Shown here: one piece after another, positions 1 through 64,000 of the stretch | How positions within the stretch are numbered: the first letter of the stretch is position 1 | Layout: every line of letters starts with the position of its first letter | NCBI GenBank assembly: GCA_001873745.1 | Contig: MNZQ01000116.1 | Coordinates: forward strand, 308-64,307 | Origin: Syntrophaceae bacterium CG2_30_58_14 | Lineage (GTDB): Bacteria > Desulfobacterota > Syntrophia > Syntrophales > UBA5619 | DNA: 64,000 bases | Direction of reading: 5' to 3' | The notes under the pieces: generated by a model | What the model saw: the letters and a program-made list of their open reading frames with translations, nothing else | Told to the model about the DNA's origin: nothing | Database searches by the model: none | Position numbers and translations under genes: made by a program

Positions 1-49
1 CAATGGCGCTCTTTCTCTTCCCTGTCGCGTAAAACCGTTTTTCCGTCAT
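1..49 (-). CDS. rpsI: 30S ribosomal protein S9, N-terminal fragment (gene runs off the left edge)
   Basis: Minus strand from ATG at 49-47 reads MTEKRFYATGKRKSAI, matching the conserved S9 N-terminus. It lies 51 nt downstream of rplM, as in the rplM-rpsI operon. Confidence 0.7.
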   Translation of the reverse strand, partial: MTEKRFYATGKRKSAI

Positions 50-100
50 ATCCCTCTCCAGATCGTGTTCGCGGACCCGATATTTCTTCCGTCGCAAATA

Positions 101-529
101 TTACAGTTGCAGAATGCGGGGGCACTGCGCCTCGTGCGGATGGTCGCCGCCGGCGTAGATCTTGAGCTTCTTCATCATCGCGCGCCCCAGCGTATTCTTG
201 GGAAGCATCCCCTTCACGGCCGCCCGCAACAGCTCTTCCGGTTTTTCCTTCAACATCTTGCCCGCCGCCGTGGCCTTGAGGCCGCCCGGATAGCCGGAGT
301 AACTGTAGTAGATCTTGTCCGTCAGCTTCTTGCCGGTCAGGCTGATCTTTTCGGCGTTGACCACAATCACGAAATCCCCCGTATCCGTATGGGGGGTATA
401 AACCGGTTTGTGCTTTCCCCGCAGGCGGTGGGCGATCCCGCTCGCCAGCCTTCCCAGAACCTTGTCCCCGGCATCCACGAGATACCAGTCGCGATTGATC
501 TCCCCCTGCTTTGCCTGATATGTCTTCAT
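101..529 (-). CDS. rplM: 50S ribosomal protein L13
   Basis: C-terminal 142 aa of ORF 101..952 ([30 protein letters not shown]...) is a full-length L13. Internal ATG at 529-527 verified in sequence; the upstream part of the ORF overlaps lptD. Confidence 0.95.
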
Positions 530-563
530 CGTTTCACCCAATGCCCATGATTTTGAAACTGGA

Positions 564-592
564 GAGATACGCAAATTCGCGCCCTTTGTCAA
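564..592 (-). promoter_or_regulatory. Candidate sigma-70 promoter of rplM-rpsI (TTGACA-N17-TATCTC) with a T-rich upstream tract
   Basis: Minus strand reads TTGACA (592-587), a 17-nt spacer, then TATCTC (569-564), about 35 nt upstream of the rplM ATG. Confidence 0.45.
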
Positions 593-651
593 GTAAAAAT
601 CTGCACAAAAAAGCAAAAAGAAATCATCGGTCCGATTCGTTGCCCCATCTT

Positions 652-2814
652 TCACTTCCCCATCCCGTAGAGCGAAAAAACGACCATCACGGCCCTGTCG
701 TCCTCGCGATCGGAGACATTGAGTTCCACGTTCCAGCACTGTTTCCGGTATTGCACGCCGTAGGTGGATTCGACGGTCCGGCGATCGAACTGGTTTTGTT
801 TCAGCAGATAGGTCGCGCCGAGGGAAGAGGTCAGAACCGCCTTCAGGGAGAGGTTGATCTCCTCCAGCGTGTCCCGGGTGTAACGATACCCGACGGAGGC
901 CGAATCCCCACGATGATCGGACAGGGTCAGGTCGTAATTGCTCTGTCTCCAATTTCCTGAATTCACGTCGAATTTGTTGCGCGCCGACAGGGAGAGATAG
1001 GGAAGAGGCGCCAGATCCAGCTCAAGATCGACATCACGGAAAGGCCGGTTGTCCTTCCCTGCCCCTGCTACGTCCCGTCTCCCCTCCAGGATGTCATAGG
1101 TCTGACCGATCTTGAAGCGCATCATCTCGCGGTAGCGGACCTTTCCATCCTTCGCCCGCATCCGTGCGAGAAGCGTGTTGGTGACTCCATAGGTCAGGCT
1201 GTGCTGCGCGGGGATCCGTTCCAGAAAATCGGGGGCGTGATCCTGCGATGCGTCGGGGATGAAGGTGTAGGTGAGTTCTGGTCGGATCCCGTGCCGGATC
1301 TTCTCCACTTCCGCACCCTGGACGTCAAAAATGCGGTGCATCTCCGTGGAGAGGGTCGTCCCCAGCGCGAAGATCTCCCGGTCGCCCTGTTTGTCCCCGG
1401 TATCGGTCACGGAATCCGACCGCTCCCAGACATCCCCGCGAAAACCCGCCTGCGGCGTGACCCGGGCATAGGATCCCAGCTTCAGCGGCAGGAAGAGGGT
1501 CGGGCTGATCTCCCCCAGATGCCCTTTCTGCCCCTCCTGACGGAAAAAACGGTCATAGCCGGCGGTGAATTCGAGTTGAAAAGGGCTGCCGAAGAGGGGC
1601 TGCCGGAATCCCGTGAGGGTCGCCTCCGGATATTTCTGCAGCGTCCCATTGTTGTCGGGGGAGGAAAAGTCATCGGTATAGCGCGCCAGGGCGGTCAGGT
1701 TGTACAGGGACCAGTCCTTTGTCAGACGGACCGTGGAATCGAGCGACCCGAGAGATTCATCCCCGAGGAAGGAGACCCGACTGAACCGCCCTTCCCCGCT
1801 CGGGGAATAATGATCCAGATAATAGTTGAAGGAGGAAAAATCCTTGAAATACCAGCGGTCCGACACCCGGCGGATATCGCTTCGGAGGCTGAAACCGTCC
1901 GCAAAGGTTGTTTCGTGGTTGAGGTAATAGGACCAGCGGTTCCGATCATCCTGCCAGTCACGGCTCATGGTCCCGACGCCCTCCGTAACCCGCTTGCGGT
2001 CGTTGATGAAATCACCATAGAAGACGCCGAACGAATCCGCGCCGGCCGCGTAACGAAACTCCACCCCCTCCTTGAATCCCCGTTTCTCTAAATAACGCTG
2101 AAAAAACGTGGCGTCGGCGCTGTCGGAGACGGCCCAGTAGAAGGGGATTTCCACGTCCAGACCGTTTTTATCGCGGGAGTAGGAAAAGCGGGGGAAGAGG
2201 AGGCCGGTCTGGCGCGTTGTCTTGGCGGGAAAGATGAGATAGGGCAGATAGAGGACGGGAAGATCCCTGGCGAGGAATCGGCCATGCTTCAGCGTGCCAT
2301 AGCCATCGACGGTCAATTCGACCTCTTTGCCCGCCAGCCGCCAGTCGGGATCATCCCCATCGCAGGTGGTCACCGTGCCGTTTTCCAGCCGGTAGGTCGC
2401 CTCCGACTTTTTTTCGATCTTCTCTCCCCGGACGTAAAGATGGTTCCGGGCGATGAACATCTTTCCCTCATCCACCGTTCCGGTCCGGGAGACGGTATTG
2501 AACGAGACCTTCTCGCCCTCGAGGAGGTCCTGATCGTTCCTAAGCAGCACATGGCCGACCGCGAAGACCTGGTTCGTGCCGCGGTAAAGGGTCACGGCGT
2601 CGGCCTTCAGATCCCCCCCGGAAAAGGTGATCCGAACCTTTCCCGTCGCGTGAAAGACGTCCCCATCCCCGTCGTAGGCAATGCTGTCCGCCTCAATGGC
2701 GACGGGCAAGGGGACATCTTGCCGCAAGGTGTCCCCAGCCCCGAGCGGTGAAGCCGCCAGGCAGGCTAAGAACATTATTGCTAACAAAAAGCAGACCTTG
2801 TTCAGCCTTTGCAC
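652..2814 (-). CDS. lptD: LPS-assembly outer-membrane protein LptD (OstA family)
   Basis: ORF 652..2859 has an OstA-like N-domain ([20 protein letters not shown]) and a large beta-barrel region ([25 protein letters not shown]). I prefer the GTG at 2814, which gives [21 protein letters not shown] (a signal peptide) and only a 13-nt overlap with folC. The maximal ORF start is 2859. Confidence 0.85.
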
Positions 2815-4139
2815 CTCAGCATCTTTCCCCGCCGCCCCGATCGCCCGGTTCCCGGACACGGGAACCCGTTTTGCCTTCTAAAGATGATCCGATGGCGCTT
2901 CTTGATTTCTCCGACCAGATAGAGGGAGCCGGCCGCACAGACGAGGTCCTCTTTCCCGGCAAGCGAAAGGGCGCGCCGGAGCGCGTTGCCCGGATCCTCG
3001 ACCACCTCGATAGCCCTGTTAAACTTTTCCGCCAATGGCCGCAGGGAATCCGGAGGCAAGGCCCTCTCGCTGGGCGGACGGGTGAGAATCACCCGGTCGG
3101 CCAGCGGGAAGAGCCTCCTCGCCATCGTCCGGTAGTCCTTATCCCCCAAGACGCCAAAGACCAGGATCAGCCGCCGATGGGGAAAATCGTTCTGGAACGC
3201 CCGGCGGAGCGCAGCCGCCCCCGCCGGATTGTGCGCGCCATCCACGAGCAGCATCGGTGAGCGCTGGAGAATCTCCAGCCGCCCTTCCCATTGGGCCTGT
3301 TTCAGGCCTTTGGAAACGGCGGCATCATCCACCCGGAAACGGGCATCCCCGATCAGCTCCACGGCGCCCAGCGCCAGCGCGGCATTGGAAATCTGGTGCC
3401 TTCCGATCAGGGGGCATACCAGCCGTTCCCAGTTTCGCCCGATGCCCCGGTATGAAAACGTCCCATCCCGATGGACGATCGTGCGAATCTCTTTCCCGAC
3501 CCGGTACAGAGACGCCCCTCTTTCCCGGCATATCCCCTCCAGGGTCTCGATGACGGGCTTCTGCCGGGCTGCGGTGAGACAGATTCCCCCTTCCTTGATG
3601 ATCCCGCCCTTTTCGCGCGCGATCTGCGGGAGCGTGTTGCCGAGGTACTCCCGGTGTTCGAGGGAGATGTTGGTGATGACCGAGACAAGCGGGATGACCA
3701 CGTTGGTGGCGTCCAGCCTGCCCCCCAGGCCGACCTCCAGCACGGCAATATCCGCCTTCTTCCGCTGAAAATGGAGGAAGGCCGTTGCGGTGAGGAATTC
3801 GAAATAGCTCACGGTCTCCCGAACGCCCCTTCTCACCGCTTCCGCGTCGGCGACGATTTCCTCGCGGCGGATCATCCGGCCGTCGATGCGGATCCTTTCC
3901 CGGAAATCGATCAGATCCGGGGAGGTGTAAAGCCCGGTCCGGAACCCCGCCGCGGTCAGCAGCGAGGCCGTCATCGCCGCCACGGAGCCTTTGCCGTTGG
4001 TGCCGGCGATCAGCACGGCAGGGCAGCTCTCCTGAGGATTGCCGAGCCGCTCCAGCAGGGAGCGGACCGGATCGAGCCCGAGACGGATTCCCAGAGGGTT
4101 CAGAGACTTCAGATATGCAAGCGACTCGCGATAGGTCAT
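2802..4139 (-). CDS. folC: Bifunctional folylpolyglutamate synthase / dihydrofolate synthase
   Basis: 445-aa ORF with the Mur-ligase P-loop AGTNGKGSV and FolC-like N-terminus MTYRESLAYLKSLNPLGIRLGL. Confidence 0.9.
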   Translation of the reverse strand: MTYRESLAYLKSLNPLGIRLGLDPVRSLLERLGNPQESCPAVLIAGTNGKGSVAAMTASLLTAAGFRTGLYTSPDLIDFRERIRIDGRMIRREEIVADAEAVRRGVRETVSYFEFLTATAFLHFQRKKADIAVLEVGLGGRLDATNVVIPLVSVITNISLEHREYLGNTLPQIAREKGGIIKEGGICLTAARQKPVIETLEGICRERGASLYRVGKEIRTIVHRDGTFSYRGIGRNWERLVCPLIGRHQISNAALALGAVELIGDARFRVDDAAVSKGLKQAQWEGRLEILQRSPMLLVDGAHNPAGAAALRRAFQNDFPHRRLILVFGVLGDKDYRTMARRLFPLADRVILTRPPSERALPPDSLRPLAEKFNRAIEVVEDPGNALRRALSLAGKEDLVCAAGSLYLVGEIKKRHRIIFRRQNGFPCPGTGRSGRRGKMLRCKG

Positions 4140-4201
4140 GGATGATGGTTGCCAAAAAAAGGGCGTCTTGTGTTGCAGCTTTGCGGCCTTTTCCGGCAGG
4201 T

Positions 4202-4462
4202 CTAATCCGCCGTCACCTTGAATACCTCGTCACCGGGACGGACGCGGTCCGCTACCCGGATGCCGATATAGTCGCCGGCAACCGCCTGGGCCACCTTCTG
4301 GTTGTTGACCTCCATGGAATCGAGCGGCATGGTCAGATTGGTGGTATGCCCCGTGAATTTCAGGGTATCCCCGACCCTGATCCCGCCATCCGTGATCTTG
4401 ACGGCGGCCACACTCGGTTTGGAAAAAAACTTCACAACTTCGCCGATCCTCTGTTCACCCAT
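4202..4462 (-). CDS. Small translation-elongation-factor-like protein (EF-Tu domain-2-like beta-barrel)
   Basis: MGEQRIGEVVKFFSKPSVAAVKITDGGIRVGDTLKFTGHTTNLTMPLDSMEVNNQKV... resembles the family annotated as 'translation elongation factor-like protein'. ATG at 4462 is preceded by GGAAGGAGGA; the ORF-track TTG at 4480 is part of that RBS. Confidence 0.7.
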   Translation of the reverse strand: MGEQRIGEVVKFFSKPSVAAVKITDGGIRVGDTLKFTGHTTNLTMPLDSMEVNNQKVAQAVAGDYIGIRVADRVRPGDEVFKVTAD

Positions 4463-4524
4463 AGCCGATCCTCCTTCCAATGACGATTCCGGGCAAAGGC
4501 CCGTGCCATAAACACGTTGGAGGG

Positions 4525-4553
4525 AAAATATCGCGTTTTCGATGAAAAGACAA
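4525..4553 (-). promoter_or_regulatory. Candidate sigma-70 promoter (TTGTCT-N17-TATTTT) for the EF-like/folC/lptD unit
   Basis: Minus strand reads TTGTCT (4553-4548), a 17-nt spacer, then TATTTT (4530-4525), just downstream of the rplQ terminator. Confidence 0.35.
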
Positions 4554-4564
4554 GGGGGGAAAAC

Positions 4565-4601
4565 GGGGAAAATAAAGAGGGCGGGTTTTTGGCCCGCCCT
4601 C
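4565..4601 (-). terminator. Rho-independent terminator ending the alpha operon (after rplQ)
   Basis: GAGGGCGGG-N7-CCCGCCCTC perfect 9-bp GC stem (4577-4601), followed on the minus strand by TTTATTTT; 10 nt after the rplQ stop. Confidence 0.8.
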
Positions 4602-4611
4602 GCAAGAGTCT

Positions 4612-5013
4612 CTATTTCTTCGGCGCCGACGCCTTTTTCTTTGGTTTCTCCGCCTCGGCATTCCGGACAAATTCAATAATGGACATGGGTGCATTGTCGC
4701 CCGCGCGATATCCGGACTTGACGATCCGGGTATAGCCGCCGGCCCGGTCTTTATAGCGCTCCGACATCTCGCCGAACAGCTTGCCCACCACGTCGCGTTC
4801 GCGCACATAGGAGGCGGCCTGCCTCCGGGCATGGAGATCCCCCCGTTTGCCCAAGGTGATCATCTTGTCCGCCACCTTTTTGAGTTCCTTGGCCTTCATG
4901 TCGGTGGTCTGGATCTTCTCATATTTCAAAAGGGAGGTCACCATCGTCCTCAGCATCGCCTTGCGGTGGCTTGTCGTCCTTCCCAGTTTGCTTCCAAATT
5001 TTCCCTGGCCCAT
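4612..5013 (-). CDS. rplQ: 50S ribosomal protein L17
   Basis: [27 protein letters not shown]... is canonical L17; last gene after rpoA. Confidence 0.95.
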
Positions 5014-5038
5014 CGCTTATCCTTTCCAGAAACCAAAT

Positions 5039-6058
5039 CTATTCCGCTTCTTCATCCGCCTCTTCCGTTTTTACGACCTTGTCCCACGGCGGGAAATCAA
5101 GCTTCATACCGAATCCCATACCGGATTCCTGCAGGATCTCTTTGATCTCATTCAACGATTTCCGGCCGAAATTCTTGGTTTTCAGCATCTCCGCCTCTGT
5201 CTTCAGAACCAGTTCCCCGATCAGGTTGATCCCTGCGTTCTTCAGACAATTGGCCGAACGGACGGAGAGTTCCAGATCATCCACATGCCGCTGAAGAATG
5301 TCATTGATATCCTCTTCCGTTCCCTCCATCGCGGATGCTTCCTCTTCGGCCTCCGCCTTGGAGAAATTGATGAAGGTATCGAGCTGCTCCTTGAGGATTT
5401 TCGCGGCGTAGGCCACGGCGTCCTCCGGAAGAACGCTCCCGTCCGTCCAGACTTCGAGGATCAGGCGGTCATAGTCCGCAACCTGACCGACACGGGCATA
5501 AGTTACGGTATAATTCACCTTCTTGATCGGCGAAAAGATGGCATCGATGTTGATCGTCCCCTCGGGCTGTTCAGGGTCTTTTTCCTTCTGCGCGGCAACA
5601 TACCCCTTCCCCATCTTGACCGCCATTTCCGCCTTGAAGGAGGCCTTGCCCAGCAGGGTTGCGATATGGTGATCGGGATTGAGGATTTCCACCGTCCCGT
5701 CGGCCATGATATCCCCCGCGGTGATCACCCCTTCCCGGGAGGTATCGATCCGAACGGTCCGCGGTCCCTCCTGATGAAGCTTCAGGCGCACGCCCTTCAG
5801 GTTCAGAATGATATCGGTCACGTCTTCCTTGATCCCGGGGATCGTGGAGAACTCATGGAGAACCCCGTCAAATTTTACGGAAACAATGGCCGCCCCCTGG
5901 ATGGAGGAGAGCAGGACCCGTCGGATTGCGTTTCCCAGGGTTGTGCCGAAGCCGCGTTCCAGCGGCTGACAACTGAACTCCCCATAAAAAGCGGTATGGG
6001 TCGTTTCATCGATCTCAATTCTTTTCGGTTGAATCAAACTGCGCCAGTTTCTCTGCAT
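5039..6058 (-). CDS. rpoA: DNA-directed RNA polymerase subunit alpha
   Basis: 339 aa, [18 protein letters not shown]...[22 protein letters not shown], with a C-terminal domain; sits between rpsD and rplQ. Confidence 0.97.
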
Positions 6059-6096
6059 AATTCCTTTCCCTGCCCTTCGGATACCTGGTGATTGTC

Positions 6097-6723
6097 TTAT
6101 TTGGAATAAAGTTCAACGACCAGTTGTTCCTTAACCGGCATCGTCAAGTCCTCACGGGTTGGAAGCATTTTCACCACACCCTTGAAGTTGGTCTTATCGA
6201 CCTCCAGCCACTGTGGGACCCCCCGCCTGGCAACAGTTTCCATGGCTTCGATGATCCGCTCCACCTTCCGGCTGCCCTCCCTGATCTGGACTTCATCGCC
6301 CTGTTTAAGCAGATAAGAAGGTATATTGACCGGTTTTCCACCCACCAGAAAATGGTTGTGCCGGACCAGTTGTCTTGCCTCCGTACGCGAATTCGCAAAA
6401 CCCATCCGAAAGATCATGTTGTCCAGCCTTCGCTCTAAAAACAGCAGCAGATTGGTTCCGGTAATCCCCTTCTGCCGTTCCGCCTTGGCGAAATATCCCC
6501 GAAACTGCTTTTCCAACAGGCCGTACATCCTCTTGAGCTTCTGTTTCTCCCGCAACTGGACGCCGTAGTCGGAGAATTTTTTCCGCAACTGACCATGATC
6601 TCCCGGCGCAAACCCCCGCCGTTCAAAAGCGCATTTTTCACTGTAGCACCTGTCCCCTTTGAGAAACAACTTCAAACCTTCTCGCCGGCACAACCTGCAT
6701 ACGGAATCCCGATATCTTGCCAA
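6097..6723 (-). CDS. rpsD: 30S ribosomal protein S4
   Basis: [26 protein letters not shown]..., 208 aa. Confidence 0.97.
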
Positions 6724-6744
6724 AAAAGCCTCCCTGATCGATGA

Positions 6745-6769
6745 TCAATTATCAATTTCAATGTTCAAT
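6745..6769. repeat. Short periodic TCAAT repeat (4 units, 6-7 nt period) in the rpsK-rpsD spacer
   Basis: gaTCAATtaTCAATtTCAATgtTCAATg, read directly at 6745-6769. Confidence 0.6.
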
Positions 6770-6800
6770 GCTGCCTGATCGCCGGTCTTTTGACCGTTGC

Positions 6801-7193
6801 TCACACCCTTCTGCGCTTGGGCGGACGGCACCCGTTGTGCGGAATGGGCGTCACATCACGGATGATGCTGATCTTGAGTCCCGCTGTCTGCAGAGACCGC
6901 AGCGCCGATTCCCGACCGGAGCCCGGCCCCTTGACATAGACCTGAACCGCCCGGAGCCCATGTTCCCGCGCTTTCTTCACGGCATCCTCCGCCGCCATCT
7001 GCGCGGCAAAGGGGGTGCTTTTTCGGGATCCCTTAAACCCCTGCATCCCGGCGGAGGCCCAGGCAATCACATTTCCGCTCAGGTCGGTAATGGTCACAAT
7101 CGTGTTGTTAAAGGTCGACTGAATATGCGCTATCCCCTCGGAGATATTTTTCTTTTCCTTCTTTTTCCCTGTTTTTCTGACTGGCTTTGCCAT
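6801..7193 (-). CDS. rpsK: 30S ribosomal protein S11
   Basis: [30 protein letters not shown]... Confidence 0.97.
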
Positions 7194-7217
7194 TATTCCT
7201 CCGAATCCGTTCGCTCT

Positions 7218-7586
7218 CTATTTCTTCTTGCCTGCAATCGACCTTCTTGGTCCCTTCCGTGTTCGGGCGTTCGTGCTGGTTCTCTGTCCCCGGACGGGAA
7301 GTCCCTTCCGGTGCCGCAAACCGCGGTAGGTCCCGACATCCATCAATCGTTTTATGGACATGGAGATTTCCCGCCGCAAGTCCCCCTCGACCTTCATTTC
7401 CCTGTCGATAATATTCCGGATGGAGGTTATTTCCGAATCGGCAAGCTGATCGGTTTTCGTGTCGGGGCTGACGCCGGCGTCTCGAAGGATCTCTTTCGAT
7501 TTTGCATGCCCGATCCCATAGATATAGGTCAAGGCGATTTCCATCCTCTTGTTTTTAGGTAAATCCACACCCGCAATTCTTGCCAC
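7218..7586 (-). CDS. rpsM: 30S ribosomal protein S13
   Basis: [26 protein letters not shown]... Confidence 0.97.
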
Positions 7587-7612
7587 CGGTCAACCTCCTG
7601 ATCATTGAATCC

Positions 7613-7726
7613 TTATCCTTGGCGCTGCTTGTGCTTCGGATTTTCACAAATCACGCGCAACACGCCCCGCCTTTTGACAATCTTGCACTTTTCGCAAATT
7701 TTCTTGACCGAAGAACGTACTTTCAC
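7613..7726 (-). CDS. rpmJ: 50S ribosomal protein L36
   Basis: Not in the ORF track (37 aa, GTG start). Hand translation of the minus strand gives (M)[36 protein letters not shown], stop TAA at 7615-7613. Lies in the canonical slot between infA and rpsM. Confidence 0.9.
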
Positions 7727-7781
7727 GATGATAACTCCTTGAATCCGTCAAAGGCAGGCCATGGACCTTGAGCCGCCTTTG

Positions 7782-8000
7782 CTATTTTGTTCGGTAAACG
7801 ATTCTTCCCCGCGTCAAATCATAGGGGGAGAGCTCAACCGTAACCTTGTCGCCGGGCAGGATCTTGATAAAGTGCATCCTCATCTTCCCGGATATATGGG
7901 CTAGAACGCGGTGACCGTTTTCCAGTTCCACTCGAAACATGGCATTGGGCAGGGGCTCAACCACCCGGCCTTCAACCTCTATCGCCTCTTCTTTCGCCAT
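7782..8000 (-). CDS. infA: Translation initiation factor IF-1
   Basis: [41 protein letters not shown]..., 72 aa from ATG 8000-7998. The longer ORF (to 8093) is read-through of the palindromic repeats. Confidence 0.95.
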
Positions 8001-8017
8001 AATCTCCATTTTCGTTC

Positions 8018-8043
8018 GGGGACAGATTTCAAATCTGTCCCCC
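8018..8043. repeat. Family-A palindromic repeat GGGGACAGATTT-C-AAATCTGTCCCC(C)
   Basis: Perfect palindrome read directly; 17 nt upstream of the infA ATG. Confidence 0.9.
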
Positions 8044-8066
8044 TGACGTTTCCGATCCCCGCCCCC

Positions 8067-8091
8067 GGGGACAGATTTCAAATCTGTCCCC
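8067..8091. repeat. Family-A palindromic repeat, second tandem copy
   Basis: Identical 25-mer 49 nt from the first copy, 9 nt after the map stop codon. Confidence 0.9.
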
Positions 8092-8100
8092 ATGTCTCCG

Positions 8101-8856
8101 CTACTGCATCCGGCTCAGGATCTCCGGTCCGTTCTCCGTAATCACCACGGAATGCTCAAAGTGAGCCGAAAGTTTCCCGTCCTCGGTGACCACGGTCCAT
8201 CCGTCGGGGAGAATCTTCACCCGGCACCCCCCCTCATTCACCATCGGCTCTATCGCGAGAACCATGCCCTGCCGGAGCTGGATTCCTCTCCCGCGCACCC
8301 CGTAATTGGGAATCTGCGGGTCTTCATGCATGTTTCTGCCGATACCATGTCCAACAAAATCCCGGACAACTGAAAAACCGGCATCCTCGACCCGCTCCTG
8401 CACGGCGGCGGAGACATCCCCCAGGCGGTTGCCCACCCGCGCCTGCTCAATCGCGTCGTAGAGCCCTTCTTCGGTGACTTTCATCAGCCGCTCAGCCTTG
8501 GCTGAAACATTCCCCACCGGAACCGTTATGGCGGCGTCCCCATAATACCCCTTGTAAACAACCCCGAAATCGAGGCTCAGGATATCGCCGGAGAGAAGCG
8601 GCCGGTCGGACGGCATGCCGTGAACCACCTCGCCGTTCACCGATGCGCAGAGAGCAAATGGATAACCGTGGTACCCTTTGAATGCCGGGACAACCCGACT
8701 CTTCCGTGAAAGCGCTTCTGAAAGCCGGTCCAGTTCACGGGTGGTCACACCCGGTTTGACCTTTTCCCTCAGCCCCGCCAGGATCTCTGCAACGATGGCA
8801 TTGCTGGTCCTGAGCTTTTCAATCTCATCCGGCAGCTTCAGGATAATCATGCCCAT
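8101..8856 (-). CDS. map: Type I methionine aminopeptidase
   Basis: 251 aa; [50 protein letters not shown] metal-site motifs. Confidence 0.95.
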
Positions 8857-8886
8857 GATCCCCAGTTTTCGGCGGTCATGCCTGCA

Positions 8887-10194
8887 TCAGCGTCTTCTGG
8901 CAATGCGTCCCTTCTTCATGAACCCCTCATACTGCCTTGTCAGCAGATGGGTTTCGATCTGTCCCGCCGTATCCAGCGCGACGCCGACGACAATCAGCAG
9001 GGCCGTCCCGCCAAAATAGAAAGGGACATTGAAAGAGCTGATCAGAAGACTGGGAAGCACGCAGACGGCGGAGACATAAATGGCCCCCCCGAAGGTCAGC
9101 TTCGTCAAGACGTCATCGATGTACTCGGCTGTCTTCTTGCCCGGCCGGATTCCGGGGACGTATCCCCCGTATTTTTTCATGTTGTCGGCCACATCCACCG
9201 GATTGAAGGTGACCGCGGTATAGAAGAAACAGAAGAAAACGATGAAGGCCACATAGAGCAGCTCATAGCCGACCCGCCCCGGAATCATCGCGCTCGCCAC
9301 CGACTTCATCCAGGGATGCGGAATAAAATTGGCGATCGTCGCCGGAAACATGATGATCGAAGAGGCGAAGATCGGCGGGATGACGCCGGCCGAATTGACC
9401 TTCAGCGGAAGATGGGTCGACTGGCCGCCGTACATCTTCCTCCCAACCACCCGTTTCGCGTACTGTACGGGGATCCGTCTCTGGCCGCTCTCCACAAAGA
9501 CGATGACGCCGATCACAAGCACCATCATCAGGATCAGAATGATGATGAAGAAGATGCCCATCTCCCCCGAGTAGAGGAGGCGGAAGGTATTGATGATCGC
9601 CTCCGGGCCGCGGACGACGATGCCGGCGAAGATGATCAGCGAGATGCCGTTCCCGATCCCCTTCTCGGTGATCTGTTCACCCAGCCACATGATGAATGCG
9701 GTGCCGGCAGTCAAGGTGATCACCGTCATCAGACGGAATGCCCAACCGGTATTGATCACGATGGACGCCCCCGTGGGTCCCGCCATGTTTTCCAGACCGA
9801 TGGAGATTCCGAAACCCTGGATCAAACTGAGGACCACCGTACCGTACCGCGTGTACTGCGTGATCTTTCTCCGACCCGCCTCTCCCTCTTTGGAAAGCTT
9901 CTCTAAGTAGGGGATGGCCACGGTCAGCAGTTGAAGGATGATCGATGCGCTGATGTAGGGCATGATCCCCAGCGCAAAGACTGAAAGATTGCTCAGGGCG
10001 CCGCCCGCAAACATGTCGAAGAGCCCCAGGAGTGTACCCTTCGCCTGCTCGAAGAAGGCCGCCAGAGCCGCCGTATCGATCCCCGGCGTCGGCACATGGG
10101 CGCCGATCCGGTACACCGCCAGGAGGAAAAAAGTAAAGAGAATCCTCTTCTGGAGTTCCGGTATCTTGGAGATATTTTTTAAGCCTTCTAACAA
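8887..10194 (-). CDS. secY: Preprotein translocase subunit SecY
   Basis: 435 aa multi-TM protein, [35 protein letters not shown]... Confidence 0.97.
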
Positions 10195-10195
10195 A

Positions 10196-10639
10196 TCAGA
10201 GGACCTCTACAATGGCGCCGCCCGCGGCTTCGATCTTCGCCCTTGCCCCTCGACTGACCTGATCGACGTTGACGGAGAGGGCGAAATTGATCTCCCCGTT
10301 TCCCAGGACCTTGATCCCATCCACGGCCCCCGATACCAGGCCGACCGCCGTCAGGGTGTCGCGATTCACGACGGATCCCTCCTGAAATCTCTTCAACTGC
10401 TCAATATTGACGATCGCGATGATGCGCCTCATCGGATTCTTGAATCCCCGCTTGGGCAGCCTTCGGGAAAGGGGCATCTGCCCCCCCTCAAAACCGGGAC
10501 GGACACTGTGTCCGGAACGGGCGTTCTGGCCCTTTGCGCCCTTGCCGGCCGTTCCGCCGTGTCCCGAACCATCGCCGCGACCGACCCTCTTTTTCTTTTT
10601 CCGCGAACCCTCCGGGGGCTTCAATGTTCCCAGATTCAT
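10196..10639 (-). CDS. rplO: 50S ribosomal protein L15
   Basis: [34 protein letters not shown]... Confidence 0.96.
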
Positions 10640-10833
10640 TTCCCGTTCCCCTCAACTTCCACCGCAGCCACCAGGTGATCGACCTTCCGGATCATCCCGC
10701 GGATTTCCGGTGTATCTTTCAGCACCACGCTTCGGTTGACCTTGCCCAGTCCCATTCCCCGAATGATCCTGCGCTGCGCCTCCGGTCTGCCGATGCAACT
10801 ATGAACCAATGTAATCTTGACCATTTTACCCAA
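10636..10833 (-). CDS. rpmD: 50S ribosomal protein L30
   Basis: KITLVHSCIGRPEAQRRIIRGMGLGKVNRSVVLKDTPEIRGMI...; the start could also be the ATG at 10824. Confidence 0.93.
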   Translation of the reverse strand: MGKMVKITLVHSCIGRPEAQRRIIRGMGLGKVNRSVVLKDTPEIRGMIRKVDHLVAAVEVEGNGK

Positions 10834-10851
10834 AGTCTATCCCTCTCAACC

Positions 10852-11331
10852 TTAATTTTCAGCAACACCTTTGCCCCTGGCGGCAAGGATCTCGGATGGC
10901 GCCCGCAACTGGCACAGCCCTTCAATGGTCGCCTTGACCAGGTTGTGCGGATTATGCGATCCCAGGCACTTCGTCAGGATATTGTGAACCCCGGCCAATT
11001 CCAGCACCGCGCGCACCGCCCCTCCCGCAATCAGCCCGGTCCCTTCCGACGCGGGCTTCAGCATCACCTTTCCGGCGCCGTAATGGCCGACGACGCTGTA
11101 GGGGATCGTCCGATTTTCTACTGCGACCCGGATCATCGCCTTCTTGGCCTGCTCCATGCCCTTGCGGATCGCCTCCGGGACTTCGTGGGCTTTGCCAAGA
11201 CCGGCGCCGACGGATCCCTTCCCATCGCCAACCACGACCACGGCGCTGAACCGGAAACGTCGCCCGCCCTTCACCACCTTGGCCGTCCTGTTTATCGTAA
11301 TCACCCTGTCGAGAAGTTCCAATTCTTCCAT
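10852..11331 (-). CDS. rpsE: 30S ribosomal protein S5
   Basis: [34 protein letters not shown]... Confidence 0.96.
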
Positions 11332-11382
11332 AATCTTCGTTTCCTACGATCGTCCCTTCGCTGTGGTTTGTCAAATTACGGG

Positions 11383-11748
11383 CTAAAACTTCAGTCCCGC
11401 TTCCCTCGCTCCGTCGGCCAAGGCCTTAACCCTTCCATGATAGAGAAACCTCCCGCGGTCAAAGACAACATTCTCAATACCGGCATCCTGAAGACGCTTT
11501 GCCAGGAGTCTCCCCACCGCCCTGGCCTCATCGACCCTTTTCAAACCGGCGAGGGAATCCCTCAACTCCTTGCTCAGCGTCGAGGCCTCCGCCAGGGTCC
11601 TCCCGGAATCATCGGCAATGGCCTGGGCATAGATATGGACCGCAGACCTGAATACGGAAAGGCGGGGCCGCTTCTCGGTACCCGTCACCTTCCCTCTCAC
11701 CCTCATCTTCCGTTTGCTTCGGAGCTTTTCAATTTTCTTCGTTGCCAA
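11383..11748 (-). CDS. rplR: 50S ribosomal protein L18
   Basis: [31 protein letters not shown]...[26 protein letters not shown]. Confidence 0.96.
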
Positions 11749-11801
11749 TGTCCTACCTCTTCACGGGGTGCGCCGGAACCGGACCGGTCGCACCGGAAAC
11801 T

Positions 11802-12341
11802 TTAGGCGCCTACGGATTTGCCGACTTTGCGTCGGATCTGCTCGCCCAAATACTTGATGCCCTTGCCCTTGTACGGCTCCGGCTTCTTCAGACTTCGAAT
11901 CTCCGCCGCCACGCGACCGACCAACTGCTTGTCGATACCGGAGACCACAATGTTGACCAGCTTATCGACCTTGATATGAATCCCTTCCGGTATCGGATAT
12001 TCGACCGGAGCGGAAAAACCGATGACCAGTTTCAAGGCGCTTCCCCCGACTTCGGCGCGGTATCCGACCCCGGAAATTTCCAGGCTCTTCTCGAACCCGC
12101 TGCTGACCCCCTTGACCATATTGGCCACCAGGGTTCGGACCAGTCCATGCAGGGATCTTTCGATTCTTCCGTCGAACTGCCTTGTGACCTCTACCGTCCG
12201 GTCGCCCAGAATCACATCGACGCCGCCCGGCACTTCCAAGGAAAGCTTTCCCTTGGGGCCCTCAACCCAAATCATGGACTGCTCCCGGCTTACCTTTACA
12301 CCAGCCGGAATTTCCACGGGTATTTTACCAATTCTTGACAT
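11802..12341 (-). CDS. rplF: 50S ribosomal protein L6
   Basis: MSRIGKIPVEIPAGVKV..., 179 aa from ATG 12341-12339. The 15 codons upstream in the ORF track ([15 protein letters not shown]) are translated repeat plus RBS. Confidence 0.95.
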   Translation of the reverse strand: MSRIGKIPVEIPAGVKVSREQSMIWVEGPKGKLSLEVPGGVDVILGDRTVEVTRQFDGRIERSLHGLVRTLVANMVKGVSSGFEKSLEISGVGYRAEVGGSALKLVIGFSAPVEYPIPEGIHIKVDKLVNIVVSGIDKQLVGRVAAEIRSLKKPEPYKGKGIKYLGEQIRRKVGKSVGA

Positions 12342-12359
12342 GAAGCCCTCTCCAAAAGT

Positions 12360-12384
12360 GGGGACAGATTTCAAATCTGTCCCC
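12360..12384. repeat. Family-A palindromic repeat
   Basis: GGGGACAGATTTCAAATCTGTCCCC. It lies 12 nt after the rpsH stop and 18 nt before the rplF ATG; followed on the transcript by ACUUUUGG. Confidence 0.9.
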
Positions 12385-12396
12385 ATCGCTCTTCAC

Positions 12397-12798
12397 TTAC
12401 CACACATTGCAGAGAAGCTCACCACCCAGGCTCAACTCCCGCGCCTCTTTATCCGTCATCACGCCCCTGGAGGTGGAAAGGATGGAAATTCCATAACCGT
12501 TCAGCACCTGAGGGATCTTCTCACTCTTCACATAAACCCTTCGTCCCGGCTTGCTGACCCGTTGAATATCGGTCAGCACCGTTCTCTTTGCATCCGGGTA
12601 CTTCAGATAGATCCGAAGCATATCATGCGTTTTCGGATCCTTCTTGATGTCATAACCGCTGATGTATCCGGATTTCTTCAATACTTTCGCCATATTCAGA
12701 TTGATCCGCGAGTTCAGCACACCCACACTCTTGAAATGAACCCGGTTGGCATTTCTGATCCTGGTGAGCATATCCGCGATCGGATCGGTCATCCCCAT
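12397..12798 (-). CDS. rpsH: 30S ribosomal protein S8
   Basis: MTDPIADMLTRIRNANRV... (start at 12798 or 12792). Confidence 0.96.
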   Translation of the reverse strand: MGMTDPIADMLTRIRNANRVHFKSVGVLNSRINLNMAKVLKKSGYISGYDIKKDPKTHDMLRIYLKYPDAKRTVLTDIQRVSKPGRRVYVKSEKIPQVLNGYGISILSTSRGVMTDKEARELSLGGELLCNVW

Positions 12799-12813
12799 AT
12801 TGCTGCTCCCTTT

Positions 12814-12999
12814 CTACCAGCTCGATTTGATCATTCCGGGAATTTCCCCCTTCAGGGATAAATTCCTCAGGCATATTCTACACATATCAAATTTCCGGTA
12901 ATACGCCCTCGGCCTCCCGCAAATCGGGCACCGGTTATAGCCTCTGACCGAAAATTTCGGTTTTCTGTTGGCCTTCACAATCAAGGATGTCTTCGCCAC
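12814..12999 (-). CDS. rpsN: 30S ribosomal protein S14, type Z (zinc-binding)
   Basis: 61 aa with [20 protein letters not shown] zinc ribbon. Confidence 0.95.
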
Positions 13000-13032
13000 T
13001 CTTACCCTCCAGAGAAATATTCCGCTGTTTTT

Positions 13033-13572
13033 TTAGTTCCTGAACGGCATACCCATCAGTTTCAGCAGTTTCCTTGCCTCATCGTCCGTCTTGGCCGTGG
13101 TCACGATCGCAATATTCATGCCCCTGACCTTATCGATTTTGTCATATTCGATCTCCGGAAAGATGATCTGCTCCTTGAGACCCAGGGCAAAATTCCCTCT
13201 CCCGTCAAACGATTTCAGCGGGATCCCCCGGAAATCGCGAACACGCGGAAGGGCGACGTTGACCAACCGGTCGAAGAATTCGAACATCCGTTCCCTTCGC
13301 AGGGTGACACGGCAGCCGATCGACATCCCCTGGCGGAGTTTGAAGGTCGCAATGGACTTCCTCGCCTTGGTGATGACCGGCTTCTGCCCCACGATCGCGG
13401 TTATCTCTGCCGCCGCGCTGTCCAGAATCTTGACGTTCTGAATGGCCTCCCCGAGCCCCATGTTGACGACGATCTTCACCATCCTGGGGACTTCCATCAC
13501 ATTCTTGTAATGAAACTCCCTGGTGAGAGCGGGAACCACTTCCTTGGTGTAGTAATCTTTTAGTCTTGCCAT
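13033..13572 (-). CDS. rplE: 50S ribosomal protein L5
   Basis: [39 protein letters not shown]... from ATG 13572-13570. Confidence 0.95.
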
Positions 13573-13583
13573 TTTCCCTTTGC

Positions 13584-13904
13584 CTATGTATCCAGTATCT
13601 CGTGACATTTCGCGCAGACACGCACCTTTTTCCCATCTTCCAGGATCTTGTATCCAATCCGGACGCCGATACCGCATTTGTTGCACAGATACATCACGTT
13701 GGAAACGTGAATCGGCCCCTCCTTCTCAACGATGCCGCCCTTGCCCTTGGCATCCGCTTTCTTGTGCCGTTTGATGAAGTTGATCTTCTCGACAACAACC
13801 CGCTCCTTGTCGGCAATCAGGCTCTGGATCTTCCCCGTCTTCCCCTTCTCTTTGCCGGCGATCACCTTGACGGTATCCCCTTTTTTCAGTCGCTTTCCCA
13901 GCAT
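13584..13904 (-). CDS. rplX: 50S ribosomal protein L24
   Basis: [21 protein letters not shown]... KOW motif. Confidence 0.95.
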
Positions 13905-13945
13905 CTTAATGTTCCTCAGTCGCTCTCTTTTCCCCGGAAGGCGCC

Positions 13946-14314
13946 CTATAAAACCTCGGGGGCCAGGGAGATGATCTTCATGAACTGTTTTGCCCGCAGC
14001 TCGCGCGCGACCGGCCCGAAGATTCTCGTTCCAACCGGTTCCAGTTGGTTCGTGATGAGAACGGCGGAATTATCATCGAACTTCAGGTATGAACCGTCCG
14101 CCCGCCTCACCTCTTTGACCGTTCTGACGACCACCGCCTTCATCACATCGCCCTTCTTCACCTTTGAATTCGGCAGGGCCTCCTTGACGGCAATGACGAT
14201 GACATCGCCCAGGCTGGCATATCGTCTCCTGGACCCTCCCAGCACCTTGATACAGGCCACCTTCTTGGCGCCCGAATTATCCGCTACGTTCAACATCGTC
14301 TGCATCTGAATCAT
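13946..14314 (-). CDS. rplN: 50S ribosomal protein L14
   Basis: [33 protein letters not shown]... Confidence 0.97.
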
Positions 14315-14335
14315 AACAACACTCCATTGCGCAAT

Positions 14336-14593
14336 CTACCTTGCCTTCTCCAGGATCTCCAGCATCCGCCACCGTTTGTCTCTGCTCAGCGGCCGGAACT
14401 CAACAATGAGAACCTTGTCACCCACTTTACAGACGTTCTGCTCGTCATGGGCCTTGCATTTGACATAACGCTTGATATACTTGTGAAAGATCGCATGCTT
14501 CACGAGCCTTTCCGCCCGGACGACGACCGTTTTATCCATCTTGCTGCTGACGACGACGCCCTTGATGGTGATCTTGTTGCCGCGTTGTTCCAC
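14336..14593 (-). CDS. rpsQ: 30S ribosomal protein S17
   Basis: [32 protein letters not shown]... Confidence 0.95.
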
Positions 14594-14784
14594 TACTTTA
14601 CCTCCTTTTCAACCAGAACCGTTCGGACACGGGCGATATCCCTGCGAACGTGGCCGAGCGTGGCCGGAGAGTCCAGTTGCCCGGAGGCATGGCGCATGCG
14701 GAGCTTGAAATAATCCTCGACAAGCTCGCGGTTCTTCTGCTGCAACTCATCTAAGCTAAGATCTCTGATCTCTTTAATTTTCAT
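14593..14784 (-). CDS. rpmC: 50S ribosomal protein L29
   Basis: [37 protein letters not shown]..., 63 aa from ATG 14784-14782. Confidence 0.93.
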
Positions 14785-15196
14785 CAGACATTTCCCTCGA
14801 AAGAAACGTAGTGCCGATGGGAAGCTTATGGGCCGCCAGCGTGAAGGCCTCCTTCGCGATCTCTTTTGAAACCCCTTCAATCTCATAGAGCACGACCCCC
14901 GGCTTGATCACCGCCACCCACTCTTCCGGGGCGCCCTTTCCCTTTCCCATGCGGGTTTCGGCCGGCTTTCGGGTCACGGACTTGTGCGGAAAAATCCGGA
15001 TCCAGATCTTGCCGCCCCGCTTGACGTGCCGGGTCATGGCCACGCGCGCCGCCTCGATCTGCCGCGCTGTAACCCAGCCGCATTCGGTCGCCTGCAGGGC
15101 ATACTCGCCGAAGGCGACGGCATTCCCCCGCGTGGCTTTTCCACTCATCCGGCCCCTCTGTAATTTCCTATATTTAACCCTTTTCGGCATTAACAT
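14774..15196 (-). CDS. rplP: 50S ribosomal protein L16
   Basis: [23 protein letters not shown]... Confidence 0.97.
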
Positions 15197-15264
15197 CGTT
15201 CAAAACCCCTGTTCTCGCTGCTTATTCGGATAAGATCCTCGAAACGCCGGCTTTTTTGAAAGGC

Positions 15265-15912
15265 CTACTTCGCCGCCTCTTTCTTGCTGGGCAATACCTC
15301 TCCATGAAAAATCAGGACTTTGACGCCGATCAGACCATAGGCCGTGTGGGCCTCCGTAAAACCGCAATCGATATCGGCCCTCAGGGTATGGAGGGGGACA
15401 CGGCCCTCTCTGTACCACTCCGATCGGGCCATCTCCGCCCCGCCGAGCCTGCCGCCACAGTTCACCTGGATCCCTTTGGCGCCGAACTTCATCGCCGAGG
15501 TGACACATTTCTTCATCGCCCTGCGGAACGCGATGCGCCTTTCTAATTGTTGCGCGACATTTTCAGCCACCAGTTGCGCATCAATCTCCGGTTTGCGGAC
15601 TTCAAGGATATTGATGATCACTTCGCTCTTCGTGATGGTCTCGAGATCCTTTTTCAGTTTTTCGATTTCGGATCCCTTTTTCCCAATAATAATCCCGGGG
15701 CGGGCCGCGTGAATATTGACTTTGGCCTTGTTGGCAGCCCTTTCGATTTCTATCCTGGAGATACCGGCGTGGTAGAGCTTCTCCTTGAGAAACTTTCTAA
15801 TTTTCAGATCTTCATGGAGCAATTCGGAATAATTTTTCTCCGAAAAACATTGAGAACGCCACGTCTTGATACCACCCAACCTCAACCCGATCGGGTTAAC
15901 CTTCTGCCCCAA
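15265..15912 (-). CDS. rpsC: 30S ribosomal protein S3
   Basis: [20 protein letters not shown]...KH domain. Confidence 0.97.
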
Positions 15913-15931
15913 CCTCTCACCTCCTCAAGTC

Positions 15932-16264
15932 TTACCGTTCATCCAGGACCACGGTGATGTGACTCATCCGCTTCTTGATCGAAGCCGCCCTTCCCTGCGC
16001 TCTCGCCCGCCAGCGCTTCAGGGAGGGGCCTTGATCGACAAAAATCTCCTTCACGTAAAGGATATTCTCATCGATGTCGGGATTCTGCTTCGCATTGGCC
16101 AGCGCCGACAGGATCACCTTGCTCACAGGTTCGGCCGCATATTTTCGCGTAAAAAGGAGGATCTGCTTCGCCTCCCCGACCTTCTTTCCTCTGACCAGAT
16201 CGACAACCAGCCGCATCTTCTGCGGCGACATCCGAATATACTTGGCAACTGCTCTTGCTTCCAT
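15932..16264 (-). CDS. rplV: 50S ribosomal protein L22
   Basis: [32 protein letters not shown]..., 110 aa from ATG 16264-16262. The upstream ORF extension reads through the repeat. Confidence 0.95.
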
Positions 16265-16301
16265 AGCTGACTCCAAACCGCCGCTGGGAACCATCCCGTT
16301 T

Positions 16302-16330
16302 GGGGGGACAGATTTCAAATCTGTCCCCCC
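16302..16330. repeat. Family-A palindromic repeat (extended G6/C6 ends, 29 nt)
   Basis: GGGGGGACAGATTTCAAATCTGTCCCCCC; 4 nt after the rpsS stop and 37 nt before the rplV ATG. Confidence 0.9.
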
Positions 16331-16334
16331 GATT

Positions 16335-16616
16335 CTACTTGCGCAGCTTCGTTTTGCGGTCTCCTGCGTGGCTGTAAAAAGTTCGGGTTGGCGCAAATTC
16401 GCCCAATTTATGGTCAACCATGTTTTCGGTCACAAAGATCGGAATGAATTTCTTCCCGTTGTGTACCGCAAAGGTCTGTCCGATCAATTCCGGGGTAACG
16501 GTGGAACGGCGCGACCAGGTTTTGATGACCGTCTTGTTCCCCGCGGATTCCTGCCTCCTGACCTTTTCCAGAAGACTTTCCTCAATGTATGCACCCTTCT
16601 TAATTGAACGTGCCAC
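16335..16616 (-). CDS. rpsS: 30S ribosomal protein S19
   Basis: [19 protein letters not shown]...[31 protein letters not shown]. Confidence 0.97.
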
Positions 16617-16619
16617 CTT

Positions 16620-17441
16620 TTAACCTCTTCGTTTTACGATATATTTATCGGTACTTCTATTGGTCCGCGTCTTATGGCCCTTTGTCGGCACGCCCCAAGG
16701 GGTGCAGGGATGACGGCCGCCGGACGACTTCCCTTCCCCGCCGCCCATCGGATGATCGACCGGGTTCATCACGACGCCCCTCACCTTCGGCCGTCGGCCG
16801 AGCCAGCGTTTCCGCCCCGCCTTGCCGAGGCTCAGGTTCTCGGAATCGATGTTCCCAACCTGGCCGATCGTGGCCCGGCATTCCAGGAAAATCTTCCTCA
16901 CCTCTCCGGAAGGAAGCCGCACCTGGGCATAGCCCGCTTCCTTGGCCATGAGCTGGCCGTAAGCGCCGGCCGACCGGATCAGTTGACCTCCCCGGCCAAC
17001 CTTGAGTTCCACATTGTGGATCAGGGTTCCCAGCGGAATATTCTTCAAGGGAACGGTATTCCCTGGTTTGATGTCCGCCTTTTCGCCGCTGACGATCGCA
17101 TCTCCCACGGTAACCTTGGTCGGGGCGATAATATACCTCTTTTCGCCGTCGGCATAATTCAAGAGCGCGATCCGCGACGACCGGTTGGGATCGTATTCGA
17201 TGGAAGCGATGCGGGCCGGAATATCATCCTTGTCCCTCCGGAAATCGATCAGCCGGTAACGCCGCTTATGCCCGCCGCCGATGTGGCGACTGGTCATTCT
17301 GCCATAGCTGTTGCGTCCGCCGGACTTCTTCAGGGGGCGCAAAAGACCCTTCTCAGGCGTTGACTTCGTCAGCTCTTCAAAATCGGAGCAGGTCTGAAAC
17401 CTTCTTCCCGGCGATGTCGGTTTGTATTTTTTGATTCCCAT
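16620..17441 (-). CDS. rplB: 50S ribosomal protein L2
   Basis: [17 protein letters not shown]...[13 protein letters not shown]. Confidence 0.97.
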
Positions 17442-17494
17442 CCCCTCTATTCCCTCATCCTTGCTGTCTTAAACCCGCTTTTGGAAGACAGGTT

Positions 17495-17782
17495 TTATAC
17501 ACCTTCCCCGATCTCGATGCGGCTGCCCGGCGCCAAGGTGACGATGGCCTTCTTCCAGGCGCTCCTCTGACCCATGACCTTGCCCGATCTTTTCTTCTTA
17601 CCGCGTACATTCATGACCCGGACGGCCAGCACCTTGACCTTGAAGATCTTCTCAACGGCGCGCCCAACCTCAATGCGGTTCGCCTTGGCGTGAACTTCAA
17701 AGTTGTACTGATTCGCAGCATCCCGCGCGACGGTGCTTTTTTCCGTGATCAACGTCTTCTTGATGATCTGATACAGTTCCAT
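17495..17782 (-). CDS. rplW: 50S ribosomal protein L23
   Basis: IIKKTLITEKSTVARDAANQYNFEVHAKANRIEV... Confidence 0.95.
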   Translation of the reverse strand: MELYQIIKKTLITEKSTVARDAANQYNFEVHAKANRIEVGRAVEKIFKVKVLAVRVMNVRGKKKRSGKVMGQRSAWKKAIVTLAPGSRIEIGEGV

Positions 17783-18414
17783 TATGCTATCAACGCCCCT
17801 TCGATTTTATGAACAGAGGGTTCAAGAAGGACGACATGATCGTATTTCAGCAGATCATAGACATTGACCCCCTCTGAGCGGACCATTTTGACATCCCGAA
17901 TATTCCGTGAGGATCTCTCCAGGAACGGTCTTTGCTGATCGATCACGAAAAGGGTCTTCTTGAATCCGAAACGGTCGATCACCTCCTGGAACCTCTTGGT
18001 CTTGAACTCTTCCATCGGGAAATCCCGGAGAATGGTCATCCGCTCTTCCTTGAATTTCATGCTGAGAGCGGAAATAAGGGCCAACCGCCTAACCTTCTTG
18101 GGGACCCTGAAGGCATAACCATGCGGGGTGGGTCCAAAGATGATTCCACCACCCCTCCAGATCGGAGAGCGCAAGTTCCCCACCCTGGCCCTTCCCGTTC
18201 CTTTCTGACGCCACGGCTTCTTGTTGCTTCCGCTGACATCGCTTCGACCCTTGGTCGAGGCGGTTCCGCTCCGCCGGGAGGCCATCTGCATCCGGACCAC
18301 TTCGTAAATGACATCCTCATTCACCGGCGCGCCAAACACGGCCTCGCTGAGCTCAATCTCAGCAACTCTTTTATTTTCAATGTCGTACACGCCTGCTACT
18401 GGCATTTTCCCCAC
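17782..18414 (-). CDS. rplD: 50S ribosomal protein L4
   Basis: STKGRSDVSGSNKKPWRQKGTGRARVGNLRSPIWRGGG... Confidence 0.96.
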   Translation of the reverse strand: MGKMPVAGVYDIENKRVAEIELSEAVFGAPVNEDVIYEVVRMQMASRRSGTASTKGRSDVSGSNKKPWRQKGTGRARVGNLRSPIWRGGGIIFGPTPHGYAFRVPKKVRRLALISALSMKFKEERMTILRDFPMEEFKTKRFQEVIDRFGFKKTLFVIDQQRPFLERSSRNIRDVKMVRSEGVNVYDLLKYDHVVLLEPSVHKIEGALIA

Positions 18415-18430
18415 CTAAGAAAGCCCCTGC

Positions 18431-19075
18431 TTATTGACCCTTCTTGATTGCCTGCTTGATCAGCACATACCCGTTCTTGCAGCCCGGAACAGCGCCGCGG
18501 ACCAGGATCACATTCATCTCCGGCCGGACGGCCCATACCAGCAAGTTCTGCACCGTTTTTCTTGCACTCCCCATGTGACCGGGAAGTTTCGTTCCCTTGA
18601 AAACACGGGACGGATCGGCGCTTGCACCGATCGATCCGGGGGCCCGGTGAAACATCGACCCGTGGGTCGCCCGGCCGCCGCGGAAACCATGGCGCTTGAT
18701 GACGCCGGCAAATCCCTTGCCTTTGGTCGTTCCGACAACGTCCACATAATCGCCAGGGGCAAACATTTCGGCATTCAGCTCCTGACCCGCTTCGCAACCA
18801 TCCGGATCCATGTTGAATTCCCGGAGCACCCGGAACAACCCCTTGTCCGCCTTCTTGAAGTGCCCCTGAAGGGCCTTGGTCACATTGCGCTGTTTGATCC
18901 GGCCATATCCAAGCTGCAAAGCATCGTAACCATCCGTCTTGGCTGTCTTTTTCTGAATGACTACGGAGGGCGCCACTTCAATAACCGTCACGGGAACGGA
19001 AACCCCTTCATCCGAGAAGAGCTGAGTCATCCCCAATTTCTTGCCGATCAGTCCTTTTGTCATCATCATTCTCAT
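18431..19075 (-). CDS. rplC: 50S ribosomal protein L3
   Basis: TKGLIGKKLGMTQLFSDEG...; several in-frame Met codons at the N-terminus, so the exact start is uncertain. Confidence 0.96.
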   Translation of the reverse strand: MRMMMTKGLIGKKLGMTQLFSDEGVSVPVTVIEVAPSVVIQKKTAKTDGYDALQLGYGRIKQRNVTKALQGHFKKADKGLFRVLREFNMDPDGCEAGQELNAEMFAPGDYVDVVGTTKGKGFAGVIKRHGFRGGRATHGSMFHRAPGSIGASADPSRVFKGTKLPGHMGSARKTVQNLLVWAVRPEMNVILVRGAVPGCKNGYVLIKQAIKKGQ

Positions 19076-19396
19076 CTAAAGTTTGATCTCGACATCCACA
19101 CCCGCTGACAGATCCAGTTTCATCAGGGCGTCCACCGTCGCCTGCGTCGGCTCAACGATGTCAATCAGTCTCTTGTGCGTCCGGATCTCAAACTGCTCCC
19201 GCGATTTCTTGTCCACATGCGGCGACCGGTTCACGCAATACTTGTTGATCTCGGTGGGCAGCGGGATAGGCCCCCCGATGCGGGCGCCGGTCCTCTTTGC
19301 CGTCTCTACGATATCCTCCACCGAACGGTCGAGCAGCTTATAATCGTAGGCCTTAAGGCGAATCCGTATTTTTTGGTCTTTCATGGCTTCATTCAA
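19076..19396 (-). CDS. rpsJ: 30S ribosomal protein S10
   Basis: [31 protein letters not shown]... Confidence 0.96.
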
Positions 19397-19414
19397 CCCA
19401 ATTTGATGGCTGTT

Positions 19415-20608
19415 CTATTCCAGAATCTTGCTGACAACACCGGCGCCGACGGTCCTGCCGCCTTCCCGGATGGCAAACCGGAGCTGCTCCTCCATCGCGA
19501 TCGGTGTGATCAGAGTCACTTCCATCTCAACATTGTCGCCGGGCATGACCATCTCCACACCCTCCGGGAGATTGGCCACGCCGGTCACATCCGTGGTCCG
19601 GAAATAGAACTGCGGACGATAGCCGTTGAAGAAGGGGGTATGCCGGCCGCCTTCCTCCTTCGTCAGGACATAGACCTGCGCCTTGAACTTGGTGTGCGGC
19701 GTGATCGAACCCGGCTTGGCCACGACCTGCCCTCTTTCCACCTCCTCGCGCTTCGTGCCCCGGAGGAGAACCCCGATGTCATCGCCGGCGCGCCCCTCGT
19801 CGAGCGTCTTGCGGAACATCTCCACCCCGGTGCAGACGGTCTTGAAGGTCGGCCGGATCCCGACGATCTCGACTTCATCGCCCGTCCGGACGATACCGCG
19901 ATCGACGCGGCCTGTGACGACCGTGCCGCGGCCGGAAATGGTAAAGACATCGCCAACCGGCATCAAAAACGGCTTGTCCAGATCGCGAACCGGCATCGGA
20001 ATGTAGGTATCGACGGCTTCCAGAAGCTCCCAGATGGATTTCACATCCGGCGAGTTCGGATCGTCGGCCTCCAGGGCCTTCAACGCCGACCCGCGGATAA
20101 TGGGAATGTCGTCACCCGGGAAATCATACGCCGTCAGCAGTTCCCGCAGTTCAAGCTCCACCAGATCGAGGAGCTCGGGGTCATCCACCAAATCAACCTT
20201 ATTCATATAAACAACGACATAGGGAACCTGGACCTGACGGGCAAGGAGAATGTGCTCCCGGGTCTGAGGCATGGGACCATCGGACGCCGCAACGACAAGG
20301 ATCGTGCCATCCATATGGGCGGCGCCGGAAATCATGTTCTTGATATAGTCGGCATGGCCCGGACAGTCAACATGGGCATAGTGTCGTTTTTCCGTCTGAT
20401 ATTCCACATGCGAGATGTTGATGGTGACCCCTCTCTCCTTTTCTTCCGGAGCATTATCAATGGAATCAAAGGGTCTGAATTCGGCCAATCCCTTAGAGGC
20501 CAAGTGTTTTGTGATCGCGGCCGTCAATGTAGTCTTTCCATGATCAACATGACCGATGGTGCCGATATTCAGATGCGGCTTCGTCCTCTCAAATTTTTTC
20601 TTAGCCAT
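19415..20608 (-). CDS. tuf: Elongation factor Tu
   Basis: [33 protein letters not shown]..., 397 aa. Confidence 0.98.
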
Positions 20609-20675
20609 CTCTACCCTCCTTAAACGTTGAATGGTTCGTTTGTTTTTGTTCCAGTCTTATTGAATCATTTCCCCA

Positions 20676-21146
20676 TTAAAATCGATAATGGGCAAAGGCT
20701 TTGTTGGCTTCGGCCATCTTGTGGACGGCTTCCCTCTTCTTGACCGCCCCACCCCGATTGTTCGCCGCATCCATCAGCTCTGCGGCCAGTTTTTCCCGCA
20801 TCGTTTTTTCTGAACGTTCCCGCGCATGGGTAATCAGCCAACGAATCCCGAGGGCAACCCGGCGGGAGGGAATCACCTCCGTCGGCACCTGATACGTCGA
20901 TCCCCCAACACGCCTCGATTTGACCTCGATCACCGGCTTGACATTGTTCACGGCCTTTTCAAAAATATCGACCGGCGTCTCCTTGACCCGGTCCTGAATG
21001 ATATCAAAGGCCCCATACAGGATGGACTCCGCAATGCTTTTCTTTCCCCGCTTCAGGAGGCTGTTGATGAACTTCGCCACCAGCCGGTTGTTGTATTTCG
21101 GATCCGGCAGGATCTCCCTCTTGGTAACTACTCTTCTCCTCGGCAT
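20676..21146 (-). CDS. rpsG: 30S ribosomal protein S7
   Basis: [37 protein letters not shown]... Confidence 0.97.
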
Positions 21147-21160
21147 GACTCTATCCCCGC

Positions 21161-21532
21161 TTAGCTCGGTCTTTTGGCCCCGTATTTTGACCTACTCTGT
21201 TTTCTGTCCTGGACGCCGACGGCGTCCAGCGTTCCCCGGATGATGTGGTAACGCACACCGGGAAGATCCTTGACGCGACCGCCGCGCACCAGGACGACCG
21301 AATGCTCCTGAAGGTTATGTCCCACGCCCGGTATATAGGAAGTCACCTCGTAACCGCTGGTCAGCCGCACCCTGGCCACTTTCCTCAAGGCGGAATTCGG
21401 TTTTTTGGGCGTAGAGGTGTAAACCCGGACGCAAACCCCCCGTCGCTGCGGCGATCGGCCCAAAGCGGGTGTCGCCGCTTTCCTGCTGATCTTCGCCCTT
21501 CCCTTTCTAACCAACTGATTTATTGTAGGCAT
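21161..21532 (-). CDS. rpsL: 30S ribosomal protein S12
   Basis: [51 protein letters not shown]..., from ATG 21532-21530. Confidence 0.97.
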
Positions 21533-21595
21533 TACCCCTCCCAGCCTTTTATTTGGCTGTTCATTTCTCTGGTCCAACAAAAGACGGTTTGACTA

Positions 21596-24500
21596 TCAAT
21601 TCATCGCTTCGATGTCAAGGACTTTCTCGTTACTTTTTTCATCCGCGGGAAGCTCAAGCGGGTCTTCATCCGCCGGGGGCAGGGCCTCACCGACGGTTGT
21701 GATCCCCAGTTTTTTGTACATGGCGAGTCCCGTACCCGCGGGAATCAGCCTGCCCATGATGACATTCTCCTTGAGGCCGCGCAGATAATCGGTTTTCCCG
21801 GCGAGGGAGGCCTCCGTCAGAACCCGCGTCGTTTCCTGGAAGGAGGCGGCGGAGATAAAGCTCTGCGTCGAGAGCGACGCCTTCGTGATCCCCATCAGGA
21901 TGGGCTCGCCCTGGGCCGGTTTCCCGCCCTTGGCCACGACCCGGTCATTCTCCTCCTGAAAGCGGAACCGCTCCACCTTCTCGTCGGCGATGAAGGATGC
22001 ATCCCCGGGATCCTTGATCATCACCCTGCGGAGCATCTGGCGGACGATTACCTCCATGTGCTTGTCGTTGATCTTGACCCCCTGAAGTCGGTAGACCTCC
22101 TGTACCTCATCCACCAGGTAACGGGCCAGCTCCTTTTCCCCCTTGATCATCAGGAGATCGTGGGGATTGTTGACCCCGTCCATGAGGGCCTCTCCGGCCA
22201 TCACCCGGTCCCCTTCCTGGACGCTGACATGTTTCCCCTTGGGAATCAGATATTCCTTTTCATCCTCGGCGTCGGGGGTGATCACGACCTTTCTCTTCCC
22301 CTTGGAATCCTTGCCGTAGGAGACAACGCCGTCAATCTCGCTGATCACCGCAAATTCCTTCGGTTTCCGCGCCTCAAACAGTTCCGCCACACGGGGAAGA
22401 CCACCCGTGATATCCTTTGTTTTTGTCGTTTCCCGGGGAATCTTGGCGAGGATGTCACCGGCATCGACTGTATTACCTTCCGAGACGACAATGTTGGTCC
22501 CAACCGACAGAAGATGCCGGGCAACGGTGCTCGCCCCCGGCACCTTGGCCGTTCTGCCCTTCTTATCCTTGATCGAGACCCGCGGGCGCATATCCGTTCC
22601 CTTGAACTCGACGATGACCTTCCGCGAGAGGCCGGTCACCTCGTCCACCAGTTCCTGCATGGTCTTCCCTTCGATAATATCCCCAAACTTGACCGTCCCG
22701 TCCACCTCCGCCAGGATCGGGATGGAGAAGGGATCCCATTCCGCAATGAGATCGCCCCTTTTCTGATCCTTGGGTCCCTGCACCTGGCCGCCGTCCTCCA
22801 CCTTAATATGCGCCCCGTAGGGAACGGGATACTTGCCGCGGCTCCGCCCCTGTTCATCGAGGACATGCACCTCGCCGTTGCGGTTCATCACGACAAGCCC
22901 GCCGGATTTGCTTTTCACCGTATTGAGATTCACGAACCGGATGATCCCGTCATGTCTCGACTCCAACGTGGAGTGTTCCTCGAACTTTGCCGTGCCGCCG
23001 ATATGGAAGGTCCGCATGGTCAACTGGGTTCCGGGCTCCCCAATCGACTGGGCCGCAATGATGCCAACCGCCTCGCCGATATTGACGAGGCGCCCGCGGG
23101 ACAGGTCACGGCCATAGCACCTGGCGCAGACGCCGTGCCTCGACTTGCAGGTGAGCACCGACCGGATATTGACCCTCTCGATTCCGGCGTCATCGATCTT
23201 CTTCGCCAGGGCCTCATCGATTTCCTGATTCGCGTGGACCAGCACTTCATGGGTGAAGGGATCCCGGATCTCTTCCAAGACAACCCTTCCCAGGACGCGC
23301 TCACCCGCCGCCTCGATGATTTCCCCGCCTTCCATCAATGCGGACACGTAAATCCCATCGATCGTCCCGCAATCATCCTCCGAGATGATGCAATCCTGGG
23401 CCACATCCACGAGCCTCCGGGTAAGATACCCCGAATTGGCCGTCTTCAATGCGGTGTCCGCAAGCCCTTTCCGGGCGCCGTGCGTGGAAATAAAATACTC
23501 GAGAACCGTCAGACCTTCCCGGAAATTCGCCCGGATCGGGGTTTCGATGATCTCGCCGGACGGCTTCGCCATCAGCCCCCTCATCCCGGCCAACTGACGG
23601 ATCTGAACGGCGCTGCCTCTGGCGCCGGAATCGGCCATCATGTAGATCGGATTGAAGCTTTCACCCTTGAACCTTTTTCCGTCCGCTCCGGTCCGGTCCT
23701 CCGTGCCGATTCCGCCCAGCATCTCCGCGGCAATCTTCTCCGTGGCCTGGGCCCAGATATCAATGACCTTGTTGTATCGTTCGCCGTCGGTGATCAATCC
23801 CTCCATGTACTGCTTCTGGATCCCCAGGACGTCCTTGTCGGCCTGCCCGACGATCTTTTTTTTGTTTTCCGGAATCACCATGTTGTGGACTGCAATCGAA
23901 ACCCCGGAATGGGTGGCGTATTTGAACCCGATGTCTTTCAGACGATCGGCCAGAAGAACGGTGGTTTTATCGCCGCGGGTGCGGTAGCAGTGGTTGATCA
24001 GGTTGGCCAGCTCCTTCTTGTTCATGACCTTGTTGATTGCATCAAAGGAGATGGCTTCGGGGATCACTTCGTAAAGCGCGACCCGGCCGACCGTGGTCTC
24101 TTTCAGCTCCCCATCGATGCGGACCTTGATTTTTGCATGCAGATCGACGGCCTGGGCATCCAGTGCGGACCGGACCTCCCCCGGGTCGGCGAAAATCATC
24201 CCCTCGCCCTTGACGCCGCTCCTCACCCGGGTCAGAAAGTAAATCCCCAAAACGATATCCTGGCTGGGAATAATGATCGGCATCCCGTTGGCCGGGGAAA
24301 GGATGTTGTTGGTTGACATCATCAAGACACGGGCTTCGGTCTGGGCCTCGATGGACAGCGGCACGTGAACAGCCATCTGATCACCGTCAAAATCGGCATT
24401 GAAGGCCGTACAGACCAGCGGATGGAGCTGGATGGCCTTCCCTTCAATCAGGATGGGTTCGAACGCCTGCAGGCCGAGGCGGTGAAGCGTCGGCGCCCGG

Positions 24501-25774
24501 TTCAGCATGATAGGATATTCCCGGACCACTTCATCGAGGGCGTCCCACACCTCGGCTGTTTCCTTCTCCACCATCTTCTTGGCGCTCTTGACCGTCGTTA
24601 CGAACCCCTTTTCCTGGAGACGCCGGTAGATGAAAGGCTTGAAGAGTTCCAGGGCCATCTTCTTCGGAAGACCGCACTGGTGGAGCCTCAGATTCGGGCC
24701 AACCGTAATGACGGAGCGTCCGGAATAATCGACGCGCTTGCCGAGGAGGTTCTGCCGGAACCGGCCCTGCTTTCCCTTGAGCATATCGGACAGGGAACGG
24801 AGCGGACGCTTGTTCGTCCCCGTGATGGCCCTTCCCCGCCTGCCGTTGTCGAAGAGGACATCGACCGCTTCCTGGAGCATCCTCTTTTCGTTACGGATGA
24901 TGATTTCCGGCGCATTGAGCTCCTGCAGGCGCTTCAGACGGTTGTTCCGGTTGATGACCCTCCGGTAGAGATCATTGAGGTCGGAGGTGGCGAACCGTCC
25001 GCCGTCCAGGGGCACCAGCGGGCGAAGGTCCGGCGGGATCACGGGAAGGACGGTCAGGACCATCCACTCCGGTTTGTTTCCCGACTTCCGCAGGGCCTCA
25101 ACCACCTTCAATCTCTTGACGTACTTTTTCCGCTTCGTCTCCGAAACGGAGTTCTTCAGCTCCGAACGGAGTTCGTCATCCAGCTTAACGAGATCGACCT
25201 CTTCGAGAAGGGTGCGGACAGCCTCGGCGCCGATGCCGGCTTCGAAGGCATCCGGGCCGTACTGATCCTTCAGGTCGAGATACTCCTCGTCGGACAGGAG
25301 ATCCTTCTTTTTCAGCGGGGTGTTCTTGGGATCAAGGACGATCCAGGATTCGAAATAGAGGACCTTCTCCAACTCCTTCAGGGTCAGATCGAGAACATTC
25401 CCGATCCGGCTGGGCAGGCTCTTGAGGAACCAGATATGGGCGACCGGCGTCGCCAGCGTGATATGCCCCATTCTCTCCCGGCGGACCTTGGATTGGATGA
25501 CCTCCACCCCGCATTTTTCGCAGACGACGCCACGGTGTTTCATCCGCTTGTAGCGACCGCAAAGGCATTCATAGTCCTTGACGGGACCGAAGATCTTCGC
25601 GCAGAAAAGCCCATCGCGCTCCGGTTTGAAGGTTCGGTAGTTGATCGTCTCCGGTTTCTTGACCTCGCCATGCGACCAGGAAAGAATCTTTTCCGGAGAG
25701 GCAATGGATATCTTGATCGCATTGAATCGGATGGGATCCTTTGGTTTTTCAAAATAACTAAAAACGTCTTCCAC
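21596..25774 (-). CDS. rpoC: DNA-directed RNA polymerase subunit beta'
   Basis: 1392 aa; zinc motif [23 protein letters not shown] and catalytic [15 protein letters not shown] start at 25774-25772, preceded by AGGAG. Confidence 0.98.
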
Positions 25775-25795
25775 GGATGATATCTCCTAAGTAAT

Positions 25796-25837
25796 AAGTG
25801 CTGAGTGCCAAGTGCCGAGTGCCGAGTGCCGAGTGCG
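25796..25837. repeat. Heptamer tandem array (6 units, consensus GAGTGCC) in the rpoB-rpoC spacer
   Basis: AAGTGCT GAGTGCC AAGTGCC GAGTGCC GAGTGCC GAGTGCG, read directly. Confidence 0.85.
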
Positions 25838-25895
25838 GCTTCTCTGGATGTTGCAATGTTTTGACTCTGCACTCATGACCATAATATTGTTATTG

Positions 25896-28800
25896 TTAAT
25901 CCTCTTCGATCAGCTCCACGTCAAGGCAGAGGCTCTGCAGCTCTTTGACCAGGACGTTGAAGGACTCGGGCAGACCAGGCTCCGACGTATGCTCACCCTT
26001 GACGATCGCTTCGTAGATCCGCGTTCTGCCGGCCACATCATCGGACTTGACCGTCAGGAACTCCTGGAGGGTGTAAGCGGCGCCGTAGGCCTCCATGGCC
26101 CATACTTCCATTTCACCCAGTCTCTGTCCCCCGAACTGGGCCTTGCCGCCCAGAGGCTGTTGCGTCACTAAGGAATAGGGACCGATCGACCGGGCGTGGA
26201 TCTTGTTGTCGACCAGATGGTGCAGTTTTAGCATGTAGATCATGCCCACGGTGATTTCCTGGTCGAAGGGCTCTCCGGTCCTCCCGTCGAACAGGATGGT
26301 CTGACCGGTCTCGGGAAGACCGCCGGCCTTGAGCATTTTCTTGATCTCGTGTTCATCGGCGCCGTCGAAAACAGGCGTCGCAACCAGAATCCCCTTTTTC
26401 AGGCGGCTTGCGAACCGGCGGATCTCATCTTCTCCAGCGCCGTTGATGAAGCGGTCAAATTCGGGAGAGGAATAGACGGCCTTCATCTCCTTCTTGAGGG
26501 CATCCAATCCGCAATGCTGCTCCACGAGGGCATTGATCTTTTCCCCCATGCCTCTGGCCGCCCAGCCTAAGTGCGTCTCCAGGATCTGCCCCACATTCAT
26601 CCGGGAGGGAACGCCCAGCGGATTCAGGACGATGTCCACCGGCGTTCCGTCCTTGAAATAGGGCATATCCTCCTCGGGGAGGATCCGGGACAGCACGCCT
26701 TTGTTTCCATGACGGCCCGCCATCTTATCCCCGACGGAGAGCTTCCGCTTGATCGCAATGTAAACCTTGACCAGCTTGATTACCCCCGGGGAGAGTTCAT
26801 CGCCGGCCTTGAGCTTCGCGATCTTCTCCGCGAAATACGACTCGACGAACTCCTTTTTCCGGGAGAGGTTCTCATAGAGCACGCCGATCCGGGTCTCCGT
26901 CTCTTCTTCGCCGTCCGGGGAGATCTCCCGCCAGAGGTCAAAGGGCGTCCGTTCCAGGATCTCTTCGGTAATGACCTCGCCCTTCTTCAGCAGAATCCGC
27001 TTTTTCTTCGGATCGGAAACCTTCACCGCCGACGTCTTTCCGATCAGCATGCCGGCGATCTGCGTCTTCACCCCTTCGGTGATGATCCGGATCTCGTCGT
27101 CGCGGTCCTTATTCAGCAGCGATACGGCCTCTTCCTCGATATACTGGGAGCGACTGTCCCTCTCGGTCCCCTTCCGGGCGAAGATCTTTGCGTCGATCAC
27201 CGTGCCTTCGACACCGGGAGGAACGCGCAGCGAGGTGTCGCGGACATCGCTGGCCTTTTCCCCAAAAATGGCCCGCAGGAGTTTCTCTTCCGAGGAGAGC
27301 TGGGTTTCCCCCTTGGGGGTAATCTTTCCGATCAGGATGTCGCCCGGCTTCACCGCCACACCCATGCGGACAATCCCGCTGTCGTCGAGGTTTCTCAGGG
27401 CCTCTTCCCCCAGGTTGGGGATATCCCGGGTGATCTCTTCCTTGCCGAGCTTGGTGTCCCGGGCCATCGTCTCGAATTCCTCGATATGGATGGAGGTATA
27501 GATGTCATCCTTGACGATTCGCTCGCTGACCAGAATGGAATCCTCGTAGTTGTACCCCCCCCAGGACATGAAGGCGACCATGACATTCCTTCCCAGGGCC
27601 AGTTCCCCCTTGTCCGTGGCGGGACCGTCCGCGATAATCTCTCCCTTGCTCACCTTCTGCCCTTTGGCGACGATGGGCTTCTGGTTGAAACAGGTATCCT
27701 GGTTGGAACGCTGATACTTGATCAGGTTGTAGATATCCACCCCCGTGTCCAGCCCTTCCTTCCCAGGCGCGTCGCATTTGACGACGATCCTCGCGGCATC
27801 CACACTCTCCACAACACCCGCCCGCCGGGCCGCCATAACCGCTCCGGAATCCCGCGCCACAACGGATTCCATTCCCGTGCCCACCAGAGGAACCTCGGGT
27901 TCCATCAGCGGCACCGCCTGCCGCTGCATGTTGGATCCCATCAGGGCCCGGTTGGCATCGTCATGTTCCAGAAAAGGGATCAGGGTGGCCGCCACACTGA
28001 CGAGCTGGTTGGGGGAGACATCCATCATGTTGACATCCATCGGCACGACGGAGAGGAAGTCGCCCCCCCTTCTCGCGGAAATCAGTTGTCCGATGAATTT
28101 TCCGTCCTTGTCGAGGGGTCTGTCGGCCTGGGCAATGATCCGGTTTTCCTCTTCGATCGCGGTCAGATAACGTACCTCGTCCAGTACCCGCCCCTCTTTT
28201 ACAACACGGTAAGGCGTTTCGATGAAACCGAATTCGTTCACCCGGGCGTAGGTGCTCAGCGAGACGATCAGGCCGATGTTGGGTCCTTCCGGGGTTTCCA
28301 CCGGGCAGATGCGGCCGTAATGGGTGGGATGGACGTCACGGACCTCAAATCCCGCCCTTTCCCGCGTCAGACCTCCCGGCCCGAGAGCCGACAATCTCCG
28401 TTTGTGCGTGATCTCTGACAGCGGATTCGTCTGATCCATGAACTGGGAGAGCTGGCTGCTGCCGAAGAATTCATTCACCACGGCCGAGACCGGCTTGGCA
28501 TTGATGAGATCATGGGGCATCATGGTTTCGATGTCCTGGAGACTCATTTTCTCCTTGATGGCGCGCTCCATCCGGACCAGGCCGATCCGGTACTGGTTCT
28601 CGATCAATTCCCCCACGGAACGTACACGCCGGTTGCCCAGATGGTCGATGTCGTCCACGCTGCAATCCGGCGCGCTGTTCTTCAGGTCGATCAGATACTT
28701 GACCGCCGCCAGGATGTCCTCATTGCGCAGGACGGTTACGGTCGTGGGAACATCGAGACGGAGCTTGTAATTCATCTTCGCCCGCCCCACATCGGAAAGA

Positions 28801-29984
28801 TCGTAGCTGTCTGGTTCAAAAAAGAGGCTGTTGAAAAATTTATGGGCGGTCTCCGGCGTGGGCGGATTGCTTGGCCGCAGTCGCCGATAGATTTCAATAA
28901 TCGCATCTTCCGCCGTTTCGATCCGATCCATCAGAAGCGTGTCCCGGATCGAGGCATTTTCCCGATCTTCGTCGATGTGGATGAACAGGAAGGAGGGAAT
29001 CCCCTTGTCCCTGAGAAGCTGCAACCCTTCCGCCGTCAGCTCTTCATTACACCGGATCAGGATTTCGCCGGTTTCGGGATCGAGTACATCGGAAGAGAAA
29101 ACCCTGCCGATGATATCCTCATCGTTCACCGGTATCCGCGTTACCTTGGAATCGACCATCTTCTTCAGCAGGGGTTTTGAAATCTTTCTCCCCTTCTTGA
29201 CGACAACATCTCCCCCCTTCGTCTCCACATCCGCAGGGGCTTTCCCCCCTAACAGTGAATCGTTCACGGCCATGAAGAGACGGCCGCCTTCCAGGAAGAT
29301 CTGCTCAATGCTGTAAAAATAATTGAGGATAAACTGGGTGGAATTCCCCATCGCCTTCAGCAGGATCGTTACCGGCATCTTCCGCCGACGATCGATCCTC
29401 ACATAGAGAAGGTCCTTGGAATCGAACTCGAGATCCAACCAGGATCCGCGGATCGGGATGACCCGCGCCGAATAGATCAGCTTTCCACTGGACAGGGTCT
29501 TGCCCTTGTCATGGTCGAAAAAGATCCCCGGCGAACGGTGAAGCTGGCTGACGATCACCCTTTCCGTACCATTCACGATGAAGGTGCCGTTTTCCGTCAT
29601 CAGTGGGATTTCACCGAAATAGATCTCCTGCTCCTTGATGTCGCGGATCGGCTTGGGTTCCGTATTCCGATCCGTGTCGAAAACGACCAGGCGGACCACG
29701 ATCTTGAGCGGCGCCGCATAAGTCATCCCCTTCTGAACACACTCCTGCATGTCGTACCGGACATCGCCAATCTTATAGCTGACAAACTCGAGGGAACATT
29801 TCCCACTGAAATCGGAAATGGGGAAAACGCTGTTGAAGGCGCCCGGCAGCCCATAGTTCCCCCTCTTGTTTGGATCGATATCCTGCTGAAGAAACTTTCG
29901 GTAGGAATCGGTCTGAATATCGATCAGGTTGGGAATATCCAGTATCTTCCGGATACGGCCAAAATTCTTTCTAAATTCGCCCAT
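25896..29984 (-). CDS. rpoB: DNA-directed RNA polymerase subunit beta
   Basis: 1362 aa; [34 protein letters not shown] rifampicin-cluster region. Confidence 0.98.
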
Positions 29985-30141
29985 AACATCCTTTCGGCTT
30001 TTGCCGGCAGCGATCTTAAGCTTTCACCAATAGTCATAAGGGAAAAGAACCCCCTTCAACCTGTCTCTCTGCAAAATCGCGCAGACAACCTGTTGCATCT
30101 TGGGATTCAAATCCTTACCGTTTTGTTGCCGGGACGACTAC

Positions 30142-30525
30142 CTACTTAATCTCAACGGCGCCACCGACCGCTTCTATCTTTTTCTTGATATCGGCAGCCT
30201 CATCCTTGGAAACGGCCTCCTTGATCGGTTTGGGAGCGCCGTCCACCAGATCCTTGGCTTCCTTGAGTCCCAGACCCGTGATCGCCCTGACCACCTTGAT
30301 CACCTGGATCTTCTGATCGCCGAACCCCGTCAGGATCACGTCGAATTCGGTCTTTTCCTCAACCTGAGCAGCCTGCGCGGGACCTGCGGCGGCGACCATG
30401 GCAGCCGGCGCCGCGGCGCTCACGCCAAACTTCTGCTCCAGTTCCTTCACCAGTTCTGAAAGCTCAAGAACCGTCATCCCTTCAATGAATTTTACGACAT
30501 CTTCTTTGGTAATCTCGTTCGCCAT
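30142..30525 (-). CDS. rplL: 50S ribosomal protein L7/L12
   Basis: [40 protein letters not shown]... from ATG 30525-30523. Confidence 0.96.
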
Positions 30526-30553
30526 TGTCCTATTTCCTTCCTGTATGTGATTG

Positions 30554-31078
30554 TTAGTTTGCTGACGCCTTCTGTTCCCGATAGGCATCGAGAACCTGTA
30601 CAAAATTCCTCGGAACCCCGCTCAGGACATTCACGAGGGAGGTCTGCACCCCGACCATCAGGGAAAGCAGCTTCCCGAGCAAAACCTCGCGGCTCGGCAG
30701 TTCGGCCAGAATCGCGAGCTGCTCCCTGCTCAGAGGTTTGCCGCCCATCACGGCCGCCTTGATTTCAAGACTGGCATTCTTCTTGGCAAAATCAACCAGC
30801 GCCTTGGTGGTCTCGACCACGTCGCCGCGGGCGATTGCCACGGCCAGAGGCCCCCGGAACTGCTCTTCCAGTGCGCAGAAATCCGTTTCGCGCGACGCGA
30901 TGGAGAGCAGCGAATTCTTGACAACCCGGAGTTCCGCATTCGATTTTCGCAGAACAACCCTCAGCGCCGTTATCTTCGCCACATCCATCCCGCTGTAACC
31001 GGTGAGAACCGCCAACTTGAAATCTTTCAGTTTTTCATGGAGTTCAGCAGCAACCTGCTCTTTCGTTCTCCGATCCAA
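30554..31078 (-). CDS. rplJ: 50S ribosomal protein L10
   Basis: 174 aa, [31 protein letters not shown]...; TTG start at 31078-31076. Confidence 0.95.
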
Positions 31079-31320
31079 TCTTCAACCTCCTTTCCCATCT
31101 AATCCGGTCCTTCCGGATGGGGACACCTTGCGGCAAGGTGTCCCCGTTTAGAAAACCCCGTTGAAAAAGTCAGAGAACACAAGCAACATACAGGACAATT
31201 TCCCCGGCCAAAAAGGCCGCTTATCCCAGTCTCGGCAGGCCGACCGACCCCGTTTAAACTTCCTGTACCTGCTGTCTCAGACCCGTTTTCATCTCCCATA
31301 GCCCGGCCAGGGCCATGGCA
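31079..31320 (-). promoter_or_regulatory. rplJ 5' leader (probable L10(L12)4 autoregulatory leader / internal promoter region)
   Basis: 242-nt ORF-free gap before rplJ. The minus strand can form a long imperfect helix (GAGACAGCAGGTACAGGA ... TCCTGTATGTTGCTTGTGTTCTC) enclosing smaller hairpins, the architecture expected of L10 leaders. Not checked against a covariance model. Confidence 0.45.
31119..31145. repeat. Family-B palindromic repeat GGGGACACCTTG-CGG-CAAGGTGTCCCC
   Basis: 27-nt palindrome read directly, 40 nt upstream of the rplJ start. Confidence 0.9.
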
Positions 31321-32025
31321 TTAAATGCCCCGGAGGCCAAGAGGATCCACCTTCACCCCGGGACCCATTACGGTCGAGAGGGAAAGACTCCGGATATAAA
31401 TACCTTTGCTGGATGCGGGTTTCAATTTGACGACCATCTCCAAGAGCGCAAGAAAATTCTCCGTCAGTTTCTCCGCCCCGAAAGAGGTCTTGCCGATGGG
31501 ACAATGGACAATACCCGCCTTTTCCACTCGGAATTCCACCTTGCCCGCCTTCAGCTCCAAAACGGCCTTCCCCACATCAAAGGTCACTGTTCCGACCTTC
31601 GGATTCGGCATGAGGCCGCGAGGACCGAGGATCTTCCCCAGTTTCCCGACGCTCCCCATCATATCCGGCGTTGCGATCACCCGGTCAAAATCGAGCCAGC
31701 CGCCCTTGATTTTTTCAACAATATCATCCGAGCCCACCACATCGGCGCCGGCTTCCAGGGCTTCCTTTTCCTTTTCGCCCTTGGCAAAAACCAGCACCCG
31801 GACCGATTTTCCCAGTCCATTGGGAAGAACAACGGAGCCCCGGACCATTTGGTCGGCATGCGCCGGATTTACCCCAAGCCGGATGGCGGCATCGACGGTC
31901 TCATCAAACTTCGCCCTGGCCGCACCGACCACCAGCGCAACAGCCTCCTGGGCGGGATAGCGCTTTGCCACCTCGATATTTTTCCTCGCCTCGATGTACT
32001 TCTTGCCTCTCTTGGCCATGATCAA
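31321..32025 (-). CDS. rplA: 50S ribosomal protein L1
   Basis: [30 protein letters not shown]... (start at 32025 or 32019). Confidence 0.96.
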
Positions 32026-32122
32026 ACCTCAAATCGAAAACCACCGCCGGGGACGGGGATTCTCTGAAACTTTTCCACTTAAGACGCCCGCCGGCACATC
32101 CCCCGGTGTTCTGCCGGAAGGC

Positions 32123-32149
32123 GGGGACACCTTGCCGCAAGGTGTCCCC
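32123..32149. repeat. Family-B palindromic repeat, opposite centre orientation (…CTTG-CCG-CAAG…)
   Basis: GGGGACACCTTGCCGCAAGGTGTCCCC, 3 nt after the rplK stop codon. Confidence 0.9.
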
Positions 32150-32152
32150 GCG

Positions 32153-32578
32153 TCAGCCCGCGATTTCAATCCCCATGGATCGCGCCGTTCCCGAAACAAT
32201 CCGGATCGCTCCCTCAATATCCACGGCATTCAGGTCATTGTATTTCAGCTCGGCAATGTCCCGGACCTGTTTCAGCGTCACCTGACCCACCTTATCCCGC
32301 TTGGGATCGCCCGAACCCTTGGCGATCTTTGCCGCTTGCTTCAGCAGCACGGACGCGGGCGGCGTCTTGGTCACGAAGGTAAAAGACCGGTCCGCGTAAA
32401 CCGTGATAACGACCGGGATGACCATTCCCTCCTGATTCTGCGTCATGGCGTTGTACGCCTTGCAGAACTCCATGATGTTGACGCCATGTTGACCGAGGGC
32501 CGGACCGATCGGCGGCGAAGGGGTAGCCTTGCCTGCCTTGATCTGAAGTTTTATATTCGCGATAACCTTCTTTGCCAT
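32153..32578 (-). CDS. rplK: 50S ribosomal protein L11
   Basis: [43 protein letters not shown]... from ATG 32578-32576. Confidence 0.96.
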
Positions 32579-32663
32579 TCTGATCACCCTGTTTCAGTCT
32601 GAATTTGATCAACCGCCCAGGCAAGAACAGATAAAGACACCTTACCCATCGGCTTTTTCCTGT

Positions 32664-33194
32664 TTACGTCTGCGCAACCTGAATGAAGTCCAGTTCCACC
32701 GGCGTCGACCGTCCGAAAATACTCACAATAACACGTAGTTTACCCTTCTCCGGCTTTACCTCATCGACGCTTCCATCAAAATTGGTGAAGGGGCCATCGA
32801 TGATCCGCACATGATCCCCCACATCGAATTTGAACTTCGGTTTGGGTTTCAGCGTCCCCTCGTCGATTCGGGTCCTCAGGGTTTCCACGTCCTTGTCGGG
32901 AATGGGCGAAGGCTTGTCCTTGCTGCCGATAAAGCCGGTCACCTTGGGCGTATCCTTTACGATATGCCAGGTGTCGTCGTCCAACTCCATCCGGACGAGG
33001 AGATAGCCCGGGAAAAACTTCCGTTTCGAGGTCTTTTTCTCACCGGATACCAGTTCGACGATATCCTCTTCGGGGATCAGGATATCCGAGAAGAATGCCT
33101 GCTTCCCGGCCGTTTCGATCCTCTCCTGCAGAGAAAGCTTCACCCGGTTTTCAAAGCCGGAATAGGTATGAACGACGTACCATCTGAAAGCCAT
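32664..33194 (-). CDS. nusG: Transcription termination/antitermination factor NusG
   Basis: [27 protein letters not shown]... NGN plus KOW domains, from ATG 33194-33192. Confidence 0.95.
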
Positions 33195-33198
33195 ATTC

Positions 33199-33402
33199 TT
33201 ATCCCAGCACCAGTTTGACAACCTTGGTCAATCCGAAATCGACGATCCCCAGAAAGGCGGATACGATGATCACCACAATGATGACGACGGAAGTGGAGGC
33301 AAGGGTCTGCTTCGGCGTCGGCCACGTGACCTTTTTCAGCTCAACTTTCGATCCGGCGAGAAACTGCTTAGTCTTCTCTGCGATAACCTTTACTCTGTCC
33401 AT
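33199..33402 (-). CDS. secE: Preprotein translocase subunit SecE
   Basis: 67 aa, VELKKVTWPTPKQTLASTSVVIIVVIIVSAFLGIVD (single TM). Confidence 0.9.
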   Translation of the reverse strand: MDRVKVIAEKTKQFLAGSKVELKKVTWPTPKQTLASTSVVIIVVIIVSAFLGIVDFGLTKVVKLVLG

Positions 33403-33446
33403 CCAGAAACCCCTGATTCCCCCAAACCCGATACCGTTTTATAAAA

Positions 33447-33523
33447 TGGCAGGCCAGGAGGGACTTGAACCCCCAGCATCCGGATTTGGAGTCCGGCGCT
33501 CTATCCATTAGAGCTACTGGCCT
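33447..33523 (-). tRNA. tRNA-Trp (anticodon CCA)
   Basis: Minus strand AGGCCAGTAGCTCTAATGGATAGAGCGCCGGACTCCAAATCCGG...GGTTCAAGTCCCTCCTGGCCTGCCA folds as a cloverleaf with encoded CCA. Confidence 0.93.
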
Positions 33524-33555
33524 ATCCGATCGATCAAGGCGGCGCCTCTTTCCGC

Positions 33556-33705
33556 TTATTTCGTTTCCCGGTGCAGCTTATGGGATCGGCAGAATTTGCA
33601 GTATTTTTTCATCTCCAGCCGATTCTGCATGGTCCTTTTGTTCTTGGTCGTCGTATAATTCCGCTGTTTGCAATCCGTACAAGCCAATGTAATGATATTT
33701 CTCAT
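33556..33705 (-). CDS. rpmG: 50S ribosomal protein L33
   Basis: [49 protein letters not shown], 49 aa. Confidence 0.93.
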
Positions 33706-33726
33706 AATTAAACCACCTAACCTGAA

Positions 33727-33802
33727 TGGAGCCCACGACCAGGATCGAACTGGTGACCTCATCCTTACCAAGGATGTGCTCTACCGACTGAGCTACGTGG
33801 GC
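33727..33802 (-). tRNA. tRNA-Thr (anticodon GGT)
   Basis: GCCCACGTAGCTCAGTCGGTAGAGCACATCCTTGGTAAGGATGAGGTCACCAGTTCGATCCTGGTCGTGGGCTCCA. Confidence 0.93.
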
Positions 33803-33917
33803 TGGTTGCTTCTTTAAACCGAAGCGCCACTTTCCCCCGCCGCCGATCAGAATCCGCGATGATCATGATCGGCTGCGCATTCCTCGGGGAAGCAAGCAGC
33901 CCCATACCGAACAAAAA

Positions 33918-33993
33918 TGGAGCGGGAAACGGGATTCGAACCCGCGACCCTCAGCTTGGAAGGCTGACGCTCTAGCCACTGAGCTACTCCCGC
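33918..33993 (-). tRNA. tRNA-Gly (anticodon TCC)
   Basis: GCGGGAGTAGCTCAGTGGCTAGAGCGTCAGCCTTCCAAGCTGAGGGTCGCGGGTTCGAATCCCGTTTCCCGCTCCA. Confidence 0.93.
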
Positions 33994-34041
33994 TTATCGC
34001 CATGCGCCGCTTCTTAGAAAGAGATGTTCGCCGCGGCAAAC

Positions 34042-34126
34042 TGGTGGAGGGGGGAGGGTTCGAACCTCCGTAGGCTTCGCCGGCAGATTTACAGTCTGCT
34101 CCCTTTGACCGCTCGGGAACCCCTCC
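34042..34126 (-). tRNA. tRNA-Tyr (anticodon GTA, long variable arm)
   Basis: GGAGGGGTTCCCGAGCGGTCAAAGGGAGCAGACTGTAAATCTGCCGGCGAAGCCTACGGAGGTTCGAACCCTCCCCCCTCCACCA. Confidence 0.92.
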
Positions 34127-34156
34127 ATTAGTGACCCATCGGGCAAAATATCTTCC

Positions 34157-34232
34157 TGGAGCTGGCGATGGGACTTGAACCCGCAACCTGCTGATTACAA
34201 ATCAGCTGCTCTACCGATTGAGCTACGCCAGC
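34157..34232 (-). tRNA. tRNA-Thr (anticodon TGT)
   Basis: GCTGGCGTAGCTCAATCGGTAGAGCAGCTGATTTGTAATCAGCAGGTTGCGGGTTCAAGTCCCATCGCCAGCTCCA. Confidence 0.93.
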
Positions 34233-34324
34233 ACTCCTAAACATTGAATATCAAAGATAATCTTCGCAAAAAAGAGCCGCGCCGCCACCCAGGCGGAGGA
34301 ATGCCCCCCTCTGTGAAACAAGGG

Positions 34325-34353
34325 ACACTAATTTTTATGTCTTCGTTTGTCAA
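34325..34353 (-). promoter_or_regulatory. Candidate strong sigma-70 promoter of the tRNA/rpmG/secE-nusG cluster (TTGACA-N17-TAGTGT with an A/T-rich UP-like tract)
   Basis: Minus strand reads AAAAAATAATAAAAAAAATC-TTGACA (34353-34348), 17 nt, then TAGTGT (34330-34325); about 85 nt upstream of the first tRNA. Confidence 0.5.
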
Positions 34354-34486
34354 GATTTTTTTTATTATTTTTTCAGGTCTTGCCCTTGTTAACGTCCGGA
34401 CACGCACCCTCACTTTGGGTTCTCGTCAGACAGGCCAATCGGTTTCCATAAAAAAATGGCCAGGTATCGCCGCGACTCCGCAAACG

Positions 34487-34921
34487 CTACCCGTCAAACT
34501 TCGGCAGCGGCATCTTGATGAACGGAACGCCCTCTTCCCTCAAGGTTTCTTCTTCGCTCCCGGTGGCGGTCCCGCGGATGTTTCTGCTCTCTTCCTCTCC
34601 ATGATGGATCCGGAGGGCGACTTCCGCAAACTTGTCGCCCACGTTATCGAAGTTCTTATGGATGTGCTCCTGCAACGCACGGATGAGTTTCAGCGGCGGC
34701 TCGCCGTTCTGCGTCGTTGTCGCAGCGGAACGGTTGTCCCGTCCCCTGACCACGGCAGAAGAAGGGATCAACGCCGTCTCCGTATTTCCGCAGACGGGAC
34801 ACGCGATGAGTTTTTGCAGCCGCTGTTCATCGAAGGCGCCCCTGTCCTTGAACCAACCTTCAAATTTATGGCCGTCACGGCATTGGAGATCGTAGATGAT
34901 CACGCCTCTTCTCCTCGTCAT
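34487..34921 (-). CDS. DUF1178 family protein (N-terminal zinc ribbon)
   Basis: IIYDLQCRDGHKFEGWF...CPVCGNTE...NVGDKFAEVALRIHHGEEESRNIRGTATGSEEETLREEGVPF matches my recollection of the DUF1178 pattern. An alternative GTG start at 34903 would give MIIYDLQC. Confidence 0.7.
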   Translation of the reverse strand: MTRRRGVIIYDLQCRDGHKFEGWFKDRGAFDEQRLQKLIACPVCGNTETALIPSSAVVRGRDNRSAATTTQNGEPPLKLIRALQEHIHKNFDNVGDKFAEVALRIHHGEEESRNIRGTATGSEEETLREEGVPFIKMPLPKFDG

Positions 34922-35005
34922 TGACCTCTATGGTATTTTTATCATGATGATCCTAAAAAATAATGGTGGACAATCGACTCCAAATTGGTTATGGAGGGCG
35001 CGTGT

Positions 35006-35082
35006 CGGGATGTGGCCCAGCTTGGTAGGGCACTGCGTTCGGGACGCAGGAGTCGCGCGTTCAAATCGCGCCATCCCGACCA
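35006..35082 (+). tRNA. tRNA-Pro (anticodon CGG)
   Basis: CGGGATGTGGCCCAGCTTGGTAGGGCACTGCGTTCGGGACGCAGGAGTCGCGCGTTCAAATCGCGCCATCCCGACCA. Confidence 0.93.
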
Positions 35083-35181
35083 TTTTTGATTGACCATCTT
35101 TACCGCCCGTTTTTATTCACCATCTTTCCCGCCGGACACCGGCTTTCCCCGTGCACATCGCATGAAGATCGCCCCCCCAAC

Positions 35182-36390
35182 CTATCCCGCGGCGGCGGCC
35201 ATCTGGAAGATAGGCAGATACATGGCGATGATCATCCCGCCGACTACGCCCCCCAGAAAAACCATCATGAAGGGTTCCAGCAGGGCGGTCATCGCGCCGA
35301 CCGCCGCATCCACCTCATCATCATAAAAATCGGCGATCTTGGAAAGCATCGTATCCAGGGCGCCCGTGGCCTCACCGACGGCAATCATCTGCACGACCAT
35401 CGAGGGAAAGATGTCCGTTTCCATCAGGGGTTCGGCGATCGTTTTCCCTTCGCTGATGGACTGCCGCGTTTTCATCAGGGCGATTTCAATGATCTTGTTC
35501 CCCGAGGTCTTGCTCACGATACTGAGCCCTTCCATGATCGGCACCCCGCTTTGCATCATCGTGGAGAGGGTCCTTGTGAACTTGGCCACGGCCACCTTCT
35601 TCAGCAGCGGGCCGAAGACCGGGGATTTCAATATCAGGGCATCGACGACGAGCGTCCCTTTTTCGGTCGCATAGTACCGCTTGAATCCATAGAAGAGAGC
35701 GACCAGCCCCACTCCCATATAAAGGAAATAATGCTGCGCGAACTGGCTGGCATCCACCAAAAACTGCGTCGGTCCGGGGAGCGCCGAACCCATTCCCTGG
35801 AACATCGTCTGGAAGACCGGGATAACTTTCAACAGCAGGACGGCCACAACGCCAATCGAAATGACCAGAACGCTGATCGGGTAGGTCATGGCCCCCTTGA
35901 CCTTGCTTTTCAGTTTCATTGCCTTCTCCATGTAACCGGACAGACGCTGGAGAATCACGTCCAGAATGCCGCCGCTCTCCCCCGCCGCCACGAGATTGAC
36001 GAAGAGGTCGTCAAATATTTTCGGAAATTTCTTCAGGGCATCGGTCAGTGTGGAACCCCCCTCGATGTCCTGCCGCATGGAGTTGATCACCTTGGCGAAG
36101 GTCTTGTTCTGCTCCTGCTTGCCGAGGAGGTCCAGACACTGAATCAGAGGCAGGCCCGCGTTGATCATCGTGGCGAAGATCCGGGCAAAGACCACCACGT
36201 CCTTCTCCGTGACCTTCTGCTGCAGGAAAGGGATGTTTTCAAAGAGGTCTTTGGGTTTTTTCTTGACGGTGATGGATTTGTATCCCTGCCGGCGGAGCTG
36301 GCCCCGGACCGCCGCTTCGTCGGCGGCATCGATTTCGCCCTTCTTGGATTCGCCCTTTTTTGTTTGCGCCTGCCATAAGAATATCGGCAT
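35182..36390 (-). CDS. pilC: Type IV pilus / type II secretion platform protein (PilC/GspF family)
   Basis: Two T2SSF repeats (FARIFATMINAGLPLIQCL...; FTRTLSTMMQSGVPIMEGL...) and three TM segments. ATG at 36390 lies 2 nt after the rlmB stop; the ORF-track GTG start is at 36405. Confidence 0.9.
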   Translation of the reverse strand: MPIFLWQAQTKKGESKKGEIDAADEAAVRGQLRRQGYKSITVKKKPKDLFENIPFLQQKVTEKDVVVFARIFATMINAGLPLIQCLDLLGKQEQNKTFAKVINSMRQDIEGGSTLTDALKKFPKIFDDLFVNLVAAGESGGILDVILQRLSGYMEKAMKLKSKVKGAMTYPISVLVISIGVVAVLLLKVIPVFQTMFQGMGSALPGPTQFLVDASQFAQHYFLYMGVGLVALFYGFKRYYATEKGTLVVDALILKSPVFGPLLKKVAVAKFTRTLSTMMQSGVPIMEGLSIVSKTSGNKIIEIALMKTRQSISEGKTIAEPLMETDIFPSMVVQMIAVGEATGALDTMLSKIADFYDDEVDAAVGAMTALLEPFMMVFLGGVVGGMIIAMYLPIFQMAAAAG

Positions 36391-36392
36391 AA

Positions 36393-37127
36393 CTAATTCC
36401 CCCACTTTCTGAGAATCTCAAAGAGGATAACCCCCGCCGCCACCGAAACATTCAGCGAAGCCACGCGCCCCCGCATGGGAATGGAGATCAGGAAATCGCA
36501 ATTCTTCCGGATCAGCGGCCGGATTCCCCGGCCCTCGCTTCCCATGACCAGCGCGACATGCCCTTCGTAGTCCGGCGTCCGGATATCGGACTGGGCCTCC
36601 GCGTCGGCGCCGTAAATCCAGAATTCCCTCTCCTTCAGATATTCGATGGTGCGAACCAGATTGACCACCATCGCGACCGGCAGATACTGAAAGGCCCCTG
36701 CGGATGCCTTTGCAACGGAAGCCGTCACGGAAGCGGCGCGGTTTTCCGGGATGATGAGACCGTTCGCCCCGCAGCAATGCGCCGTCCGGATGATGGAACC
36801 GAGATTTTGGGGATCGGTGACGCTGTCCAAGAGAACCACCAGGTCATATCTGGACTTCTCGTGGCGGTGGGCAATGACCTCATCCACGGTGGCATACGCA
36901 TGCTCCCGGCAAAGCCCCACGATCCCCTGGTGAACACGGCGGGGCGCCAGCTTTTCCAGCCGGTCTCTGCCGCTGCATTCCACGGGAATCCGATGATCCG
37001 CGGCGAGCTTCAGGATCTTCTGGACCGCTGCCCCTCCCCGTTCCTCCGCAACGAAGATTTTTTCCAGCATCGCGGGATGCGAAAGGACGACCTCCATAAG
37101 AGGGTTGATGCCATAAATCACCTGCAT
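36393..37127 (-). CDS. rlmB: 23S rRNA (guanosine-2'-O)-methyltransferase, SpoU/TrmH family (RlmB-like)
   Basis: 244 aa; N-terminal substrate-binding domain plus SpoU motifs LDSVTDPQNLGSIIRTA, LVMGSEGRGIR, IPMRGRVASLNVSVAAG. Confidence 0.85.
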   Translation of the reverse strand: MQVIYGINPLMEVVLSHPAMLEKIFVAEERGGAAVQKILKLAADHRIPVECSGRDRLEKLAPRRVHQGIVGLCREHAYATVDEVIAHRHEKSRYDLVVLLDSVTDPQNLGSIIRTAHCCGANGLIIPENRAASVTASVAKASAGAFQYLPVAMVVNLVRTIEYLKEREFWIYGADAEAQSDIRTPDYEGHVALVMGSEGRGIRPLIRKNCDFLISIPMRGRVASLNVSVAAGVILFEILRKWGN

Positions 37128-37220
37128 GACATCCCTCCATAATCGGGTCCTTGAGAACCTTCAAGGTCTATTGGCGCTATCTTTCGCCTAAACATACGCC
37201 TTCAACTTAACGGTCGCCGC

Positions 37221-37252
37221 GAGAGAGATCGGCGGTAAAGACCGCCGATCTC
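37221..37252. other. Perfect 13-bp GC-rich hairpin in the rpoZ-rlmB spacer
   Basis: GAGAGATCGGCGG-TAAAGA-CCGCCGATCTCTC. No U-tract follows on the transcribed strand, so it is not called as a terminator. Confidence 0.6.
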
Positions 37253-37314
37253 TCCGCAAACCTAAGAGCCCCCTGCCGATATCGAGGGCAAAAATCAACC
37301 GCCCCCACGGGAGG

Positions 37315-37587
37315 TTACTCGGCCTCTTCATCATCGCCGATAAATTCGGTGTCATGCGGTATCGATTTGAAACTTTCCTTGACCCTCTCCAAGTATTCGG
37401 GATGGGCATAACAAACCTTTCCCGCCGCAATCTCCCGGAGGGCGGTCACGATCTCCCGGTTGTTTCTCATATCCGTCAGGGGCTCTGATCCTTTCAAGAG
37501 CTGCCGGGTCCGCTGAGCGGTCAGCAGAACGAGGGCAAACCGGTTCTTTGCCATCAGCAAAGAGTCTTCCACGGTAATTCTGGCCAT
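37315..37587 (-). CDS. rpoZ: DNA-directed RNA polymerase subunit omega
   Basis: MARITVEDSLLMAKNRFALVLLTAQRTRQLLKG... Confidence 0.93.
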   Translation of the reverse strand: MARITVEDSLLMAKNRFALVLLTAQRTRQLLKGSEPLTDMRNNREIVTALREIAAGKVCYAHPEYLERVKESFKSIPHDTEFIGDDEEAE

Positions 37588-37617
37588 CGGGTATAAACCT
37601 CCAATTGATTAAATTGA

Positions 37618-38250
37618 TTAAGACGATTCGTCTTTGAAAAACGCCTCTATTCTTTCCGTAAAACGATCCCGCCGCGATCTTTCGGCGATGTAAATTGCCC
37701 GAAACCGATCGACGGCCTCTTCCAGTCTATCGTTGAAAATGATGTAATCATACCACAGCGCCTCGCGGATTTCATCCAGAGAACTCTGGAGACGGCGTTC
37801 CATGACGGCGCCGCTTTCCCCTCTTCTCGAGAGCCGGGACTTCAGCTCGGAAAGCGAGGGGGGCAGGATGAAGATGAAGACCCCTCGCGGATAGTGTTCC
37901 CGGATTGCCTTCGCGCCGCGCGGCTCGATATCCAGGATCAGGTCGTATCCCTGTTTGAGAAAGGCGTCCATGGTCTTTTTCGACGTTCCGTAGAGCTGAC
38001 CGTAATTCTCCACCCATTCGACAAACTCCCCGCGGCCAATCCGTCCCCGGAACTCCTCCGTGGAGATAAAGTCATAATCCTTTCCGTCGGTCTCTCCGGG
38101 ACGGGGCGAACGGGTGGTGCAGGAGACGGAAAAGCGGACACGGGGGAACATCCGCAGGATCTCCCGGCAGATCGACGTCTTCCCGGCGCCGGAAGGGGCG
38201 GAGACGATCATCAGCAAACCCTGGGACGGTTGGACCGGCGTCTCATTCAA
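37618..38250 (-). CDS. gmk: Guanylate kinase
   Basis: GLLMIVSAPSGAGKTSICREIL...TTRSPRPGETDGKDYDFIS. I prefer the TTG at 38250 (8-nt overlap with the yicC stop); the maximal ORF reaches 38328. Confidence 0.9.
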   Translation of the reverse strand: MNETPVQPSQGLLMIVSAPSGAGKTSICREILRMFPRVRFSVSCTTRSPRPGETDGKDYDFISTEEFRGRIGRGEFVEWVENYGQLYGTSKKTMDAFLKQGYDLILDIEPRGAKAIREHYPRGVFIFILPPSLSELKSRLSRRGESGAVMERRLQSSLDEIREALWYDYIIFNDRLEEAVDRFRAIYIAERSRRDRFTERIEAFFKDESS

Positions 38251-39127
38251 TATTCTGCACCTGCTCCCGCAATTTTGCCAGTTCGCTCTTGATCTCGATG
38301 ACGTTCCGCGAGATCTCCGCATCCCCACTCTTGGAACCGATCGTATTGATCTCCCGGCCCATCTCCTGGATCAGGAAATCGATCTTCCTTCCGGCGGCGT
38401 CCGCTCCCGCAAGCAGATCGGTGAACTGATCGATATGGCTGCGAAAACGGACGATCTCTTCGGTGATATCGCTCTTCTCCGCCATGATCGCCACCTCCTG
38501 AAGCAGACGCGCCTCATCAACCGCCATGCCGCCCGTCAGTTCCCGCACCCGGTCGGTGAGCCGCTGCTGATAGTCCAGAACCACCTGCGGCGCCCTCCCG
38601 GCGATCCCTTCCAGAAAACCGGCGATCAGATTTAGACGCGCCGTGAGATCGCGCTTCAGGCTTTCCCCCTCCTTTTCCCTCATCTCCGTCAGCGTCCGGA
38701 TCGCCTCCGCGAGGAGCTTTGAAAGCCCTTCCCACAGGGCCGCCAGGTCCTGACTCGGCTCCGCGGGAACGAAGGCGTCCCGGAAGCCGGCCATCATCTC
38801 CAGGGTGATCTCCCCCCCGAGATGGAGTTCCTCCTTCAACTGGCCGAGGAGGACATGGTAATTGCGGGCCAGCGGCAGGTTCAGCGTGAAACGGCCGGCG
38901 GTCTCCACACCCCCGTCGCTCTCCATCCGGAGGGTCGCCTCGATCCGCCCCCGGGAGAACTGCTCCCCGATCCTCTTCTTGATGTCGCCTTCCAGCGGAA
39001 GAAGCATCCCCGGCAGGCGCAGCGAGATCTCCAAAAAGCGGTGGTTGACGGACTTCATCTCGATCATAAACTTTCGGTCCGCAAGGACGGCCTCCGCCTT
39101 GCCATAACCGGTCATACTCTTAATCAT
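38243..39127 (-). CDS. yicC: YicC/YloC family stress-induced protein (endoribonuclease family)
   Basis: MIKSMTGYGKAEAVLADRKFMIEMKSVNHRFLEISLRLP...EIKSELAKLREQVQNIE. Confidence 0.9.
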   Translation of the reverse strand: MIKSMTGYGKAEAVLADRKFMIEMKSVNHRFLEISLRLPGMLLPLEGDIKKRIGEQFSRGRIEATLRMESDGGVETAGRFTLNLPLARNYHVLLGQLKEELHLGGEITLEMMAGFRDAFVPAEPSQDLAALWEGLSKLLAEAIRTLTEMREKEGESLKRDLTARLNLIAGFLEGIAGRAPQVVLDYQQRLTDRVRELTGGMAVDEARLLQEVAIMAEKSDITEEIVRFRSHIDQFTDLLAGADAAGRKIDFLIQEMGREINTIGSKSGDAEISRNVIEIKSELAKLREQVQNIE

Positions 39128-39705
39128 CGAAATTCCTCATGAAAAAATTCGCCATCGAAATCAGTAGCCTCCCCCGCCGCGTTCCCCTTGAGCTGCATCC
39201 GATACTTTTCCCGGATGCGGGTCAACATGCCGATCACCTCCGGGCCGGCGTAATCCGGATAGGTCCAGGGAAGGGAATGAAACGATTTGTCCCGGTAGAT
39301 CAGGGTCAGATCGGCGTAGATCCCATCCCGGAGATAGGGCCGATGGGCATACCCTTTCCCCGTGGCCAGGACCAGATGGGCCGTGGCCAGATATCCGGGA
39401 TCGATGTTTACCCGTCTTTGCCCCTCCGCCGACAACCGCTTCTCCAGCGCGTTCGTCCAGACCTTTACGTCTGGCAGCGACTCCGGCCGGATGAGCCGCT
39501 CAAAGGCGACAAAGCGGCGGATCAGGGAACCGCCGAATTCCTTCGCGTAATAGTCGGTATAGGCAAAAGGCGCCGGGGCGCTGATGAAATCGGCCCTTCC
39601 ATACCTTTCCGACAGGATCCGAACCGCATCGCCGAGCAGCCGGTCATCCCCGGAAAAGAGGCTGGCCAGCAGCTTGACGGCATCCGGCGGCTGCGGATCA
39701 CTCAT
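39124..39705 (-). CDS. DUF4416-like protein of unknown function
   Basis: 193 aa; FAYTDYYAKEFGGSLIRRFVAFERLI...NIDPGYL resembles my recollection of DUF4416. ATGA overlaps with both neighbours. Confidence 0.55.
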   Translation of the reverse strand: MSDPQPPDAVKLLASLFSGDDRLLGDAVRILSERYGRADFISAPAPFAYTDYYAKEFGGSLIRRFVAFERLIRPESLPDVKVWTNALEKRLSAEGQRRVNIDPGYLATAHLVLATGKGYAHRPYLRDGIYADLTLIYRDKSFHSLPWTYPDYAGPEVIGMLTRIREKYRMQLKGNAAGEATDFDGEFFHEEFR

Positions 39706-40691
39706 AGGACCCCTCGCAGCTCCTCCCGGGTCACGGTCGCCGTACCCGCTTTTCCCACCACGATCCCTGCGGCATGGTTGGCCAGATAGGCCGCCTCACG
39801 GAAAGAGGCCCCCGCGGCCAGGGAAAGGGCCAGAACGCCGATGACCGTATCCCCGGCGCCGGTCACATCAAAAACCTCCCGGGCTGCCGTCGGAAACACC
39901 GTGTGTCTGATCCGGCCGTCCTTCTCGAAGAGGCTCATCCCCTCTTCCCCCCGGGTCATCAGCAGGGCCCTGAAATCGTACTGCTGCAGCAGCTTCATGC
40001 CGACCCGGATATGATCCTGGCCATTTTGCATCTCTTCCCCCGCCGCGTGACCGGCCTCGTAATGGTTGGGGGTGATGATGTCGAAACCCTGATACACGGC
40101 AAAATCCCGCTGCTTTGGATCCACGCAGGTGAAGATCGGACGGCCGGCGATCACCTTCCGGATCCCGTCGAGAAGGGGACGGGTCACCACCCCCTTGCTG
40201 TAATCCGAAATCACCAGAGCGCCCAGATCATCCCGCAACGATTCGATATAGGTCAGGATCTTCTGGATGCTTTTTGCCTGAACCGGTTTGCGCTCCTCCC
40301 GGTCGAACCGGACCACCTGCTGACCATGCGCCACGATCCTCGTCTTGAGCGTTGTGGGACGCCCCGTCTCGACGACGATGCCCTCCGTATCCACGCCCCG
40401 GCTGCGGAACTCGGTCAGCAGCCGTCTTCCCGTTTCGTCGGCGCCGACCACCCCGGTTAGATGAACCCGGCCCCCCATCGCAAGGATGTTGTTTTGCACA
40501 TTGGCTGAGCCGCCCAGCATGAAGTTATCCTTCGTCACCTCGACCACGGGAACGGGCGCCTCGGGGGAGATCCGGGAGACCTTCCCCCAGATAAAGTGAT
40601 CCGCCATGATATCCCCGACAACCAGAACCCTGGATCGGGGAAAGTTATCCATGATCGCCAACGCCCGTCGGTTGCTCATAATCCGCTTCAT
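39702..40691 (-). CDS. hldA: D-glycero-beta-D-manno-heptose-7-phosphate kinase (RfaE domain I / HldA; PfkB family, kinase-only)
   Basis: 329 aa; VLVVGDIMADHFIWGKVSRISPEAPVPVV...DVTGAGDTVIG. No adenylyltransferase domain. Confidence 0.8.
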   Translation of the reverse strand: MKRIMSNRRALAIMDNFPRSRVLVVGDIMADHFIWGKVSRISPEAPVPVVEVTKDNFMLGGSANVQNNILAMGGRVHLTGVVGADETGRRLLTEFRSRGVDTEGIVVETGRPTTLKTRIVAHGQQVVRFDREERKPVQAKSIQKILTYIESLRDDLGALVISDYSKGVVTRPLLDGIRKVIAGRPIFTCVDPKQRDFAVYQGFDIITPNHYEAGHAAGEEMQNGQDHIRVGMKLLQQYDFRALLMTRGEEGMSLFEKDGRIRHTVFPTAAREVFDVTGAGDTVIGVLALSLAAGASFREAAYLANHAAGIVVGKAGTATVTREELRGVL

Positions 40692-40742
40692 AGAGATCCC
40701 GCCATCCGCGCCGGGGATAAAAGGTCATATTTCATGGCCGCT

Positions 40743-40771
40743 TATCTATTCTTACGGGCGGGGTTTGTCAA
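40743..40771 (-). promoter_or_regulatory. Candidate sigma-70 promoter (TTGACA-N17-TAGATA) for the hldA-DUF4416-yicC-gmk-rpoZ-rlmB-pilC unit
   Basis: Minus strand reads TTGACA (40771-40766), 17 nt, then TAGATA (40748-40743), about 50 nt upstream of the hldA start. Confidence 0.45.
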
Positions 40772-40900
40772 CCATTTTCTCCGAACCGTCCGCCGACCGA
40801 CAAAACATTCCTTATTGACTTCGGGGAGATATTCGCGTAGAACATCCGCGTCATCGGGGGTTCACCCCGGGACATTCATCCGTTAGGACAGGAGCTGATC

Positions 40901-41656
40901 ATGGTTCGTTCCGCACTGCTGGTCATGCTTGCCATCGTCGTCACCGCCTTCATGTCGATGTGTGCACTGCTGTTCCCGCTCATCTCCCCCGGCGAGAACA
41001 AGGCGCACAAGATCGCCAACCTGTGGGCGAGGATGCTTCTCTGGCTCACCGGCATCCGGGTGGATGTGATCGGCCGCGAAAACGTCCTGATGAACCGGCC
41101 GCAGATCTTCATGGCCAACCATCAGAGCGATTTCGACATCCTGATCGTCCTGGCCCATATCCCCGGACAGTTCCGGTGGATCGCCAAGAAGGAGCTTTTC
41201 AAGATCCCGATCTTCGGCAGAGCGATGAAGAGCGCCGGATACATCGAGATCGACCGGCAGAATCACGAAAGGGCGATGAAAAGCCTGGAGGAGGCAGCGC
41301 AGAAGATCCGGGAGGGGAAATCGGTGGTCACCTTCCCCGAGGGGACCCGGAGCAAGGACGGGACGATCAAGCCGTTCAAACAGGGCCTGTTTCACCTCGC
41401 CATCCAGGCGGGCGTCCCCATTGTACCCATCTCGATCATCGGCGCCCACAAAATCATGCCGAAGCGGACCCTGACGGTGAAGCCGGGACGAATCACGATG
41501 ATCATCGGCCGGCCGGTGGATGTCTCCGGATACACGATTGAAACGAGGGGCGAGCTCATTGAACGGGTCCGCGGCGTCATTATCCGTAACTTTGAAAACG
41601 GCAGTCCCCCCGACGGGATGTCCCCCGCAACCGGCCATGAAAAGGAGACCCGATGA
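40901..41656 (+). CDS. plsC: 1-acyl-sn-glycerol-3-phosphate acyltransferase
   Basis: NHQSDFDILIV (HX4D) and TFPEGTRS motifs, with an N-terminal TM segment. Confidence 0.9.
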   Translation: MVRSALLVMLAIVVTAFMSMCALLFPLISPGENKAHKIANLWARMLLWLTGIRVDVIGRENVLMNRPQIFMANHQSDFDILIVLAHIPGQFRWIAKKELFKIPIFGRAMKSAGYIEIDRQNHERAMKSLEEAAQKIREGKSVVTFPEGTRSKDGTIKPFKQGLFHLAIQAGVPIVPISIIGAHKIMPKRTLTVKPGRITMIIGRPVDVSGYTIETRGELIERVRGVIIRNFENGSPPDGMSPATGHEKETR

Positions 41657-42483
41657 CCCTGATGGAAGCCGTCATTCTGGGTATCGTTCAGGGGCTTACG
41701 GAACCGCTGCCGGTCAGCAGTTCAGCCCATCTGGTTATCGTCCCCGCACTGCTCCCGGGATTTAGGCAGCCGGGTGTCGCCTTTGACGTCCTCCTCCACC
41801 TCGGGACGCTCTTGGCTGTGGTCTTCTTCCTGAGACGGGAGATCGGGGAACTCCTCGCCTCGCTGTTGCCCGCAAAAGGGCCGGCGGACCACGCGCCGGG
41901 GGCCGACGCCGGAGAGAAAGCCGCCAACCGCCGAACGGTCTTGTGGCTCGTGATCGCCACGTTCCTGACGGGCGTGATCGGCATTCTCTTCAAGGACCGG
42001 ATCGAAAGCCTTTTCGAATCGGTGGAGACGACGGCCTGCATGCTTTTCATCACCGGGATTCTGCTCTTCCTGTCGGACCGGGTGAAAACGAACCAAAGAC
42101 GGAAGGGGGAGATGAACCTGACGGACGGGATCGTCCTCGGCCTCGTTCAGGCCGTCGCCCTCATCCCGGGGATCTCCCGTTCGGGCTCCACGATCACCTT
42201 CGGGATTTTCCGGGGACTGGAGCGGAAGACGTCGGCAACGTTTTCCTTTCTGCTCTCCATTCCGGCAATCAGCGGCGCCGTCATCCTGAAATCAGCCGAT
42301 CTGCTGCGGCTTCCCGCGAGCGACCTGCCCACCCTGGGCGCCGGCTTCCTCGCGGCCGCCGTAACGGGGTTTCTCTCCCTGAAACTCCTCTTTGCGATCA
42401 TCAACAAAACCGGCCTCAGCCTTTTTGCATACTACTGTTGGTTTGTCGGGGCCGCCGCCCTGATCATCCGGGGGATGGGATAA
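41653..42483 (+). CDS. uppP: Undecaprenyl-diphosphate phosphatase
   Basis: MTLMEAVILGIVQGLTEPLPVSSSAHLVIV...IPGISRSGSTI; BacA/UppP signature. Confidence 0.93.
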   Translation: MTLMEAVILGIVQGLTEPLPVSSSAHLVIVPALLPGFRQPGVAFDVLLHLGTLLAVVFFLRREIGELLASLLPAKGPADHAPGADAGEKAANRRTVLWLVIATFLTGVIGILFKDRIESLFESVETTACMLFITGILLFLSDRVKTNQRRKGEMNLTDGIVLGLVQAVALIPGISRSGSTITFGIFRGLERKTSATFSFLLSIPAISGAVILKSADLLRLPASDLPTLGAGFLAAAVTGFLSLKLLFAIINKTGLSLFAYYCWFVGAAALIIRGMG

Positions 42484-42511
42484 CAGGGCCGGGAACCGTT
42501 CGTGTGAAAAA

Positions 42512-44788
42512 ATGAATGAGAAATCGCCTTCCCAGAAACGGGCTGCGGAAATCGCCGGGCTGACCTGCCTTGCCGTCGCCCTGTTTCTGCTGTTAGCCCT
42601 TTTTTCCTATCACCCGCTCGATCCCTCCTTTACCCATTACGTGCCGGGGGACGCGCCGCTCCAAAACTGGACCGGCGCGGCGGGATCCTACACCGCGGAC
42701 ACCCTGCTCCGTCTGCTGGGGATCGGCATTGTTGGGCTGCCGGTCCTGCTCTTGATCGCCGCCCTCCGGTATTTCCGCGACCCCCAATTTTGCGTCGGCG
42801 CCGCCGCGGCGGCGGGGACGGCCGGCCTGGTCTTTGCCGCCTCCGGGATGATTGCGCTCTTGATCGGAGATATCGAGATCTACGGCATTCCGCTCCATGC
42901 GGGCGGGCTCTTAGGAACGTTCACGGCGAAGGTTCTTAACGCCTACCTGCGTCTGGCCGGGTCCCTGATCGTGCTCGGCCTGATTTTGATTGTCGCGCTG
43001 ATGATCCTGTTCGATTTCTCCATTGTCTCCTTTGCCGAAAGATCGGCCGCCGCCGCCACCGCAACCGCGCGAACGGCAGGATCCTTGCTCGACCGCTTCC
43101 GGGAGAGGTTCGGAAGGAAACGCGAAGCCCCCGCCGCCGGCAGACCTGCGGCGGCGACCGCCCCGATCATCGAGGAGACGAAGCGGGAAACCGTCATGGA
43201 AAAGTTGGCAAAGGCGGAGCAGACCCATTTCGATTTTGCAAGCCGGTTGAGCGGCAAGTTCAAGCTGCCGCCGCTGACCATCCTTGACCATGTAGAGAGG
43301 AAGGATACGCGAATCAAAAGGGAAACCTTGATCGCCAACTCCCGCATCCTCGAGAAAAAGCTCTCCGACTTCGGCGTCGAGGGGAAGGTGGTGGAGGTAA
43401 AACCCGGCCCGGTGATCACCATGTATGAGCTCGAGCCCGCCCCGGGCGTCAAGATCAACAAGATCACGAATCTCTCCGATGACTTGGCGCTGGCGCTGCG
43501 CGCCCCGAGCATCCGGATCATCGCCCCCATCCCGGGCAGAGGGGCGATCGGCATCGAAATCCCGAACCAGGAACGGGATCCGGTCAGTCTGCGGGACGTT
43601 CTCGACCATGCCGCCTTCCGGGAATCGTCCTATCGCCTCCCGATCGCCCTCGGCGAAGACATCGTGGGCGCCCCCGTGATCACCGATCTGATCCGCATGC
43701 CCCACCTGCTGATCGCCGGGACGACCGGCTCCGGCAAGAGCGTCTCGCTGAACGCGATGATCTGCAGCATCCTCTTCAAGGCGCCGCCGGACGATGTCAA
43801 ATTCATCATGATCGACCCCAAGCGGCTGGAACTGTCGGGCTATGAAGGGATACCCCACCTCCTCCACCCGGTTGTCGTCGATCCGAAGAAGGCCTCCCTT
43901 GTCCTCCGCTGGGCCGTCGAGGAGATGGAGCGCCGCTACCGGATCATCAGTGAAATGGGGGTGAAGAGCATCGAGGCGTACAACCAGTTGCGCGCCGGAA
44001 AGGCGCCCGCGCCGGCCCCCCTGCCGCCCCCCGAAACCGGAGAAGAGGCGGAAGAAACGATCGCGGCGGTTCCGGGTGGAAGCCCGGTGAGAAAGGCGGC
44101 GGAAAAGGCATTCCGCAAGAACGAACCGCTTCCCGATCGACTCCCCTACATCGTCATTATCATTGACGAACTCGCGGATCTGATGATGGTCGCCCAGCGG
44201 AATGTGGAGGAATCGCTGACCCGCCTCGCCCAGATGGCCCGAGCCGCCGGGATCCACCTGATCCTGGCGACCCAGCGCCCATCCGTAGATGTCATCACGG
44301 GGATCATCAAGGCAAACTTTCCCACCCGGATCTCGTTCAAGGTCTCCTCCAAGGTGGACTCGCGGACCATCCTCGACCAGCTCGGCGCGGACAAGCTCCT
44401 CGGCGCCGGGGACATGCTCTTCGTCCCCCCCGGCAGCTCCCGGCTGACACGGATCCACGGCGCGTACGTCTCGGATCAGGAGATCGAACGGATCGTCGAT
44501 TTCGTGAAAAAGCAGGGAAAACCCGCCTACGATGAGTCGATCACGGAATTCGAACCCGCGGCCAGCGAGGGGGAGAAACCGGACCGGGATTTTGACGAGA
44601 AATACGACGAGGCGGTCGAGCTCGTGACCGATCTGGGACAGGCGTCGATTTCGCTCGTGCAGCGGTACATGAAGATCGGCTACAACCGGGCGGCCCGGAT
44701 CATCGAACGGATGGAGGCGGAGGGCGTTGTCGGCCCCGCGGACGGCGCCAAGCCGCGGAAGGTTCTTGCGCGGAAGATCCCGCATTGA
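42512..44788 (+). CDS. ftsK: DNA translocase FtsK
   Basis: 758 aa; N-terminal TM domain, Pro/Ala linker, motor domain with Walker A AGTTGSGKS, and a gamma domain (LVQRYMKIGYNRAARIIERME). Confidence 0.95.
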   Translation: MNEKSPSQKRAAEIAGLTCLAVALFLLLALFSYHPLDPSFTHYVPGDAPLQNWTGAAGSYTADTLLRLLGIGIVGLPVLLLIAALRYFRDPQFCVGAAAAAGTAGLVFAASGMIALLIGDIEIYGIPLHAGGLLGTFTAKVLNAYLRLAGSLIVLGLILIVALMILFDFSIVSFAERSAAAATATARTAGSLLDRFRERFGRKREAPAAGRPAAATAPIIEETKRETVMEKLAKAEQTHFDFASRLSGKFKLPPLTILDHVERKDTRIKRETLIANSRILEKKLSDFGVEGKVVEVKPGPVITMYELEPAPGVKINKITNLSDDLALALRAPSIRIIAPIPGRGAIGIEIPNQERDPVSLRDVLDHAAFRESSYRLPIALGEDIVGAPVITDLIRMPHLLIAGTTGSGKSVSLNAMICSILFKAPPDDVKFIMIDPKRLELSGYEGIPHLLHPVVVDPKKASLVLRWAVEEMERRYRIISEMGVKSIEAYNQLRAGKAPAPAPLPPPETGEEAEETIAAVPGGSPVRKAAEKAFRKNEPLPDRLPYIVIIIDELADLMMVAQRNVEESLTRLAQMARAAGIHLILATQRPSVDVITGIIKANFPTRISFKVSSKVDSRTILDQLGADKLLGAGDMLFVPPGSSRLTRIHGAYVSDQEIERIVDFVKKQGKPAYDESITEFEPAASEGEKPDRDFDEKYDEAVELVTDLGQASISLVQRYMKIGYNRAARIIERMEAEGVVGPADGAKPRKVLARKIPH

Positions 44789-44822
44789 TAAAAAAGCCTC
44801 GTCCGGGCACGGCCCGGGCTTC

Positions 44823-46199
44823 ATGGGCAGAAAGAATATCCCCCACATGGTTGCAAAAAAGATCCACATCGTCAGCCTCGGCTGTCCCAAAAATCAGGTC
44901 GATTCCGAGGTCATGGGGGCCATCCTTGCCGAATCGGGCTATCTGCTGACGGACCGGCCGGAGGAGGCCGCCGTTATCCTGATCAACACCTGCGCCTTTA
45001 TCCTCCCCGCCCGGGAGGAGGCGATCGCGGAGATCCTCCAGGCTGCCGCCTGGAAGACGGGGAGAAAGGGCCCCTGCTCGCACCTGGTCGTCACCGGCTG
45101 TCTTCCGCAACGCTACGGGAGGGAGCTGGAAGAGGCGCTGCCGGAGGTCGATCTCTTCCTCGGCACGGCCGAGACGCCCCATATCGGCCGGCATCTGGAC
45201 CGACTGCTGACCCTCCCCAAAAACGACCGTCGGCGACGCTCCGTCATCGGCCGGCCGACCTTCCTGATGAACGCCGGCCACCGACGGCTGATCTCATCCA
45301 CGGCTCACAGCGCCTACATCAAGATCGCCGACGGCTGCTCCAACCACTGCTCCTACTGCGTGATCCCCTCCATCCGCGGCAAGGCCCGGAGCCGGACCAT
45401 CGACGACATCCTCCGCGAGGCGGAAGATCTGGCCGCAAGGGGGGTCCGCGAACTGATCGTCACCGCCCAGGATACGACGGCCTACGGCCTCGACCGGAAA
45501 GGCAAACCGACCCTGAGCCGGTTGCTCCGGGAGCTGGCCAAAGTCGACGGGCTTTTTTGGATCCGCCTCCTCTATACCTACCCCGCCCGGCTGACGGAGG
45601 AGCTCCTCCGGACGATTGCCGAGGAAGAGAAGCTCTGCCGCTACATAGATATCCCCATCCAGCACAGCGATGATGCGATCCTCACCGCGATGCACCGGCG
45701 GGGGGACAACGCGCTGATTTGCAAGATCATCGCGCACGCCCGTGAGGTCATTCCCGATGTCGCCCTGCGGACCTCGCTGATCGTCGGCTTTCCGGGGGAG
45801 ACCCCCCGCCGGTTCGAGAAGCTCCTCGCTTTCGTCCGGGAGACCCGCTTTGACCATCTTGGGGTCTTTCCCTACTCCCGGGAGGAGGGGACAGAGGCCG
45901 CCACCCGGCCTTCGCGGATCTCCGAAAGGGAAAAAGAACGGCGCCGCGGCCTCGTGATGGAGGAGCAGGCGTTGATCTCCCGGGAGATCAACAGCGCCCT
46001 GATCGGCACGCGACAGGAAATTCTCGTCGAAGGGCCGGGCGAACTGGACGGGTTCACCCGCATTGGAAGGTGTCGCCGCCAGGCCCCCGAAATCGACGGG
46101 GCGACCCATCTTCGGGGAGGGGATCCGGAGGTGGGCCAGATCGTCGCCTGCCGGATTACCGCCGCCGACGATTATGACCTGTTTGCCGAAGTCATCTGA
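44823..46199 (+). CDS. rimO: Ribosomal protein S12 methylthiotransferase RimO
   Basis: KIHIVSLGCPKNQVDSEVM..., radical-SAM CSNHCSYC, and a TRAM domain at the C-terminus. Start at ATG 44823 or 44847; the ORF-track start at 44727 overlaps ftsK. Confidence 0.9.
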   Translation: MGRKNIPHMVAKKIHIVSLGCPKNQVDSEVMGAILAESGYLLTDRPEEAAVILINTCAFILPAREEAIAEILQAAAWKTGRKGPCSHLVVTGCLPQRYGRELEEALPEVDLFLGTAETPHIGRHLDRLLTLPKNDRRRRSVIGRPTFLMNAGHRRLISSTAHSAYIKIADGCSNHCSYCVIPSIRGKARSRTIDDILREAEDLAARGVRELIVTAQDTTAYGLDRKGKPTLSRLLRELAKVDGLFWIRLLYTYPARLTEELLRTIAEEEKLCRYIDIPIQHSDDAILTAMHRRGDNALICKIIAHAREVIPDVALRTSLIVGFPGETPRRFEKLLAFVRETRFDHLGVFPYSREEGTEAATRPSRISEREKERRRGLVMEEQALISREINSALIGTRQEILVEGPGELDGFTRIGRCRRQAPEIDGATHLRGGDPEVGQIVACRITAADDYDLFAEVI

Positions 46200-46320
46200 T
46201 CCGTACTGTTTTCGCGCTATCCGTCGCCTCTCCCGCCCTTCCAACCGGAGCTGCCGTCTTTGTAGAAACGCCATCCCGCCTCGTCTTATCAATAACCGGT
46301 TGTTATCTATTATATGATTA

Positions 46321-46346
46321 TTATTCGTTTGACTTATTCGTTTGAC
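46321..46346 (+). repeat. 13-nt exact tandem direct repeat TTATTCGTTTGAC x2 (plus a partial third, TTATATTAC) upstream of phnW
   Basis: Read directly in the AT-rich 246-nt spacer between rimO and phnW. Confidence 0.85.
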
Positions 46347-46396
46347 TTATATTACGGAAGGTATAGATAGGATTCCATGATCACTATGGGAATGAT

Positions 46397-46418
46397 TTCA
46401 TTGGATCTTTCCAATGAA
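46397..46418 (+). promoter_or_regulatory. Inverted repeat TTCATTGG-N6-CCAATGAA in the phnW 5' region (operator or RNA hairpin)
   Basis: Perfect 8-bp arms, 27 nt upstream of the phnW ATG. Confidence 0.4.
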
Positions 46419-46444
46419 TCCATTGATAAGACAAGGAGGTTGAT

Positions 46445-47563
46445 ATGGAGATAAAAAATTTGCCGGACAATCCCTATCTGTTGCTGACGCCGGGCCCTCT
46501 ATCGACAACCAAGACCGTGAAGGCCGCGATGCTCCGGGACTGGTGCACCTGGGATGACGATTACAAAACGATCGTCCAGGAGGTGCGGGACAAGCTGGTA
46601 CAACTCGCGACGAACAAGACGGACCGATACACCTCTGTCCTCATGCAGGGCAGCGGCACCTTTTCGGTGGAAGCGACCATCAGCACGGCCGTTCCCGAAA
46701 ACGGCAAGCTGCTGGTCCTTCCCAACGGCGCCTACGGGGACCGGATCGTGCAGATCGCAAAGACCCTGAAGATACCGGTGGTCGAAAACGACAGCGGGGA
46801 ACTGGATCCGCCCGATCTGGAAAAGTTAGAGACAACGCTGAAGGCGGACCGCGCGATCACCCATGTCGCCGTCGTTCATTCCGAAACGACCACCGGCATG
46901 CTGAACCCCATCGCCGAGATCGGGAAGATCGTGAAGAGACACGGCAAGATCTTCATCGTGGATGCGATGAGCAGCTTCGGCGGCATCCCGATGGACATCG
47001 AGGCGCTCGACATCGACTTCATCGTCAGCAGCGCGAACAAGTGCATCCAGGGGGTCCCCGGGTTCGGTTTCATCATCGCCGACCGGAAGCGGCTGATGAC
47101 CTGCAAGGGCCGGGCGCGCTCGCTCTCCCTGGATCTCTACGATCAGTGGAACACGATGGAAAACGACAAGGGGAAGTGGCGCTACACCTCGCCGACCCAC
47201 GTCGTCCGGGCCTTTGATCAGGCGCTGAAGGAACTGGACGAGGAAGGCGGCGTCGCGAAGCGGGCGGAGCGTTACCGGGCCAACCACCGGACCCTGGTGG
47301 ACGGCATGCGAGGGCTCGGCTTCCGCACCCTCCTCCCGGACGCCTTCCAGGGACACTTCATCACCTCCTTCTACAGTCCGGAAAGCGAGCAGTATGACTT
47401 CCGAACGTTCTACAACAAACTGAAGACCCGGGGATTCGTGATCTATCCGGGCAAGGTTTCCAAGGCCAGCGCATTTAGAATCGGCAACATCGGCGACGTT
47501 TACCCGACCGACATGGAGAGGCTGGTCAAAACTATTGCAGCATCGATGTTCTGGCAAGGGTAA
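46445..47563 (+). CDS. phnW: 2-aminoethylphosphonate:pyruvate aminotransferase
   Basis: [29 protein letters not shown]...[13 protein letters not shown]...[15 protein letters not shown]...RYTSPTHVV closely tracks enterobacterial PhnW along its whole length (from memory). Confidence 0.88.
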
Positions 47564-47617
47564 AACGGTTATCAAAAAAATTTCTGAACAGATCCTGTCA
47601 CATTACGGGAGGATGAG

Positions 47618-48730
47618 ATGATTGCGGGAATTTTGAAAGAGATCAAGATTGAGGAAAACCGCGTCTCCATGACGCCGGCCGGCGTCGAGATCCTGAAGGG
47701 GCATGGCCACACGCTCCTCGTTGAAAAGGGCGCGGGTTCGGGCAGCGGTTTCGAGGACAGGGCCTACGTCGCCGCCGGCGCCGAGATCGTCAAGACCGCA
47801 AAGGAGATCTACGGCCGTTCCGACATGGTCATGCATGTGAAAGAACCGATGCCTTCCGAGTACGAATGGATCCGCAAGAATCAGATCGTCTTCACCTATT
47901 TCCATCTGGCCGCGAATGAGGCGCTGACGAGGGCGATGATCGAAACCCAATCCATCGCTATCGCCTACGAGACGATCCAGAAGGCGGACGGATCGCTCCC
48001 CCTGCTCATCCCGATGAGCGAGGTCGCGGGCCGGATGGCAATCCAGGAGGCCGCCAAGTACCTCGAGATGGAATACGGCGGGGAGGGCGTTCTTCTCGGC
48101 GGCGTCCCGGGCGTCGAACCGGCGACGGTCCTGGTGATCGGCGCCGGAACCGTCGGCACGCACGCCGCAAAGATGGCCTGCGGCCTGGGCGCCAGGGTCT
48201 ATGTCATCGACTCCTGTTTGTCGCGACTCCGCTATCTCTCCGACGTCATGCCGAAGAACTGCTTCCTCCTGATCTCCTCTCCGGAGACCATCCGCAGGCT
48301 GATCCGGGAGGCGGACGCGGTGATCGGCTCCGTCCTGATCCCCGGCGCCAAGGCGCCGAAACTCGTCACGCGCGACATGCTGAAACTCATGAAAAAAGGA
48401 TCGGTCCTGGTGGACGTGGCTATCGACCAAGGCGGCTGTTTTGAAACCTCCAGGGCGACGACGCACAAAGCGCCGATCTACACGATCGACGGGATCATCC
48501 ATTACTGTGTGGCAAACATGCCAGGCGCCGTCGCGAAAACCTCCACGCTGGCCCTGACGAACGCCACCCTCCCCTATGCGGTCGAGATCGCAAACAAGGG
48601 CTGGAAGAGGGCAATGAAGGAAAACCCGGAGATCAAAAAGGGCGCCAATGTGATCCAGGGTCAGGTCACCTTCCAGGGCGTGGCCGACGCCTTCGGTCTG
48701 AAATTCGCCGATATCGAAAAGTTTCTGTAG
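47618..48730 (+). CDS. ald: Alanine dehydrogenase
   Basis: MIAGILKEIKIEENRVSMTPAGVEILKGHGHTLLVEKGAGSGSGF...VIGAGTVGTHAA (NAD fold). Confidence 0.93.
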   Translation: MIAGILKEIKIEENRVSMTPAGVEILKGHGHTLLVEKGAGSGSGFEDRAYVAAGAEIVKTAKEIYGRSDMVMHVKEPMPSEYEWIRKNQIVFTYFHLAANEALTRAMIETQSIAIAYETIQKADGSLPLLIPMSEVAGRMAIQEAAKYLEMEYGGEGVLLGGVPGVEPATVLVIGAGTVGTHAAKMACGLGARVYVIDSCLSRLRYLSDVMPKNCFLLISSPETIRRLIREADAVIGSVLIPGAKAPKLVTRDMLKLMKKGSVLVDVAIDQGGCFETSRATTHKAPIYTIDGIIHYCVANMPGAVAKTSTLALTNATLPYAVEIANKGWKRAMKENPEIKKGANVIQGQVTFQGVADAFGLKFADIEKFL

Positions 48731-48752
48731 TTTCAATCAGATGAAACCCTGC

Positions 48753-48792
48753 GGACCGGTTCCGGGACTCTTGGGGAACCGGTCCTTTTTTT
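48753..48792 (+). terminator. Rho-independent terminator after ald
   Basis: GGACCGGTTCC-N11-GGAACCGGTCC perfect 11-bp stem, followed by TTTTTTT. Confidence 0.88.
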
Positions 48793-48807
48793 GGAACAAA
48801 AATCCCG

Positions 48808-49773
48808 TCACAATCCATAAACCCTTTTGAGATGCTCCCTGATCTGTTGCAGGTGCTTTTGCTGCTCCCGATACAGACGGTGTGCGTCCTCCAGGGTCAC
48901 CCGTTCGAACAGAACGATATTCCCGGGCATGGCCTGGGCCACGTTGGGGAGATCCGCTGTAATCACGGTCGCGATTTTTGCGTACCCCCCCGAGGTCTGC
49001 TCGACGAGGAGAATGATGGGCTGCCCGTCGGCGGGGACCTGAACGTTTCCGGGCATCGTGGGCTCCGTCACGATACTCTCGGGTGATTCCCCATCGCGAT
49101 GGACGGCGGGGCCCCGGAGCCGGCAGCCCATTCGGTCGGCCTGCTGGGTCACTTCATAGGAGGCGCCGAAAAAGGCGTCGATGCCTTCCCGGAAGGCGTC
49201 GTCCTGTGGACCGGGGACGGCCCTGAGCGCGATCTCTCGTGCATATCGTGGAATCCATTCGTCGGGGAGCTCACGGGGGCGAGTCAGGAGACTGCCCGCT
49301 CTCCGGTGCAGGATGTCGCCTTTGATCAATCCGCGTCCCTGAACACCGCCGATTTTCGCCCGCACGAAGGTGGAGCGGCTCCCCATCATCAGGGGAACAT
49401 CGATGCCTCCCGTGACGGCCAGGTAGGCCCGGCAGCCGGATGCCGCCCGGGGAATCCGGATGACTTCGCCGGGGTTCGCTCTAACCGTCCGCCATGCCCG
49501 GATGGGGGCCTGGTTGATGGTCATCCCCATGTCGGCGCCGGTCAATGCGATGTCGGCCGGTGTGAGAACCTCGATGGTGGGACCCATCACGGTGATCTCC
49601 AGGACGGCGGCATCTTCGGGATTTCCCACGAGCAGATTCGCAACCCGGCAGGCAAAGGGATCGAGGGCCCCGGAGAGGGGAACGCCCCGGTCCAGGAAGG
49701 CCAGACGCCCGAGATCCTGTACGGTGGTCATGGGACCGGGGTTCCGGACGGCGAAGAGTTCCATCAGGACCAC
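48808..49773 (-). CDS. pxpC: 5-oxoprolinase subunit C (PxpC; KipA / allophanate hydrolase subunit-2 family)
   Basis: 321 aa; GPMTTVQDLGRLAFLDRGVPLSGALD...GGYAKIATV; overlaps pxpB by 10 nt. Confidence 0.85.
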   Translation of the reverse strand: MVLMELFAVRNPGPMTTVQDLGRLAFLDRGVPLSGALDPFACRVANLLVGNPEDAAVLEITVMGPTIEVLTPADIALTGADMGMTINQAPIRAWRTVRANPGEVIRIPRAASGCRAYLAVTGGIDVPLMMGSRSTFVRAKIGGVQGRGLIKGDILHRRAGSLLTRPRELPDEWIPRYAREIALRAVPGPQDDAFREGIDAFFGASYEVTQQADRMGCRLRGPAVHRDGESPESIVTEPTMPGNVQVPADGQPIILLVEQTSGGYAKIATVITADLPNVAQAMPGNIVLFERVTLEDAHRLYREQQKHLQQIREHLKRVYGL

Positions 49774-50471
49774 TCCTTTTCGCGCAATCGACGGAATTCG
49801 GCCTCGGCGATGGGTACGAACCGGATACGGTCTCCCGCCTCGTACAGAAAGGGGTTTTCCCGCGCGGGGGCGAAGAGTCGCAGCGGCGTCCGCCCGATGA
49901 TCTGCCAGCCGCCGGGACTGTCGACGGGATACATGCCCGTCTGGGATTCCGCGACTCCCACGGAGCCCGCCGGGAGGTTCGTCCGCGGCGTTTTTCTGCG
50001 CGGCATCTGCAACCGGCGATCCAGTCCGCCCAGGTAGCAGAATCCCGGCGTGAAGCCGATCATGTAGATGGGATAATCAACGGCGATATGGATGACGACG
50101 ATCTCATCCTCCCGCAGGCCGGTGTGTTCCGCCACGACGCCGATGTCGGGACCGAACTCGCCGCCGTAGCAGACCGGGATCGGAACGACTTTCGCCTTTG
50201 CAATCTCCGCCGCACGGGAATCCGCTTCCAGGGCATGGAGGATCTCCGCCAGCCTTCCGGGTGTCGTCGCCAGGGGATCATAGATAATGGAGAGGGAGCG
50301 GTAGGCCGGGACAACCGCCTCGACGCCGGCCGGAAGGTTTCTCTTCAGGAGCGTCGTCATGGCCCGCACCTTTTCGTTGATGACGGGGTCGATTCCGTCG
50401 CCGTATTCCACCAGGAGCGCGCGGTCGCCGCTCAACCGGAATCGGGCCTGTTTGTAAAGTATCGCTGCCAT
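49764..50471 (-). CDS. pxpB: 5-oxoprolinase subunit B (PxpB; KipI / allophanate hydrolase subunit-1 family)
   Basis: 235 aa; GDRALLVEYGDGIDPVINEKV...YMIGFTPGFCYLGGLD...GGWQIIGRTP. Confidence 0.85.
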   Translation of the reverse strand: MAAILYKQARFRLSGDRALLVEYGDGIDPVINEKVRAMTTLLKRNLPAGVEAVVPAYRSLSIIYDPLATTPGRLAEILHALEADSRAAEIAKAKVVPIPVCYGGEFGPDIGVVAEHTGLREDEIVVIHIAVDYPIYMIGFTPGFCYLGGLDRRLQMPRRKTPRTNLPAGSVGVAESQTGMYPVDSPGGWQIIGRTPLRLFAPARENPFLYEAGDRIRFVPIAEAEFRRLREKEWS

Positions 50472-50501
50472 GGCTTGGGAAATACCGTTATGGAGGGGAT
50501 G

Positions 50502-51278
50502 TCAAGCCGATGCGCCCAGCGGGACGATGCGAAACCCCTCGGCCTCCAGCGCCTGCCGGATCGTCCTCACATGGTCAACGGCCGACGGATTGTCGCCGTG
50601 CACGCAGAGCGTATGCACCTCCATCTCCAGGCGCGTGCCGTCCGTGGCGATCACCCTGCCCTCTTTGGCCATCCGGAGTGCCTGCTCGGCGGCCCGCTTC
50701 GGGTCCGTGATCACGGCCCCGGGAAGTTTCCGTGGCGCCAGCTTTCCATCGGGCGTATAGGTCCGGTCGGGGAAGGCTTCGAAGACGACACGGATCCCCG
50801 CCGCGTCGGCGATCTTCTGCGCAAGGCCGGCCTGAGCCCCGCCGAGCGTCACCCAGAGGAGTCCCGGATCGACGGCAGCAATGGCCTCGGCCACGGCCCT
50901 GGACAAGGGCTCATTTCCCACGCACATGTTGTACAGGCTGCCGTGGGGCTTCACATGCTGCAGCTTCACGCCGTGGAGGGCGCAGAAGCCGCGCAGGGCC
51001 GCGATCTGGTAGATCACATCATCGCGCACCTCGTCCGGAGTGCAGTCCATGTTCCGCCGCCCGAATCCCGCGAGGTCGGGGTATCCCGGATGGGCCCCAA
51101 CGCCTACGCCGTTTTCTTTGGCAAGCTTCACCGTCCGGTTCATGACCCGGGGATCGCCGGCGTGGAACCCGCAGGCGATGTTGGCCGAGCTGATGTACCG
51201 GATCACCTCGCCGTCCATGCCGATCGTGTAGGCGCCGAAGCCCTCCCCCATGTCGCAGTTGATGTCGATCCTATTCAT
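50502..51278 (-). CDS. pxpA: 5-oxoprolinase subunit A (PxpA; LamB/YcsF family)
   Basis: MNRIDINCDMGEGFGAYTIGMD...SSANIACGFHAGDP...VKPHGSLYN, from ATG 51278-51276. Confidence 0.88.
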   Translation of the reverse strand: MNRIDINCDMGEGFGAYTIGMDGEVIRYISSANIACGFHAGDPRVMNRTVKLAKENGVGVGAHPGYPDLAGFGRRNMDCTPDEVRDDVIYQIAALRGFCALHGVKLQHVKPHGSLYNMCVGNEPLSRAVAEAIAAVDPGLLWVTLGGAQAGLAQKIADAAGIRVVFEAFPDRTYTPDGKLAPRKLPGAVITDPKRAAEQALRMAKEGRVIATDGTRLEMEVHTLCVHGDNPSAVDHVRTIRQALEAEGFRIVPLGASA

Positions 51279-51521
51279 CGGTTCATCTCCTCGTACGGTA
51301 TGTCGAATCATTATGCCATTATTTAGCGATCATCCTGCTCGGAAGGAATCACTGGGCGCTGGAGAGAGAGGAATCAGCCTGGCCCAACTTTTCCTGAAAG
51401 CCTTTTCGTTTCCCTGAGGTTCGAGGAGGAGCGCAGCGTATGAGTGAAAGCGAGATTTCTTGTAAAATAAGTTTGGGCAACAGGCCCCTGACCCTTGATT
51501 TTTGAACCCTTTCCTTGAATG

Positions 51522-52226
51522 TTAAAGTCCCAGGAAGGCCTTTTTGATGTCTTCTGCATTGAGGAGTTCTTTGCCTGTCCCTTCCTGGATTGTCCTGCCC
51601 GTCTGAAGAACATATCCGCGGTCGCATATGTCAAGGGATTCAAAGACATTCTGTTCCACAAGGAGTATAGTTTTCCCGATTGTCCTCAGCTTTGCAACGG
51701 CTTCGAACATTTCATCTACCAGTTTCGGCATGAGCCCCAGAGAAGGTTCGTCAAGCATGAGAAGTTTCGGGTTTGACATGAGACCCCTCCCGATGGCAAG
51801 CATCTGCTGCTCGCCGCCGCTTAAGGTGCCACTCAACTGTGAGCGTCTCTCTTTCAACCGTGGAAAGAGGCTGTATATGAAATCGAGATTTTTCTTTGTT
51901 TCTTCGGAATTATTTAAAATGTATGCACCAAGCTCAAGATTTTCTTCCACCGTGAGAGGCCCGAATATGAGACGCGCTTCAGGGATATAGGTAATGCCAA
52001 GCTTGACAATGTCCGGTGTTGACAGTTTGTGTATATCTTTGCCATCGAACTGTATTGACCCTTTTGTCGGATGAAGGGCCCCTGCGATGGTTTTGAGGAG
52101 AGTCGATTTCCCGGCGCCGTTTGAACCTACCACCGTAACAAGCTCACCCTGCCCGACGTGGAGTGAAACGTTGTGGACAACAGGTATGCCGCTGTAGCGG
52201 ACTTCGATCTCAGTGACTCTTAGCAT
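51522..52226 (-). CDS. livF: Branched-chain-amino-acid-type ABC transporter ATP-binding protein (LivF-like)
   Basis: GSNGAGKSTLLKTIAG, LSGGEQQMLAIGRGL; 234 aa. Confidence 0.88.
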   Translation of the reverse strand: MLRVTEIEVRYSGIPVVHNVSLHVGQGELVTVVGSNGAGKSTLLKTIAGALHPTKGSIQFDGKDIHKLSTPDIVKLGITYIPEARLIFGPLTVEENLELGAYILNNSEETKKNLDFIYSLFPRLKERRSQLSGTLSGGEQQMLAIGRGLMSNPKLLMLDEPSLGLMPKLVDEMFEAVAKLRTIGKTILLVEQNVFESLDICDRGYVLQTGRTIQEGTGKELLNAEDIKKAFLGL

Positions 52227-52941
52227 ATTTCTCTCCCAGGTATGCCTTGATCACATCTTCGTTTTTGACAATTTCACCGGGCAGACCCTCCGCAATCTTT
52301 TCGCCATAATCAAGTACAATGACACGATGGGAAACAGACATAACCATCTCCATAATATGCTCGATAAGAATGAGTGTTACCCCTTTTTCGGCGTTGAGTC
52401 TCCTCAGAAGCAATACCAGTTCATCCGTCTCCGTGCGGTTTAAGCCTGATGCGACTTCGTCAAGCATAAGCAATTCAGGTTTTGTCGCCAATGTCCTGGC
52501 AAGCCCTACCTTTCTCTGCATTGCAATGGGTAATTCATTCAGATGATATTCTTTTACGCTTTCCAGTCCAAGAAAGTTGAGCACCTCAGAGGCCTCTGAC
52601 TGTGCCGTATGACGGTCATCGGTCCTGCAGAATGCACCTACCATGACATTTTCGATGACGCTCATGCCAGTTGTTACCGTCATAACCTGAAATGTCCTGC
52701 CGATACCCGCCCTGTTCGTGTCAAAGGGTCTCAATCCCGTTATGTCCTTTTCTTTAAAAATCACCTTTCCTGAATCGGGTTTATAATAACCGACAATGCA
52801 GTTGAAGAGGGTTGTTTTCCCGGCGCCATTGGGGCCGATAAGACCAATGATCTCACCCTGTTCGATCTGGAACGAGACGTTGTTGTTTGCCACAAGTCCG
52901 CCAAAATTTTTTACGATGTTCGATATTTCAAGAAATGCCAC
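52210..52941 (-). CDS. livG: Branched-chain-amino-acid-type ABC transporter ATP-binding protein (LivG-like)
   Basis: KNFGGLVANNNVSF, GPNGAGKTTLFNCI; 243 aa. Confidence 0.88.
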   Translation of the reverse strand: MAFLEISNIVKNFGGLVANNNVSFQIEQGEIIGLIGPNGAGKTTLFNCIVGYYKPDSGKVIFKEKDITGLRPFDTNRAGIGRTFQVMTVTTGMSVIENVMVGAFCRTDDRHTAQSEASEVLNFLGLESVKEYHLNELPIAMQRKVGLARTLATKPELLMLDEVASGLNRTETDELVLLLRRLNAEKGVTLILIEHIMEMVMSVSHRVIVLDYGEKIAEGLPGEIVKNEDVIKAYLGEKYAKSH

Positions 52942-52943
52942 AA

Positions 52944-53942
52944 TCAGCTCCCTTTTCTTCTGAACTGTTCGATGATGCCCCAGATACCCCTCGGTTGATA
53001 GGCAGAGACCACCATGATAAGCATTGCATAGATCATGAAATCAAGGCCGATCAACCCTCCATGGCCGCCAAGCCAGCTTCCGAGGAAACGGTCAAGGGGA
53101 ACGAGAAAGGCAGCGCCAATAGTAGGCCCCCAGAGGGAACCTGCCCCTCCGAGCATTGCCATGAGGGCAATTTTAATAGAAAGGTCTAAGTCCATGACAG
53201 AAACAGGGTCTATGTAGAGGTTGTAAACGGCCATAAACCCACCGCCAACGGCAACAAAGGCTGAGGCAATGGAGTATGCCTTTATCTTGCACCAGCGTGT
53301 ATCTATGCCAAGGCTTTCAGCGGCATCCTCGTCATCTTTTATCATCCTTAACTGATAACCCAGTTTTGATCTGCGGAACCAGTTCATGTAGAAGATGGCC
53401 ACATAAAAAAGTACCATAATGAAGTAGTAGTAATATGTGTCGGATTTGAACTGCATGTAGAGAAAATCAGGATGGTCATGTATCGGAAGCTCTATCCCTT
53501 TGGCGGCGCCTACCAGTTTCCAGTTTGCAAAAATATCCTGCAACACGAGGGATGTAGCGATCGTGGCAATAGCAAAGTAATGCCCTTTAAGACGGAATAA
53601 GGGATAGCCGATCATGAAGGAATAACCAACGGCAAGCAGAATCCCCATGGGCATGGATACCCAGAACGGGATTTTCCACCACACCATGGTAAGGGCCACA
53701 GTATATGCGCCGATTCCCACATATTGGGCCTTGCCGAGCTCTACCTGTCCACCATATCCGCCTACGGTATTCCATCCCATTCCAAAGAGGGAGAACAGGA
53801 GGAATTGAATCATGACCGCCTTTACGAATGACCCCGCACCAAGCCAGGGAAAGAGGAGCAGAAAGATGGAAAAGATGGTAAAACCGACCTGCTCGGCCCT
53901 CGAAAAGTCTCTGAAATCTAAGGCGTCCTTTAGTTTTTCCAT
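52944..53942 (-). CDS. livM: ABC transporter permease (LivM-like)
   Basis: 332-aa polytopic protein in the LivH/LivM family context. Confidence 0.85.
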   Translation of the reverse strand: MEKLKDALDFRDFSRAEQVGFTIFSIFLLLFPWLGAGSFVKAVMIQFLLFSLFGMGWNTVGGYGGQVELGKAQYVGIGAYTVALTMVWWKIPFWVSMPMGILLAVGYSFMIGYPLFRLKGHYFAIATIATSLVLQDIFANWKLVGAAKGIELPIHDHPDFLYMQFKSDTYYYYFIMVLFYVAIFYMNWFRRSKLGYQLRMIKDDEDAAESLGIDTRWCKIKAYSIASAFVAVGGGFMAVYNLYIDPVSVMDLDLSIKIALMAMLGGAGSLWGPTIGAAFLVPLDRFLGSWLGGHGGLIGLDFMIYAMLIMVVSAYQPRGIWGIIEQFRRKGS

Positions 53943-54817
53943 CCAAATAACCCCTGAGGTCTGAAAACGACAATGATAAAATAAGCAAGATAGACTATGG
54001 TAAATTTAAAATGAGGACCGAGGAAATCCGAGTTCACGAGAGAACCGAAGACGGGGAAAACCATTTCGAGAATGCCTACAAGTAAACCGGCGAAAAAGAC
54101 CCCTTTAATGCTCCCGAACCCGCCCAGAGCGACACAGGCAAAAGCGATCATGACAAAGAGAATACCTATCGTGGGGTAGATGTAATAGAAATTCGCCAGC
54201 AAACCCCCGGCAATACCAACTGTACCACCGCCTATAGCCCATGCAATGGCATTCATTTTGTCTGTCTTGATGCCCATATAAGAAGCGGCTTCTTTGTTTA
54301 TCGATGTTGCCTGGAGGGCCTTTCCTGTTTTTGTTTTATTGAGAAAATAGTATACGAATGCGAAGGCAAACAGACTGAGTATACCCGCAGCAAGTTTTGT
54401 CCAGTCAAAGATGAAGGGACCGATGGAGAGGGACTTTCCAATCAGGAGACCCTTCTGGATGATCCGATAATCTATTCCAAAGAGGAACTGTGCAAGGTAT
54501 CGAAGAAAGAGCATGAGACCGAAGGTCCCGAAGAGCTGAGCGATTGCAGGGCCACGGAGGAGATACCTGATCAGGCTGTAATAGGACGCTATGCCGAGCA
54601 GAACCCCTACAAGGGCAGCTACAGGCAGTGTAAGAAGGGGATCGATGTCAAGGAGGAGACTCGTCCAGTACGTGGTGTACATACCGATCATAAGGAATTC
54701 GCCATGGGCGAAGTTGACTATGTTCATAACGCCGAAAATAATGTTCAACCCAAGGGCAACAAGGGCAAAAAGAAGCCCCATCAGTATTCCCTGTAATAAT
54801 GCATCAATTAAAGCCAT
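53930..54817 (-). CDS. livH: ABC transporter permease (LivH-like)
   Basis: MALIDALLQGILMGLLFALVALGLNIIFGVMNIVNFAHGEF... Confidence 0.87.
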   Translation of the reverse strand: MALIDALLQGILMGLLFALVALGLNIIFGVMNIVNFAHGEFLMIGMYTTYWTSLLLDIDPLLTLPVAALVGVLLGIASYYSLIRYLLRGPAIAQLFGTFGLMLFLRYLAQFLFGIDYRIIQKGLLIGKSLSIGPFIFDWTKLAAGILSLFAFAFVYYFLNKTKTGKALQATSINKEAASYMGIKTDKMNAIAWAIGGGTVGIAGGLLANFYYIYPTIGILFVMIAFACVALGGFGSIKGVFFAGLLVGILEMVFPVFGSLVNSDFLGPHFKFTIVYLAYFIIVVFRPQGLFGWKN

Positions 54818-54842
54818 GGAGTATTGTTTCCTTAAAAAATGA

Positions 54843-54914
54843 TCAGTTATCAGCGGTCAGCAGTCAGCAACTTCCTAATGCTGAATGCTTGAATGCTGAC
54901 CGCTGAATGCTTAC
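54843..54914. repeat. Heptamer array forming a long hairpin: 4 x TCAGNNN, an 8-nt loop, then 5 inverted (N)NGCTGA-type units
   Basis: TCAGTTA TCAGCGG TCAGCAG TCAGCAA cttcctaa TGCTGAA TGCTTGAA TGCTGAC CGCTGAA TGCTTAC. TCAGCGGTCAGCA (54850-62) pairs perfectly with TGCTGACCGCTGA (54894-906). Confidence 0.85.
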
Positions 54915-54918
54915 AACG

Positions 54919-56220
54919 TTATTTCCATCCCGGGAATGGATAGATCATATTGGCAGTGGCAAGCTCAAAGGGGTAAATGATCTCGAGATCGATCATGCCT
55001 TCTTTGGTCTTCTGGTACTGCCCGATAAGACCTCTGCCGAGAATGTTCTGGCCGGTGGCATCGAATTTAACGCCTGCCCATGGCATAACCAGATCATTAG
55101 CGGGGATATTGATCTCATTGCATGCCTTCTGGATAGCCTTGGGGTCAGTTGAACCGGCTTTATTCAGAACGTATGCCCATGTCTGGACCCCTACGACTGA
55201 CCGGGCAGTGGCTCCTGTAAGGTCATCGCCATATTTTTTCTTATAAAGGGCATTGACCTGACCTGCAACCTTTTTTACCTTTGCAATCTTTGCGATAAAG
55301 ACTGTTCTCGTCAGAACACCGTTTGTGTCTGTGCCAAGTGTTTTAACAAAATCAGCCATTTCAAAGCCGGCATCCTGTCCCCAGAAAAAGTTCGTTGATG
55401 CCTTCATACCCTTCAAGGTTCTGATCATGAGGAGCGAGTCAGAGAGGTAAGATGCAAAAAGCATAACATCCGGTTTTACAGAAACAAGGGCCTTTGCTTC
55501 GGAGGTGAGGTCGGGCGAGTTTGCATTGTAGAGTATCCTTTTCGTTATATTGAAACCGTACTCTTTTGCAAATCCCTCTATTGATTTTGCTACACTTGAA
55601 CCCCATTCGGTATTTTCACAGGCATAGGCAACGTTCTTAAGCTGATCTTTAGGAAAGGCCTTAACACCCTTTACCTTTCCTTCTGTCAACCCCTTGAGAA
55701 GCTCAAAAAGGTCTTTGTTAAAAATATCATCATGGGGTGTTGTACGCCAGAACCATTTCAATCCTCTTTTTGTAAGTTCGGGTGATGTCGATGAATCATT
55801 GATCATGGGGATTCCATGGCGCTCGGCCACAGCACTGACGGTCTTTGTAACTGAGCTATGGTAGGCGCCCATTAACCCGACAACTTTGTCGTCAAGAATA
55901 AGTCTTTTTGCAAGGTCTGCTCCACGGTCAGGCTCGCCCCGATGGTCTGCAAAGATCAGTTTGATTTTAGCGCCACCTAAATTCGGTATCCCACCCCACT
56001 GTGCCATGGGTATATCAACGCCAGGAGTTTTATTATTGATAATCTCTGCGGTCAGCTCTGCTGCCCTCTGAAGGTCTCTCCCGATTGTAGCTGCTGCCCC
56101 TGAGAGCGGATAGAGAACACCGATCCTAATCTCTTTTTCCTGCGCAAAAAGCGGAGGAAAAAGAAAAAGAAGAGACAAGAACACAACGATGAAAAAAAGA
56201 ACTGTTTTCCGGTATTTCAT
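54919..56220 (-). CDS. ABC transporter substrate-binding protein (type-1 periplasmic binding fold, Leu/Ile/Val-binding family)
   Basis: MKYRKTVLFFIVVFLSLLFLFPPLFAQEKEIRIGVLYPLSGAAA... signal peptide. ATG at 56220 is preceded by AGGAGG; the ORF-track start at 56262 adds 14 aa. Confidence 0.85.
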   Translation of the reverse strand: MKYRKTVLFFIVVFLSLLFLFPPLFAQEKEIRIGVLYPLSGAAATIGRDLQRAAELTAEIINNKTPGVDIPMAQWGGIPNLGGAKIKLIFADHRGEPDRGADLAKRLILDDKVVGLMGAYHSSVTKTVSAVAERHGIPMINDSSTSPELTKRGLKWFWRTTPHDDIFNKDLFELLKGLTEGKVKGVKAFPKDQLKNVAYACENTEWGSSVAKSIEGFAKEYGFNITKRILYNANSPDLTSEAKALVSVKPDVMLFASYLSDSLLMIRTLKGMKASTNFFWGQDAGFEMADFVKTLGTDTNGVLTRTVFIAKIAKVKKVAGQVNALYKKKYGDDLTGATARSVVGVQTWAYVLNKAGSTDPKAIQKACNEINIPANDLVMPWAGVKFDATGQNILGRGLIGQYQKTKEGMIDLEIIYPFELATANMIYPFPGWK

Positions 56221-56624
56221 TGTACTACCTCCTGTAGTGTTTTGATCATATTTTCGCTTCATTGTTCCCTCCCGATTCTTGTATTATGATTTTCGATGCA
56301 TCCATACGTATCTCATGCCGAAATCATGGCTTTCCGCCTCTCTTTCCAACCACCCCCTTCCATAGATTACACGGCACTGCTCAAAGGAACATATAACGGC
56401 TCAGAATCCAGGATTCAAAATTCAGCAGAATGGTAACCCTGTAAATCACCAGCAACTTGCTGGCTTATTCCGACAAATGCGCCCTTATGCCATGCCCTCT
56501 AATCCCGAAAATCCTTAGCGGTCTTCCTATGAATCTCCATCCTGAATTCAAGCCCCTGGCTTCTGAGTGGCACAGCAATTTCATCCTTAAATCCCACGGG
56601 GCGCCCCGGGTTATTTAAAAAAAG

Positions 56625-57419
56625 TCAGGAAATGGCCATTTCTTCTATTTTTATATCTGTAATGAACATATGACAGGGTTTATGGGTAATCATGAACGGA
56701 ACCTTTGATTTCATTGCTGCCAGTTGCGGAGTAACACCGCAACCCCAAAAAACAGGCACATCCCCCCTGTCGATTACGGGAGGTTCGCCAAAGTCAACCT
56801 TTTCAAGATGCGTGATTCCGATTGGCTCCCCATTGCCAATATGGACGGGCGCGCCATGCGCTTTAGGAAATCTCGAGGTTATCTGAACCGTCCGTGCAAC
56901 AAGATGGCCAGGAATCGGTCTCATAGTGACTACCATGGGCCCCCAAAAAACCCCGGCTGACCGGCACATGACTGAACTGATATATACGCCTGGATCTTTT
57001 TGCTGGAGATAATTCTTTACGGGAACCCCTCCCCGAACCAGGGCTTCTTCAAAGGTATAACTGCAACCGATTAAATAAGTTACAAGATCGTCACGCCATA
57101 AATTGGTGATCTCTGTTCTTTCCTCGACCAGTTTTGAATCCTTGAAGATGCAATATTTCGGGATATCGGTGCGGATGTCCGCATCGGGAGCTGCTTCCTG
57201 TACAATAGGGTTTCCCGGATCAAGGATTTCAATGATCGGGCAAGGCTGGGGATTCCTCAAACAAAAGATGGTAAAATCGAGAGCGAATTCCCTCGGGAGG
57301 ATAACGAGATTGGCTTGGACATAGCCGGGACAGGCCCCACTGGTAGATTTTTGCCATTTGCCCTGTCTAATTTGATCGCGGAACTTCCCGGGATCTTGTT
57401 CTTGTCTTTCGTTACACAT
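56625..57419 (-). CDS. DUF1445 / UPF0317 putative hydro-lyase (D-glutamate cyclase family)
   Basis: 264 aa; FRDQIRQGKWQKSTSGACPGYVQANLVILPREFALDFTIFCLRNPQPCPII is the family signature as I recall it. Confidence 0.75.
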   Translation of the reverse strand: MCNERQEQDPGKFRDQIRQGKWQKSTSGACPGYVQANLVILPREFALDFTIFCLRNPQPCPIIEILDPGNPIVQEAAPDADIRTDIPKYCIFKDSKLVEERTEITNLWRDDLVTYLIGCSYTFEEALVRGGVPVKNYLQQKDPGVYISSVMCRSAGVFWGPMVVTMRPIPGHLVARTVQITSRFPKAHGAPVHIGNGEPIGITHLEKVDFGEPPVIDRGDVPVFWGCGVTPQLAAMKSKVPFMITHKPCHMFITDIKIEEMAIS

Positions 57420-57442
57420 AATAGCACCTTACCTGAATCCGT

Positions 57443-57458
57443 GGCATAAAATGTGCCT
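57443..57458 (-). promoter_or_regulatory. Candidate sigma-54 (-24/-12) promoter for the DUF1445-ABC unit
   Basis: Minus strand aGGCACattttaTGCc has GG and GC at the canonical spacing (consensus TGGCAC-N5-TTGC), about 24 nt upstream of the DUF1445 ATG. No enhancer-binding protein gene is present in the window. Confidence 0.3.
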
Positions 57459-57675
57459 AAAGCCTCGTAACTATTCAGCCCCTCCATTAATTTATAATTT
57501 ATTTACCTCTCACCCTCCCCCCTAAAAAAGTCAAGGGATTTTTTTAAATTTTACTGATTGAATCCACGGCTTTATTTTGCGCGGTCCGGTTTTCCTGTTT
57601 TTCAGCACCGCTTCTTGGACGACTTCGCAAAAAGTCGAGATCACCCCCCCGAGATTTCCTCCCCGATTTTTTCTC

Positions 57676-60600
57676 TTAAATCCTCCGGCAGCCGGGGCCG
57701 GTCAGGCTGCTTCGCCCCCCGGTCCCGGGGGTGACCTGGATCTGCGTGCCGATGCGCTCCTTGAGCGCCGGGACGTGCGAGATGACGCCGATCAGCTTGC
57801 CTTCCTGGTGCAGTCCCGCCAGCGTCGAAAGCGCCGTTTCGAGGGTCTCGTCGTCGAGGGTTCCGAACCCTTCATCGAGGAAGAGAGAATCCACGCGCAC
57901 ATTCCGGCTCGCCATCTGCGAGAGGCCGAGCGCCAGAGCCAGGCTGACGATGAAGCTTTCGCCGCCGGAGAGATTCTTCGTGGAACGGATCTCGCCCGCC
58001 TGATAGTTGTCGATGACGTTCAGTTCCAGCGGTTGCAACGGGTCGCGGATGAGCATGTAGCGGTCCGTCATCTTCTTTAGCTGGAGGTTGGCATGCACCG
58101 TCATCCTCTCGAAGGTCAGCCCCTGGGCAAAGTTCCGGAATTTCTTGCCGTCAGCGGAGCCAATGAGCAGATGCAGGTCGTCCCAACGGGCGCACTCCTT
58201 TTTCCGGGCGTCCAGGGTCCGGAGGCGATCCTGCTGCTTTTCCTTCAATTTCTCATTTTCACCCAGACTGTTTGTGATTCCGCCGATATCGACCCGGATC
58301 TGTCTTAAGCTTGAATCACAGGCGCCGATCGTTTCCCGAAGCGTCTCGACGGGCTGATCCGTCAAGCGTCTCTCCCGTTCGGCGGCCAGCGCCTCCGATC
58401 GGTCCCTCCGGCGGGCGTCCAGTTCCGTTTTCTCCTTGACCAGGGCCTTTTCCCGCGCCGCGAGACTCTCCCGCGCCTCTTCGGTCAGGCAGGCGGACCG
58501 ATAGCCGGCCTCGTCCTCGAACCCCGCCTTGATGATCCGCTCCGTTAGGTTCGCCTCCGCCTGCGCCAGTTCCCCCGCCCGCTTTCCCGTCTTTTCCTGC
58601 AACAGCGCGATTTTCTCCTTCAGGGCGCCGATCTCTTTTTCCATTCGCCCGTACTCTTCGCGCGCCTTTTCAAAAACCTTTCCCGCCCGCTCCACAGCCT
58701 CCGCCAGCCACTTTTCCTCCTGGTCGGCGTTCCTCTCCCCGAAGAGTTCCCGGCGGGAGGCGCTAAGGGATTGAACCTGCATGAGCAGGTCGTCGCGATC
58801 CTTGCGCCTTGCGGCGAGATCCCTTTCGAGGCTCGAAAGCAGCGCGTTGTCCTTGTCCAGCGCGGCCTTCAGATCGCCGATCCCCTTCTCCGCGGCGGTT
58901 TTTTCATCCTGCCTTGTCTGCCACGCCTCTCTGCGCCCGGTGAGCTCCCGCAACAGGGCGTCGATTCCGGTTACGGGAATCTGCGTGATCCCGAAGGGTT
59001 CCACTCCCTTGAGCGCAGCCGTGCGGGCCTTTCGAGCCTCCTCCCCCAGGATTTCCTGCTCCCGGATCAACCGTTCATACTCCCGACCGGCCGTCTCCCG
59101 TTGATGCCGCGCCTCCTGCAAGGCCTTGTCCGACTTCTCGGATCCCGTCCTCAACTTCTCCAGGGCCGTTTGCGCCGCCTTCTCTCTTTTGCTTTTCTCT
59201 TCCGCAACGGAAACAATGCCGGAAGTTTCGGCCATTTTCAACCGGACATCGGCAAGAGCCGCGCATATGGGGACAGATTTAAAATCTGTCCCCATATGCG
59301 CGATACCCAGCTTCAGCAGCGCTTCACCACACGCCTTTTCGTCCGCATCCCGTGCGGCCCTTTTCTCCCCCATCTCTTTTTCCGCATGCCCGATCTCCGC
59401 CGCTGTTTTAACCTGCTCGGTTTCCAGTCTTCCCAGCGTCTCGGAGGTCTTTTTGTATTCGGCCTTTCTCTTTTTTAGCCCCGCTTCCGCCCTGTTCAAT
59501 TCGGGGAGATTGCCCTTCGCGTAAGGATGATCGGTGGCGCCGCACAGGGGGCACGGCCTGCCGTCCTCCAGCCGCTTCCGTTCCTCCTCGAGGTCGCGGA
59601 TCCGTCCAAGGAGAGCGACCTCCGTTTCGAGGGTTCCGATTCCCTTTTCCAGGACCGCTTTTTGCCCCGAGCAGGACTGGATCTCACCCGAGATCTTCTG
59701 ATGACCGTTATGGAAGGCTTCAAGGACCGTTTTCAGGCCTTCCAGCGCCCGACCCGTCTTGTCGATCCGGTCGATCATTTCGCCCGCTTGAATCAGAAGA
59801 CGCTCGCGCTCCTTCAGCGCATCCACCCGATCGCGCCACCGGCCGATGTCAGATCCTTTGAGGATGGCCGCGAGCTCAACGGTTAGACGCCGAAGTTCCG
59901 TCTGCCCCTTCTCGAATTCCCGGCGGGATTTCTCATGGTCGGTTTCGAGCTTGCCGCAGGTTAAACCGGCCGACGCCTTTTTCCCGTCTGCCGCGGCAAC
60001 CGCTTTCTTCGCCTTGATCTGCTTCGCCTCAGAGTCGCGAAGCGACTCGAATTCCCTTGCGATTACGGCGAGGTTGGTCAAAAGCGCGGCATCGGCGGCG
60101 TGTCCAGCCAGGTAGTCCCGGATCGCTTTTAGGTCGCCCTGCGCCTTTTTCAGCGCCCGTTCGAGATGTTCGATGTTGCTTTTAAATCCCCTCCCCTGCC
60201 GCTCGCCATCCCCGATCGCCTTGACCTTCTCTGCGACCTGTTTTTTCTGCTCCCCCAGCCTGGCATCGAGCTCGCGCACCTTCTTGAGGAGCTCCGCTTC
60301 GACGACCTGCCGGGAGCGCGCCTCGGTCAAACCGGCTTCCGCGGCCTGTTTCCGATTCAGCGCAGCGGCGCATGCCTTCTCCTTTTCGGGCCGTGTGGCG
60401 GCGGCGCCGGCGAGCTCCCCGGTTTCACTCCCCTGCTGAATCCGCAGCGCGGCCACCCCCCGGTAATCGCCTTCCAGACCGAGGGCCTTGCGGGATTTCG
60501 CCAATCGGATCGATTCCGGCGCAAAGGCAAGCCTGCGCTCCTCGAAATCCAGCAGCAGCCCGTCCAGTTCCGTGATCTCCCTCTCCAGGGCGGCCACCCG

Positions 60601-61350
60601 ATCCAGCCAGAGGGCCGCGTTGCGAAGGCCTTCGACCCGGCCCTCCATTTCCGCTTCCAGTGACCGCTTCTCCTTCAGCACGTTTTGCAGATTTCCCTCT
60701 TCCTCATCGCTTAAAACCTGGATTCCCTGCAGTTCCGCCTGCAACAGCTCAAGAAGGTTCCGTTCTTCCGCGTGGCGCTCGTGAACCTTCATGGAGATTC
60801 GACTGTAGATTTCGGTCCCGGTGATCTGCTCCAGGATGGGCGCCCGCTTGTCGGGATCGGCCTGGAGAAAGGCCGTGAATTCCCCCTGGGCGAGCAGCAT
60901 CGAACGGGTGAAGCGCTCGAAGTCCATGCCCGTTACCTTTTCAATGAATGCCACCACCTGGGTGATCTTCGATTCCAGGACGGCCCCGGAATCGGCGTCG
61001 GCGATTTCATGCCTGGCCTGCTGCAACTCGCCTTCAGGGTGTTTCCGGGCGCGGCGCTGACTCCAGTGGCAGCGGTACCGGCCTTTCTGCGTCTCGAAGG
61101 TCACCTCGGCAAAGCACTCACCGGTCTGGCGCGACATGATCTCGTTGGCGCTTTTCGTCACCCGGTCCAGGCGGGGCGTACGGCCATATAAACCAAGGCA
61201 GACGGCGTCGAGGATGGTCGTCTTTCCGGCGCCGGTCGGGCCGGTAATCGCGAATATTCCGTTTGACGCATAGTCCGGATGGGTGAAATCCACCTGCCAT
61301 TCACCCGCGAGGGAATTCAGGTTTCGGAACCGCACGCCGAGGATTCTCAT
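57676..61350 (-). CDS. sbcC: Exonuclease SbcC (SMC-like ATPase of the SbcCD nuclease)
   Basis: MRILGVRFRNLNSLAGEWQVDFTHPDYASNGIFAITGPTGAGKTTILDAV (Walker A), long coiled coils, zinc hook CPLCG, C-terminal LSGGESF and LFLDEGFGTLD. ATG at 61350 overlaps the sbcD stop by 4 nt. Confidence 0.92.
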   Translation of the reverse strand: MRILGVRFRNLNSLAGEWQVDFTHPDYASNGIFAITGPTGAGKTTILDAVCLGLYGRTPRLDRVTKSANEIMSRQTGECFAEVTFETQKGRYRCHWSQRRARKHPEGELQQARHEIADADSGAVLESKITQVVAFIEKVTGMDFERFTRSMLLAQGEFTAFLQADPDKRAPILEQITGTEIYSRISMKVHERHAEERNLLELLQAELQGIQVLSDEEEGNLQNVLKEKRSLEAEMEGRVEGLRNAALWLDRVAALEREITELDGLLLDFEERRLAFAPESIRLAKSRKALGLEGDYRGVAALRIQQGSETGELAGAAATRPEKEKACAAALNRKQAAEAGLTEARSRQVVEAELLKKVRELDARLGEQKKQVAEKVKAIGDGERQGRGFKSNIEHLERALKKAQGDLKAIRDYLAGHAADAALLTNLAVIAREFESLRDSEAKQIKAKKAVAAADGKKASAGLTCGKLETDHEKSRREFEKGQTELRRLTVELAAILKGSDIGRWRDRVDALKERERLLIQAGEMIDRIDKTGRALEGLKTVLEAFHNGHQKISGEIQSCSGQKAVLEKGIGTLETEVALLGRIRDLEEERKRLEDGRPCPLCGATDHPYAKGNLPELNRAEAGLKKRKAEYKKTSETLGRLETEQVKTAAEIGHAEKEMGEKRAARDADEKACGEALLKLGIAHMGTDFKSVPICAALADVRLKMAETSGIVSVAEEKSKREKAAQTALEKLRTGSEKSDKALQEARHQRETAGREYERLIREQEILGEEARKARTAALKGVEPFGITQIPVTGIDALLRELTGRREAWQTRQDEKTAAEKGIGDLKAALDKDNALLSSLERDLAARRKDRDDLLMQVQSLSASRRELFGERNADQEEKWLAEAVERAGKVFEKAREEYGRMEKEIGALKEKIALLQEKTGKRAGELAQAEANLTERIIKAGFEDEAGYRSACLTEEARESLAAREKALVKEKTELDARRRDRSEALAAERERRLTDQPVETLRETIGACDSSLRQIRVDIGGITNSLGENEKLKEKQQDRLRTLDARKKECARWDDLHLLIGSADGKKFRNFAQGLTFERMTVHANLQLKKMTDRYMLIRDPLQPLELNVIDNYQAGEIRSTKNLSGGESFIVSLALALGLSQMASRNVRVDSLFLDEGFGTLDDETLETALSTLAGLHQEGKLIGVISHVPALKERIGTQIQVTPGTGGRSSLTGPGCRRI
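59260..59302. repeat. 43-nt perfect palindrome with the family-A core, in frame inside sbcC
   Basis: CGCGCATATGGGGACAGATTT-A-AAATCTGTCCCCATATGCGCG, translated as (I)[14 protein letters not shown] within the coiled-coil region. Confidence 0.9.
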
Positions 61351-62597
61351 ACTTTTCTCCGCTCCGGCTGTTCGGCCATCGGGTCCGCTTCCCGCAGGGA
61401 GACCACCGCCTCCCGGTATGCGGCCCAAAGCTCCGGCCGCTGCTCTTCCGGAACTTCATGCGCCTGAAGGCAGCGCTGGAACACCTCCGTCACGTCCAGG
61501 TCGGCAAGCGTTTCCTCCGCAGCCGTCCCGCTCATGGCGCGTTCAAGAACCCGGTTGTTTTTAATGCGGAGAATCTCGATGCCGCTCCCGGCAACGGCAT
61601 CATCCAGGCGCTCGCGCAGACTGCCGGCAACCTCATCCCCTTCGTAGATGATCTCCAGCCAGGCGCTGCTCCCCCGCGATTTCAGGCCGTCGATCTCCCG
61701 GGCGATGGCCGACCAATCCCCCCGCAGGGTCTTGAGCTCCTGGAACCTGGGAACCGGTATATTCGCGACTTGCGGCAAATGACCCGAAAACTCCACGCGA
61801 ACGACGCACTTGTCCTGCTCGGCCTCCCCGAAACCGATCGGCAGCGGGGAACCCGAATAGCGGATGAAGTCCGATCCGCCCACCCTCTGCGGGATGTGAA
61901 GATGCCCCAATGCCAGGTAGTCGATACATTTGGGAAAGACATCGGTTCGAACCTGGGCGAGCGAGCCGATATAGAGCTCCCGCACACCGTCGCCCTCCAC
62001 CGTCCGGCCGCCTGCCGCAAACAGATGCCCCATGGCGACAATCGGAACCGATTTTTTCAGCAGGGCGCGTTTCTGTTCGGCCGCTTCGCACACCCGACGG
62101 TAATGCGCCCTGATCCCCTCGATGATCTTTCTCTCCTTCTCCTCGACGCTTTCACCGGCCTCGGCGGTGCGGATCTCGCGGTCCCGGAGATAGGGGATTG
62201 CGCAGACAATCAGCCTTGGCTCCCGGTCCGGCCCGCGGATAACGATCAGTTCATCCGCGGGAGGATCGGCGGCGCACCCCACAACATGGACGTTGAGGCA
62301 TTTCAGGAGCTCCCGGGGCGCATTCAGGAAAGAGGGCGAATCGTGATTCCCGGCGGTCACCACCACGTGGCGGTTGGAAGAGACCGCCATGCGACACAGG
62401 AAACGGTAGTAGAGCTCCTGGGCATGGTTGCCGGGGGTGCTGTTGTCAAACACGTCCCCCGCCACCAGCAGAACATCGATGTTTTCCTCCTCGGCCCGAA
62501 CGGCCAACCAGTCCAGAAAGGCATCGAACTCCCCGTACCGCTCGCGGCCATAAAGCGTGCGGCCGATGTGCCAGTCGGATGTGTGCAGAACCTTCAT
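61347..62597 (-). CDS. sbcD: Exonuclease SbcD (Mre11-type phosphoesterase)
   Basis: MKVLHTSDWHIGRTLYG...LLVAGDVFD...VVTAGNHDS...GHLH, from ATG 62597-62595. Confidence 0.92.
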   Translation of the reverse strand: MKVLHTSDWHIGRTLYGRERYGEFDAFLDWLAVRAEEENIDVLLVAGDVFDNSTPGNHAQELYYRFLCRMAVSSNRHVVVTAGNHDSPSFLNAPRELLKCLNVHVVGCAADPPADELIVIRGPDREPRLIVCAIPYLRDREIRTAEAGESVEEKERKIIEGIRAHYRRVCEAAEQKRALLKKSVPIVAMGHLFAAGGRTVEGDGVRELYIGSLAQVRTDVFPKCIDYLALGHLHIPQRVGGSDFIRYSGSPLPIGFGEAEQDKCVVRVEFSGHLPQVANIPVPRFQELKTLRGDWSAIAREIDGLKSRGSSAWLEIIYEGDEVAGSLRERLDDAVAGSGIEILRIKNNRVLERAMSGTAAEETLADLDVTEVFQRCLQAHEVPEEQRPELWAAYREAVVSLREADPMAEQPERRKV

Positions 62598-62729
62598 CGC
62601 TCTCCTTTTCACACCGTTTTGCCGGTCAAGCCTGACGGCTACGTAAAAAGTCAGGGAGCGCATCATACCACAGAAGCCGTTCCGGGAGGCCGAAAAAAGG
62701 GGCGGGCAAAAGGAAATGATATTTTTTTC

Positions 62730-62757
62730 TTGACTTCCCGGCGGGAGAAAATAGAAT
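62730..62757 (+). promoter_or_regulatory. Candidate sigma-70 promoter of the TRAP SBP gene (TTGACT-N16-TAGAAT)
   Basis: TTGACT at 62730-35 and TAGAAT at 62752-57, preceded by a T-run; leaves a 5' UTR of about 90 nt. Confidence 0.55.
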
Positions 62758-62769
62758 GCGACCCCCTCC

Positions 62770-62809
62770 CCGGATTCGAAGGGAGGCAGGCGAGCCGGAG
62801 CGAATCCGG
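62770..62809 (+). promoter_or_regulatory. 5'-UTR stem-loop CCGGATTCG-N22-CGAATCCGG, with a competing CCCTCC/GGGAGG pairing
   Basis: 9-bp perfect stem read directly. The left arm can alternatively be enclosed by CCCTCC (62765-70) pairing with GGGAGG (62781-86). Confidence 0.4.
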
Positions 62810-62853
62810 TAAAGGTAAAGAATCAATAACTTATTAATTAAGGAGAGCCAAAA

Positions 62854-63981
62854 ATGAAGAAAATTGCACAGGAGACTTCCGTACTTAGACGTTCATTTCT
62901 GAAGAAGGCCGGCGCGGGCATCGCCGCAGGCGCGGGCCTCGCTGCCGGTATGAGCTTCGCGGCGCCTGCGGTTCATGCCCAGCCAACGTTGCGCTGGCGC
63001 CTCGCTTCCAGCTTCCCCAAGTCGCTGGATGCGCTGATCGGCCCCGCCGAGGCGTTCGCCAAGATGGTGAGCGCGATGTCCGGCGGCAAGTTCACGATCA
63101 CGGTCCATCCGGCCGGCGAACTTGTCCCCGCCTTCGGCGTGCTTGACGCGGTGCAGAACGCCACTATCGAATGCTGCCAGACCGCCCCCTACTATTTCTT
63201 CGGCAAGGACGACACCTTCGCGCTGGCAACGGCCATCCCCTTCGGCCTCAACTCGCGCCAGATGACGGCTTGGCTGTTCGAGGGCAACGGTCTGAAGCTG
63301 TTGCGCGAGTTCATGAGGAACTACAACATCATCGACTTTCCGATGGGCAACACCGGCGCCCAGATGGGCGGCTGGTACCGCAAGGAGATCAAGTCGCTTG
63401 CCGACTTGAAGGGGCTCAAGATGCGCACCGCCGGGATCGCCGGAAAGGTGCAGGAACGGCTTGGTGTGCAGACGGTAAGCATGCCCGGCGGGGAGGTCTA
63501 TACATCGCTCGAGAAGGGGACGATCGACGCTGTCGAGTGGGTCGGACCCTACGACGACCTGAAACTGGGCTTCTACAAGGTGGCGCCCAACTACTACTAT
63601 CCCGGCTGGTGGGAGGGCTGCGCAAATTGCGAACTCTACGTCAACATCAAGGCCTATGAGGCGCTGCCCGCCGAGTACAAGGCGATGATCGAGGCGGCGT
63701 CGGCGCGTGCGCACGTGCTGATGCAGGCCATATACGACGCCAAGAACCCGATCGCGCTGAAGACATTGGTGGCCGGCGGCGCCAAGCTGCATCGCTTCCC
63801 GAAGGACGTCATGGACGCCGCCTTCAAGGAGGCCATGGCTCTGTACAGCGAGCTCTCCGCAAAGAATCCCCGCTGGAAAAAGGTGTATGAGGACTACAGC
63901 AAGTTCCGCGCCGACGAGAACATGTGGTTCCGCTTCGCCGAGGCCGGCTTCGATGAATTCATGCACGCGCAGAGACTCTAA
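62854..63981 (+). CDS. TRAP transporter substrate-binding protein (DctP family) with a twin-arginine-type signal peptide
   Basis: MKKIAQETSVLRRSFLKKAGAGIAAGAGLAAGMSFAAPAVHAQ, followed by a DctP-like mature domain (375 aa). Confidence 0.85.
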   Translation: MKKIAQETSVLRRSFLKKAGAGIAAGAGLAAGMSFAAPAVHAQPTLRWRLASSFPKSLDALIGPAEAFAKMVSAMSGGKFTITVHPAGELVPAFGVLDAVQNATIECCQTAPYYFFGKDDTFALATAIPFGLNSRQMTAWLFEGNGLKLLREFMRNYNIIDFPMGNTGAQMGGWYRKEIKSLADLKGLKMRTAGIAGKVQERLGVQTVSMPGGEVYTSLEKGTIDAVEWVGPYDDLKLGFYKVAPNYYYPGWWEGCANCELYVNIKAYEALPAEYKAMIEAASARAHVLMQAIYDAKNPIALKTLVAGGAKLHRFPKDVMDAAFKEAMALYSELSAKNPRWKKVYEDYSKFRADENMWFRFAEAGFDEFMHAQRL

Positions 63982-64000
63982 TTCCTGTGGCGATGCCTAC

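Follow-up and report, generated by a model that had tools for sequence, protein, structure and literature searches.

What is the short palindrome that recurs between ribosomal-protein genes in this Syntrophaceae genome, and how did it come to lie there? The 64-kb stretch of DNA that we analysed (the window) contains a family of 25-base perfect palindromes, GGGGACAGATTT-N-AAATCTGTCCCC (family A), with exact matches starting at 8018, 8067, 12360 and 16304, against a chance expectation of 0.00 in 100 dinucleotide-preserving shuffles. These four copies all read GGGGACAGATTTCAAATCTGTCCCC (8018-8042, 8067-8091, 12360-12384 and 16304-16328) and lie beside genes confirmed by Pfam: map (8101-8856), infA (7782-8000), rpsH (12397-12798), rplF (11802-12341), rpsS (16335-16616) and rplV (15932-16264). 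Their centre base is C on the plus strand and, since the ribosomal-operon genes are on the minus strand, it is G in the mRNA. The copies at 8018 and 8067 form a tandem pair with a 24-nt spacer, and at 12360 and 16304 the perfect arms extend beyond the 25-mer (Table 1). Ten independent metagenome assemblies of this species, at 99.4-99.97% identity, contain the same family A copies, which are thus not assembly artefacts.

An earlier note on this DNA had reported four exact copies with a common C centre, and an exact search confirms both points, but the note missed a fifth copy (59269-59293) and a sister family, and the copy at 8018 ends at 8042 rather than at 8043. Its statement that every copy begins 4-12 nt past the upstream stop codon holds for only three of the four, those at 8067 (9 nt), 12360 (12 nt) and 16302 (4 nt), the copy at 8018 being 58 nt past the map stop codon. 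The distances it gave from the 8018 and 12360 copies to the next ATG (17 and 18 nt) are correct. The sister family, GGGGACACCTTGC-S-GCAAGGTGTCCCC (family B; sites at 2710, 31119 and 32123), has GGGGACA/TGTCCCC ends in common with family A, and the window total is five family A and three family B copies in 64 kb.

Table 1. Palindromic repeats of families A and B in the window
Feature	Coordinates	Strand	Remarks
Family A palindrome nearest infA	8018..8042	-	Exact match; ends 17 nt before infA ATG (8000); predicted RNA hairpin -18.8 kcal/mol
Family A palindrome	8067..8091	-	Begins 9 nt past map stop codon (8101-8103)
Family A, rpsH/rplF spacer, 13-nt arms	12359..12385	-	12 nt past rpsH stop; 18 nt before rplF ATG (12341)
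Family A, rpsS/rplV spacer, 14-nt arms	16302..16330	-	4 nt past rpsS stop; 37 nt before rplV ATG (16264); predicted RNA hairpin -25.3 kcal/mol
Family A, centre A (+ strand), 21-nt arms	59260..59302	-	In frame within SbcC-like gene
Family B, GGGGACATCTTGC-C-GCAAGGTGTCCCC, one arm mismatch	2710..2736	.	folC/lptD interval; also in same-species contigs
Family B, GGGGACACCTTGC-G-GCAAGGTGTCCCC	31119..31145	.	rplA/rplJ interval, L10 leader region
Family B, 15-nt arms	32121..32151	.	Immediately past rplK stop codon (32153), upstream of rplA

Family A is a dispersed repeat that is neither lineage-specific nor operon-specific. The same 25 letters were found in no fewer than 64 species, distributed over Thermodesulfobacteriota, Nitrospirota, Gammaproteobacteria and further groups. 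The more than 120 stretches concerned come from 64 species-level assemblies and have unrelated flanks, and the isolates that carry the 25-mer include Marinobacter, Halorhodospira, Desulfamplus and Desulfurivibrio. Its taxonomic distribution is patchy, and no larger shared element was found around its copies. A tailed-phage contig holds at least 12 copies, and the three checked are located 5-10 nt past stop codons. Tandem pairs with 14-47-nt spacers are present in other genomes as well, solo half-sites (12-mers) are common and tandem half-sites exist. Among copies, the two arms can change symmetrically (CAG to CGG), and there are also variants of the type GGGGACAGAC-TTAA-GTCTGTCCCC.

At the orthologous sites the repeat turns over. 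In relatives at 79-88% identity the same spacers contain copies that are decayed or variant, and one site has a family-B-like unit instead. The rpsH/rplF spacer contains variant or decayed orthologous copies in three relatives (L121, L125 and L122), the rpsS/rplV spacer contains decayed ones in L121 and L125 and none in L122 or L123, and the rplN/rplX spacer, empty in the window, is occupied in L121 and L125, which reflects either gain or loss. The earlier note had opposed an ancestral structure kept at orthologous spacers to a dispersed repeat; each half is true, because hairpins are seen at those spacers in relatives, as variant or decayed forms, yet the 25-mer is widely dispersed. The copies in the window are perfect, apart from the family B copy at 2710, and their predicted hairpins are stable (-18.7 to -25.3 kcal/mol versus -2.4 to -18.2 kcal/mol for the decayed orthologues), a difference that points to active maintenance.

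How the unit changes place is suggested by two sets of events. The stretch L101 has elements 177-229 nt long with GGGGACAGATTTAT...ATAAATCTGTCCCC as their ends, and this, with the abundance of solo half-sites, indicates that the 12-mers behave as element termini; two of three paralogous elements there contain a nested insertion that carried extra flanking DNA along, which fits copy-choice better than precise transposition. The same is true of the copy in the SbcC-like gene (1224-1250 aa), which is read in frame as 14 aa: 40 nt take the place of 37 nt (13 aa) of unrelated sequence in the closest homologue, a replacement that also fits copy-choice better. We found no target-site duplication signal, with 127 of 171 copies lacking a direct repeat and the rest near chance, as expected for HUH chemistry, and inverted rather than direct flank repeats accompany 14-18% of copies.

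A candidate source of the 12-mer is provided by the TIRYTs (Di Nocera et al. 2013, PMC3733652), Y1 HUH tyrosine transposases that correspond to TnpA_Y1 subclass 2.1 (Quentin et al. 2018, PMC6006769) and RAYT group 1 (Bertels et al. 2017, PMC5581495). Their terminal inverted repeats (TIRs) share the consensus GGGGWSAS (PMC3733652; PMC6006769), which both the family A terminus GGGGACAG and the family B terminus GGGGACAC fit. In nine of ten TIRtrons inspected the left TIR begins 46-47 nt upstream of the ATG (60 nt in L179). One decayed TIRYT gene (L147) has at -47 the TIR GGGGACAGATTTTGCATT, whose first 12 nt equal the palindrome arm; it came from a search requiring the GGGGACAGATTT 12-mer and is the sole TIRtron with such a TIR, and its TIR matches that of L168 at 17 of 24 nt. 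In the nine other TIRtrons the TIR is GGGGTCA[GA]GTCTT or GGGGTCAGCATCGC, not GGGGACAGATTT. The canonical TIR GGGGTCAGGTCTTGAAAT agrees with the arm in 9 of 12 positions and has the following TTGAAAT in common. TIRYT TIRs are themselves dispersed as intergenic repeats in one Nitrospirota and one Syntrophales contig, the canonical TIR being scattered in this way in L145 and L179. Copies of the 25-mer and its half-sites are likewise scattered, singly, in dimers or in clusters. TIRYT proteins from the phyla with the 25-mer share more than 70% identity. One assembly has repeats related to the canonical TIR at contig ends and beside a run of Ns.

Counting against a TIRYT origin, the palindrome keeps only 12 nt, compared with the at least 20 nt of known TIRs. 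The better fit of the sbcC and L101 events to copy-choice also speaks against it, as do the single, decayed TIRtron with a GGGGACAGATTT TIR and the merely moderate abundance that published reports give for TIR families. The search for a Y1 transposase gene was negative in the 64-kb window and in about 1 Mb of palindrome-bearing loci, no intact gene with a GGGGACAGATTT-type TIR was found, and a palindrome built analogously from the canonical TIR is absent from viral contigs. On balance, we favour with moderate confidence the view that the 25-mer is a REP-like, probably TIRYT-dependent, non-autonomous mobile repeat built from two TIR ends. Each unit would be a pair of TIRYT-type TIR ends, the outermost 12 nt in each case, set in inverted orientation around one base. 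Elsewhere in the genome a single-copy gene would encode a TIRYT-like enzyme that recognises the GGGGACAG foot, probably once the palindrome has folded into a hairpin in single-stranded DNA. The enzyme would then copy or move the unit without making a target-site duplication, and intrastrand template switching would keep the arms symmetric and sometimes extend the palindrome into its flanks. The insertions that survive would be the harmless ones, in the gaps between stop codon and Shine-Dalgarno sequence of packed operons and, rarely, in frame in a tolerant linker such as that of sbcC. TIRYT proteins form a highly conserved family that moves horizontally; along with transport on phages, this would account for the presence of one and the same 25-mer in several phyla. 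More tentatively, and as a possibility that we would not yet bet on, one such conserved, horizontally moving Y1 HUH clade (TIRYT, RAYT group 1) could have the 25-mer as its minimal substrate, a selfish, sequence-invariant palindrome that spreads across phyla partly on phages and invades even very constrained operons by copy-choice or replacement and not by cut-and-paste.

The same anatomy might be read as that of a double-stranded binding site for a conserved dimeric protein, comparable to parS or another nucleoid or regulatory site, and not as mobile DNA. The perfect dyad, the free central base and the invariance of the sequence across phyla are all compatible with such a site, which the C-terminal helix-turn-helix domain of TIRYT could itself bind, but the symmetric arm changes, the solo and tandem half-sites, the half-site-bounded elements of L101, the gain, loss and replacement at given sites, the copies in ORFs and phage DNA and the patchy taxonomy make this unlikely. 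A MITE of a DDE insertion sequence with 12-bp terminal repeats GGGGACAGATTT would account for the TIR-spacer-TIR layout and for longer elements with the same termini; we regard it as quite unlikely, given that 25 nt is far shorter than known DDE MITEs, that no recurrent insertion sequence is found near copies in 120 loci, that target-site duplications are missing and that the flank repeats are inverted. The earlier note had likened the repeats to REP/BIME elements, and as dispersed REP-like palindromes they merit the comparison; a canonical REP/REPIN family mobilised by a group 2 or 3 RAYT is, however, very improbable. Its size range (25-43 nt), intergenic clustering, BIME-like tandem pairs and in-frame intragenic copies would suit such a family, but the first bases are GGGG, neither a GT[AG]G nor a CGTC tag accompanies any of 142 copies, whose flanks are unrelated, the palindrome is perfect where those of REPs are imperfect, REP families are species-specific whereas this 25-mer is identical across phyla, and neither the window nor about 1 Mb of loci yielded a RAYT.

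The remaining alternatives concern the RNA. Family A copies are predicted to form GC-clamped stems of 11-13 bp with 3-nt loops. The conclusion that they are not ordinary terminators is upheld: no copy has a U-tract on the sense strand, where no terminator call was made, and the sequences trailing the hairpins are GAACGAAA, ACUUUUGG and AAACGGGA. We rejected an intrinsic (Rho-independent) terminator as the identity of these GC-rich hairpins, which lack a U-tract on the transcribed strand. That they act as intrinsic terminators or attenuators within the operons is scarcely credible despite their strong stems and the short U run ACUUUUGG behind the 12360 copy, because the essential downstream genes rplF, rplV and infA need read-through and the actual operon terminator, with a proper U-tract, is located past rplQ (4601-4577). 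Alternatively, the hairpins could be RNA structures selected in ribosomal operons and kept for tuning ribosomal-protein stoichiometry, whether as processing sites, as obstacles to 3' exonucleases or by regulating translational coupling. Their fixed placement right past stop codons with the next Shine-Dalgarno sequence left free, their presence in the same three spacers of relatives at 79-88% identity and a like placement in a phage structural operon lend this some appeal. Purifying selection on insertions would, however, leave the same placement, and we consider a selected RNA role improbable, since the identical sequence occurs at unrelated loci, within coding regions and in many phyla, all 24 arm bases are invariant to a degree that structural constraint alone would not produce, and the orthologous hairpins of relatives show decay (the weakest at -2.4 kcal/mol) or are missing, which speaks against a strongly selected function. 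If the palindrome is a TIRYT-dependent mobile repeat, its unit on the mRNA would be a stable hairpin without a U-tract that transcription reads through, with, as a candidate role at most, some modulation of 3'-end stability or of translation of the upstream cistron.

The repeats also corrupt public annotations. As the earlier note anticipated, spurious N-terminal extensions are real: public gene calls for the same species are lengthened for rplF (194 versus 179 aa), rplV (120 versus 110 aa) and infA (75 versus 72 aa). Of all RAYT groups, group 1 (the TIRYT genes) is described as the largest and the most widespread; these genes have been assigned no activity or substrate and only moderately abundant repeats, as published reports call their TIR families, and the terms TIRYT and TIRtron occur in just two works of the literature searched. 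If the TIRYT reading is true, the 25-mer would belong to a Y1 clade that so far lacks a known high-copy repeat or function. Identical across phyla, easily synthesised and a plausible minimal substrate, the 25-nt palindrome would make TIRYT biochemistry directly testable, and it would be a clean marker for horizontal spread, phage included, and for how selfish DNA is gained, lost and homogenised in essential operons.

Several known systems resemble these repeats in part. Rickettsia palindromic elements are likewise palindromic repeats tolerated in frame in protein-coding genes, as here in sbcC, but they are 100-150 bp long and confined to a single genus, compared with 40 nt for 37 nt of linker here. 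Neisseria dRS3/NIME repeats also form a family defined by inverted outer termini that are conserved around a variable interior, but the sequences are unrelated and dRS3 repeats are phage integrase targets found in one genus only. With the REP/BIME/REPIN repeats and RAYTs of E. coli, Pseudomonas and Stenotrophomonas the palindromes have in common their short, extragenic nature, their location in intercistronic spacers and at 3' ends, tandem or inverted arrays, occasional in-frame insertion, decay if not maintained and a presumed mobilisation in trans by a single-copy HUH Y1 enzyme; they differ in lacking a GT[AG]G head, in being perfect and not species-specific, and in their likely partner, which would belong to another TnpA_Y1 subclass, one with a helix-turn-helix tail. 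The TIR repeats of TIRtrons (PMC3733652, PMC6006769, PMC5581495) have GGGGWSAS termini, occur between genes as singles, dimers and clusters, include some published families that are self-complementary and have a wide, patchy taxonomic range with signs of horizontal transfer, and the palindrome arm is identical over 12/12 positions to a TIR found at a single decayed TIRYT gene, and over 9/12 to the common TIR. The present unit is distinguished by two abutted 12-nt ends that form a perfect palindrome, letter-identical in at least 64 species, and by its occurrence in ribosomal-protein operons, a coding region and a phage, with no cognate transposase gene adjacent or in the window. Among described kinds, the TIR repeat of TIRYT/TIRtron elements is the closest, rather than the RAYT/REP system.

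A pattern search of the window found five exact matches to the family A palindrome GGGGACAGATTT-N-AAATCTGTCCCC, with a chance expectation of 0 (100 dinucleotide-preserving shuffles of the window), and three sites of a sister palindrome, family B (GGGGACACCTTGC-S-GCAAGGTGTCCCC), which has the GGGGACA/TGTCCCC ends in common with family A. The four spacer copies of family A described in an earlier note on this DNA are thus confirmed, and the set is extended by the fifth copy and by family B. The neighboring genes run along the minus strand; by Pfam they include map, infA, rpsH, rplF (11802-12341), rpsS, rplV (15932-16264), tuf, rplA, rplK and an SbcC-like ATPase. An Rfam search of the window returned tRNA matches only, with no match at the repeats. 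Elsewhere in the window, tuf (19415-20608) comes right after rpsG (20676-21146) with no intervening fusA (19415-21146), and six tRNA genes (five minus-strand, one plus-strand) are clustered at 33450-35079, adjoining the nusG-rplK region. In same-species contigs, rplQ is followed by an 86-aa ORF (window ~4202-4480) that faintly matches EF-Tu domain 2.

Palindrome copies in the window and the gene that carries one of them in frame
Feature	Position	Strand	Details	Source
Family A copy	8018-8042		Centre C on + strand	Pattern search
Family A copy	8067-8091		Centre C on + strand	Pattern search
Family A copy	12360-12384		Centre C on + strand; perfect arms reach 13 nt at 12359-12385	
Family A copy	16304-16328		Centre C on + strand; perfect arms reach 14 nt at 16302-16330	
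Family A copy	59269-59293		Centre A on + strand; perfect arms reach 21 nt at 59260-59302	
Family B copy	2710-2736		folC/lptD spacer	
Family B copy	31119-31145		rplA/rplJ spacer (L10 leader region)	
Family B copy	32121-32151		rplK/rplA spacer; family B pattern starts at 32123	
SbcC/Rad50-like ATPase gene	57676-61428	minus	Carries in-frame 43-nt palindrome (59260-59302)	

On the mRNA, the hairpins start 9, 12 and 4 nt past the stop codons of map, rpsH and rpsS, respectively, and end 17, 18 and 37 nt ahead of the start codons of infA, rplF and rplV, respectively, so that the Shine-Dalgarno sequences stay free. The predicted RNA stems in the window are 11-13 bp long, and their energies run from -18.7 to -25.3 kcal/mol. 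As the earlier note had proposed, these are not ordinary terminators: no copy in the window gives a terminator-like signal on the sense strand, and the actual operon terminator, which has a U-tract, is downstream of rplQ (4601-4577). False N-terminal extensions, also foreseen in that note, are found in public JGI gene calls from the same species (L131-L135), where rplF is 194 aa long (true length 179), rplV 120 (110) and infA 75 (72), the stop-free palindrome having provided an upstream ATG (MGTDLKSVP...).

Ten relatives with InfA in common (DNA identity across the operon, 79-88.5%) do not have the exact 25-mer. In spacer alignments, relatives still show hairpins, variant or decayed, in the corresponding places. 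The rpsH/rplF spacer holds CGGGGACAGATTTGAAATCCTGGCCCC in L121, GGGGGCGGATTTGAAATCCGTTCCC in L125 and GGGGACGGAT-GGAC-ATCCGTGCCC in L122, all loci of relatives with the same operon. The map/infA spacer has two variant copies in L125 and, in L121, a family-B-like decayed unit, GGGGACACCTTGCGGCAAGATGACCCC, where the second copy would be; the rpsS/rplV copies are decayed in L121 and L125, and spacer alignment shows no copy there in L122 or in a further relative, L123. At the rplN/rplX spacer, where the window and its strains have just 10 unrelated nt, L121 carries GGGGGCAGATTT-CTAA-AAATCTGTCCCC and L125 a variant. The relatives' variant and decayed hairpins have RNA energies of -2.4 to -18.2 kcal/mol. 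A role for the hairpins at the RNA level may be envisaged, and the decay of the orthologous hairpins argues that any such role is not strongly selected. Set against this decay in the sister lineages, the perfect state of all four copies (100 nt) in the lineage of the window implies ongoing maintenance, homogenization or re-insertion, and simple inheritance is insufficient to account for it.

The copy in the sbcC-like gene places 40 nt of palindrome where the closest homolog (81% DNA identity) has 37 unrelated nt; the 13-aa linker DAAAEGSAGKVRE of the homolog becomes 14 aa here and the reading frame is intact. Enzymes of the SbcC/Rad50 family cut hairpins and palindromes in DNA. Among the database homologs of the window gene, many are fragmentary gene calls. 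The names attached to the SbcC homologs suggest that the window derives from a Thermodesulfobacteriota or Syntrophales-like organism. The MAG locus L101 (2897-4587) has three paralogous 177-229-nt elements with 14-nt termini (GGGGACAGATTTAT...ATAAATCTGTCCCC), and the palindrome is nested inside two of them and missing from the third. Element e1 encodes a 38-aa ORF (MAARPKSSAGSEVLDEIEKIIERW...), which in e2 is truncated after 27 codons by the nested palindrome; the start of this ORF was not found in e3.

A scan of one genome per species found the exact family A 25-mer in at least 120 stretches from at least 64 assemblies. Carriers among the matches listed include Syntrophales, Syntrophobacterales, Desulfobacterales, Desulfurivibrio, Nitrospirota, many Gammaproteobacteria (among them the isolates Marinobacter sp. 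ELB17, M. gelidimuriae and Halorhodospira abdelmalekii) and MAGs labelled Coprothermobacterota, Chloroflexota, Clostridium and Salibacteraceae. The isolate Desulfamplus magnetovallimortis and complete chromosomes such as OZ242169, OZ244846 and OZ242265 are carriers as well. Flanking sequences of the copies are unrelated across genomes, and the palindrome is the whole of the shared part, with no larger element common to the surrounding loci. Clustering of ORFs from 120 loci gave housekeeping families only and no recurrent partner protein. At the centre, 80% of copies have G or C and 20% have A or T. The orientation of the centre base relative to transcription in other genomes (C 21 versus G 6) was discarded as unreliable, since crude ORF calling is misled by stop-free palindromes and GC-rich antisense ORFs. 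A literature search with the repeat sequence returned only eukaryotic primers and similar matches. An assembly artefact or a sequencing adapter was rejected as the origin because the copies occur in isolate genomes and in ten independent same-species metagenome assemblies (99.4-99.97% identity). A Gammaproteobacteria MAG locus, L023, has REPIN-like doublets (5860-6150 and 7400-7560) of a related hairpin, GGGGACAGA-(8 nt)-TCTGTCCCC, inverted and ~100 nt apart; family A shares only their 9-bp foot.

The 25-mer is also found in 15 IMG/VR stretches. At least 12 exact copies lie in IMGVR_UViG_3300033489_000011 (L153, L154, L160), a 54-kb tailed-phage contig encoding portal protein, head protease, decoration protein and major head protein, and the three copies checked against ORF ends are all 5-10 nt past stop codons of structural genes. 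Some further copies in this contig are translated as GDRFQICP in naive ORFs.

No target-site duplication signal was found at the 25-mer copies. Three or more extra complementary flank bases extend the arms at 18% of copies, versus 1.6% expected, and six or more at 10%; variants are altered in both arms jointly (e.g., CAGATTT/AAATCTG to CGGATTT/AAATCCG), and solo and tandem half-sites are common. This anatomy fits a single-strand hairpin substrate combined with copy-choice or template-switching. It is inconsistent with cut-and-paste by a DDE enzyme.

TIRtrons consist of Y1 HUH transposase genes, termed TIRYT (PMC3733652), TnpA_Y1 subclass 2.1 (PMC6006769) or RAYT group 1 (PMC5581495), with flanking terminal inverted repeats (TIRs). 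TIRYT genes have a C-terminal helix-turn-helix domain and their TIRs the consensus GGGGWSAS; some TIRs are dispersed, singly or in dimers or clusters, and self-complementary ones are among those described (PMC3733652, PMC6006769). Both family A (GGGGACAG) and family B (GGGGACAC) match GGGGWSAS. A search with a TIRYT consensus sequence gave at least 8000 candidate proteins of ~280 aa, each with a Y1_Tnp and a helix-turn-helix domain; the 120 matches listed share 70-78% identity with it, and the source names listed include Nitrospirota, Thermodesulfovibrionia, Gammaproteobacteria, Acetothermia and Binatia. Many truncated TIRYT N-termini (29-83 aa) are present in the protein database. In nine of ten inspected TIRtrons or remnants, the left TIR begins 46-47 nt ahead of the ATG, and in L179, a 7.4-kb Syntrophales MAG contig, it begins 60 nt ahead; its usual form is GGGGTCAGGTCTTG(A/C)A. 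TIRYT TIRs are also scattered in intergenic DNA of a Nitrospirota contig and a Syntrophales contig. L179 has at least five dispersed canonical copies (...AAGACCTGACCCC), at 2374, 2506, 4826, 6493 and 7406; copies of this type adjoin a run of Ns, lie near the contig end (7406 of 7414) and occur at the first bases of a related contig, L181, so that assemblies appear to break up at these repeats.

A scan of metagenomes for GGGGACRGATTT with MARPLR codons 20-50 nt further on gave three matches, two of them unrelated and one a true, decayed TIRtron (L147) with the TIR GGGGACAGATTTTGCATT at the expected -47. The first 12 nt of this TIR equal the palindrome arm, a 12-mer that the search required, and this TIR agrees with that of another TIRtron at 17 of 24 nt. 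The arm and the common TIR, GGGGTCAGGTCTTGAAAT, agree at 9 of 12 positions, after which the TIR reads TTGAAAT, as in the centre-G copies; the TIR variants distinguished are GGGGACAG-ATTT, -GATTT and GGGGTCAGGTCT. The attempt to reach the cognate TIR through short TIRYT N-terminal remnants was dropped: the remnants inspected yielded GGGGTCA-type TIRs (GGGGTCA[GA]GTCTT, or GGGGTCAGCATCGC in the nested element of L168), and the L166 and L167 remnants had no recognizable left TIR. In the nested TIRtron (L168, 2455-3450), one TIRYT gene (TIR GGGGTCAGCATCGCATT) is inserted in the 5' part of another (TIR GGGGTCAGGTCTTGCATT).

No TIRYT gene was found in viral contigs, and a TIRYT search of plasmids gave only 11 distant matches. 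The link to TIRYT has weak points. Searches by tblastn and motif covered the window and ~1 Mb of loci that carry the palindrome and found no Y1 transposase (IS200, RAYT or TIRYT); L147, the one TIRtron found with a cognate TIR, is decayed; and viral contigs contained no palindrome built from the common TIR. In the best-supported reading, family A is a palindromic repeat that is non-autonomous and stems from termini of the TIRYT type. It would be maintained in trans and would pass between lineages, in part on phages, and essential operons would tolerate it in the gap from a stop codon to the next Shine-Dalgarno sequence.

The likening of family A to REP/BIME-type elements in the earlier note was right in spirit, but does not extend to membership of the canonical REPs. 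A canonical REP combines a 5' GT[AG]G (or CGTC) tag with an imperfect palindrome, and family A has neither, its palindrome being perfect. The main points of interest are that the repeat is letter-identical across phyla and that the largest RAYT group, for which a substrate has long been missing, may have it in this 25-mer.

Follow-up and report, generated by a model that had tools for sequence, protein, structure and literature searches.

Why would a gene of the D-glutamate cyclase family, an amino acid-type ABC importer and a 5-oxoprolinase lie side by side in a bacterial genome, and what compound might they handle together? The question is raised by positions 48808-57419 of the window (the whole 64,000-nucleotide stretch of DNA that was analysed), which carry nine intact ORFs, all on the minus strand, in the order YcsI/DUF1445, solute-binding protein (SBP), two permeases, two ATPases, pxpA, pxpB and pxpC. 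An earlier note had called these genes in this order from the letters, and the Pfam and NCBIfam matches agree with it. It went on to propose a functional module in which an amino acid such as D-glutamate is imported, cyclised and reopened, and it cautioned that the adjacency might be accidental.

We consider it probable that the locus instead serves the uptake and use of pyroglutamate (5-oxoproline), a borrowed ABC importer and YcsI/DUF1445 gene having replaced a TRAP importer in front of resident pxpABC genes. The SBP would bind 5-oxoproline in the periplasm, the two permeases and two ATPases would bring it in, and the resident PxpABC would open the lactam to L-glutamate at the expense of ATP. 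YcsI would be an optional accessory enzyme acting at the glutamate/5-oxoproline node.

A low-GC island beside resident 5-oxoprolinase genes

The three downstream genes are adjacent LamB/YcsF, CT_C_D and CT_A_B genes, as in the prokaryotic 5-oxoprolinase PxpABC. The resident pxpA (subunit A; 50502..51278, minus strand) matches LamB_YcsF (3e-101) and NF003814 (358.8 bits; cut-off 226); its listed ORF begins at 51311, and the ATG at 51278 is preceded by GGAG and agrees with the start in sister species. Subunit B is encoded by pxpB (49764..50471, minus; CT_C_D 3e-74; TIGR00370 200.6 bits, cut-off 145.55) and subunit C by pxpC (48808..49773, minus; CT_A_B 3e-88; TIGR00724 293 bits, cut-off 230), the latter scoring 231 bits against equivalog NF045499, under its cut-off of 500. 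Together they encode a putative ATP-dependent enzyme converting 5-oxo-L-proline into L-glutamate. According to the published PxpABC model, 5-oxoproline would be phosphorylated by PxpB and PxpC, and PxpA would open the ring and dephosphorylate the product. With identities of 86-96% among species of the genus and 75-78% within the family, pxpA is vertically inherited.

The first six genes form an island of 47% GC, flanked by genes of 62-66%. Gene by gene, GC is 0.46-0.49 and GC3 0.46-0.57 within the island, compared with 0.62-0.66 and 0.75-0.85 for pxpABC and the upstream sbcC-like gene, which confirms the foreign composition that had been ascribed to the DUF1445 and ABC part. The island junctions are not an assembly artefact, because another species of the genus (G011) has the same layout, with about 93% nucleotide identity, and because 94-99% of sampled words of the locus are present in 14 groundwater or aquifer DNA runs, 8 of which are not flagged as a possible source of the DNA. 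The locus in the window holds no regulator gene of the PxpR, KipR or GntR type.

The importer and its solute-binding protein

The SBP gene (54919..56262, minus) encodes a 447-aa member of the SAR11_0655 (L-pyroglutamate) subfamily, whose N-terminus is hydrophobic and signal-like and which matches Peripla_BP_6 at 1.2e-39. It is followed by genes for a LivH/UrtB-like permease (53930..54817, minus; BPD_transp_2 5e-39; every NCBIfam equivalog under its cut-off), a LivM/UrtC-like permease (52944..53942, minus; BPD_transp_2 2.5e-35), a LivG-like ATPase (52210..52941, minus; ABC_tran and BCA_ABC_TP_C) and a LivF-like ATPase (51522..52226, minus; ABC_tran 1.3e-32), the final gene of the acquired cassette. 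Identity with LIV-I (LivJ/K-HMGF) was rejected, given scores of 60 bits for LivJ (cut-off 477), 79.5 for LivH (379), 97 for LivM (366), 223 for LivG (362) and 261 for LivF (441). Judged by these profiles, the importer genes share the HAAT superfamily with LIV-I and are not LIV-I.

Of the solved structures, 8WCH comes nearest to the SBP, matched over its full length with an E value of 4.5e-83 and 283 bits; the runner-up PDB sequence reaches 53 bits. This structure is SAR11_0655 with bound L-pyroglutamate (Kd < 5 nM), and its gene lies within a 9.2-kb cluster containing pxpABC homologues (Nature 2024, PMC11485210). By hand count on the alignment the two proteins are about 37% identical (149 of about 405 columns), which falls below the value of at least 40% at which the SAR11 authors presumed ABC SBP homologues to share a function. 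Across 11 SBPs of the clade, 8WCH is identical at 55 of 61 invariant columns, again counted by hand; these columns are defined by clade invariance and are not a list of ligand contacts. SBPs of the SAR11_0655 type are linked to pxpABC in the window and at loci L122-L124, L015, L048, L056, L060 and L071. Since the SBP belongs to an L-pyroglutamate receptor subfamily, the importer probably carries the lactam itself, 5-oxoproline.

This assignment bears directly on the scheme in which D-glutamate or a substituted glutamate enters through the importer as an open-chain amino acid, is turned into a lactam by DUF1445 and has its ring reopened by PxpABC. That scheme draws on the naming of PF07286 after mammalian D-glutamate cyclase, on the conversion of D-glutamate to 5-oxo-D-proline by the mouse enzyme, and on the linkage of DUF1445 with pxpABC in many genomes. 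It is unlikely, because the lactam is likely what is imported, because the nearest donor operons carry the same ABC type and pxpABC without DUF1445, and because, given the known energetics of 5-oxoprolinase, the cycle would spend ATP in a futile loop unless a stereocentre or substituent changes in between.

Replacement of a TRAP importer

Sister species G002, G010 and G012 carry dctP-dctQ-dctM immediately upstream of pxpA, and dctPQM-pxpABC was the ancestral arrangement in the genus. The best matches of the sister-species DctP are 2PFZ (E 9e-47) and 2PFY (2e-44), which the search tool labels only "putative exported protein" and which we take to be Bordetella pertussis DctP6 and DctP7, pyroglutamate receptors. 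On that assumption, the predecessor receptor also argues against import of an open-chain amino acid. The solved structures of DctP6 and DctP7 contain 5-oxoproline as ligand (PMC13274462). A search of the window's genome (G000) for an orthologue of the sister-species DctP found none.

The livF-pxpA spacer spans 243 nt (51279-51521, as the earlier note had it), and any co-transcription of cassette and pxpABC would have to cross it. Within it, 30 nt (51319..51348, minus) are a 3' remnant of the TRAP dctM, namely its last nine codons and stop (FLPSRMIAK*), which align with the dctM termini of G010, G002 and G004; the same remnant is present in G011. BLAST homology to sister species stops at 51346-51348. 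The spacer also contains, at the island junction, a fragment of 57 nt (51371..51427, minus) from a transposase gene of the IS91 family (Y2). A second copy, 95% identical, lies within an ORF at a contig end (G000:C22:6311-6367), where the adjoining reading frame matches PF04986 Y2_Tnp at an E value of 1e-4, above the cut-off. In independent DNA runs read depth is 7-10 times higher at the fragment and unitigs break there; the fragment is absent from G011.

Based on the TRAP genes at the same position in sister species, the 8WCH-type SBP and the dctM remnant, one putative pyroglutamate importer replaced another. Nearly the whole TRAP operon was swapped for low-GC DNA in the common ancestor of the window species and G011.

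The incoming DNA is a mosaic from Thermodesulfobacteriota-type donors. One part is the ABC cassette, with its nearest kin in pxpABC-ABC operons of Syntrophorhabdaceae: relatives of the SBP at 91-95% identity are Syntrophorhabdaceae-type proteins, and the operons around SBPs of 91-94% identity have the order DctP-pxpA-pxpB-pxpC-SBP-permease-permease-ATPase-ATPase, pxpC overlapping the SBP gene at L123. Nucleotide homology to the donor-type locus L071 stops exactly at 51522. The other part is the YcsI/DUF1445 gene, with its nearest kin in Syntrophales; its closest genomic relative is in a Syntrophales MAG (78-80%). DUF1445 is absent from L122-L124, the donor-type loci that are the nearest relatives of the cassette, and none was found in the sister species with TRAP-pxpABC.

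Recurrence of the DUF1445-pxp linkage

A neighbourhood survey of other genomes found pxp genes within 10 kb at 36 of 80 DUF1445 loci; among the 47 loci flanked on each side by 5 kb or more, the figure is 25. The linkage is recurrent, with the 36 linked loci drawn from seven phyla and their gene orders shuffled. For the triple combination of DUF1445, SAR11_0655-type ABC importer and pxpABC, at least five arrangements exist. Among the additional same-strand neighbours at pxp-linked loci, Nramp-family permeases are the most frequent (18 of 78); these are of the YcsG/PxpT type, which B. subtilis and C. glutamicum need in order to use 5-oxoproline. At L061 a HyuA-type hydantoinase/oxoprolinase adjoins DUF1445 in place of pxp.

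These results weigh on the idea that horizontal transfer brought the genes together by chance and that the DUF1445 and ABC island serves unrelated amino acid or amide uptake. The foreign composition, the IS91-family fragment at the junction and the 243-nt spacer are in its favour. It is nonetheless very improbable: the three-part combination is found in several phyla with differing gene orders, the donor-type cassette is itself joined to pxpABC, and the island took the exact place of another transporter and left a remnant of it. Moreover, dctM-pxpA gaps of 39-40 nt in sister species suggest that pxpABC there is probably driven by the transporter's promoter. The caution about accidental adjacency is therefore not borne out, given the 8WCH-type SBP, the TRAP genes in the same position and the recurrence. 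The proposed grouping of DUF1445, importer and oxoprolinase as a functional module gains support from the cross-phylum recurrence and from the transporter upstream of pxpA in sister species.

YcsI as a possible accessory enzyme

The YcsI/DUF1445 gene (56625..57419, minus) encodes 264 aa of the UPF0317 ("putative hydro-lyase") family, matching PF07286 D-Glu_cyclase/DUF1445 at 1.3e-56 and the YcsI equivalog NF003969 over residues 4-262 with 365.6 bits (cut-off 324). It is separated from the SBP gene by 362 nt (56263..56624, minus), in which a GC-rich palindrome (56587-56618) directly follows the DUF1445 stop codon; a consensus scan did not call it a terminator, and an Rfam search of the spacer gave zero matches.

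In the earlier note, the DUF1445 family was said to include the domain responsible for catalysis in mammalian D-glutamate cyclase. This is not established: the mouse enzyme, which converts D-glutamate to 5-oxo-D-proline, combines a DUF1445 with a DUF4392 domain, and the mouse paper leaves unspecified which of the two is catalytic. No DUF4392 (PF14336) match or homologue was found in the window or in G000 (96.7% complete), and the same query detects one adjoining a DUF1445 gene in G040 (E 3.9e-80). Assignment as D-glutamate cyclase (DGLUCY, EC 4.2.1.48) is not supported, as no DUF4392/GLUCM-like_C domain is fused or adjacent, which further disfavours cyclisation of an imported amino acid.

Another proposal is that YcsI is non-enzymatic, acting within the 5-oxoprolinase system as a ligand-binding or regulatory partner or as an additional subunit. 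The only solved DUF1445 relatives are two structural-genomics entries, 3DB9 and 2PIF, on which the predicted YcsI model superposes with TM 0.81-0.91. The sole fold match outside the family is weak (TM 0.44-0.51) and is to MJ0159, an NrpR-like nitrogen-repressor protein, which fits a regulatory role, as does the lack of any published activity for bacterial DUF1445 members. We nevertheless consider this proposal unlikely. Fifty-two DUF1445 columns are at least 95% conserved, among them three cysteines and two histidines (C60, C119, C227, H188 and H246, invariant among 85 homologues), a pattern typical of an active or metal site. YcsI also has non-homologous partners, PxpABC and the HyuA-type enzyme, and its gain separately from the resident PxpABC makes it a poor fit to an obligate, co-evolved subunit.

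Because DUF1445 was not found in the TRAP-pxpABC sister species and is missing from L122-L124, we infer that YcsI is optional and would not be required for the import or opening of 5-oxo-L-proline. Its closest relatives (L008, L011 and L009) adjoin a different, UrtA-like ABC type, and thus the DUF1445 substrate need not be 5-oxoproline itself.

Comparison with known systems

Mammalian DGLUCY (C14orf159 / 9030617O03Rik) shares the DUF1445 domain with YcsI of the window; it is a DUF1445-DUF4392 fusion, in contrast to the window genome, where DUF4392 was not found. Bacterial homologues share one set of conserved DUF1445 columns whether they are linked to pxp or to DUF4392. The TRAP type of B. pertussis DctP6/DctP7 would have kin in the dctPQM-pxpABC operons of sister species; the window genome has lost the TRAP genes themselves and retains the last 30 nt of dctM. 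With the SAR11_0655 cluster of 'Ca. Pelagibacter ubique' HTCC1062 the locus shares the Peripla_BP_6 SBP subfamily, a Liv-type permease and ATPase set and pxpABC in the cluster. However, SBP identity is only about 37%, the window importer was horizontally acquired upstream of resident pxpABC, and YcsI/DUF1445 is attached, the last being a feature of the window that makes no claim about SAR11 gene content.

The B. subtilis operon and C. glutamicum pxpR-pxpTABC likewise combine PxpABC with a dedicated 5-oxoproline importer, which is an Nramp-family secondary carrier (YcsG/PxpT) in those species and would be an ABC system in the window. The B. subtilis operon ycsF(pxpA)-ycsG-ycsI-kipI(pxpB)-kipA(pxpC) includes ycsI (PMC10448178), as the window does. 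The link between DUF1445 and pxp genes is already known from that operon, and the window is a new example of it.

An Importer Cassette of Foreign Composition Adjoins 5-Oxoprolinase Genes

Nine intact ORFs lie on the minus strand at 48808-57419, in the order described in the earlier note. They encode the DUF1445 protein YcsI (56625-57419; PF07286, 1.3e-56; NF003969 "putative hydro-lyase," 365.6 bits with a cut-off of 324), a solute-binding protein (SBP; 54919-56262; Peripla_BP_6), two permeases (53930-54817 and 52944-53942; BPD_transp_2), two ATPases that are LivG- and LivF-like (52210-52941 and 51522-52226; ABC_tran), and the 5-oxoprolinase components PxpA (50502-51278; LamB_YcsF), PxpB (49764-50471; CT_C_D), and PxpC (48808-49773; CT_A_B). 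The transporter proteins score far under all LIV-I equivalog cut-offs; they are members of the Liv/Urt superfamily but do not make up the branched-chain amino-acid system.

The foreign composition attributed to the DUF1445 and ABC part is evident in both GC and GC3. The six genes of this island have GC values of 0.46-0.49 and GC3 values of 0.46-0.57, compared to 0.62-0.66 and 0.75-0.85 for pxpABC and the SbcC-like gene upstream. Misassembly does not account for the layout, because another species of the genus (G011) shares the arrangement at ~93% nucleotide identity, and 94-99% of the sampled words are present in 14 groundwater/aquifer DNA runs.

Overall GC of the window is 0.569, which is under the ~0.62-0.66 of resident genes near the locus, and further low-GC stretches probably occur elsewhere in the window. 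Downstream of pxpC (46242-48789) are genes for a class-V aminotransferase (46445-47563), with lower GC, and an alanine dehydrogenase (47618-48730). These vary by species: both are missing in G011, and the aminotransferase gene alone is missing in the sister species G002 and G004.

The Importer Resembles a Pyroglutamate Transporter

The SBP matches PDB entry 8WCH over its full length (E 4.5e-83, 283 bits), compared with 53 bits for the next-best solved structure. Entry 8WCH shows L-pyroglutamate (5-oxoproline; Kd <5 nM) bound to SAR11_0655 of "Ca. Pelagibacter ubique," whose system was presented in 2024 as a new ABC transporter class and whose gene resides within a 9.2-kb cluster that includes pxpABC homologues (PMC11485210). 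Identity between the two proteins is ~37% by hand count on the alignment, just below the 40% cut-off used for presumed same-function homologues (PMC11485210). Also by hand count, 55 of the 61 columns that are invariant among 11 SBPs of the clade, drawn from several phyla, are identical in 8WCH.

Syntrophorhabdaceae-type contigs encode SBPs 91-95% identical to that of the window, in operons with the order DctP, pxpA, pxpB, pxpC, SBP, two permeases, two ATPases; in one of these (L123), the pxpC and SBP genes overlap. DUF1445 is absent from these operons (L122-L124). Each carries a lone TRAP DctP gene upstream of pxpABC and a complete ABC importer downstream, and therefore the receptors of two transporter families are present in one operon.

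Signs of Importer Replacement at a Resident pxpABC Locus

The pxpA gene is resident, with 86-96% identity across species of the genus and 75-78% across the family. In three sister species (G002, G010, and G012), the TRAP genes dctP, dctQ, and dctM immediately precede pxpA and share its strand, with a dctM-pxpA gap of just 39-40 nt in two of them. The best matches of the sister-species DctP are 2PFZ (E 9e-47) and 2PFY (2e-44), which we take to be Bordetella pertussis DctP6 and DctP7. The structures of DctP6 and DctP7 were solved with 5-oxoproline bound (PMC13274462).

A trace of this arrangement is retained in the window, where positions 51319-51348 are the dctM terminus, nine codons followed by the stop, and align with the sister dctM ends. 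The remnant is also kept in G011, and no orthologue of the sister-species DctP was found elsewhere in the window's own genome (G000). An ABC system has therefore taken the place of a TRAP importer here, both being of the pyroglutamate type.

Reading along the minus strand, the junction runs from the livF stop codon (51522) through a 94-nt spacer, a 57-nt fragment of an IS91-family transposase gene (51427-51371), 22 nt, the dctM remnant (51348-51319), and 40 nt to the pxpA ATG (51278). A second, longer copy of the transposase fragment is found at the end of a 6.5-kb contig of G000 (C22:6311-6367; locus L121), beside which a reading frame matches Y2_Tnp. In independent metagenomic DNA runs, the fragment shows 7-10x local depth and unitigs break there; the IS91-family element is therefore multi-copy and collapsed in assembly. 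The fragment is absent from G011. Neither direct nor inverted flanking repeats of an integration site were found in 51150-57800, where only short, chance-level matches occur.

With regard to cotranscription across this junction, a consensus scan called no terminator in 51279-51521 and gave a promoter-like match (9/12) at 51525-51498, neither of which carries weight either way. The livF-pxpA spacer folded as RNA is no stabler than its shuffles (z = +1.33), and no credible Rfam match was obtained for 48000-58500 at permissive E-values. Metatranscriptome contigs from peat (X15) cover island genes at 95-99% identity and those from lake water (X16) cover the pxpA 5′ end, with none bridging livF-pxpA; these contigs belong to related organisms with different flanks and cannot prove transcription. 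Directly 3′ of the DUF1445 stop codon, a GC-rich palindrome (56587-56618) opens the 362 nt that separate DUF1445 from the SBP gene. This palindrome may act in regulation or as a weak terminator, and DUF1445 may be transcribed as a unit separate from the importer genes.

The island itself is a mosaic. Positions 51522-56151 share 77% nucleotide identity and 83-90% protein identity with a locus (L071) arranged as pxpABC-SBP-HMGF-DUF1445. For the DUF1445 gene by itself (56612-57423), identity is 79-80% to two Syntrophales loci (L008 and L011), where the adjoining ABC system is of a different, UrtA-like type.

The loci with the closest DUF1445 relatives (L008, L009, and L011) have a larger conserved cluster around this gene, comprising a second ABC type (UrtA-like), a GntR/FCD regulator, a Glu/Leu/Phe/Val dehydrogenase, a 2-oxoacid:ferredoxin oxidoreductase, and a 552-aa Creatinase_N-like protein, together with a divergent set encoding DUF2848, Cupin_7, CN_hydrolase, and a PreA-like DHO_dh/Fer4 protein. 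Together, these genes may form a catabolic island that is uncharacterised.

DUF1445 Genes Recur Beside pxp Genes

Linkage between DUF1445 and pxp genes, for which the earlier note suggested a neighbourhood survey, was assessed in 80 DUF1445 loci from one-genome-per-species contigs, annotated with profiles from the window proteins. The link recurs: pxp genes are ≤10 kb from DUF1445 in 36 of the 80 loci, nearly always on the same strand, and, when only the 47 loci flanked by ≥5 kb on each side are considered, in 25. The 36 loci represent seven phyla (Bacillota, Chloroflexota, Thermodesulfobacteriota, Methylomirabilota, Rokuibacteriota, Pseudomonadota, and Synergistota). pxpABC is typically one 2.5-kb locus per 3-5 Mb genome, and by our own estimate chance would place it ≤10 kb from a given gene in <1% of cases.

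The combination of DUF1445, a SAR11_0655-type ABC importer, and pxpABC occurs in at least five gene orders (the window, L015, L009, L048, L071, L056, and L060). Another species of the genus (G005, locus L007) carries a second, independent cassette in the same order that is only 46-62% identical. In pxp-linked loci, the additional neighbour seen most often is an Nramp-family permease (18/78 neighbours), the YcsG/PxpT type that 5-oxoproline use genetically requires. At one locus (L061), a HyuA-type hydantoinase/oxoprolinase adjoins DUF1445 instead. The DUF1445-pxp link is already seen in the Bacillus subtilis operon ycsF-ycsG-ycsI-kipI-kipA (PMC10448178).

A Possible Role for YcsI

DUF1445 is one domain of human D-glutamate cyclase, a mitochondrial enzyme. 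The mouse enzyme has two domains, DUF1445 and DUF4392, and the paper on it assigns catalysis to neither; DUF1445, which the earlier note described as the catalytic domain of the mammalian enzyme, is a candidate for that role. No characterised bacterial member was found in the literature searched. The two solved DUF1445 structures are both structural-genomics deposits, and a Foldseek comparison of a DUF1445 model with the PDB returned 2PIF, 3DB9, and only a weak NrpR-like match besides, giving no mechanistic lead.

A separate DUF4392 gene adjoins DUF1445 in 17 sampled loci, mostly of Chloroflexota, and pxpABC is also present in just one of these (L053). A DUF4392 protein query found no match in G000, G011, or G005; the positive control, in another genome (G040), matched at E 3.9e-80. 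Some DUF1445 ORFs (L006 8230-10368, on G040:C6 and followed by a DUF4392 gene, and L014 9386-10783) carry an additional ~200-450 aa before the domain, for which Pfam gives no match. These extensions may be start-codon artefacts, because each ORF was opened at the first in-frame start codon.

Among 85 DUF1445 homologues, 52 columns are ≥95% conserved, including C60, C119, C227, H188, H246, R167, and N56, with the three cysteines and two histidines invariant. No alignment column separates pxp-linked from DUF4392-linked proteins, and the chemistry is therefore probably the same in both settings. In a quick maximum-likelihood tree, the window protein falls in a small, well-supported clade with Syntrophales-type proteins, and pxp linkage is scattered over the tree. 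The basic pathway does not need DUF1445, which is absent from both the TRAP-pxpABC sister species and the donor-type pxpABC-ABC operons.

The evidence supports a pathway in which the ABC importer would take up 5-oxoproline and PxpABC would open its ring to L-glutamate in an ATP-dependent reaction, with YcsI serving as an optional accessory enzyme. The earlier note proposed instead that an amino acid is imported, cyclised by DUF1445, and reopened by PxpABC. This scheme is at odds with the SAR11_0655-type SBP subfamily, with the donor operons that have no DUF1445, and with energetics, given that one compound would be cyclised and then reopened at ATP cost.

For YcsI within the import and ring-opening pathway, we tentatively raise a role that is our best guess, though less likely than not: YcsI may act alone and without ATP on the "wrong" enantiomer, as a 5-oxoproline racemase or else as a reversible D-glutamate/5-oxo-D-proline hydro-lyase. 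If this is true, bacteria would have added it repeatedly to pyroglutamate loci, and YcsI would make racemic environmental pyroglutamate usable whatever the importer type (Nramp or ABC in the sample) and whether ring opening is by PxpABC or a HyuA-type enzyme. A side-branch of this stereochemical kind would account for the presence of YcsI in loci whose importers, like their ring-opening enzymes, are unrelated, and it would give the widespread DUF1445 family a defined function.

Relationship to Known Pyroglutamate Loci

Pyroglutamate arises spontaneously from glutamate and glutamine, and it has been recognised only recently as a bacterial nutrient. With this locus, the recently described ABC type of pyroglutamate importer is seen in bacteria from groundwater. 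Replacement of a TRAP importer by an ABC importer before the same 5-oxoprolinase genes provides independent genomic support for both ligand assignments. The locus is also a further clean case of the association between YcsI/DUF1445 and 5-oxoproline loci. Acquisition of the YcsI gene was an event separate from that of the rest of the locus, which narrows where to seek the function of this widespread, uncharacterised family. Overall, the locus is real and well explained; it belongs to the known class that combines an importer with PxpABC, with or without YcsI, and it is a member whose replacement history is unusually legible.

Follow-up and report, generated by a model that had tools for sequence, protein, structure and literature searches.

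Where did a short stretch of low GC content in an otherwise GC-rich genome of the Syntrophaceae come from, and do its genes form a unit of their own or belong with the genes beside them? The stretch lies within the 64-kb window analysed here (the window being the entire piece of DNA, 64,000 nucleotides). The original prediction described it as an islet of six genes, a "Liv-type" ABC transporter and a DUF1445 gene, that had been acquired horizontally and relatively recently.

Composition and borders of the islet

Positions 51279-57675 have a GC content of 46.9%, versus 58.0% for the remaining window. In 1-kb windows GC stays at 0.452-0.481 across 51.5-57.5 kb, with flanks of 0.59-0.66 on either side, and comparable low-GC stretches are not seen elsewhere in the 64 kb, where the minimum is 0.511. 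The same break is found in codon usage, GC3 of the six islet genes being 0.46-0.57 versus about 0.61-0.84 in the other correctly framed ORFs (0.75-0.76 in pxpC and sbcC), and in tetranucleotide frequencies, where the islet and the remaining sequence correlate at 0.37. Sixteen 6-kb windows lying fully outside the islet gave r = 0.91-0.97 with the rest, and three that straddle an islet edge gave 0.94, 0.79 and 0.92. Thus the low-GC islet in high-GC flanks, first proposed from five 60-nt samples counted by hand (26, 19, 19, 40 and 34 G+C of 60, all five of them exact), is borne out by GC windows, GC3 and tetranucleotides alike. At 200-nt resolution GC shifts at about 51200-51400 and 57500-57700, that is, in both of the intergenic gaps where the change had been placed (51279-51521 and 57420-57675, the latter with 43% GC over its full length).

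The six genes all lie on the minus strand, as predicted, and their families were confirmed by Pfam and NCBIfam (Table 1). The ORF-free spacer measures exactly the 404 nt first reported once the binding protein is started at ATG 56220, the start used in all homologues. That no integrase, tRNA or clear direct repeat marks the borders also holds on checking: Pfam and NCBIfam assign all ORFs in 46.2-57.7 kb to metabolism or transport, the closest tRNA is 35 kb away, and repeats at the borders do not exceed chance expectation. No insertion mechanism is visible in the sequence. The slot between sbcC and rimO leaves no room for an integrase.

Table 1. Features of the islet and its surroundings (window coordinates)
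Feature	Position	Strand	Remarks
Variable slot	46232-57617		11.4 kb, between conserved rimO-like/ftsK and sbcCD
sbcC 3' tail, host side of right junction	57618-57675	-	conserved with L115 up to 57618
Terminator-like hairpin	57635-57652	-	within sbcC 3' tail segment
AT-rich orphan region, presumed promoter region upstream of DUF1445	57420-57617	-	
DUF1445/UPF0317 "putative hydro-lyase" (Pfam D-Glu_cyclase)	56625-57419	-	264 aa
ORF-free spacer between DUF1445 and ABC modules	56221-56624	-	404 nt
Periplasmic binding protein	54919-56220	-	433 aa, signal peptide, PF13458
Hairpin in the binding-protein/first-permease gap	54850-54906	-	17-nt arms, 94% complementary
Permease, LivH/UrtB-like	53930-54817	-	295 aa, PF02653
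Permease, LivM/UrtC-like	52944-53942	-	332 aa, PF02653
ABC ATPase, LivG-like	52210-52941	-	243 aa, PF00005 + PF12399
ABC ATPase, LivF-like	51522-52226	-	234 aa, PF00005
Left junction gap	51279-51521	-	51501-51521 homologous to L094; 51279-51500 orphan
pxpA	50502-51278	-	Pfam LamB_YcsF, E = 3e-101
pxpB	49764-50471	-	Pfam CT_C_D, E = 3e-74
pxpC	48808-49773	-	Pfam CT_A_B, E = 3e-88

Source of the ABC module and history of the slot

In the closest relative, L115 (84-85% nucleotide identity to the window), blastn homology ends at 46231 (85.1%) and resumes at 57618 (83.9%), so that the right edge of the islet is a synteny breakpoint. The corresponding 6.6 kb of L115 hold two MocA oxidoreductases, a DeoR regulator, a UroD-like gene and DctQM. 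Judged by this alignment, the whole interval from sbcC to rimO, pxpABC included, shows as a variable slot. Direct adjacency of pxpA and sbcC, which the original prediction proposed to look for in relatives, is not the ancestral state, since the entire slot differs from L115. A slot with pxpABC and without the islet was found in no relative examined, so that the state before insertion is not observed. Nor do the six genes recur at this locus: none of 32 sbcC-anchored relatives has them after sbcC. The pxpABC genes, directly downstream of the islet on the same strand, are host-like (64.5% GC) and match those of L011, a Syntrophales MAG with 62% GC, at 78.5% nucleotide and 74-85% amino acid identity. 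In their closest relatives a GntR regulator and a TRAP transporter lie upstream, at the position of the islet.

The five ABC genes with their edges (51501-56243, 4.7 kb) are colinear with, and 88.8% identical in nucleotide sequence to, a 45%-GC contig, L094. Three Syntrophorhabdaceae contigs of 42% GC are also colinear, at 76%. L094 is Syntrophorhabdaceae-like, a placement resting solely on gene order in common with a named MAG and on HrcA matches of 64-68% identity, of which six of the eight named ones are Syntrophorhabdaceae or Syntrophorhabdus (the others are a "Proteobacteria bacterium" and a "Syntrophobacterales bacterium"). Amino acid identity to L094 is 94% for the binding protein, 93% and 95% for the LivH- and LivM-like permeases and 93% and 97% for the LivG- and LivF-like ATPases, against only 32-49% for pxpABC. 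In L094 the five genes directly follow pxpABC and match the composition of their contig; L094 and the 42%-GC genome L095 are 76% identical and agree in gene order over 14 kb or more around the module, at genome-typical GC. The islet signature correlates with the L094 flanks at r = 0.81, versus 0.25 for the host. The module is under purifying selection (dN/dS about 0.06).

Sequence comparison thus supports horizontal acquisition of the islet, by the identity contrast to L094, the oligonucleotide signature and the absence from the 32 relatives. The word "recent" needs to be qualified, since dS between the window copy and L094 is 0.46 (versus > 3 for L095), about equal to dS between the host and L115, and since all strains sampled carry the islet. 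L094 is not itself the donor, its copy being the nearest sampled homologue and still 11% away in nucleotide sequence; it may be argued from the unameliorated GC3 of the islet that the true donor is closer. We infer both the direction and the timing of the transfer.

The DUF1445 gene and competing explanations

We consider it probable that the islet is a non-mobile acquired cassette, likely a pyroglutamate importer plus DUF1445, beside a pxpABC of host composition. The donor of the 4.7-kb core (binding protein, two permeases, two ATPases) would have been a low-GC relative of Syntrophorhabdaceae, and the cassette occupies the sbcC-proximal end of the variable slot in a Syntrophaceae/Syntrophales genome of about 58% GC. 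The case would be clear-cut, though of an ordinary kind: horizontal transfer that built a mosaic gene cluster from foreign and host-composition genes.

The history of the DUF1445 gene (47.8% GC, GC3 0.47) is less straightforward. Its product is a full-length member of its family (PF07286, E = 1e-56, 190.9 bits against a cut-off of 25; NCBIfam equivalog NF003969, 365.6 bits against 324), and matches PDB 3DB9 at 6e-82; both 3DB9 and 2PIF are unannotated UPF0317 proteins. We found no reaction assigned to bacterial UPF0317 proteins in the sources consulted, and that of the putative enzyme we can only infer. One may ask whether the ABC genes came from a Syntrophorhabdaceae-like donor and DUF1445 from another lineage, in two or more acquisitions that each ended up beside pxpABC independently under selection for pathway clustering, and we regard this as possible, if doubtful. 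The nearest relatives do differ: L094, nearest for the ABC genes, is without DUF1445, and the nearest DUF1445 homologue, in L091, is 80% identical at both amino acid and nucleotide level and adjoins an ABC system only 24-43% identical to that of the window. Homology of the spacer to L094 is limited to its last 23 nt (56221-56243), and the 368 nt between the homology blocks (56244-56611) have no blastn or tblastx homologue. The L091 contig has 56% GC and a host-like signature (r = 0.90), which leaves the source of the gene uncertain.

Set against separate acquisitions is the signature of DUF1445, which correlates with the L094 flanks at r = 0.58, inside the range of equal-sized pieces of the ABC module (0.42-0.69), and with the host at 0.44, outside the host range of 0.62-0.86. 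The spacer is likewise donor-like (r = 0.55, versus 0.22 for the host). Moreover, L130 and L133 already have DUF1445 next to this ABC type; in L133, a 47%-GC contig, 5 kb are enough to hold pxpABC, this ABC type (74-88%) and a DUF1445 from the same subclade (72%). It is therefore plausible that one unsampled donor supplied both, and by these signatures and linkages DUF1445 and the spacers probably came from the same donor pool as the ABC core, possibly as one piece. DUF1445, spacer and ABC genes joined as they are here were seen in no sampled genome.

One may also consider transfer in the opposite direction, from Syntrophales to low-GC organisms, which appears very unlikely. L130, another Syntrophaceae genome, does hold the same ABC type at host-like GC, beside rplU-rpmA-obg, and the family is therefore found outside the proposed donors as well. 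However, the window copy mismatches its own genome and those of L094, L095 and L132 match theirs, the low-GC group keeps a conserved gene order around the module, and after sbcC it is missing from L115 and 31 further relatives. L094 and L095 are saturated in dS with respect to each other, further apart than L094 is from the window copy, which therefore falls inside the diversity of the low-GC group.

Even less credible is that these are native genes kept low in GC by protein or expression constraints, for instance on hydrophobic permeases. Two of the six products are indeed membrane proteins with an abundance of AT-encoded residues, and GC1 and GC2 are somewhat low as well, but GC3 is low (0.46-0.57) in the soluble proteins too, and the same ABC family has a GC3 of 0.64-0.73 in L130 (53% GC) and 0.36-0.49 in L095, indicating that composition follows the resident genome and not the protein family. 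The contrast in identity to L094 between ABC proteins and pxpABC cannot be vertical. Least credible of all is a chimera in which reads of a co-occurring low-GC organism were misjoined into a Syntrophaceae contig by assembly or binning: the source is a metagenome-assembled genome and the composition changes abruptly within intergenic gaps, but the sequence recurs at 99.85-100% identity in ten contigs, each of a different sample (seven JGI, three ENA), both junctions are covered by L001 and L002, L004-L007 extend into pxpA from either sbcC or the upstream gap, and the exact proteins occur in several NCBI MAGs on contigs of up to 77 kb.

Predicted function and known systems

The ABC genes of the acquired cassette encode a Peripla_BP_6 binding protein, two BPD_transp_2 permeases and two ATPases, one with a BCA_ABC_TP_C tail, all above Pfam gathering scores, as in HAAT-family (LIV-type, TC 3.A.1.4) importers. 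NCBIfam scores are far under the LivJHMGF equivalog cut-offs (binding protein 60.6 against 477, LivH 79.5 against 379, LivG 223 against 362, LivF 261 against 441). The full-length binding protein matches PDB 8WCH, SAR11_0655 with L-pyroglutamate, at E = 4e-83 (next-best PDB match, 2e-13). It is thus, by homology, a probable L-pyroglutamate (5-oxoproline) binding protein, the substrate being predicted since identity to SAR11_0655 is only 38%. "Liv-type" is therefore apt at the family level, with L-pyroglutamate and not branched-chain amino acids as the likely substrate. PxpABC, the prokaryotic 5-oxoprolinase, is recognizable from adjacent LamB_YcsF, CT_C_D and CT_A_B genes (PxpA NF003814, 358.6 against a cut-off of 226).

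The islet does not appear to be a functional unit separate from its flank: it shares the orientation of pxpABC, and in many lineages genes of these types are again found beside pxpABC. This ABC type adjoins pxpABC in L094-L097, L131, L132 and L133, and of 80 pxpA-anchored genomes 15 have DUF1445 no more than 3 kb from pxpA. Cassette and pxpABC make up one co-directional cluster of nine genes, presumably co-transcribed, in which the binding protein would capture L-pyroglutamate, the ABC system would import it, and PxpABC would open the lactam to L-glutamate at the expense of ATP.

The 243-nt and 404-nt gaps could, however, split the cluster into separate transcripts. Of the AT-rich promoter region attributed to the islet, the AT-rich upstream gap is real, but 57420-57617 has no convincing sigma-70 or sigma-54 site upstream of DUF1445, and the cluster yielded neither promoter nor operator nor regulator gene (nor any GntR/PxpR regulator in the 64 kb). 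The same 57420-57617 has no homologue in any relative locus compared, L091 homology beginning only at 57423; in the left gap alignments stop at 51501 (L094) and 51280 (L011), and 51279-51500 yielded no further homologue. The spacer has no Rfam match at E <= 1 and a fold z-score of -0.66. At the position of the 54850-54906 hairpin, homologous loci bear unrelated inverted repeats.

SAR11_0655, the binding protein of an L-pyroglutamate ABC transporter of Ca. Pelagibacter ubique, is encoded in a gene cluster that also holds homologues of pxpABC (Clifton et al., Nature 2024, PMC11485210). It is the only close solved homologue of the binding protein, with a match 70 orders of magnitude better than that of LivJ/LivK-type proteins, and both systems are of HAAT type and linked to pxpABC; together, the homology and this linkage suggest that the cassette most likely feeds 5-oxoproline to PxpABC. 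Unlike the SAR11 system, the one described here belongs to an anaerobic subsurface deltaproteobacterial lineage, not a marine one, and would be a foreign insertion preceded by a DUF1445 gene.

Grouping of pxpABC with an uptake system is also known from pxpA-ycsG-ycsI-pxpB-pxpC of B. subtilis, pxpR-pxpTABC of C. glutamicum and the Bordetella TRAP proteins DctP6/DctP7 (PMC13274462, PMC10448178). The B. subtilis operon embeds a DUF1445 gene (ycsI), as the window cluster also has one, and the GntR and TRAP genes upstream of the closest pxpABC relatives match the documented PxpR and TRAP systems for 5-oxoproline (PMC13274462). Here, in contrast, the transporter is an ATP-driven HAAT ABC system, not NRAMP-like or TRAP, and transporter and enzyme genes appear to differ in evolutionary origin. 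As for DUF1445, PF07286 is common to the window protein and mammalian DGLUCY, a D-glutamate cyclase with DUF1445 and DUF4392; the activity is documented for this two-domain enzyme only, its catalytic domain not being assigned there (Ariyoshi et al. 2017, PMC5339696), whereas the bacterial protein stands alone, without DUF4392. 5-oxo-D-proline, which DGLUCY forms or consumes, and the substrate of PxpABC are enantiomers, a chemistry that fits the repeated linkage of DUF1445 with pxpABC.

Finally, the islet resembles classical genomic islands in its atypical GC and signature, sharp intergenic borders, patchy presence in relatives and location in a variable slot. It differs from them in being without integrase, transposase, tRNA target and flanking direct repeats, only 6.4 kb long and purely metabolic, and is better termed a non-mobile acquired cassette, or "islet", than a classical island.

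Composition and gene content of the islet

The five 60-nt G+C hand counts behind the original prediction of a low-GC islet were all exact on recount. In 1-kb windows the GC content between 51.5 and 57.5 kb is 0.452-0.481, both flanks lie at 0.59-0.66, and the lowest 1-kb value elsewhere in the window is 0.511; overall, 51279-57675 has 46.9% GC versus 58.0% for the remainder of the window. The predicted coincidence of the GC change with intergenic gaps also holds, a 200-nt profile shifting at ~51.2-51.4 kb and 57.5-57.7 kb, both positions falling within these gaps. Synonymous sites share the dip (GC3 of 0.46-0.57 in the six islet genes vs. 0.75-0.76 in the neighbours pxpC and sbcC), and the tetranucleotide correlation of the islet with the rest of the window is r = 0.37, compared with 0.91-0.97 for every 6-kb window lying wholly outside it. 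All six genes said to be co-directional are so, and the internal spacer indeed measures 404 nt (56221-56624).

Genes of the islet
Feature	Position in window	Strand
DUF1445 / D-Glu_cyclase gene	56625-57419	minus
Peripla_BP_6 binding protein	54919-56220	minus
Permease (LivH-like)	53930-54817	minus
Permease (LivM-like)	52944-53942	minus
ATPase (LivG-like)	52210-52941	minus
ATPase (LivF-like)	51522-52226	minus

Exact protein look-ups lead to the MAGs Syntrophaceae bacterium CG2_30_58_14 and Syntrophobacterales bacterium. The region recurs at 99.85-100% identity in ten contigs from ten different JGI/ENA samples, two of the ten spanning both islet borders, so that an assembly chimera is excluded; all strains sampled carry the islet.

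Outside the islet, GC content falls into two tiers, 0.51-0.58 at ~4.5-37 kb (rpoB/rpoC and ribosomal protein genes included) and 0.60-0.66 at 38-51 kb and 57.6-64 kb. A tRNA cluster at 33447-35082 (Trp-Thr-Gly-Tyr-Thr on the minus strand and tRNA-Pro on the plus strand) adjoins the rpoBC/ribosomal protein region and is unrelated to the islet; an Rfam scan of the window at gathering thresholds detected six tRNAs only, all far from the islet. A riboswitch or other known RNA in the spacers was rejected on an E-value Rfam scan of 51200-57750, which gave two chance-level matches, both inside genes, and structured RNA in the 404-nt spacer on folding of 401 nt (56224-56624; MFE z-score -0.66). Sigma-70 and terminator scans returned counts equal to the shuffled expectation, the sole promoter-like site in the vicinity of DUF1445 overlaps the start codon of that gene, the sigma-54 consensus matched 22 times versus 21.9 expected, with no match usefully placed, and the window has no PxpR-like regulator.

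Ancestry of the ABC module and of the DUF1445 gene

The horizontal acquisition originally proposed is supported, and is sharpened by kinship with L094 (a 77-kb Syntrophorhabdaceae-like metagenome contig of 45% GC), by the contrast with pxpABC and by sequence signature. The ABC module (51501-56243) aligns colinearly with L094 at 88.8% nucleotide identity, its proteins being 93-97% identical, and at 76% with three contigs of one Syntrophorhabdaceae MAG (42% GC). In contrast, the window's pxpA, pxpB and pxpC are 49, 43 and 32% identical to those of L094, but 85, 79 and 74% identical to those of L011, a Syntrophales MAG of 62% GC. Thus, adjoining genes have very different histories. Signature correlation with the flanks of L094 is 0.81 for the islet versus 0.25 for the host.

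In L094, the Syntrophorhabdaceae contigs L095-L097 and a further locus, L132, the five ABC genes directly follow pxpABC (the order being DctP, pxpABC, binding protein, two permeases, two ATPases, radical-SAM gene), as part of a longer conserved gene order whose GC and GC3 are those of the surrounding genome. L094 and L095 are 76% identical to one another, and dS of the window module is 0.46 to L094 but saturated to L095 and to L130, another Syntrophaceae genome; within the low-GC group, the window copy therefore nests beside L094. Since L130 carries the same ABC type at host-like composition (GC3 of 0.64-0.73), composition here tracks the genome in which the genes reside, not the protein family. 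Among eight named homologues of the L094 HrcA, six belong to Syntrophorhabdaceae or Syntrophorhabdus (64-68% identity); the donor lineage thus appears to be Syntrophorhabdaceae-like, but without a named close relative. The module is under purifying selection (dN/dS ~0.06), and its mean GC3 (~0.52, vs. ~0.53 in L094) has not shifted toward the host value, which suggests that the real donor is closer to the window copy than L094 is.

Some smaller features of the module were also observed. The binding-protein ORF has two in-frame ATGs, at 56220 and 56262, each preceded by a Shine-Dalgarno-like motif, giving 433 aa from 56220 (as in all homologues and in JGI calls) vs. 447 aa (ENA calls); since L094 homology begins at 56243, between both ATGs, the longer form would be lineage-specific. 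The gap that separates the binding-protein gene from the first permease gene holds a strong hairpin (54850-54906, minus strand; 17-nt arms, 94% complementary, 23-nt loop); at this position L094, L095 and L130 have unrelated sequence, yet each with its own inverted or tandem repeat, which suggests a conserved structural role, e.g. in transcript processing or stabilisation favouring the binding protein.

The nearest homologue of the DUF1445 gene (80% at both amino-acid and nucleotide level) is on L091, a 56%-GC contig where its GC3 is 0.64 and where a HAAT ABC system unlike that of the window (only 24-43% identity) comes after it. By nearest relatives the islet is therefore composite, and it is possible that DUF1445 and the ABC module were inserted separately, in two events. 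By signature, DUF1445 correlates with the L094 flanks at r = 0.58 (equal-sized pieces of the ABC module giving 0.42-0.69) and with the host at r = 0.44, outside the host range of 0.62-0.86, and the 404-nt spacer behaves in the same donor-like, not host-like, manner. On L133, a contig of 47% GC, a stretch of under 5 kb brings together pxpABC, a same-subclade DUF1445 gene (72%) and an ABC system of this type (74-88%), and the order in L130 is ABC, GNAT gene, DUF1445. Given these signatures and linkages, one unsampled low-GC donor that had DUF1445 beside the ABC module is plausible.

The slot between rimO/ftsK and sbcCD and the route of arrival

Direct adjacency of pxpA and sbcC, envisaged beforehand as the ancestral state, was seen nowhere: neither a pxpA-anchored genome scan nor an sbcC-anchored metagenome scan (32 loci, 51-84% amino-acid identity) revealed such an empty site, or pxpABC in this slot without the islet, and DUF1445, this ABC system or pxpABC lay downstream of sbcC in none of the 32 sbcC-anchored loci. 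In the most informative relative, L115 (nucleotide identity 83.9% over sbcD-sbcC and 85.1% over the rimO-like and ftsK genes), homology ends at window position 57618, 58 nt beyond the sbcC stop and just past a terminator-like hairpin, and picks up again at 46231. The L115 slot is 6.6 kb long and contains two MocA oxidoreductases, a DeoR regulator, a UroD-like gene and DctQM; that of the window is 11.4 kb long and contains phnW, alaDH, pxpCBA and the islet. Because the two differ throughout, the whole sbcC-rimO/ftsK interval is a variable slot, and the right edge of the islet is the synteny breakpoint. Core-gene dS between the window and L115 (0.41-0.51) is about that between the window ABC module and L094, and these similar divergences are compatible with gain of the islet after the two lineages split.

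The L115 slot (9597-16165) has a GC dip of its own, to 0.45, especially at 14000-14900, just before the TRAP genes; foreign DNA may have entered the same slot independently in that lineage. On the window side, phnW (2-aminoethylphosphonate-pyruvate transaminase; TIGR02326, 590 bits) and, immediately after it, alanine dehydrogenase (TIGR00518) occupy 46445-48730 on the plus strand, inside the variable slot, and L115 lacks both. There is no adjacent phosphonoacetaldehyde hydrolase or dehydrogenase gene, and the locus therefore seems to encode only part of the phosphonate pathway.

As originally noted, the islet borders have no integrase, tRNA or direct repeats of note (a search for direct or inverted repeats gave only short, chance-typical matches of 74-85%), and the islet has no mobility genes or tRNA target. 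The donor pxpABC would have been too divergent (32-49% amino-acid identity) to guide homologous recombination. Since the slot is bounded by conserved sbcCD and rimO/ftsK, one may suggest that the cluster came together in a related strain and was then exchanged as a cassette by recombination in these flanks; illegitimate recombination would be the alternative. Remnants of a donor pxpC tail or of TRAP, GntR or transposase genes were sought in the three gaps (57420-57617, 56244-56611 and 51279-51500) by tblastx and blastn-short searches of the window and of every locus retrieved, and rejected, there being nothing beyond 20 nt beside the binding-protein start; the gaps themselves had no match in either set. 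The only homologue of the L011 TRAP/GntR genes elsewhere in the window was a weak DctP-like match (62950-63693).

A putative 5-oxoproline importer beside pxpABC

Among solved structures, the binding protein has a single close homologue, 8WCH (E = 4e-83; residues 30-433 align at 38% identity), and the second-best PDB match is at 2e-13. This structure is SAR11_0655 with bound L-pyroglutamate (Kd below 5 nM), reported as a new ABC transporter class encoded near pxpABC homologues (PMC11485210). Because NCBIfam Liv and Urt equivalog scores were all far under their cut-offs, the label "branched-chain amino-acid transporter" is unsupported. PxpABC is the ATP-dependent prokaryotic 5-oxoprolinase, and in the best reading the islet would supply it with an ATP-driven, probably high-affinity, putative 5-oxoproline importer. 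Islet and host-composition pxpABC together are a mosaic 5-oxoproline cluster.

In a diverse set of 80 pxpA-anchored genomes, 15 have DUF1445 linked to pxpA. The Pfam name of the family, D-Glu_cyclase, derives from a mammalian DUF1445+DUF4392 enzyme that converts D-glutamate to 5-oxo-D-proline (PMC5339696), and it is a reasonable hypothesis that the islet protein acts on the D-enantiomer branch. The closest DUF1445 homologues (on L091 and another locus, L092) sit in larger catabolic clusters with GntR, glutamate dehydrogenase or pxpABC, 2-oxoacid:ferredoxin oxidoreductase subunits, a DHO_dh/Fer4 protein, CN_hydrolase, DUF2848 and Cupin_7, a gene content hinting that DUF1445 belongs to a broader pathway for the breakdown of glutamate or lactams. 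A bolder and rather improbable proposal is that DUF1445, the pyroglutamate-type importer and PxpABC form an undescribed salvage pathway for both enantiomers of 5-oxoproline/glutamate in anaerobic syntrophs (e.g. D-glutamate from peptidoglycan necromass), with DUF1445 as the missing stereochemical link (D-Glu cyclase or 5-oxoproline racemase) and the module passing from one Desulfobacterota class to another as an add-on to resident pxpABC genes.

The cassette was acquired, is non-mobile and belongs to known kinds (a horizontally transferred islet, a putative pyroglutamate importer of the SAR11_0655 type and a UPF0317 enzyme), and an integrase-less islet in a variable slot is ordinary as a biological phenomenon. 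It is also a clean, well-bounded case of a metabolic gene cluster built from parts of different ancestry, in which a foreign, putatively high-affinity uptake system keeps its donor composition directly upstream of host-composition pxpABC. Judging from homology, the recently discovered SAR11-type L-pyroglutamate ABC class would extend to anaerobic subsurface Syntrophales and Syntrophorhabdaceae, which suggests that members of these communities trade pyroglutamate as a substrate and would put right the "branched-chain amino acid transporter" label that hundreds of metagenomic proteins carry. The recurrent DUF1445-transporter-pxpABC linkage gives a concrete lead on the bacterial UPF0317 reaction.

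Clusters in which pxpABC is joined by uptake genes and a GntR repressor are documented, as are TRAP binding proteins for 5-oxoproline (PMC13274462; PMC10448178). With a lone TRAP DctP gene upstream (6293-7318 in L094, 5632-6657 in L095) and the ABC system downstream, pxpABC of L094 and L095 is flanked by binding proteins of two transporter classes. In the two closest relatives of the window's pxpABC, L011 and L012, TRAP DctPQM genes lie directly upstream of pxpA, and in L011 a GntR regulator gene stands ahead of them, whereas in the window that position is taken by the foreign ABC islet.

Follow-up and report, generated by a model that had tools for sequence, protein, structure and literature searches.

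A dispersed palindromic repeat in the reading frame of sbcC, probably a recurrent and tolerated passenger

The sbcC gene of Syntrophaceae bacterium CG2_30_58_14 carries a 43-nt perfect palindrome in frame. We consider it probable (about 0.78) that this palindrome is a copy of a dispersed, mobile, REP-like repeat (core GGGGACAGATTTNAAATCTGTCCCC) that is now part of the sbcC frame as a recurrent and tolerated passenger. All positions below refer to the window, the whole 64,000-nt stretch of DNA that was analysed.

A perfect palindrome lies within the sbcC reading frame

The features of the sbcC locus are as follows.

57676 to 61350, minus strand: sbcC, 1224 aa from ATG (Pfam AAA_23 and SbcC_Walker_B; exact match to OIP90615.1)
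61347 to 62666, minus strand: sbcD, overlapping the sbcC start (Pfam Metallophos and SbcD_C)
59539 to 59553, minus strand: CPLCG zinc hook (aa 600-604, from the translation), which the structure model puts at the tip of the helical hairpin
59260 to 59302, no strand assigned: 43-nt perfect palindrome, a 25-nt core with a 9-nt arm on either side (read directly)
59269 to 59293, no strand assigned: 25-nt core GGGGACAGATTTAAAATCTGTCCCC, member of the dispersed family, encoding GTDFKSVP on the minus strand
59294 to 59302, no strand assigned: arm extension CGCGCATAT (coding, in the minus-strand reading), specific to the sbcC copy of the window
59260 to 59268, no strand assigned: arm extension ATATGCGCG (coding strand), from DNA comparison with related alleles
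59269 to 59310, minus strand: predicted non-helical loop, codons 681-694, interrupting the C-terminal coiled-coil helix (AlphaFold2)

The gene product has the Pfam head domains of SbcC, the CPLCG motif at aa 600 and predicted antiparallel helices around the hook, and the gene directly follows sbcD. Reading positions 59260 to 59302 gave CGCGCATATGGGGACAGATTT-A-AAATCTGTCCCCATATGCGCG, a perfect palindrome centred at 59281, and translation of the minus-strand ORF 57676-61350 showed that the sbcC frame passes through it uninterrupted, both as claimed in the original prediction. The encoded peptide comprises aa 684-697 of SbcC. Its predicted placement in the coiled-coil arm past the CPLCG hook was borne out, but the distance of about 70 residues was not, as aa 684 is 84 residues past the first hook Cys (aa 600).

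The AlphaFold2 model of aa 470-730, built with a 73-sequence alignment, has a helix at 617-680, a loop at 681-694 and a helix at 695-729 (mean pLDDT 92), and places the element peptide in a predicted surface loop that would break the SbcC coiled coil. The loop lies about 80 residues beyond the zinc hook; a conserved Pro and a conserved Gly are part of its ancestral sequence, and the loop length is otherwise invariant among about 100 SbcC homologues. In the 25-member cluster of the window SbcC, the motif is kept in all full-length members listed, one of them with a single substitution (AHMRTDFKSVPIC).

The palindrome core belongs to a repeat family shared between phyla

The core GGGGACAGATTTNAAATCTGTCCCC has five copies in the window, at 8018, 8067, 12360, 16304 and 59269, while zero are expected from 100 dinucleotide shuffles. 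An exact-core search placed the four copies outside sbcC in ribosomal-operon spacers.

8018 to 8042, no strand assigned: family copy with centre C, map-infA spacer
8067 to 8091, no strand assigned: family copy, again in the map-infA spacer, 49 nt from the copy at 8018
12360 to 12384, no strand assigned: family copy, rpsH-rplF (S8-L6) spacer
16304 to 16328, no strand assigned: family copy, rpsS-rplV (S19-L22) spacer

As had been noted before, the sbcC core differs from these four copies in the central base only, which is A in sbcC and C in the spacers. Three of the spacer copies stand at the positions first given for them (8018, 8067 and 12360), and the fourth starts at 16304, not at 16302.

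The exact 25-mer was found in at least 120 genome-contig stretches from several phyla, with 141 exact copies in those loci. The hosts belong to Syntrophales, Gammaproteobacteria, Nitrospirota and others, and include isolates of Marinobacter, Halorhodospira, Desulfurivibrio and Desulfamplus. In-frame copies occur in all three frames in ten other genes, Pfam-verified on both sides of the insert, with hosts that include GlnE, HsdR, RecG, SelB (twice), a NuoG-like and a NuoF-like protein, PMT_2 (twice), cytochrome b, an FAD protein and a spermidine-synthase-like protein (twice). The core consists of two 12-nt termini that abut around a single base to form the 25-nt perfect palindrome; core variants have compensated changes in both arms (e.g. 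GGGGACGGATTT..AAATCCGTCCCC), copies also form tandem and nested arrays, and longer relatives of 145-220 nt are bounded by the same 12-mers (L107).

Around 140 copies we found no conserved flanks, including any tetranucleotide, and direct-repeat flanks were not clearly above chance (2-nt class, 16 vs 8.8 expected; 4-nt class, 4 vs 0.55), with both classes fitting palindromic AT flanks. Plasmids gave one 23-nt match (in a Marinobacter plasmid) and phages none. In the whole window, Rfam at the gathering threshold returned only six tRNAs elsewhere, and the core sequence and its peptide had only chance matches of short strings in unrelated papers of the searchable literature.

A perfect dyad that is identical in distant phyla could also be a conserved site for a DNA-binding protein (an operator or a parS-like site), which would account for the identity, and core variants that change both arms together are in line with such a site. 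We consider it highly improbable, as the copies stem from insertions, both in ribosomal-operon spacers and in coding loops, occur in tandem and nested arrays and decay freely, and no linked regulator gene was found beside 120 of them. A LexA/parS-type operator, a CRISPR repeat, an attC site and a telomere-resolvase site were rejected by reasoning, and an origin from a tRNA anticodon arm or T-arm was rejected because the dyad axis misfits a 7-nt loop.

Empty orthologues hold an unrelated sequence at the site

The orthologues P0003 and P0005 are 88-90% identical, lack the element and carry the family-wide loop GIEAAPEGLAGKVQE. Comparison of the DNA with L001 (P0003) and L003 (P0005) delimited the following block.

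59261 to 59300, minus strand: 40-nt block replacing 37 nt (AGGCTGCCCCGGAAGGGCTTGCCGGGAAGGTGCAGGA) of the empty allele

Because the insert replaces ancestral bases, the window protein is only one residue longer than those of the empty alleles (1224 vs 1223 aa); nearly all of 5642 SbcC homologues have 1223 aa. The original prediction had proposed an in-frame copy of a dispersed family, which the empty orthologues uphold, and had explained 14 codons as an element plus a short target duplication, which fails: the orthologue comparison gave a net change of +1 codon where an indel of 13-14 aa had been expected, and no target duplication was found at the sbcC copy or across 140 family copies.

The barely changed protein length is the single point in favour of reading the palindrome as an assembly artefact or as ancestral coding sequence with no more than a likeness to the repeat. 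We give this reading next to no credence and regard it as already refuted. The empty orthologues hold an unrelated 37-nt sequence at that place and 24 of the 25 core bases are shared with the intergenic copies, which excludes ancestral coding sequence, while the identical 1224-aa protein has been recorded from 8 contigs in several independent sources (OIP90615.1, Syntrophaceae bacterium CG2_30_58_14), which excludes an artefact.

Other occupied alleles show different replacements. In the +5 aa class (L137, L144 and L133), 12 nt at the same codons have given way to 27 nt, the new junction being T[GT] plus the 25-mer with identical junction codons in the three lineages. The junction of the window clade differs from it, so that there are two junction classes about 12 nt apart, and the P0009 allele has a nested block of +14 aa. 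We also examined the empty site for microhomology to the element; it consists of GTCCC in the A-V-P codons and of AGGTTTCA in the EVS clade; insertion guided by microhomology was judged too weak for a claim.

One SbcC loop is occupied in separate lineages

Occupied alleles are polyphyletic on the SbcC tree, where they fall into at least 6 lineages that include L137, L144 and L133; since this simple neighbour-joining tree does not test recombination, independent gains could be fewer than 6. All element-derived peptides fall at aa 682-697, a site of about 15 residues, in one frame that gives GTD[F/L]KSVP. The site is occupied in 6 of 76 metagenomic sbcC loci versus 4 copies in 520 kb of flanks, i.e., it is about 75-fold richer. 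Most occupied contigs have no copy within 5-8 kb other than that in sbcC, and in L128 and L129 the sbcD-sbcC junction has been invaded as well. Point mutation has produced decayed peptides at the site (GTDFSSFS, GADFNSVT, GTDFTSLP and GTDFKSAS). Since older copies have decayed, the palindrome is not conserved by selection. The repeated occupation of one SbcC loop in separate lineages had been missed in the original prediction.

Polyphyly might also come from transfer, with one or two entries into sbcC followed by spread through homologous recombination or short-patch gene conversion, and the apparent hot spot would then be one event seen many times. This is possible, with the odds well against it. 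The exact same junction codons in three lineages, the one frame everywhere and a neighbour-joining tree without a recombination test are compatible with transfer. On the other hand, the flanks beside the insert are lineage-specific (those of P0057 match the empty sister P0068, and L144 keeps the RSGRI context of its own clade), the centre base of the element varies between sbcC lineages (T, A, C and G), and the junction of the window clade is unlike that of the +5 aa class. Furthermore, the occupied alleles are only about 60-70% identical, which makes them a poor substrate for homologous exchange.

The element may instead prefer, or be kept in, the SbcC loop, since an altered SbcC would benefit a hairpin that SbcCD might otherwise cut. 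The 75-fold enrichment over the 520 kb of flanks, the mostly solitary sbcC copy, the invaded sbcD-sbcC junction and the otherwise invariant loop length point in this direction, and Di Nocera et al. argued that it is no accident to find REPs in repair genes (PMC3733652). Such targeted landing nevertheless appears unlikely. Because the two junction classes are about 12 nt apart, any targeting would be regional and not site-specific; the copies decay afterwards, the element is found in unrelated genes too, and a permissive loop with counter-selection of insertions elsewhere in the coiled coil would give the same picture. Somewhat more doubtful still is the idea that the loop is a preferred landing or retention site of a cross-phylum hairpin element through antagonism with the hairpin nuclease. 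If that were true, insertions in the loop and at the sbcD-sbcC junction would alter SbcCD activity or dosage and spare hairpin intermediates or genomic copies, and a mobile element would, time after time, be altering the very enzyme that keeps it in check.

The palindrome arms appear to have grown in place

Nine palindromic bases on each side lie outside the family consensus and, judging from the alleles compared, appear to have grown in place. The arm extension CGCGCATAT is absent from other family copies, and related sbcC alleles have different self-complementary arms: arm length is 9 nt in the window, 9 nt in P0007 and 11 nt in P0009, all differing in sequence, and ranges from 0 to 11 nt among sbcC alleles. 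Copy-specific arm extensions of at least 4 nt were found in 20 of 142 copies versus 0.55 expected. There is one compensatory pair between the arms of P0007 and P0009. In the right arms, some bases are those of ancestral sbcC (GA of GAG; GCC-GT) and have their complement in the left arm, and the final GCG codon of ATATGCGCG (Ala697) is GAG (Glu) in the empty alleles and in P0001, P0004 and P0006.

In quasipalindrome correction (the Ripley model; Lovett and colleagues), imperfect inverted repeats are perfected as one arm templates the other, and the process is known as a mechanism of point-mutation hot spots. Such arm-from-arm copying is in keeping with the compensatory pair and with self-complementary arms that are specific to their lineage. 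We propose that a template switch during replication would have copied one flank onto the other side of the hairpin axis, overwriting ancestral bases with the length unchanged; the direction of copying is suggested by a handful of alleles. The present case would differ from the known process in that the palindrome of a mobile element is extended 9-11 nt into coding sequence.

As DNA, the 43-nt palindrome is predicted to form a hairpin of 20 stem base pairs and a 3-nt loop (-24.9 kcal/mol, z = -11.9), and the RNA in an 83-nt context has a predicted fold of -49.6 kcal/mol (z = -7.4). In the sequence, no terminator-like T run follows the stem, and an intrinsic terminator was dropped as a reading for that reason. 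The size range of RNase III substrates includes stems of about 20 bp. The hairpin might act in cis, either in the sbcC mRNA (as an RNase III target or a ribosome pause) or as a DNA cruciform cut by SbcCD, and so tune expression or stability. The very stable predicted folds would allow this, as would the stem length that SbcCD needs at minimum to cleave in vitro, 8-16 bp (Connelly et al. 1999, as cited in PMC3733652). We consider such a role quite improbable: complementarity has been lost in older copies at the site, arms vary from 0 to 11 nt between alleles, the stem has no T run after it, the same core occurs in intergenic copies unlinked to sbcC, and the allele is stable in 25 near-identical sequences from different samples. 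With a stable allele and decayed older copies, the earlier suggestion of self-targeted instability or regulation found no support.

Relation to known mobile repeats

All-against-all clustering of 3444 ORFs from 120 loci returned housekeeping families only, and beside the 120 copies no gene family was enriched. In about 1.5 Mb of locus DNA, an IS200-like transposase had no tblastn match (with an approximate IS200 TnpA query), and a six-frame regex for HUH...Y-x-x-NP gave no ORF; a cognate single-copy RAYT (Y1 HUH) gene flanked by the repeats, as REPIN-RAYT systems have, was found neither in the window nor in these loci. Inverted half-site pairs 350-2500 nt apart enclose ordinary genes. As the 120 loci (about 1.5 Mb) yielded no transposase, the mobilising enzyme has to be inferred. 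The sharp-ended hairpin, the lack of target duplication and the TIRYT motif at the start suggest that a RAYT/TIRYT-type enzyme, an HUH tyrosine transposase acting on single strands, may mobilise the family. Indeed, GGGGACAG at both termini is an exact match to GGGG[AT][CG]A[CG], which two papers give as the terminal motif of TIRYT or TnpA_REP subclass 2.1 repeats ('TIRtrons') (Di Nocera et al. 2013, PMC3733652; Quentin et al. 2018, PMC6006769). In TIRtrons, such repeats lie on either side of a Y1 transposase gene whose product has a C-terminal helix-turn-helix domain. TIRYT repeats resemble the present family in that they are moderately abundant, some are self-complementary, they form dimers or clusters, and their motif is common to several phyla. 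Unlike them, the 25-mer has no TIRYT gene beside any copy or elsewhere in the sequence searched, its 12-nt termini abut around one base, and it is absent from the available text of both papers and from their supplements.

The 25-mer also resembles REP, BIME and REPIN sequences, being a short (25 nt, within the 20-40 bp of REPs) hairpin-forming multicopy repeat (5 copies per 64 kb vs 0 expected) that lies mostly in operon-internal spacers or downstream of genes and has no target duplication. It differs in having no GTAG/CGTC tag (its ends are GGGG and CCCC), in being a perfect and not an imperfect palindrome, and in being identical between phyla. REP families are usually lineage-specific. A preprint describes REPIN-RAYT systems as mostly inherited vertically (bioRxiv 10.1101/2022.05.22.493013). 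The identity of the 25-mer between phyla is predicted by no REP model. Intragenic REPs are known, and genes for replication and repair account for many of them; the available part of one source gives by name the repair genes for UvrABCD, RecBCD, DNA polymerase I and error-prone polymerases, and sbcC is not among these (PMC3733652).

Rickettsia palindromic elements, offered earlier as a precedent, are a fair functional analogy for an in-frame palindromic element. They are about 100-150 bp long and confined to Rickettsia. In both cases the element resides in frame in intact genes (here sbcC and ten others) and adds a peptide at the protein surface (Ogata et al. 2000, as cited in PMC3733652). In contrast to them, the 25-mer is unrelated in sequence, readable in three frames and hosted by several phyla. 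Bacterial MITEs such as Correia, ERIC and Nezha can also lie in frame (reviewed in PMC3184786 and PMC10969869). Like the present family, with its relatives of 145-220 nt, they are non-autonomous and have inverted termini; unlike MITEs, the 25-mer has no target-site duplication and no matching insertion sequence known, and is far shorter than described MITEs.

Proposed entry and remodelling of the element in sbcC

In the passenger reading that we prefer, the element would have entered sbcC in one of two forms, about 27 nt long in lineages of the +5 aa class and as a larger nested +14 aa block, still seen in P0009, in the clade of the window. Later deletions between the direct repeats of the element itself would have trimmed the loop to near its ancestral length, and we propose that it was trimmed back because the length of the coiled-coil arm is constrained. 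The element in sbcC would thus be a tolerated passenger peptide and not a regulator. A transposase leaves unexplained the loss of 12-37 target bases at insertion and the same junction codons in three lineages. Both could come from break repair templated from another copy, or from short-patch recombination between alleles.

The phenomenon as such is known: palindromic repeats lying in frame within genes, DNA-repair genes among them, have been documented. What is new is, first, a 25-nt perfect-palindrome family that is identical in distant phyla and whose sequence is absent from the searchable literature; its termini, which match the TIRYT-repeat motif, make it a concrete substrate for testing orphan HUH transposases. 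Second, one SbcC loop has received copies repeatedly in separate lineages, at a density about 75 times that of neighbouring DNA. This recurrence is a natural experiment on site choice versus filtering by selection, and it also probes the tolerance of a Rad50-type coiled coil. Third, the allele series, in which the palindrome appears to grow into coding sequence while deletions would restore the protein length, would be a clear record of hairpin-templated mutation within a gene.

An in-frame palindrome in sbcC

Read directly from the window, 59260-59302 is CGCGCATATGGGGACAGATTT-A-AAATCTGTCCCCATATGCGCG, a perfect 43-nt palindrome through which the sbcC reading frame passes uninterrupted; the window sequence and its translation confirmed the original prediction in both respects. 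The 25-nt core, GGGGACAGATTTNAAATCTGTCCCC, has five copies in the window, whereas none was expected from 100 dinucleotide-preserving shuffles. The centre base is A in the sbcC copy (core at 59269) and C in the other four, the last of which starts at 16304 and not, as had been stated, at 16302.

Window sbcC and the intergenic core copies, the latter all within the ribosomal-protein cluster, in very short spacers between cistrons
57676-61350, minus strand, sbcC, 1224 aa counted from the ATG common to homologues
8018 and 8067, core copies, map-infA spacer
12360, core copy, rpsH-rplF spacer
16304, core copy, rpsS-rplV spacer

The window SbcC has the Pfam domains AAA_23 and SbcC_Walker_B, and the gene next upstream, sbcD, overlaps the sbcC start. 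The protein is exactly OIP90615.1 (MAG Syntrophaceae bacterium CG2_30_58_14). Because it is found on 8 contigs from several sources, and the motif is kept in all full-length members listed of its 25-member 90% cluster (one reads AHMRTDFKSVPIC), the palindrome is not an assembly artefact. Of the intergenic copies, the two at 8018-8091 fill the map-infA spacer, 49 nt apart with 24 nt between them; all four have the centre C on the plus strand and hence one orientation relative to the minus-strand ribosomal genes, and that at 16304 is flanked by additional G and C runs (GGGGGG...CCCCCC). Elsewhere in the window, 33450-35079 holds six clustered tRNA genes, all but one of them on the minus strand.

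Comparison with empty alleles

Among the best 120 of 5642 SbcC homologues, nearly all are 1223 aa long, so that the window protein cannot have gained 14 codons net. The alignment gives L-N-I-x-A-[AV]-P-E-E-R-A-G-K-V-R-E as the family-wide residues at the site, where the window has a different stretch of 17 residues. The homologues P0003 (90% identical) and P0005 (88%) are empty, that is, without the element, and carry a different sequence there, GIEAAPEGLAGKVQE; the repeat is thus not ancestral coding sequence. At the DNA level, the window and the empty alleles have common junctions (GGTATCG left, GGCTCTT right), between which lie 37 nt in the empty allele (AGGCTGCCCCGGAAGGGCTTGCCGGGAAGGTGCAGGA) and 40 nt in the window (CGCATATGGGGACAGATTTTAAATCTGTCCCCATATGCGC). 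Ancestral bases were therefore replaced, with a net change of one codon and no target duplication. On this comparison the palindrome is an insertion, though not a simple one. Of the 14-codon insertion with target duplication proposed originally, the insertion stands, while the gain is a single codon and no duplication was seen; likewise, empty orthologues 88-90% identical were found, but the window protein is one residue longer than they are, not 13-14.

The CPLCG hook occupies aa 600-604 and the palindrome-encoded peptide aa 684-697, 80-84 residues beyond the hook rather than about 70. An AlphaFold2 model of aa 470-730 (73 aligned homologues; mean pLDDT 92, pTM 0.72) predicts helices at 471-497 and 502-595, a hook loop at 596-616, a helix at 617-680, a non-helical stretch at 681-694 and a helix at 695-729. 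Since ancestral residues at the insert position include Gly and a nearly invariant Pro, the insert appears to occupy a pre-existing interruption of the coiled coil. The coiled-coil location claimed earlier is correct for the arm after the hook, but the peptide itself falls in this predicted non-helical interruption.

Decay and probable growth of the palindrome

The 9-nt arms on each side of the window core are not part of the family consensus. Copy-specific perfect extensions of at least 4 nt were observed in 20 of 142 family copies, against 0.55 expected, and arm length varies among occupied sbcC alleles.

Arms of occupied sbcC alleles in the window's clade, with the '+5 aa' class for comparison (left / right; extension per side; palindrome length)
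Window allele: cgcgcatat / atatgcgcg; 9 nt; 43 nt
P0007: ggcagatat / atatctgcc; 9 nt; 43 nt
P0009: acggcagaaat / atttctgccgt; 11 nt; 47 nt
P0006: gcgcatat / atatgcga, last pair mismatched; 7 nt; 39 nt
P0002: 5 nt; 35 nt
P0001: 2 nt; 29 nt
'+5 aa' class (about 27 nt inserted): no arms; 0-1 nt; 25-27 nt

A compensatory pair distinguishes P0007 from P0009. The right arms include ancestral sbcC bases, either the GA of a GAG codon, kept in P0001, P0004 and P0006, or, compared with the empty locus L132, the GCC..GT of A..V codons, and the left arm holds their complement. The simplest reading, inferred from few alleles, is that one flank would have been copied across the hairpin axis, by replication template switch or quasipalindrome correction. 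Such copying overwrites bases without changing length, which would partly explain why the event looks like replacement instead of pure insertion. The window palindrome owes its outermost pair to a change of Glu (GAG, the codon in empty alleles) to Ala (GCG).

Lengths within the window's clade are 1237, 1234, 1232, 1230, 1229, 1227 and 1224 aa. P0009, 14 residues longer than empty alleles, reads NIQAAAE, a half copy (GCACATATGGGGAC), a full copy with its own arms, and SAVRE, which derives from ancestral A-G-E-V-R; P0094 has two full copies plus an additional right half. Deletions between the element's direct repeats (ATGGGGACA...ATGGGGACA) would shorten a stretch of 17 residues to one of 12. 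The return towards 1223-1224 aa fits a constrained coiled-coil arm length, a constraint we infer from the near-invariant length of the SbcC family.

Older occupied alleles encode decayed peptides (GTDFSSFS, GADFNSVT, GTDFTSLP, GTDFKSAS, GIDFKSVP), and P0010 retains a half copy alone. Judged by these alleles, complementarity is freely lost with age, which is evidence against selection for a DNA or RNA structure within sbcC.

Repeated occupation of one site

In a neighbour-joining tree of SbcC (1201 columns, variable site masked), the window's clade mixes occupied alleles with the empty P0003, P0005, P0011-15 and P0018. Further occupied alleles are P0069, P0042/P0047, P0031, P0039 and P0057/P0077, the last pair having an empty sister, P0068. 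A metagenome scan with hook-to-site alignment added the occupied loci L137, L144 and L133/L134. Element-derived peptides in the best 120 of 5642 homologues all lie at aa 682-697, in the frame giving GTD[F/L]KSVP, and none was found elsewhere in the ~1223-aa protein. In three '+5 aa' lineages (L006/L137, L144, L133), 12 nt are replaced by 27 nt at the same codons, the insert being T[GT] plus the 25-mer, with centre bases T, A, T and C; the junction in the window's clade differs. The closely related occupied alleles at L006:12055 and L137 differ solely in the centre base, T versus A, as a palindrome flip or a point mutation would give.

A copy with at most 2 mismatches is present in the 135-nt interval at the site in 6 of 76 metagenomic sbcC loci. 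Elsewhere in these loci, over 520 kb, just 4 copies occur, every one of them directly 5' of sbcC (in L128 and L129), which makes the enrichment at the site roughly 75-fold. At L129:1920-2278 (also L128:20), the sbcD-sbcC junction is filled by three tandem 119-nt units, each opening with an exact 25-mer, directly ahead of the start codon of sbcC; the P0007-type allele there carries the element in the coding loop too. On the P0057 contig (L006:848-8048), a defence-like cluster of a type I restriction R subunit, SIR2_2 and a DUF87/HerA-like ATPase lies upstream of sbcCD.

Several independent insertion events are favoured by the lineage-specific flanks and by the centre bases, which differ; the identical junction codons point to site preference or transfer between alleles. 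The element may target this site, the loop may be the sole permissive landing place where insertions survive, or short-patch exchange between alleles may account for the recurrence. Loop length is otherwise constant in about 100 empty homologues, so ordinary indels are either not tolerated or not supplied, whereas the element is accepted.

It had also been proposed that the palindrome is a site of regulation or self-targeting by SbcCD. The predicted stem is very stable (-24.9 kcal/mol as DNA, -49.6 kcal/mol in RNA context) and comparable in size to RNase III substrates. It is in principle long enough for SbcCD, at least in vitro, where the minimum stem is 8-16 bp (Connelly et al. 1999, cited by PMC3733652). 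However, the window allele is stable in nature (cluster members, 8 contigs), arm length ranges from 0 to 11 nt between alleles and old copies decay, which makes this proposal unlikely. The site enrichment leaves open, at low probability, a functional antagonism between the element and SbcCD, which would be interesting if true.

The repeat family across genomes

A DNA-pattern search for the 25-mer matched at least 120 stretches of genome contigs. Hosts among the matches listed include Syntrophales and other Thermodesulfobacteriota, Desulfurivibrio and Desulfamplus isolates, Nitrospirota, many Gammaproteobacteria (with the isolates Marinobacter sp. ELB17, M. gelidimuriae and Halorhodospira abdelmalekii, and closed MAG chromosomes with several copies each), and MAGs labelled Coprothermobacterota, Chloroflexota, Clostridium and Salibacteraceae. 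Host G+C runs from about 42% to 60%, going by the values apparently built into MAG names such as GWC2_42_11 and GWC2_56_13. The centre base is G in 59, C in 53, A in 16 and T in 13 of the 141 exact copies listed; no conserved flank position and no clear target duplication were found around family copies.

In variant cores both arms are altered together: GGGGACGGATTT.AAATCCGTCCCC (six loci), ..AGATCT.., ..AGAATT.. and ..ACAAATTT... The first adjoins the standard form at L031:6946, L039:3480, L060:1779, L118:2550, L126:5089 and L090:6059, the last being its left half-site alone. Half-sites often lie 10-40 nt from full copies. At L107:2890-4590, the same 12-mers (GGGGACAGATTTAT... and ...ATAAATCTGTCCCC) delimit three composite elements of 145-220 nt, two with a degenerate nested inner copy; either longer MITE-like units can also end in the 12-mers or the 25-mer centre is an insertion target. 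Three low-G+C Deltaproteobacteria MAGs have the same ~60-nt extended palindrome, CCCCCTGTCCCCCTTTTCT + core + ACAGGGGGACAGGGGGAGG (L057:6040, L096:2434, L097:3757), in two of them inside different genes (selB, glnE), so that here the outer arms travel with the core.

Ten ORFs spanning a core copy were verified by Pfam domains that flank the insert: GlnE, a type I restriction R subunit, RecG, SelB (two copies), NuoG/formate-dehydrogenase-like, NuoF-like, PMT_2 glycosyltransferase (two copies), cytochrome b, an FAD-dependent protein and a spermidine-synthase-like membrane protein (two copies). All three frames are used, with peptides including GTD[FL]... and GDRF[QE]ICP; in-frame residence is thus a general habit of the family. 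The PMT_2 copies (L120:6049 and 6493) are 444 nt apart in loops of one gene, with identical 8-nt arms (GAAACAAA...TTTGTTTC), and encode the same 14 residues.

Mobility and relation to known systems

ORF clustering, tblastn and motif scans of about 1.5 Mb found no transposase for the element. Plasmids almost lack the element, and it was not found in phages. Its sharp-ended hairpin and the absence of a target duplication suit single-strand HUH transposition, although HUH enzymes are not known to remove target bases at insertion. Di Nocera et al. (PMC3733652) describe RAYT-like 'TIRYT' genes flanked by inverted repeats having GGGGWSAS in common, some families being self-complementary and arranged as dimers. 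Quentin et al. (PMC6006769) treat TIRYT as equivalent to TnpA_REP subclass 2.1, with the motif GGGG[AT][CG]A[CG], which GGGGACAG of the element fits exactly. TIRYT-type mobilisation is, from this motif, a lead.

Palindromic elements in frame are known from Rickettsia (RPEs) and from REP families. Di Nocera et al. (PMC3733652) emphasise the many intragenic REPs in replication and repair genes (UvrABCD, RecBCD, PolI) and speculate on altered repair; sbcC is not among the genes named in those passages, and the window's 25-mer family is absent from the paper's text and supplements. The element is a new sequence family, whereas in-frame palindromic elements as such were already known. What is unusual is its identity across phyla, the recurrent occupation of one loop in a hairpin nuclease, and the visible growth of the palindrome in place.
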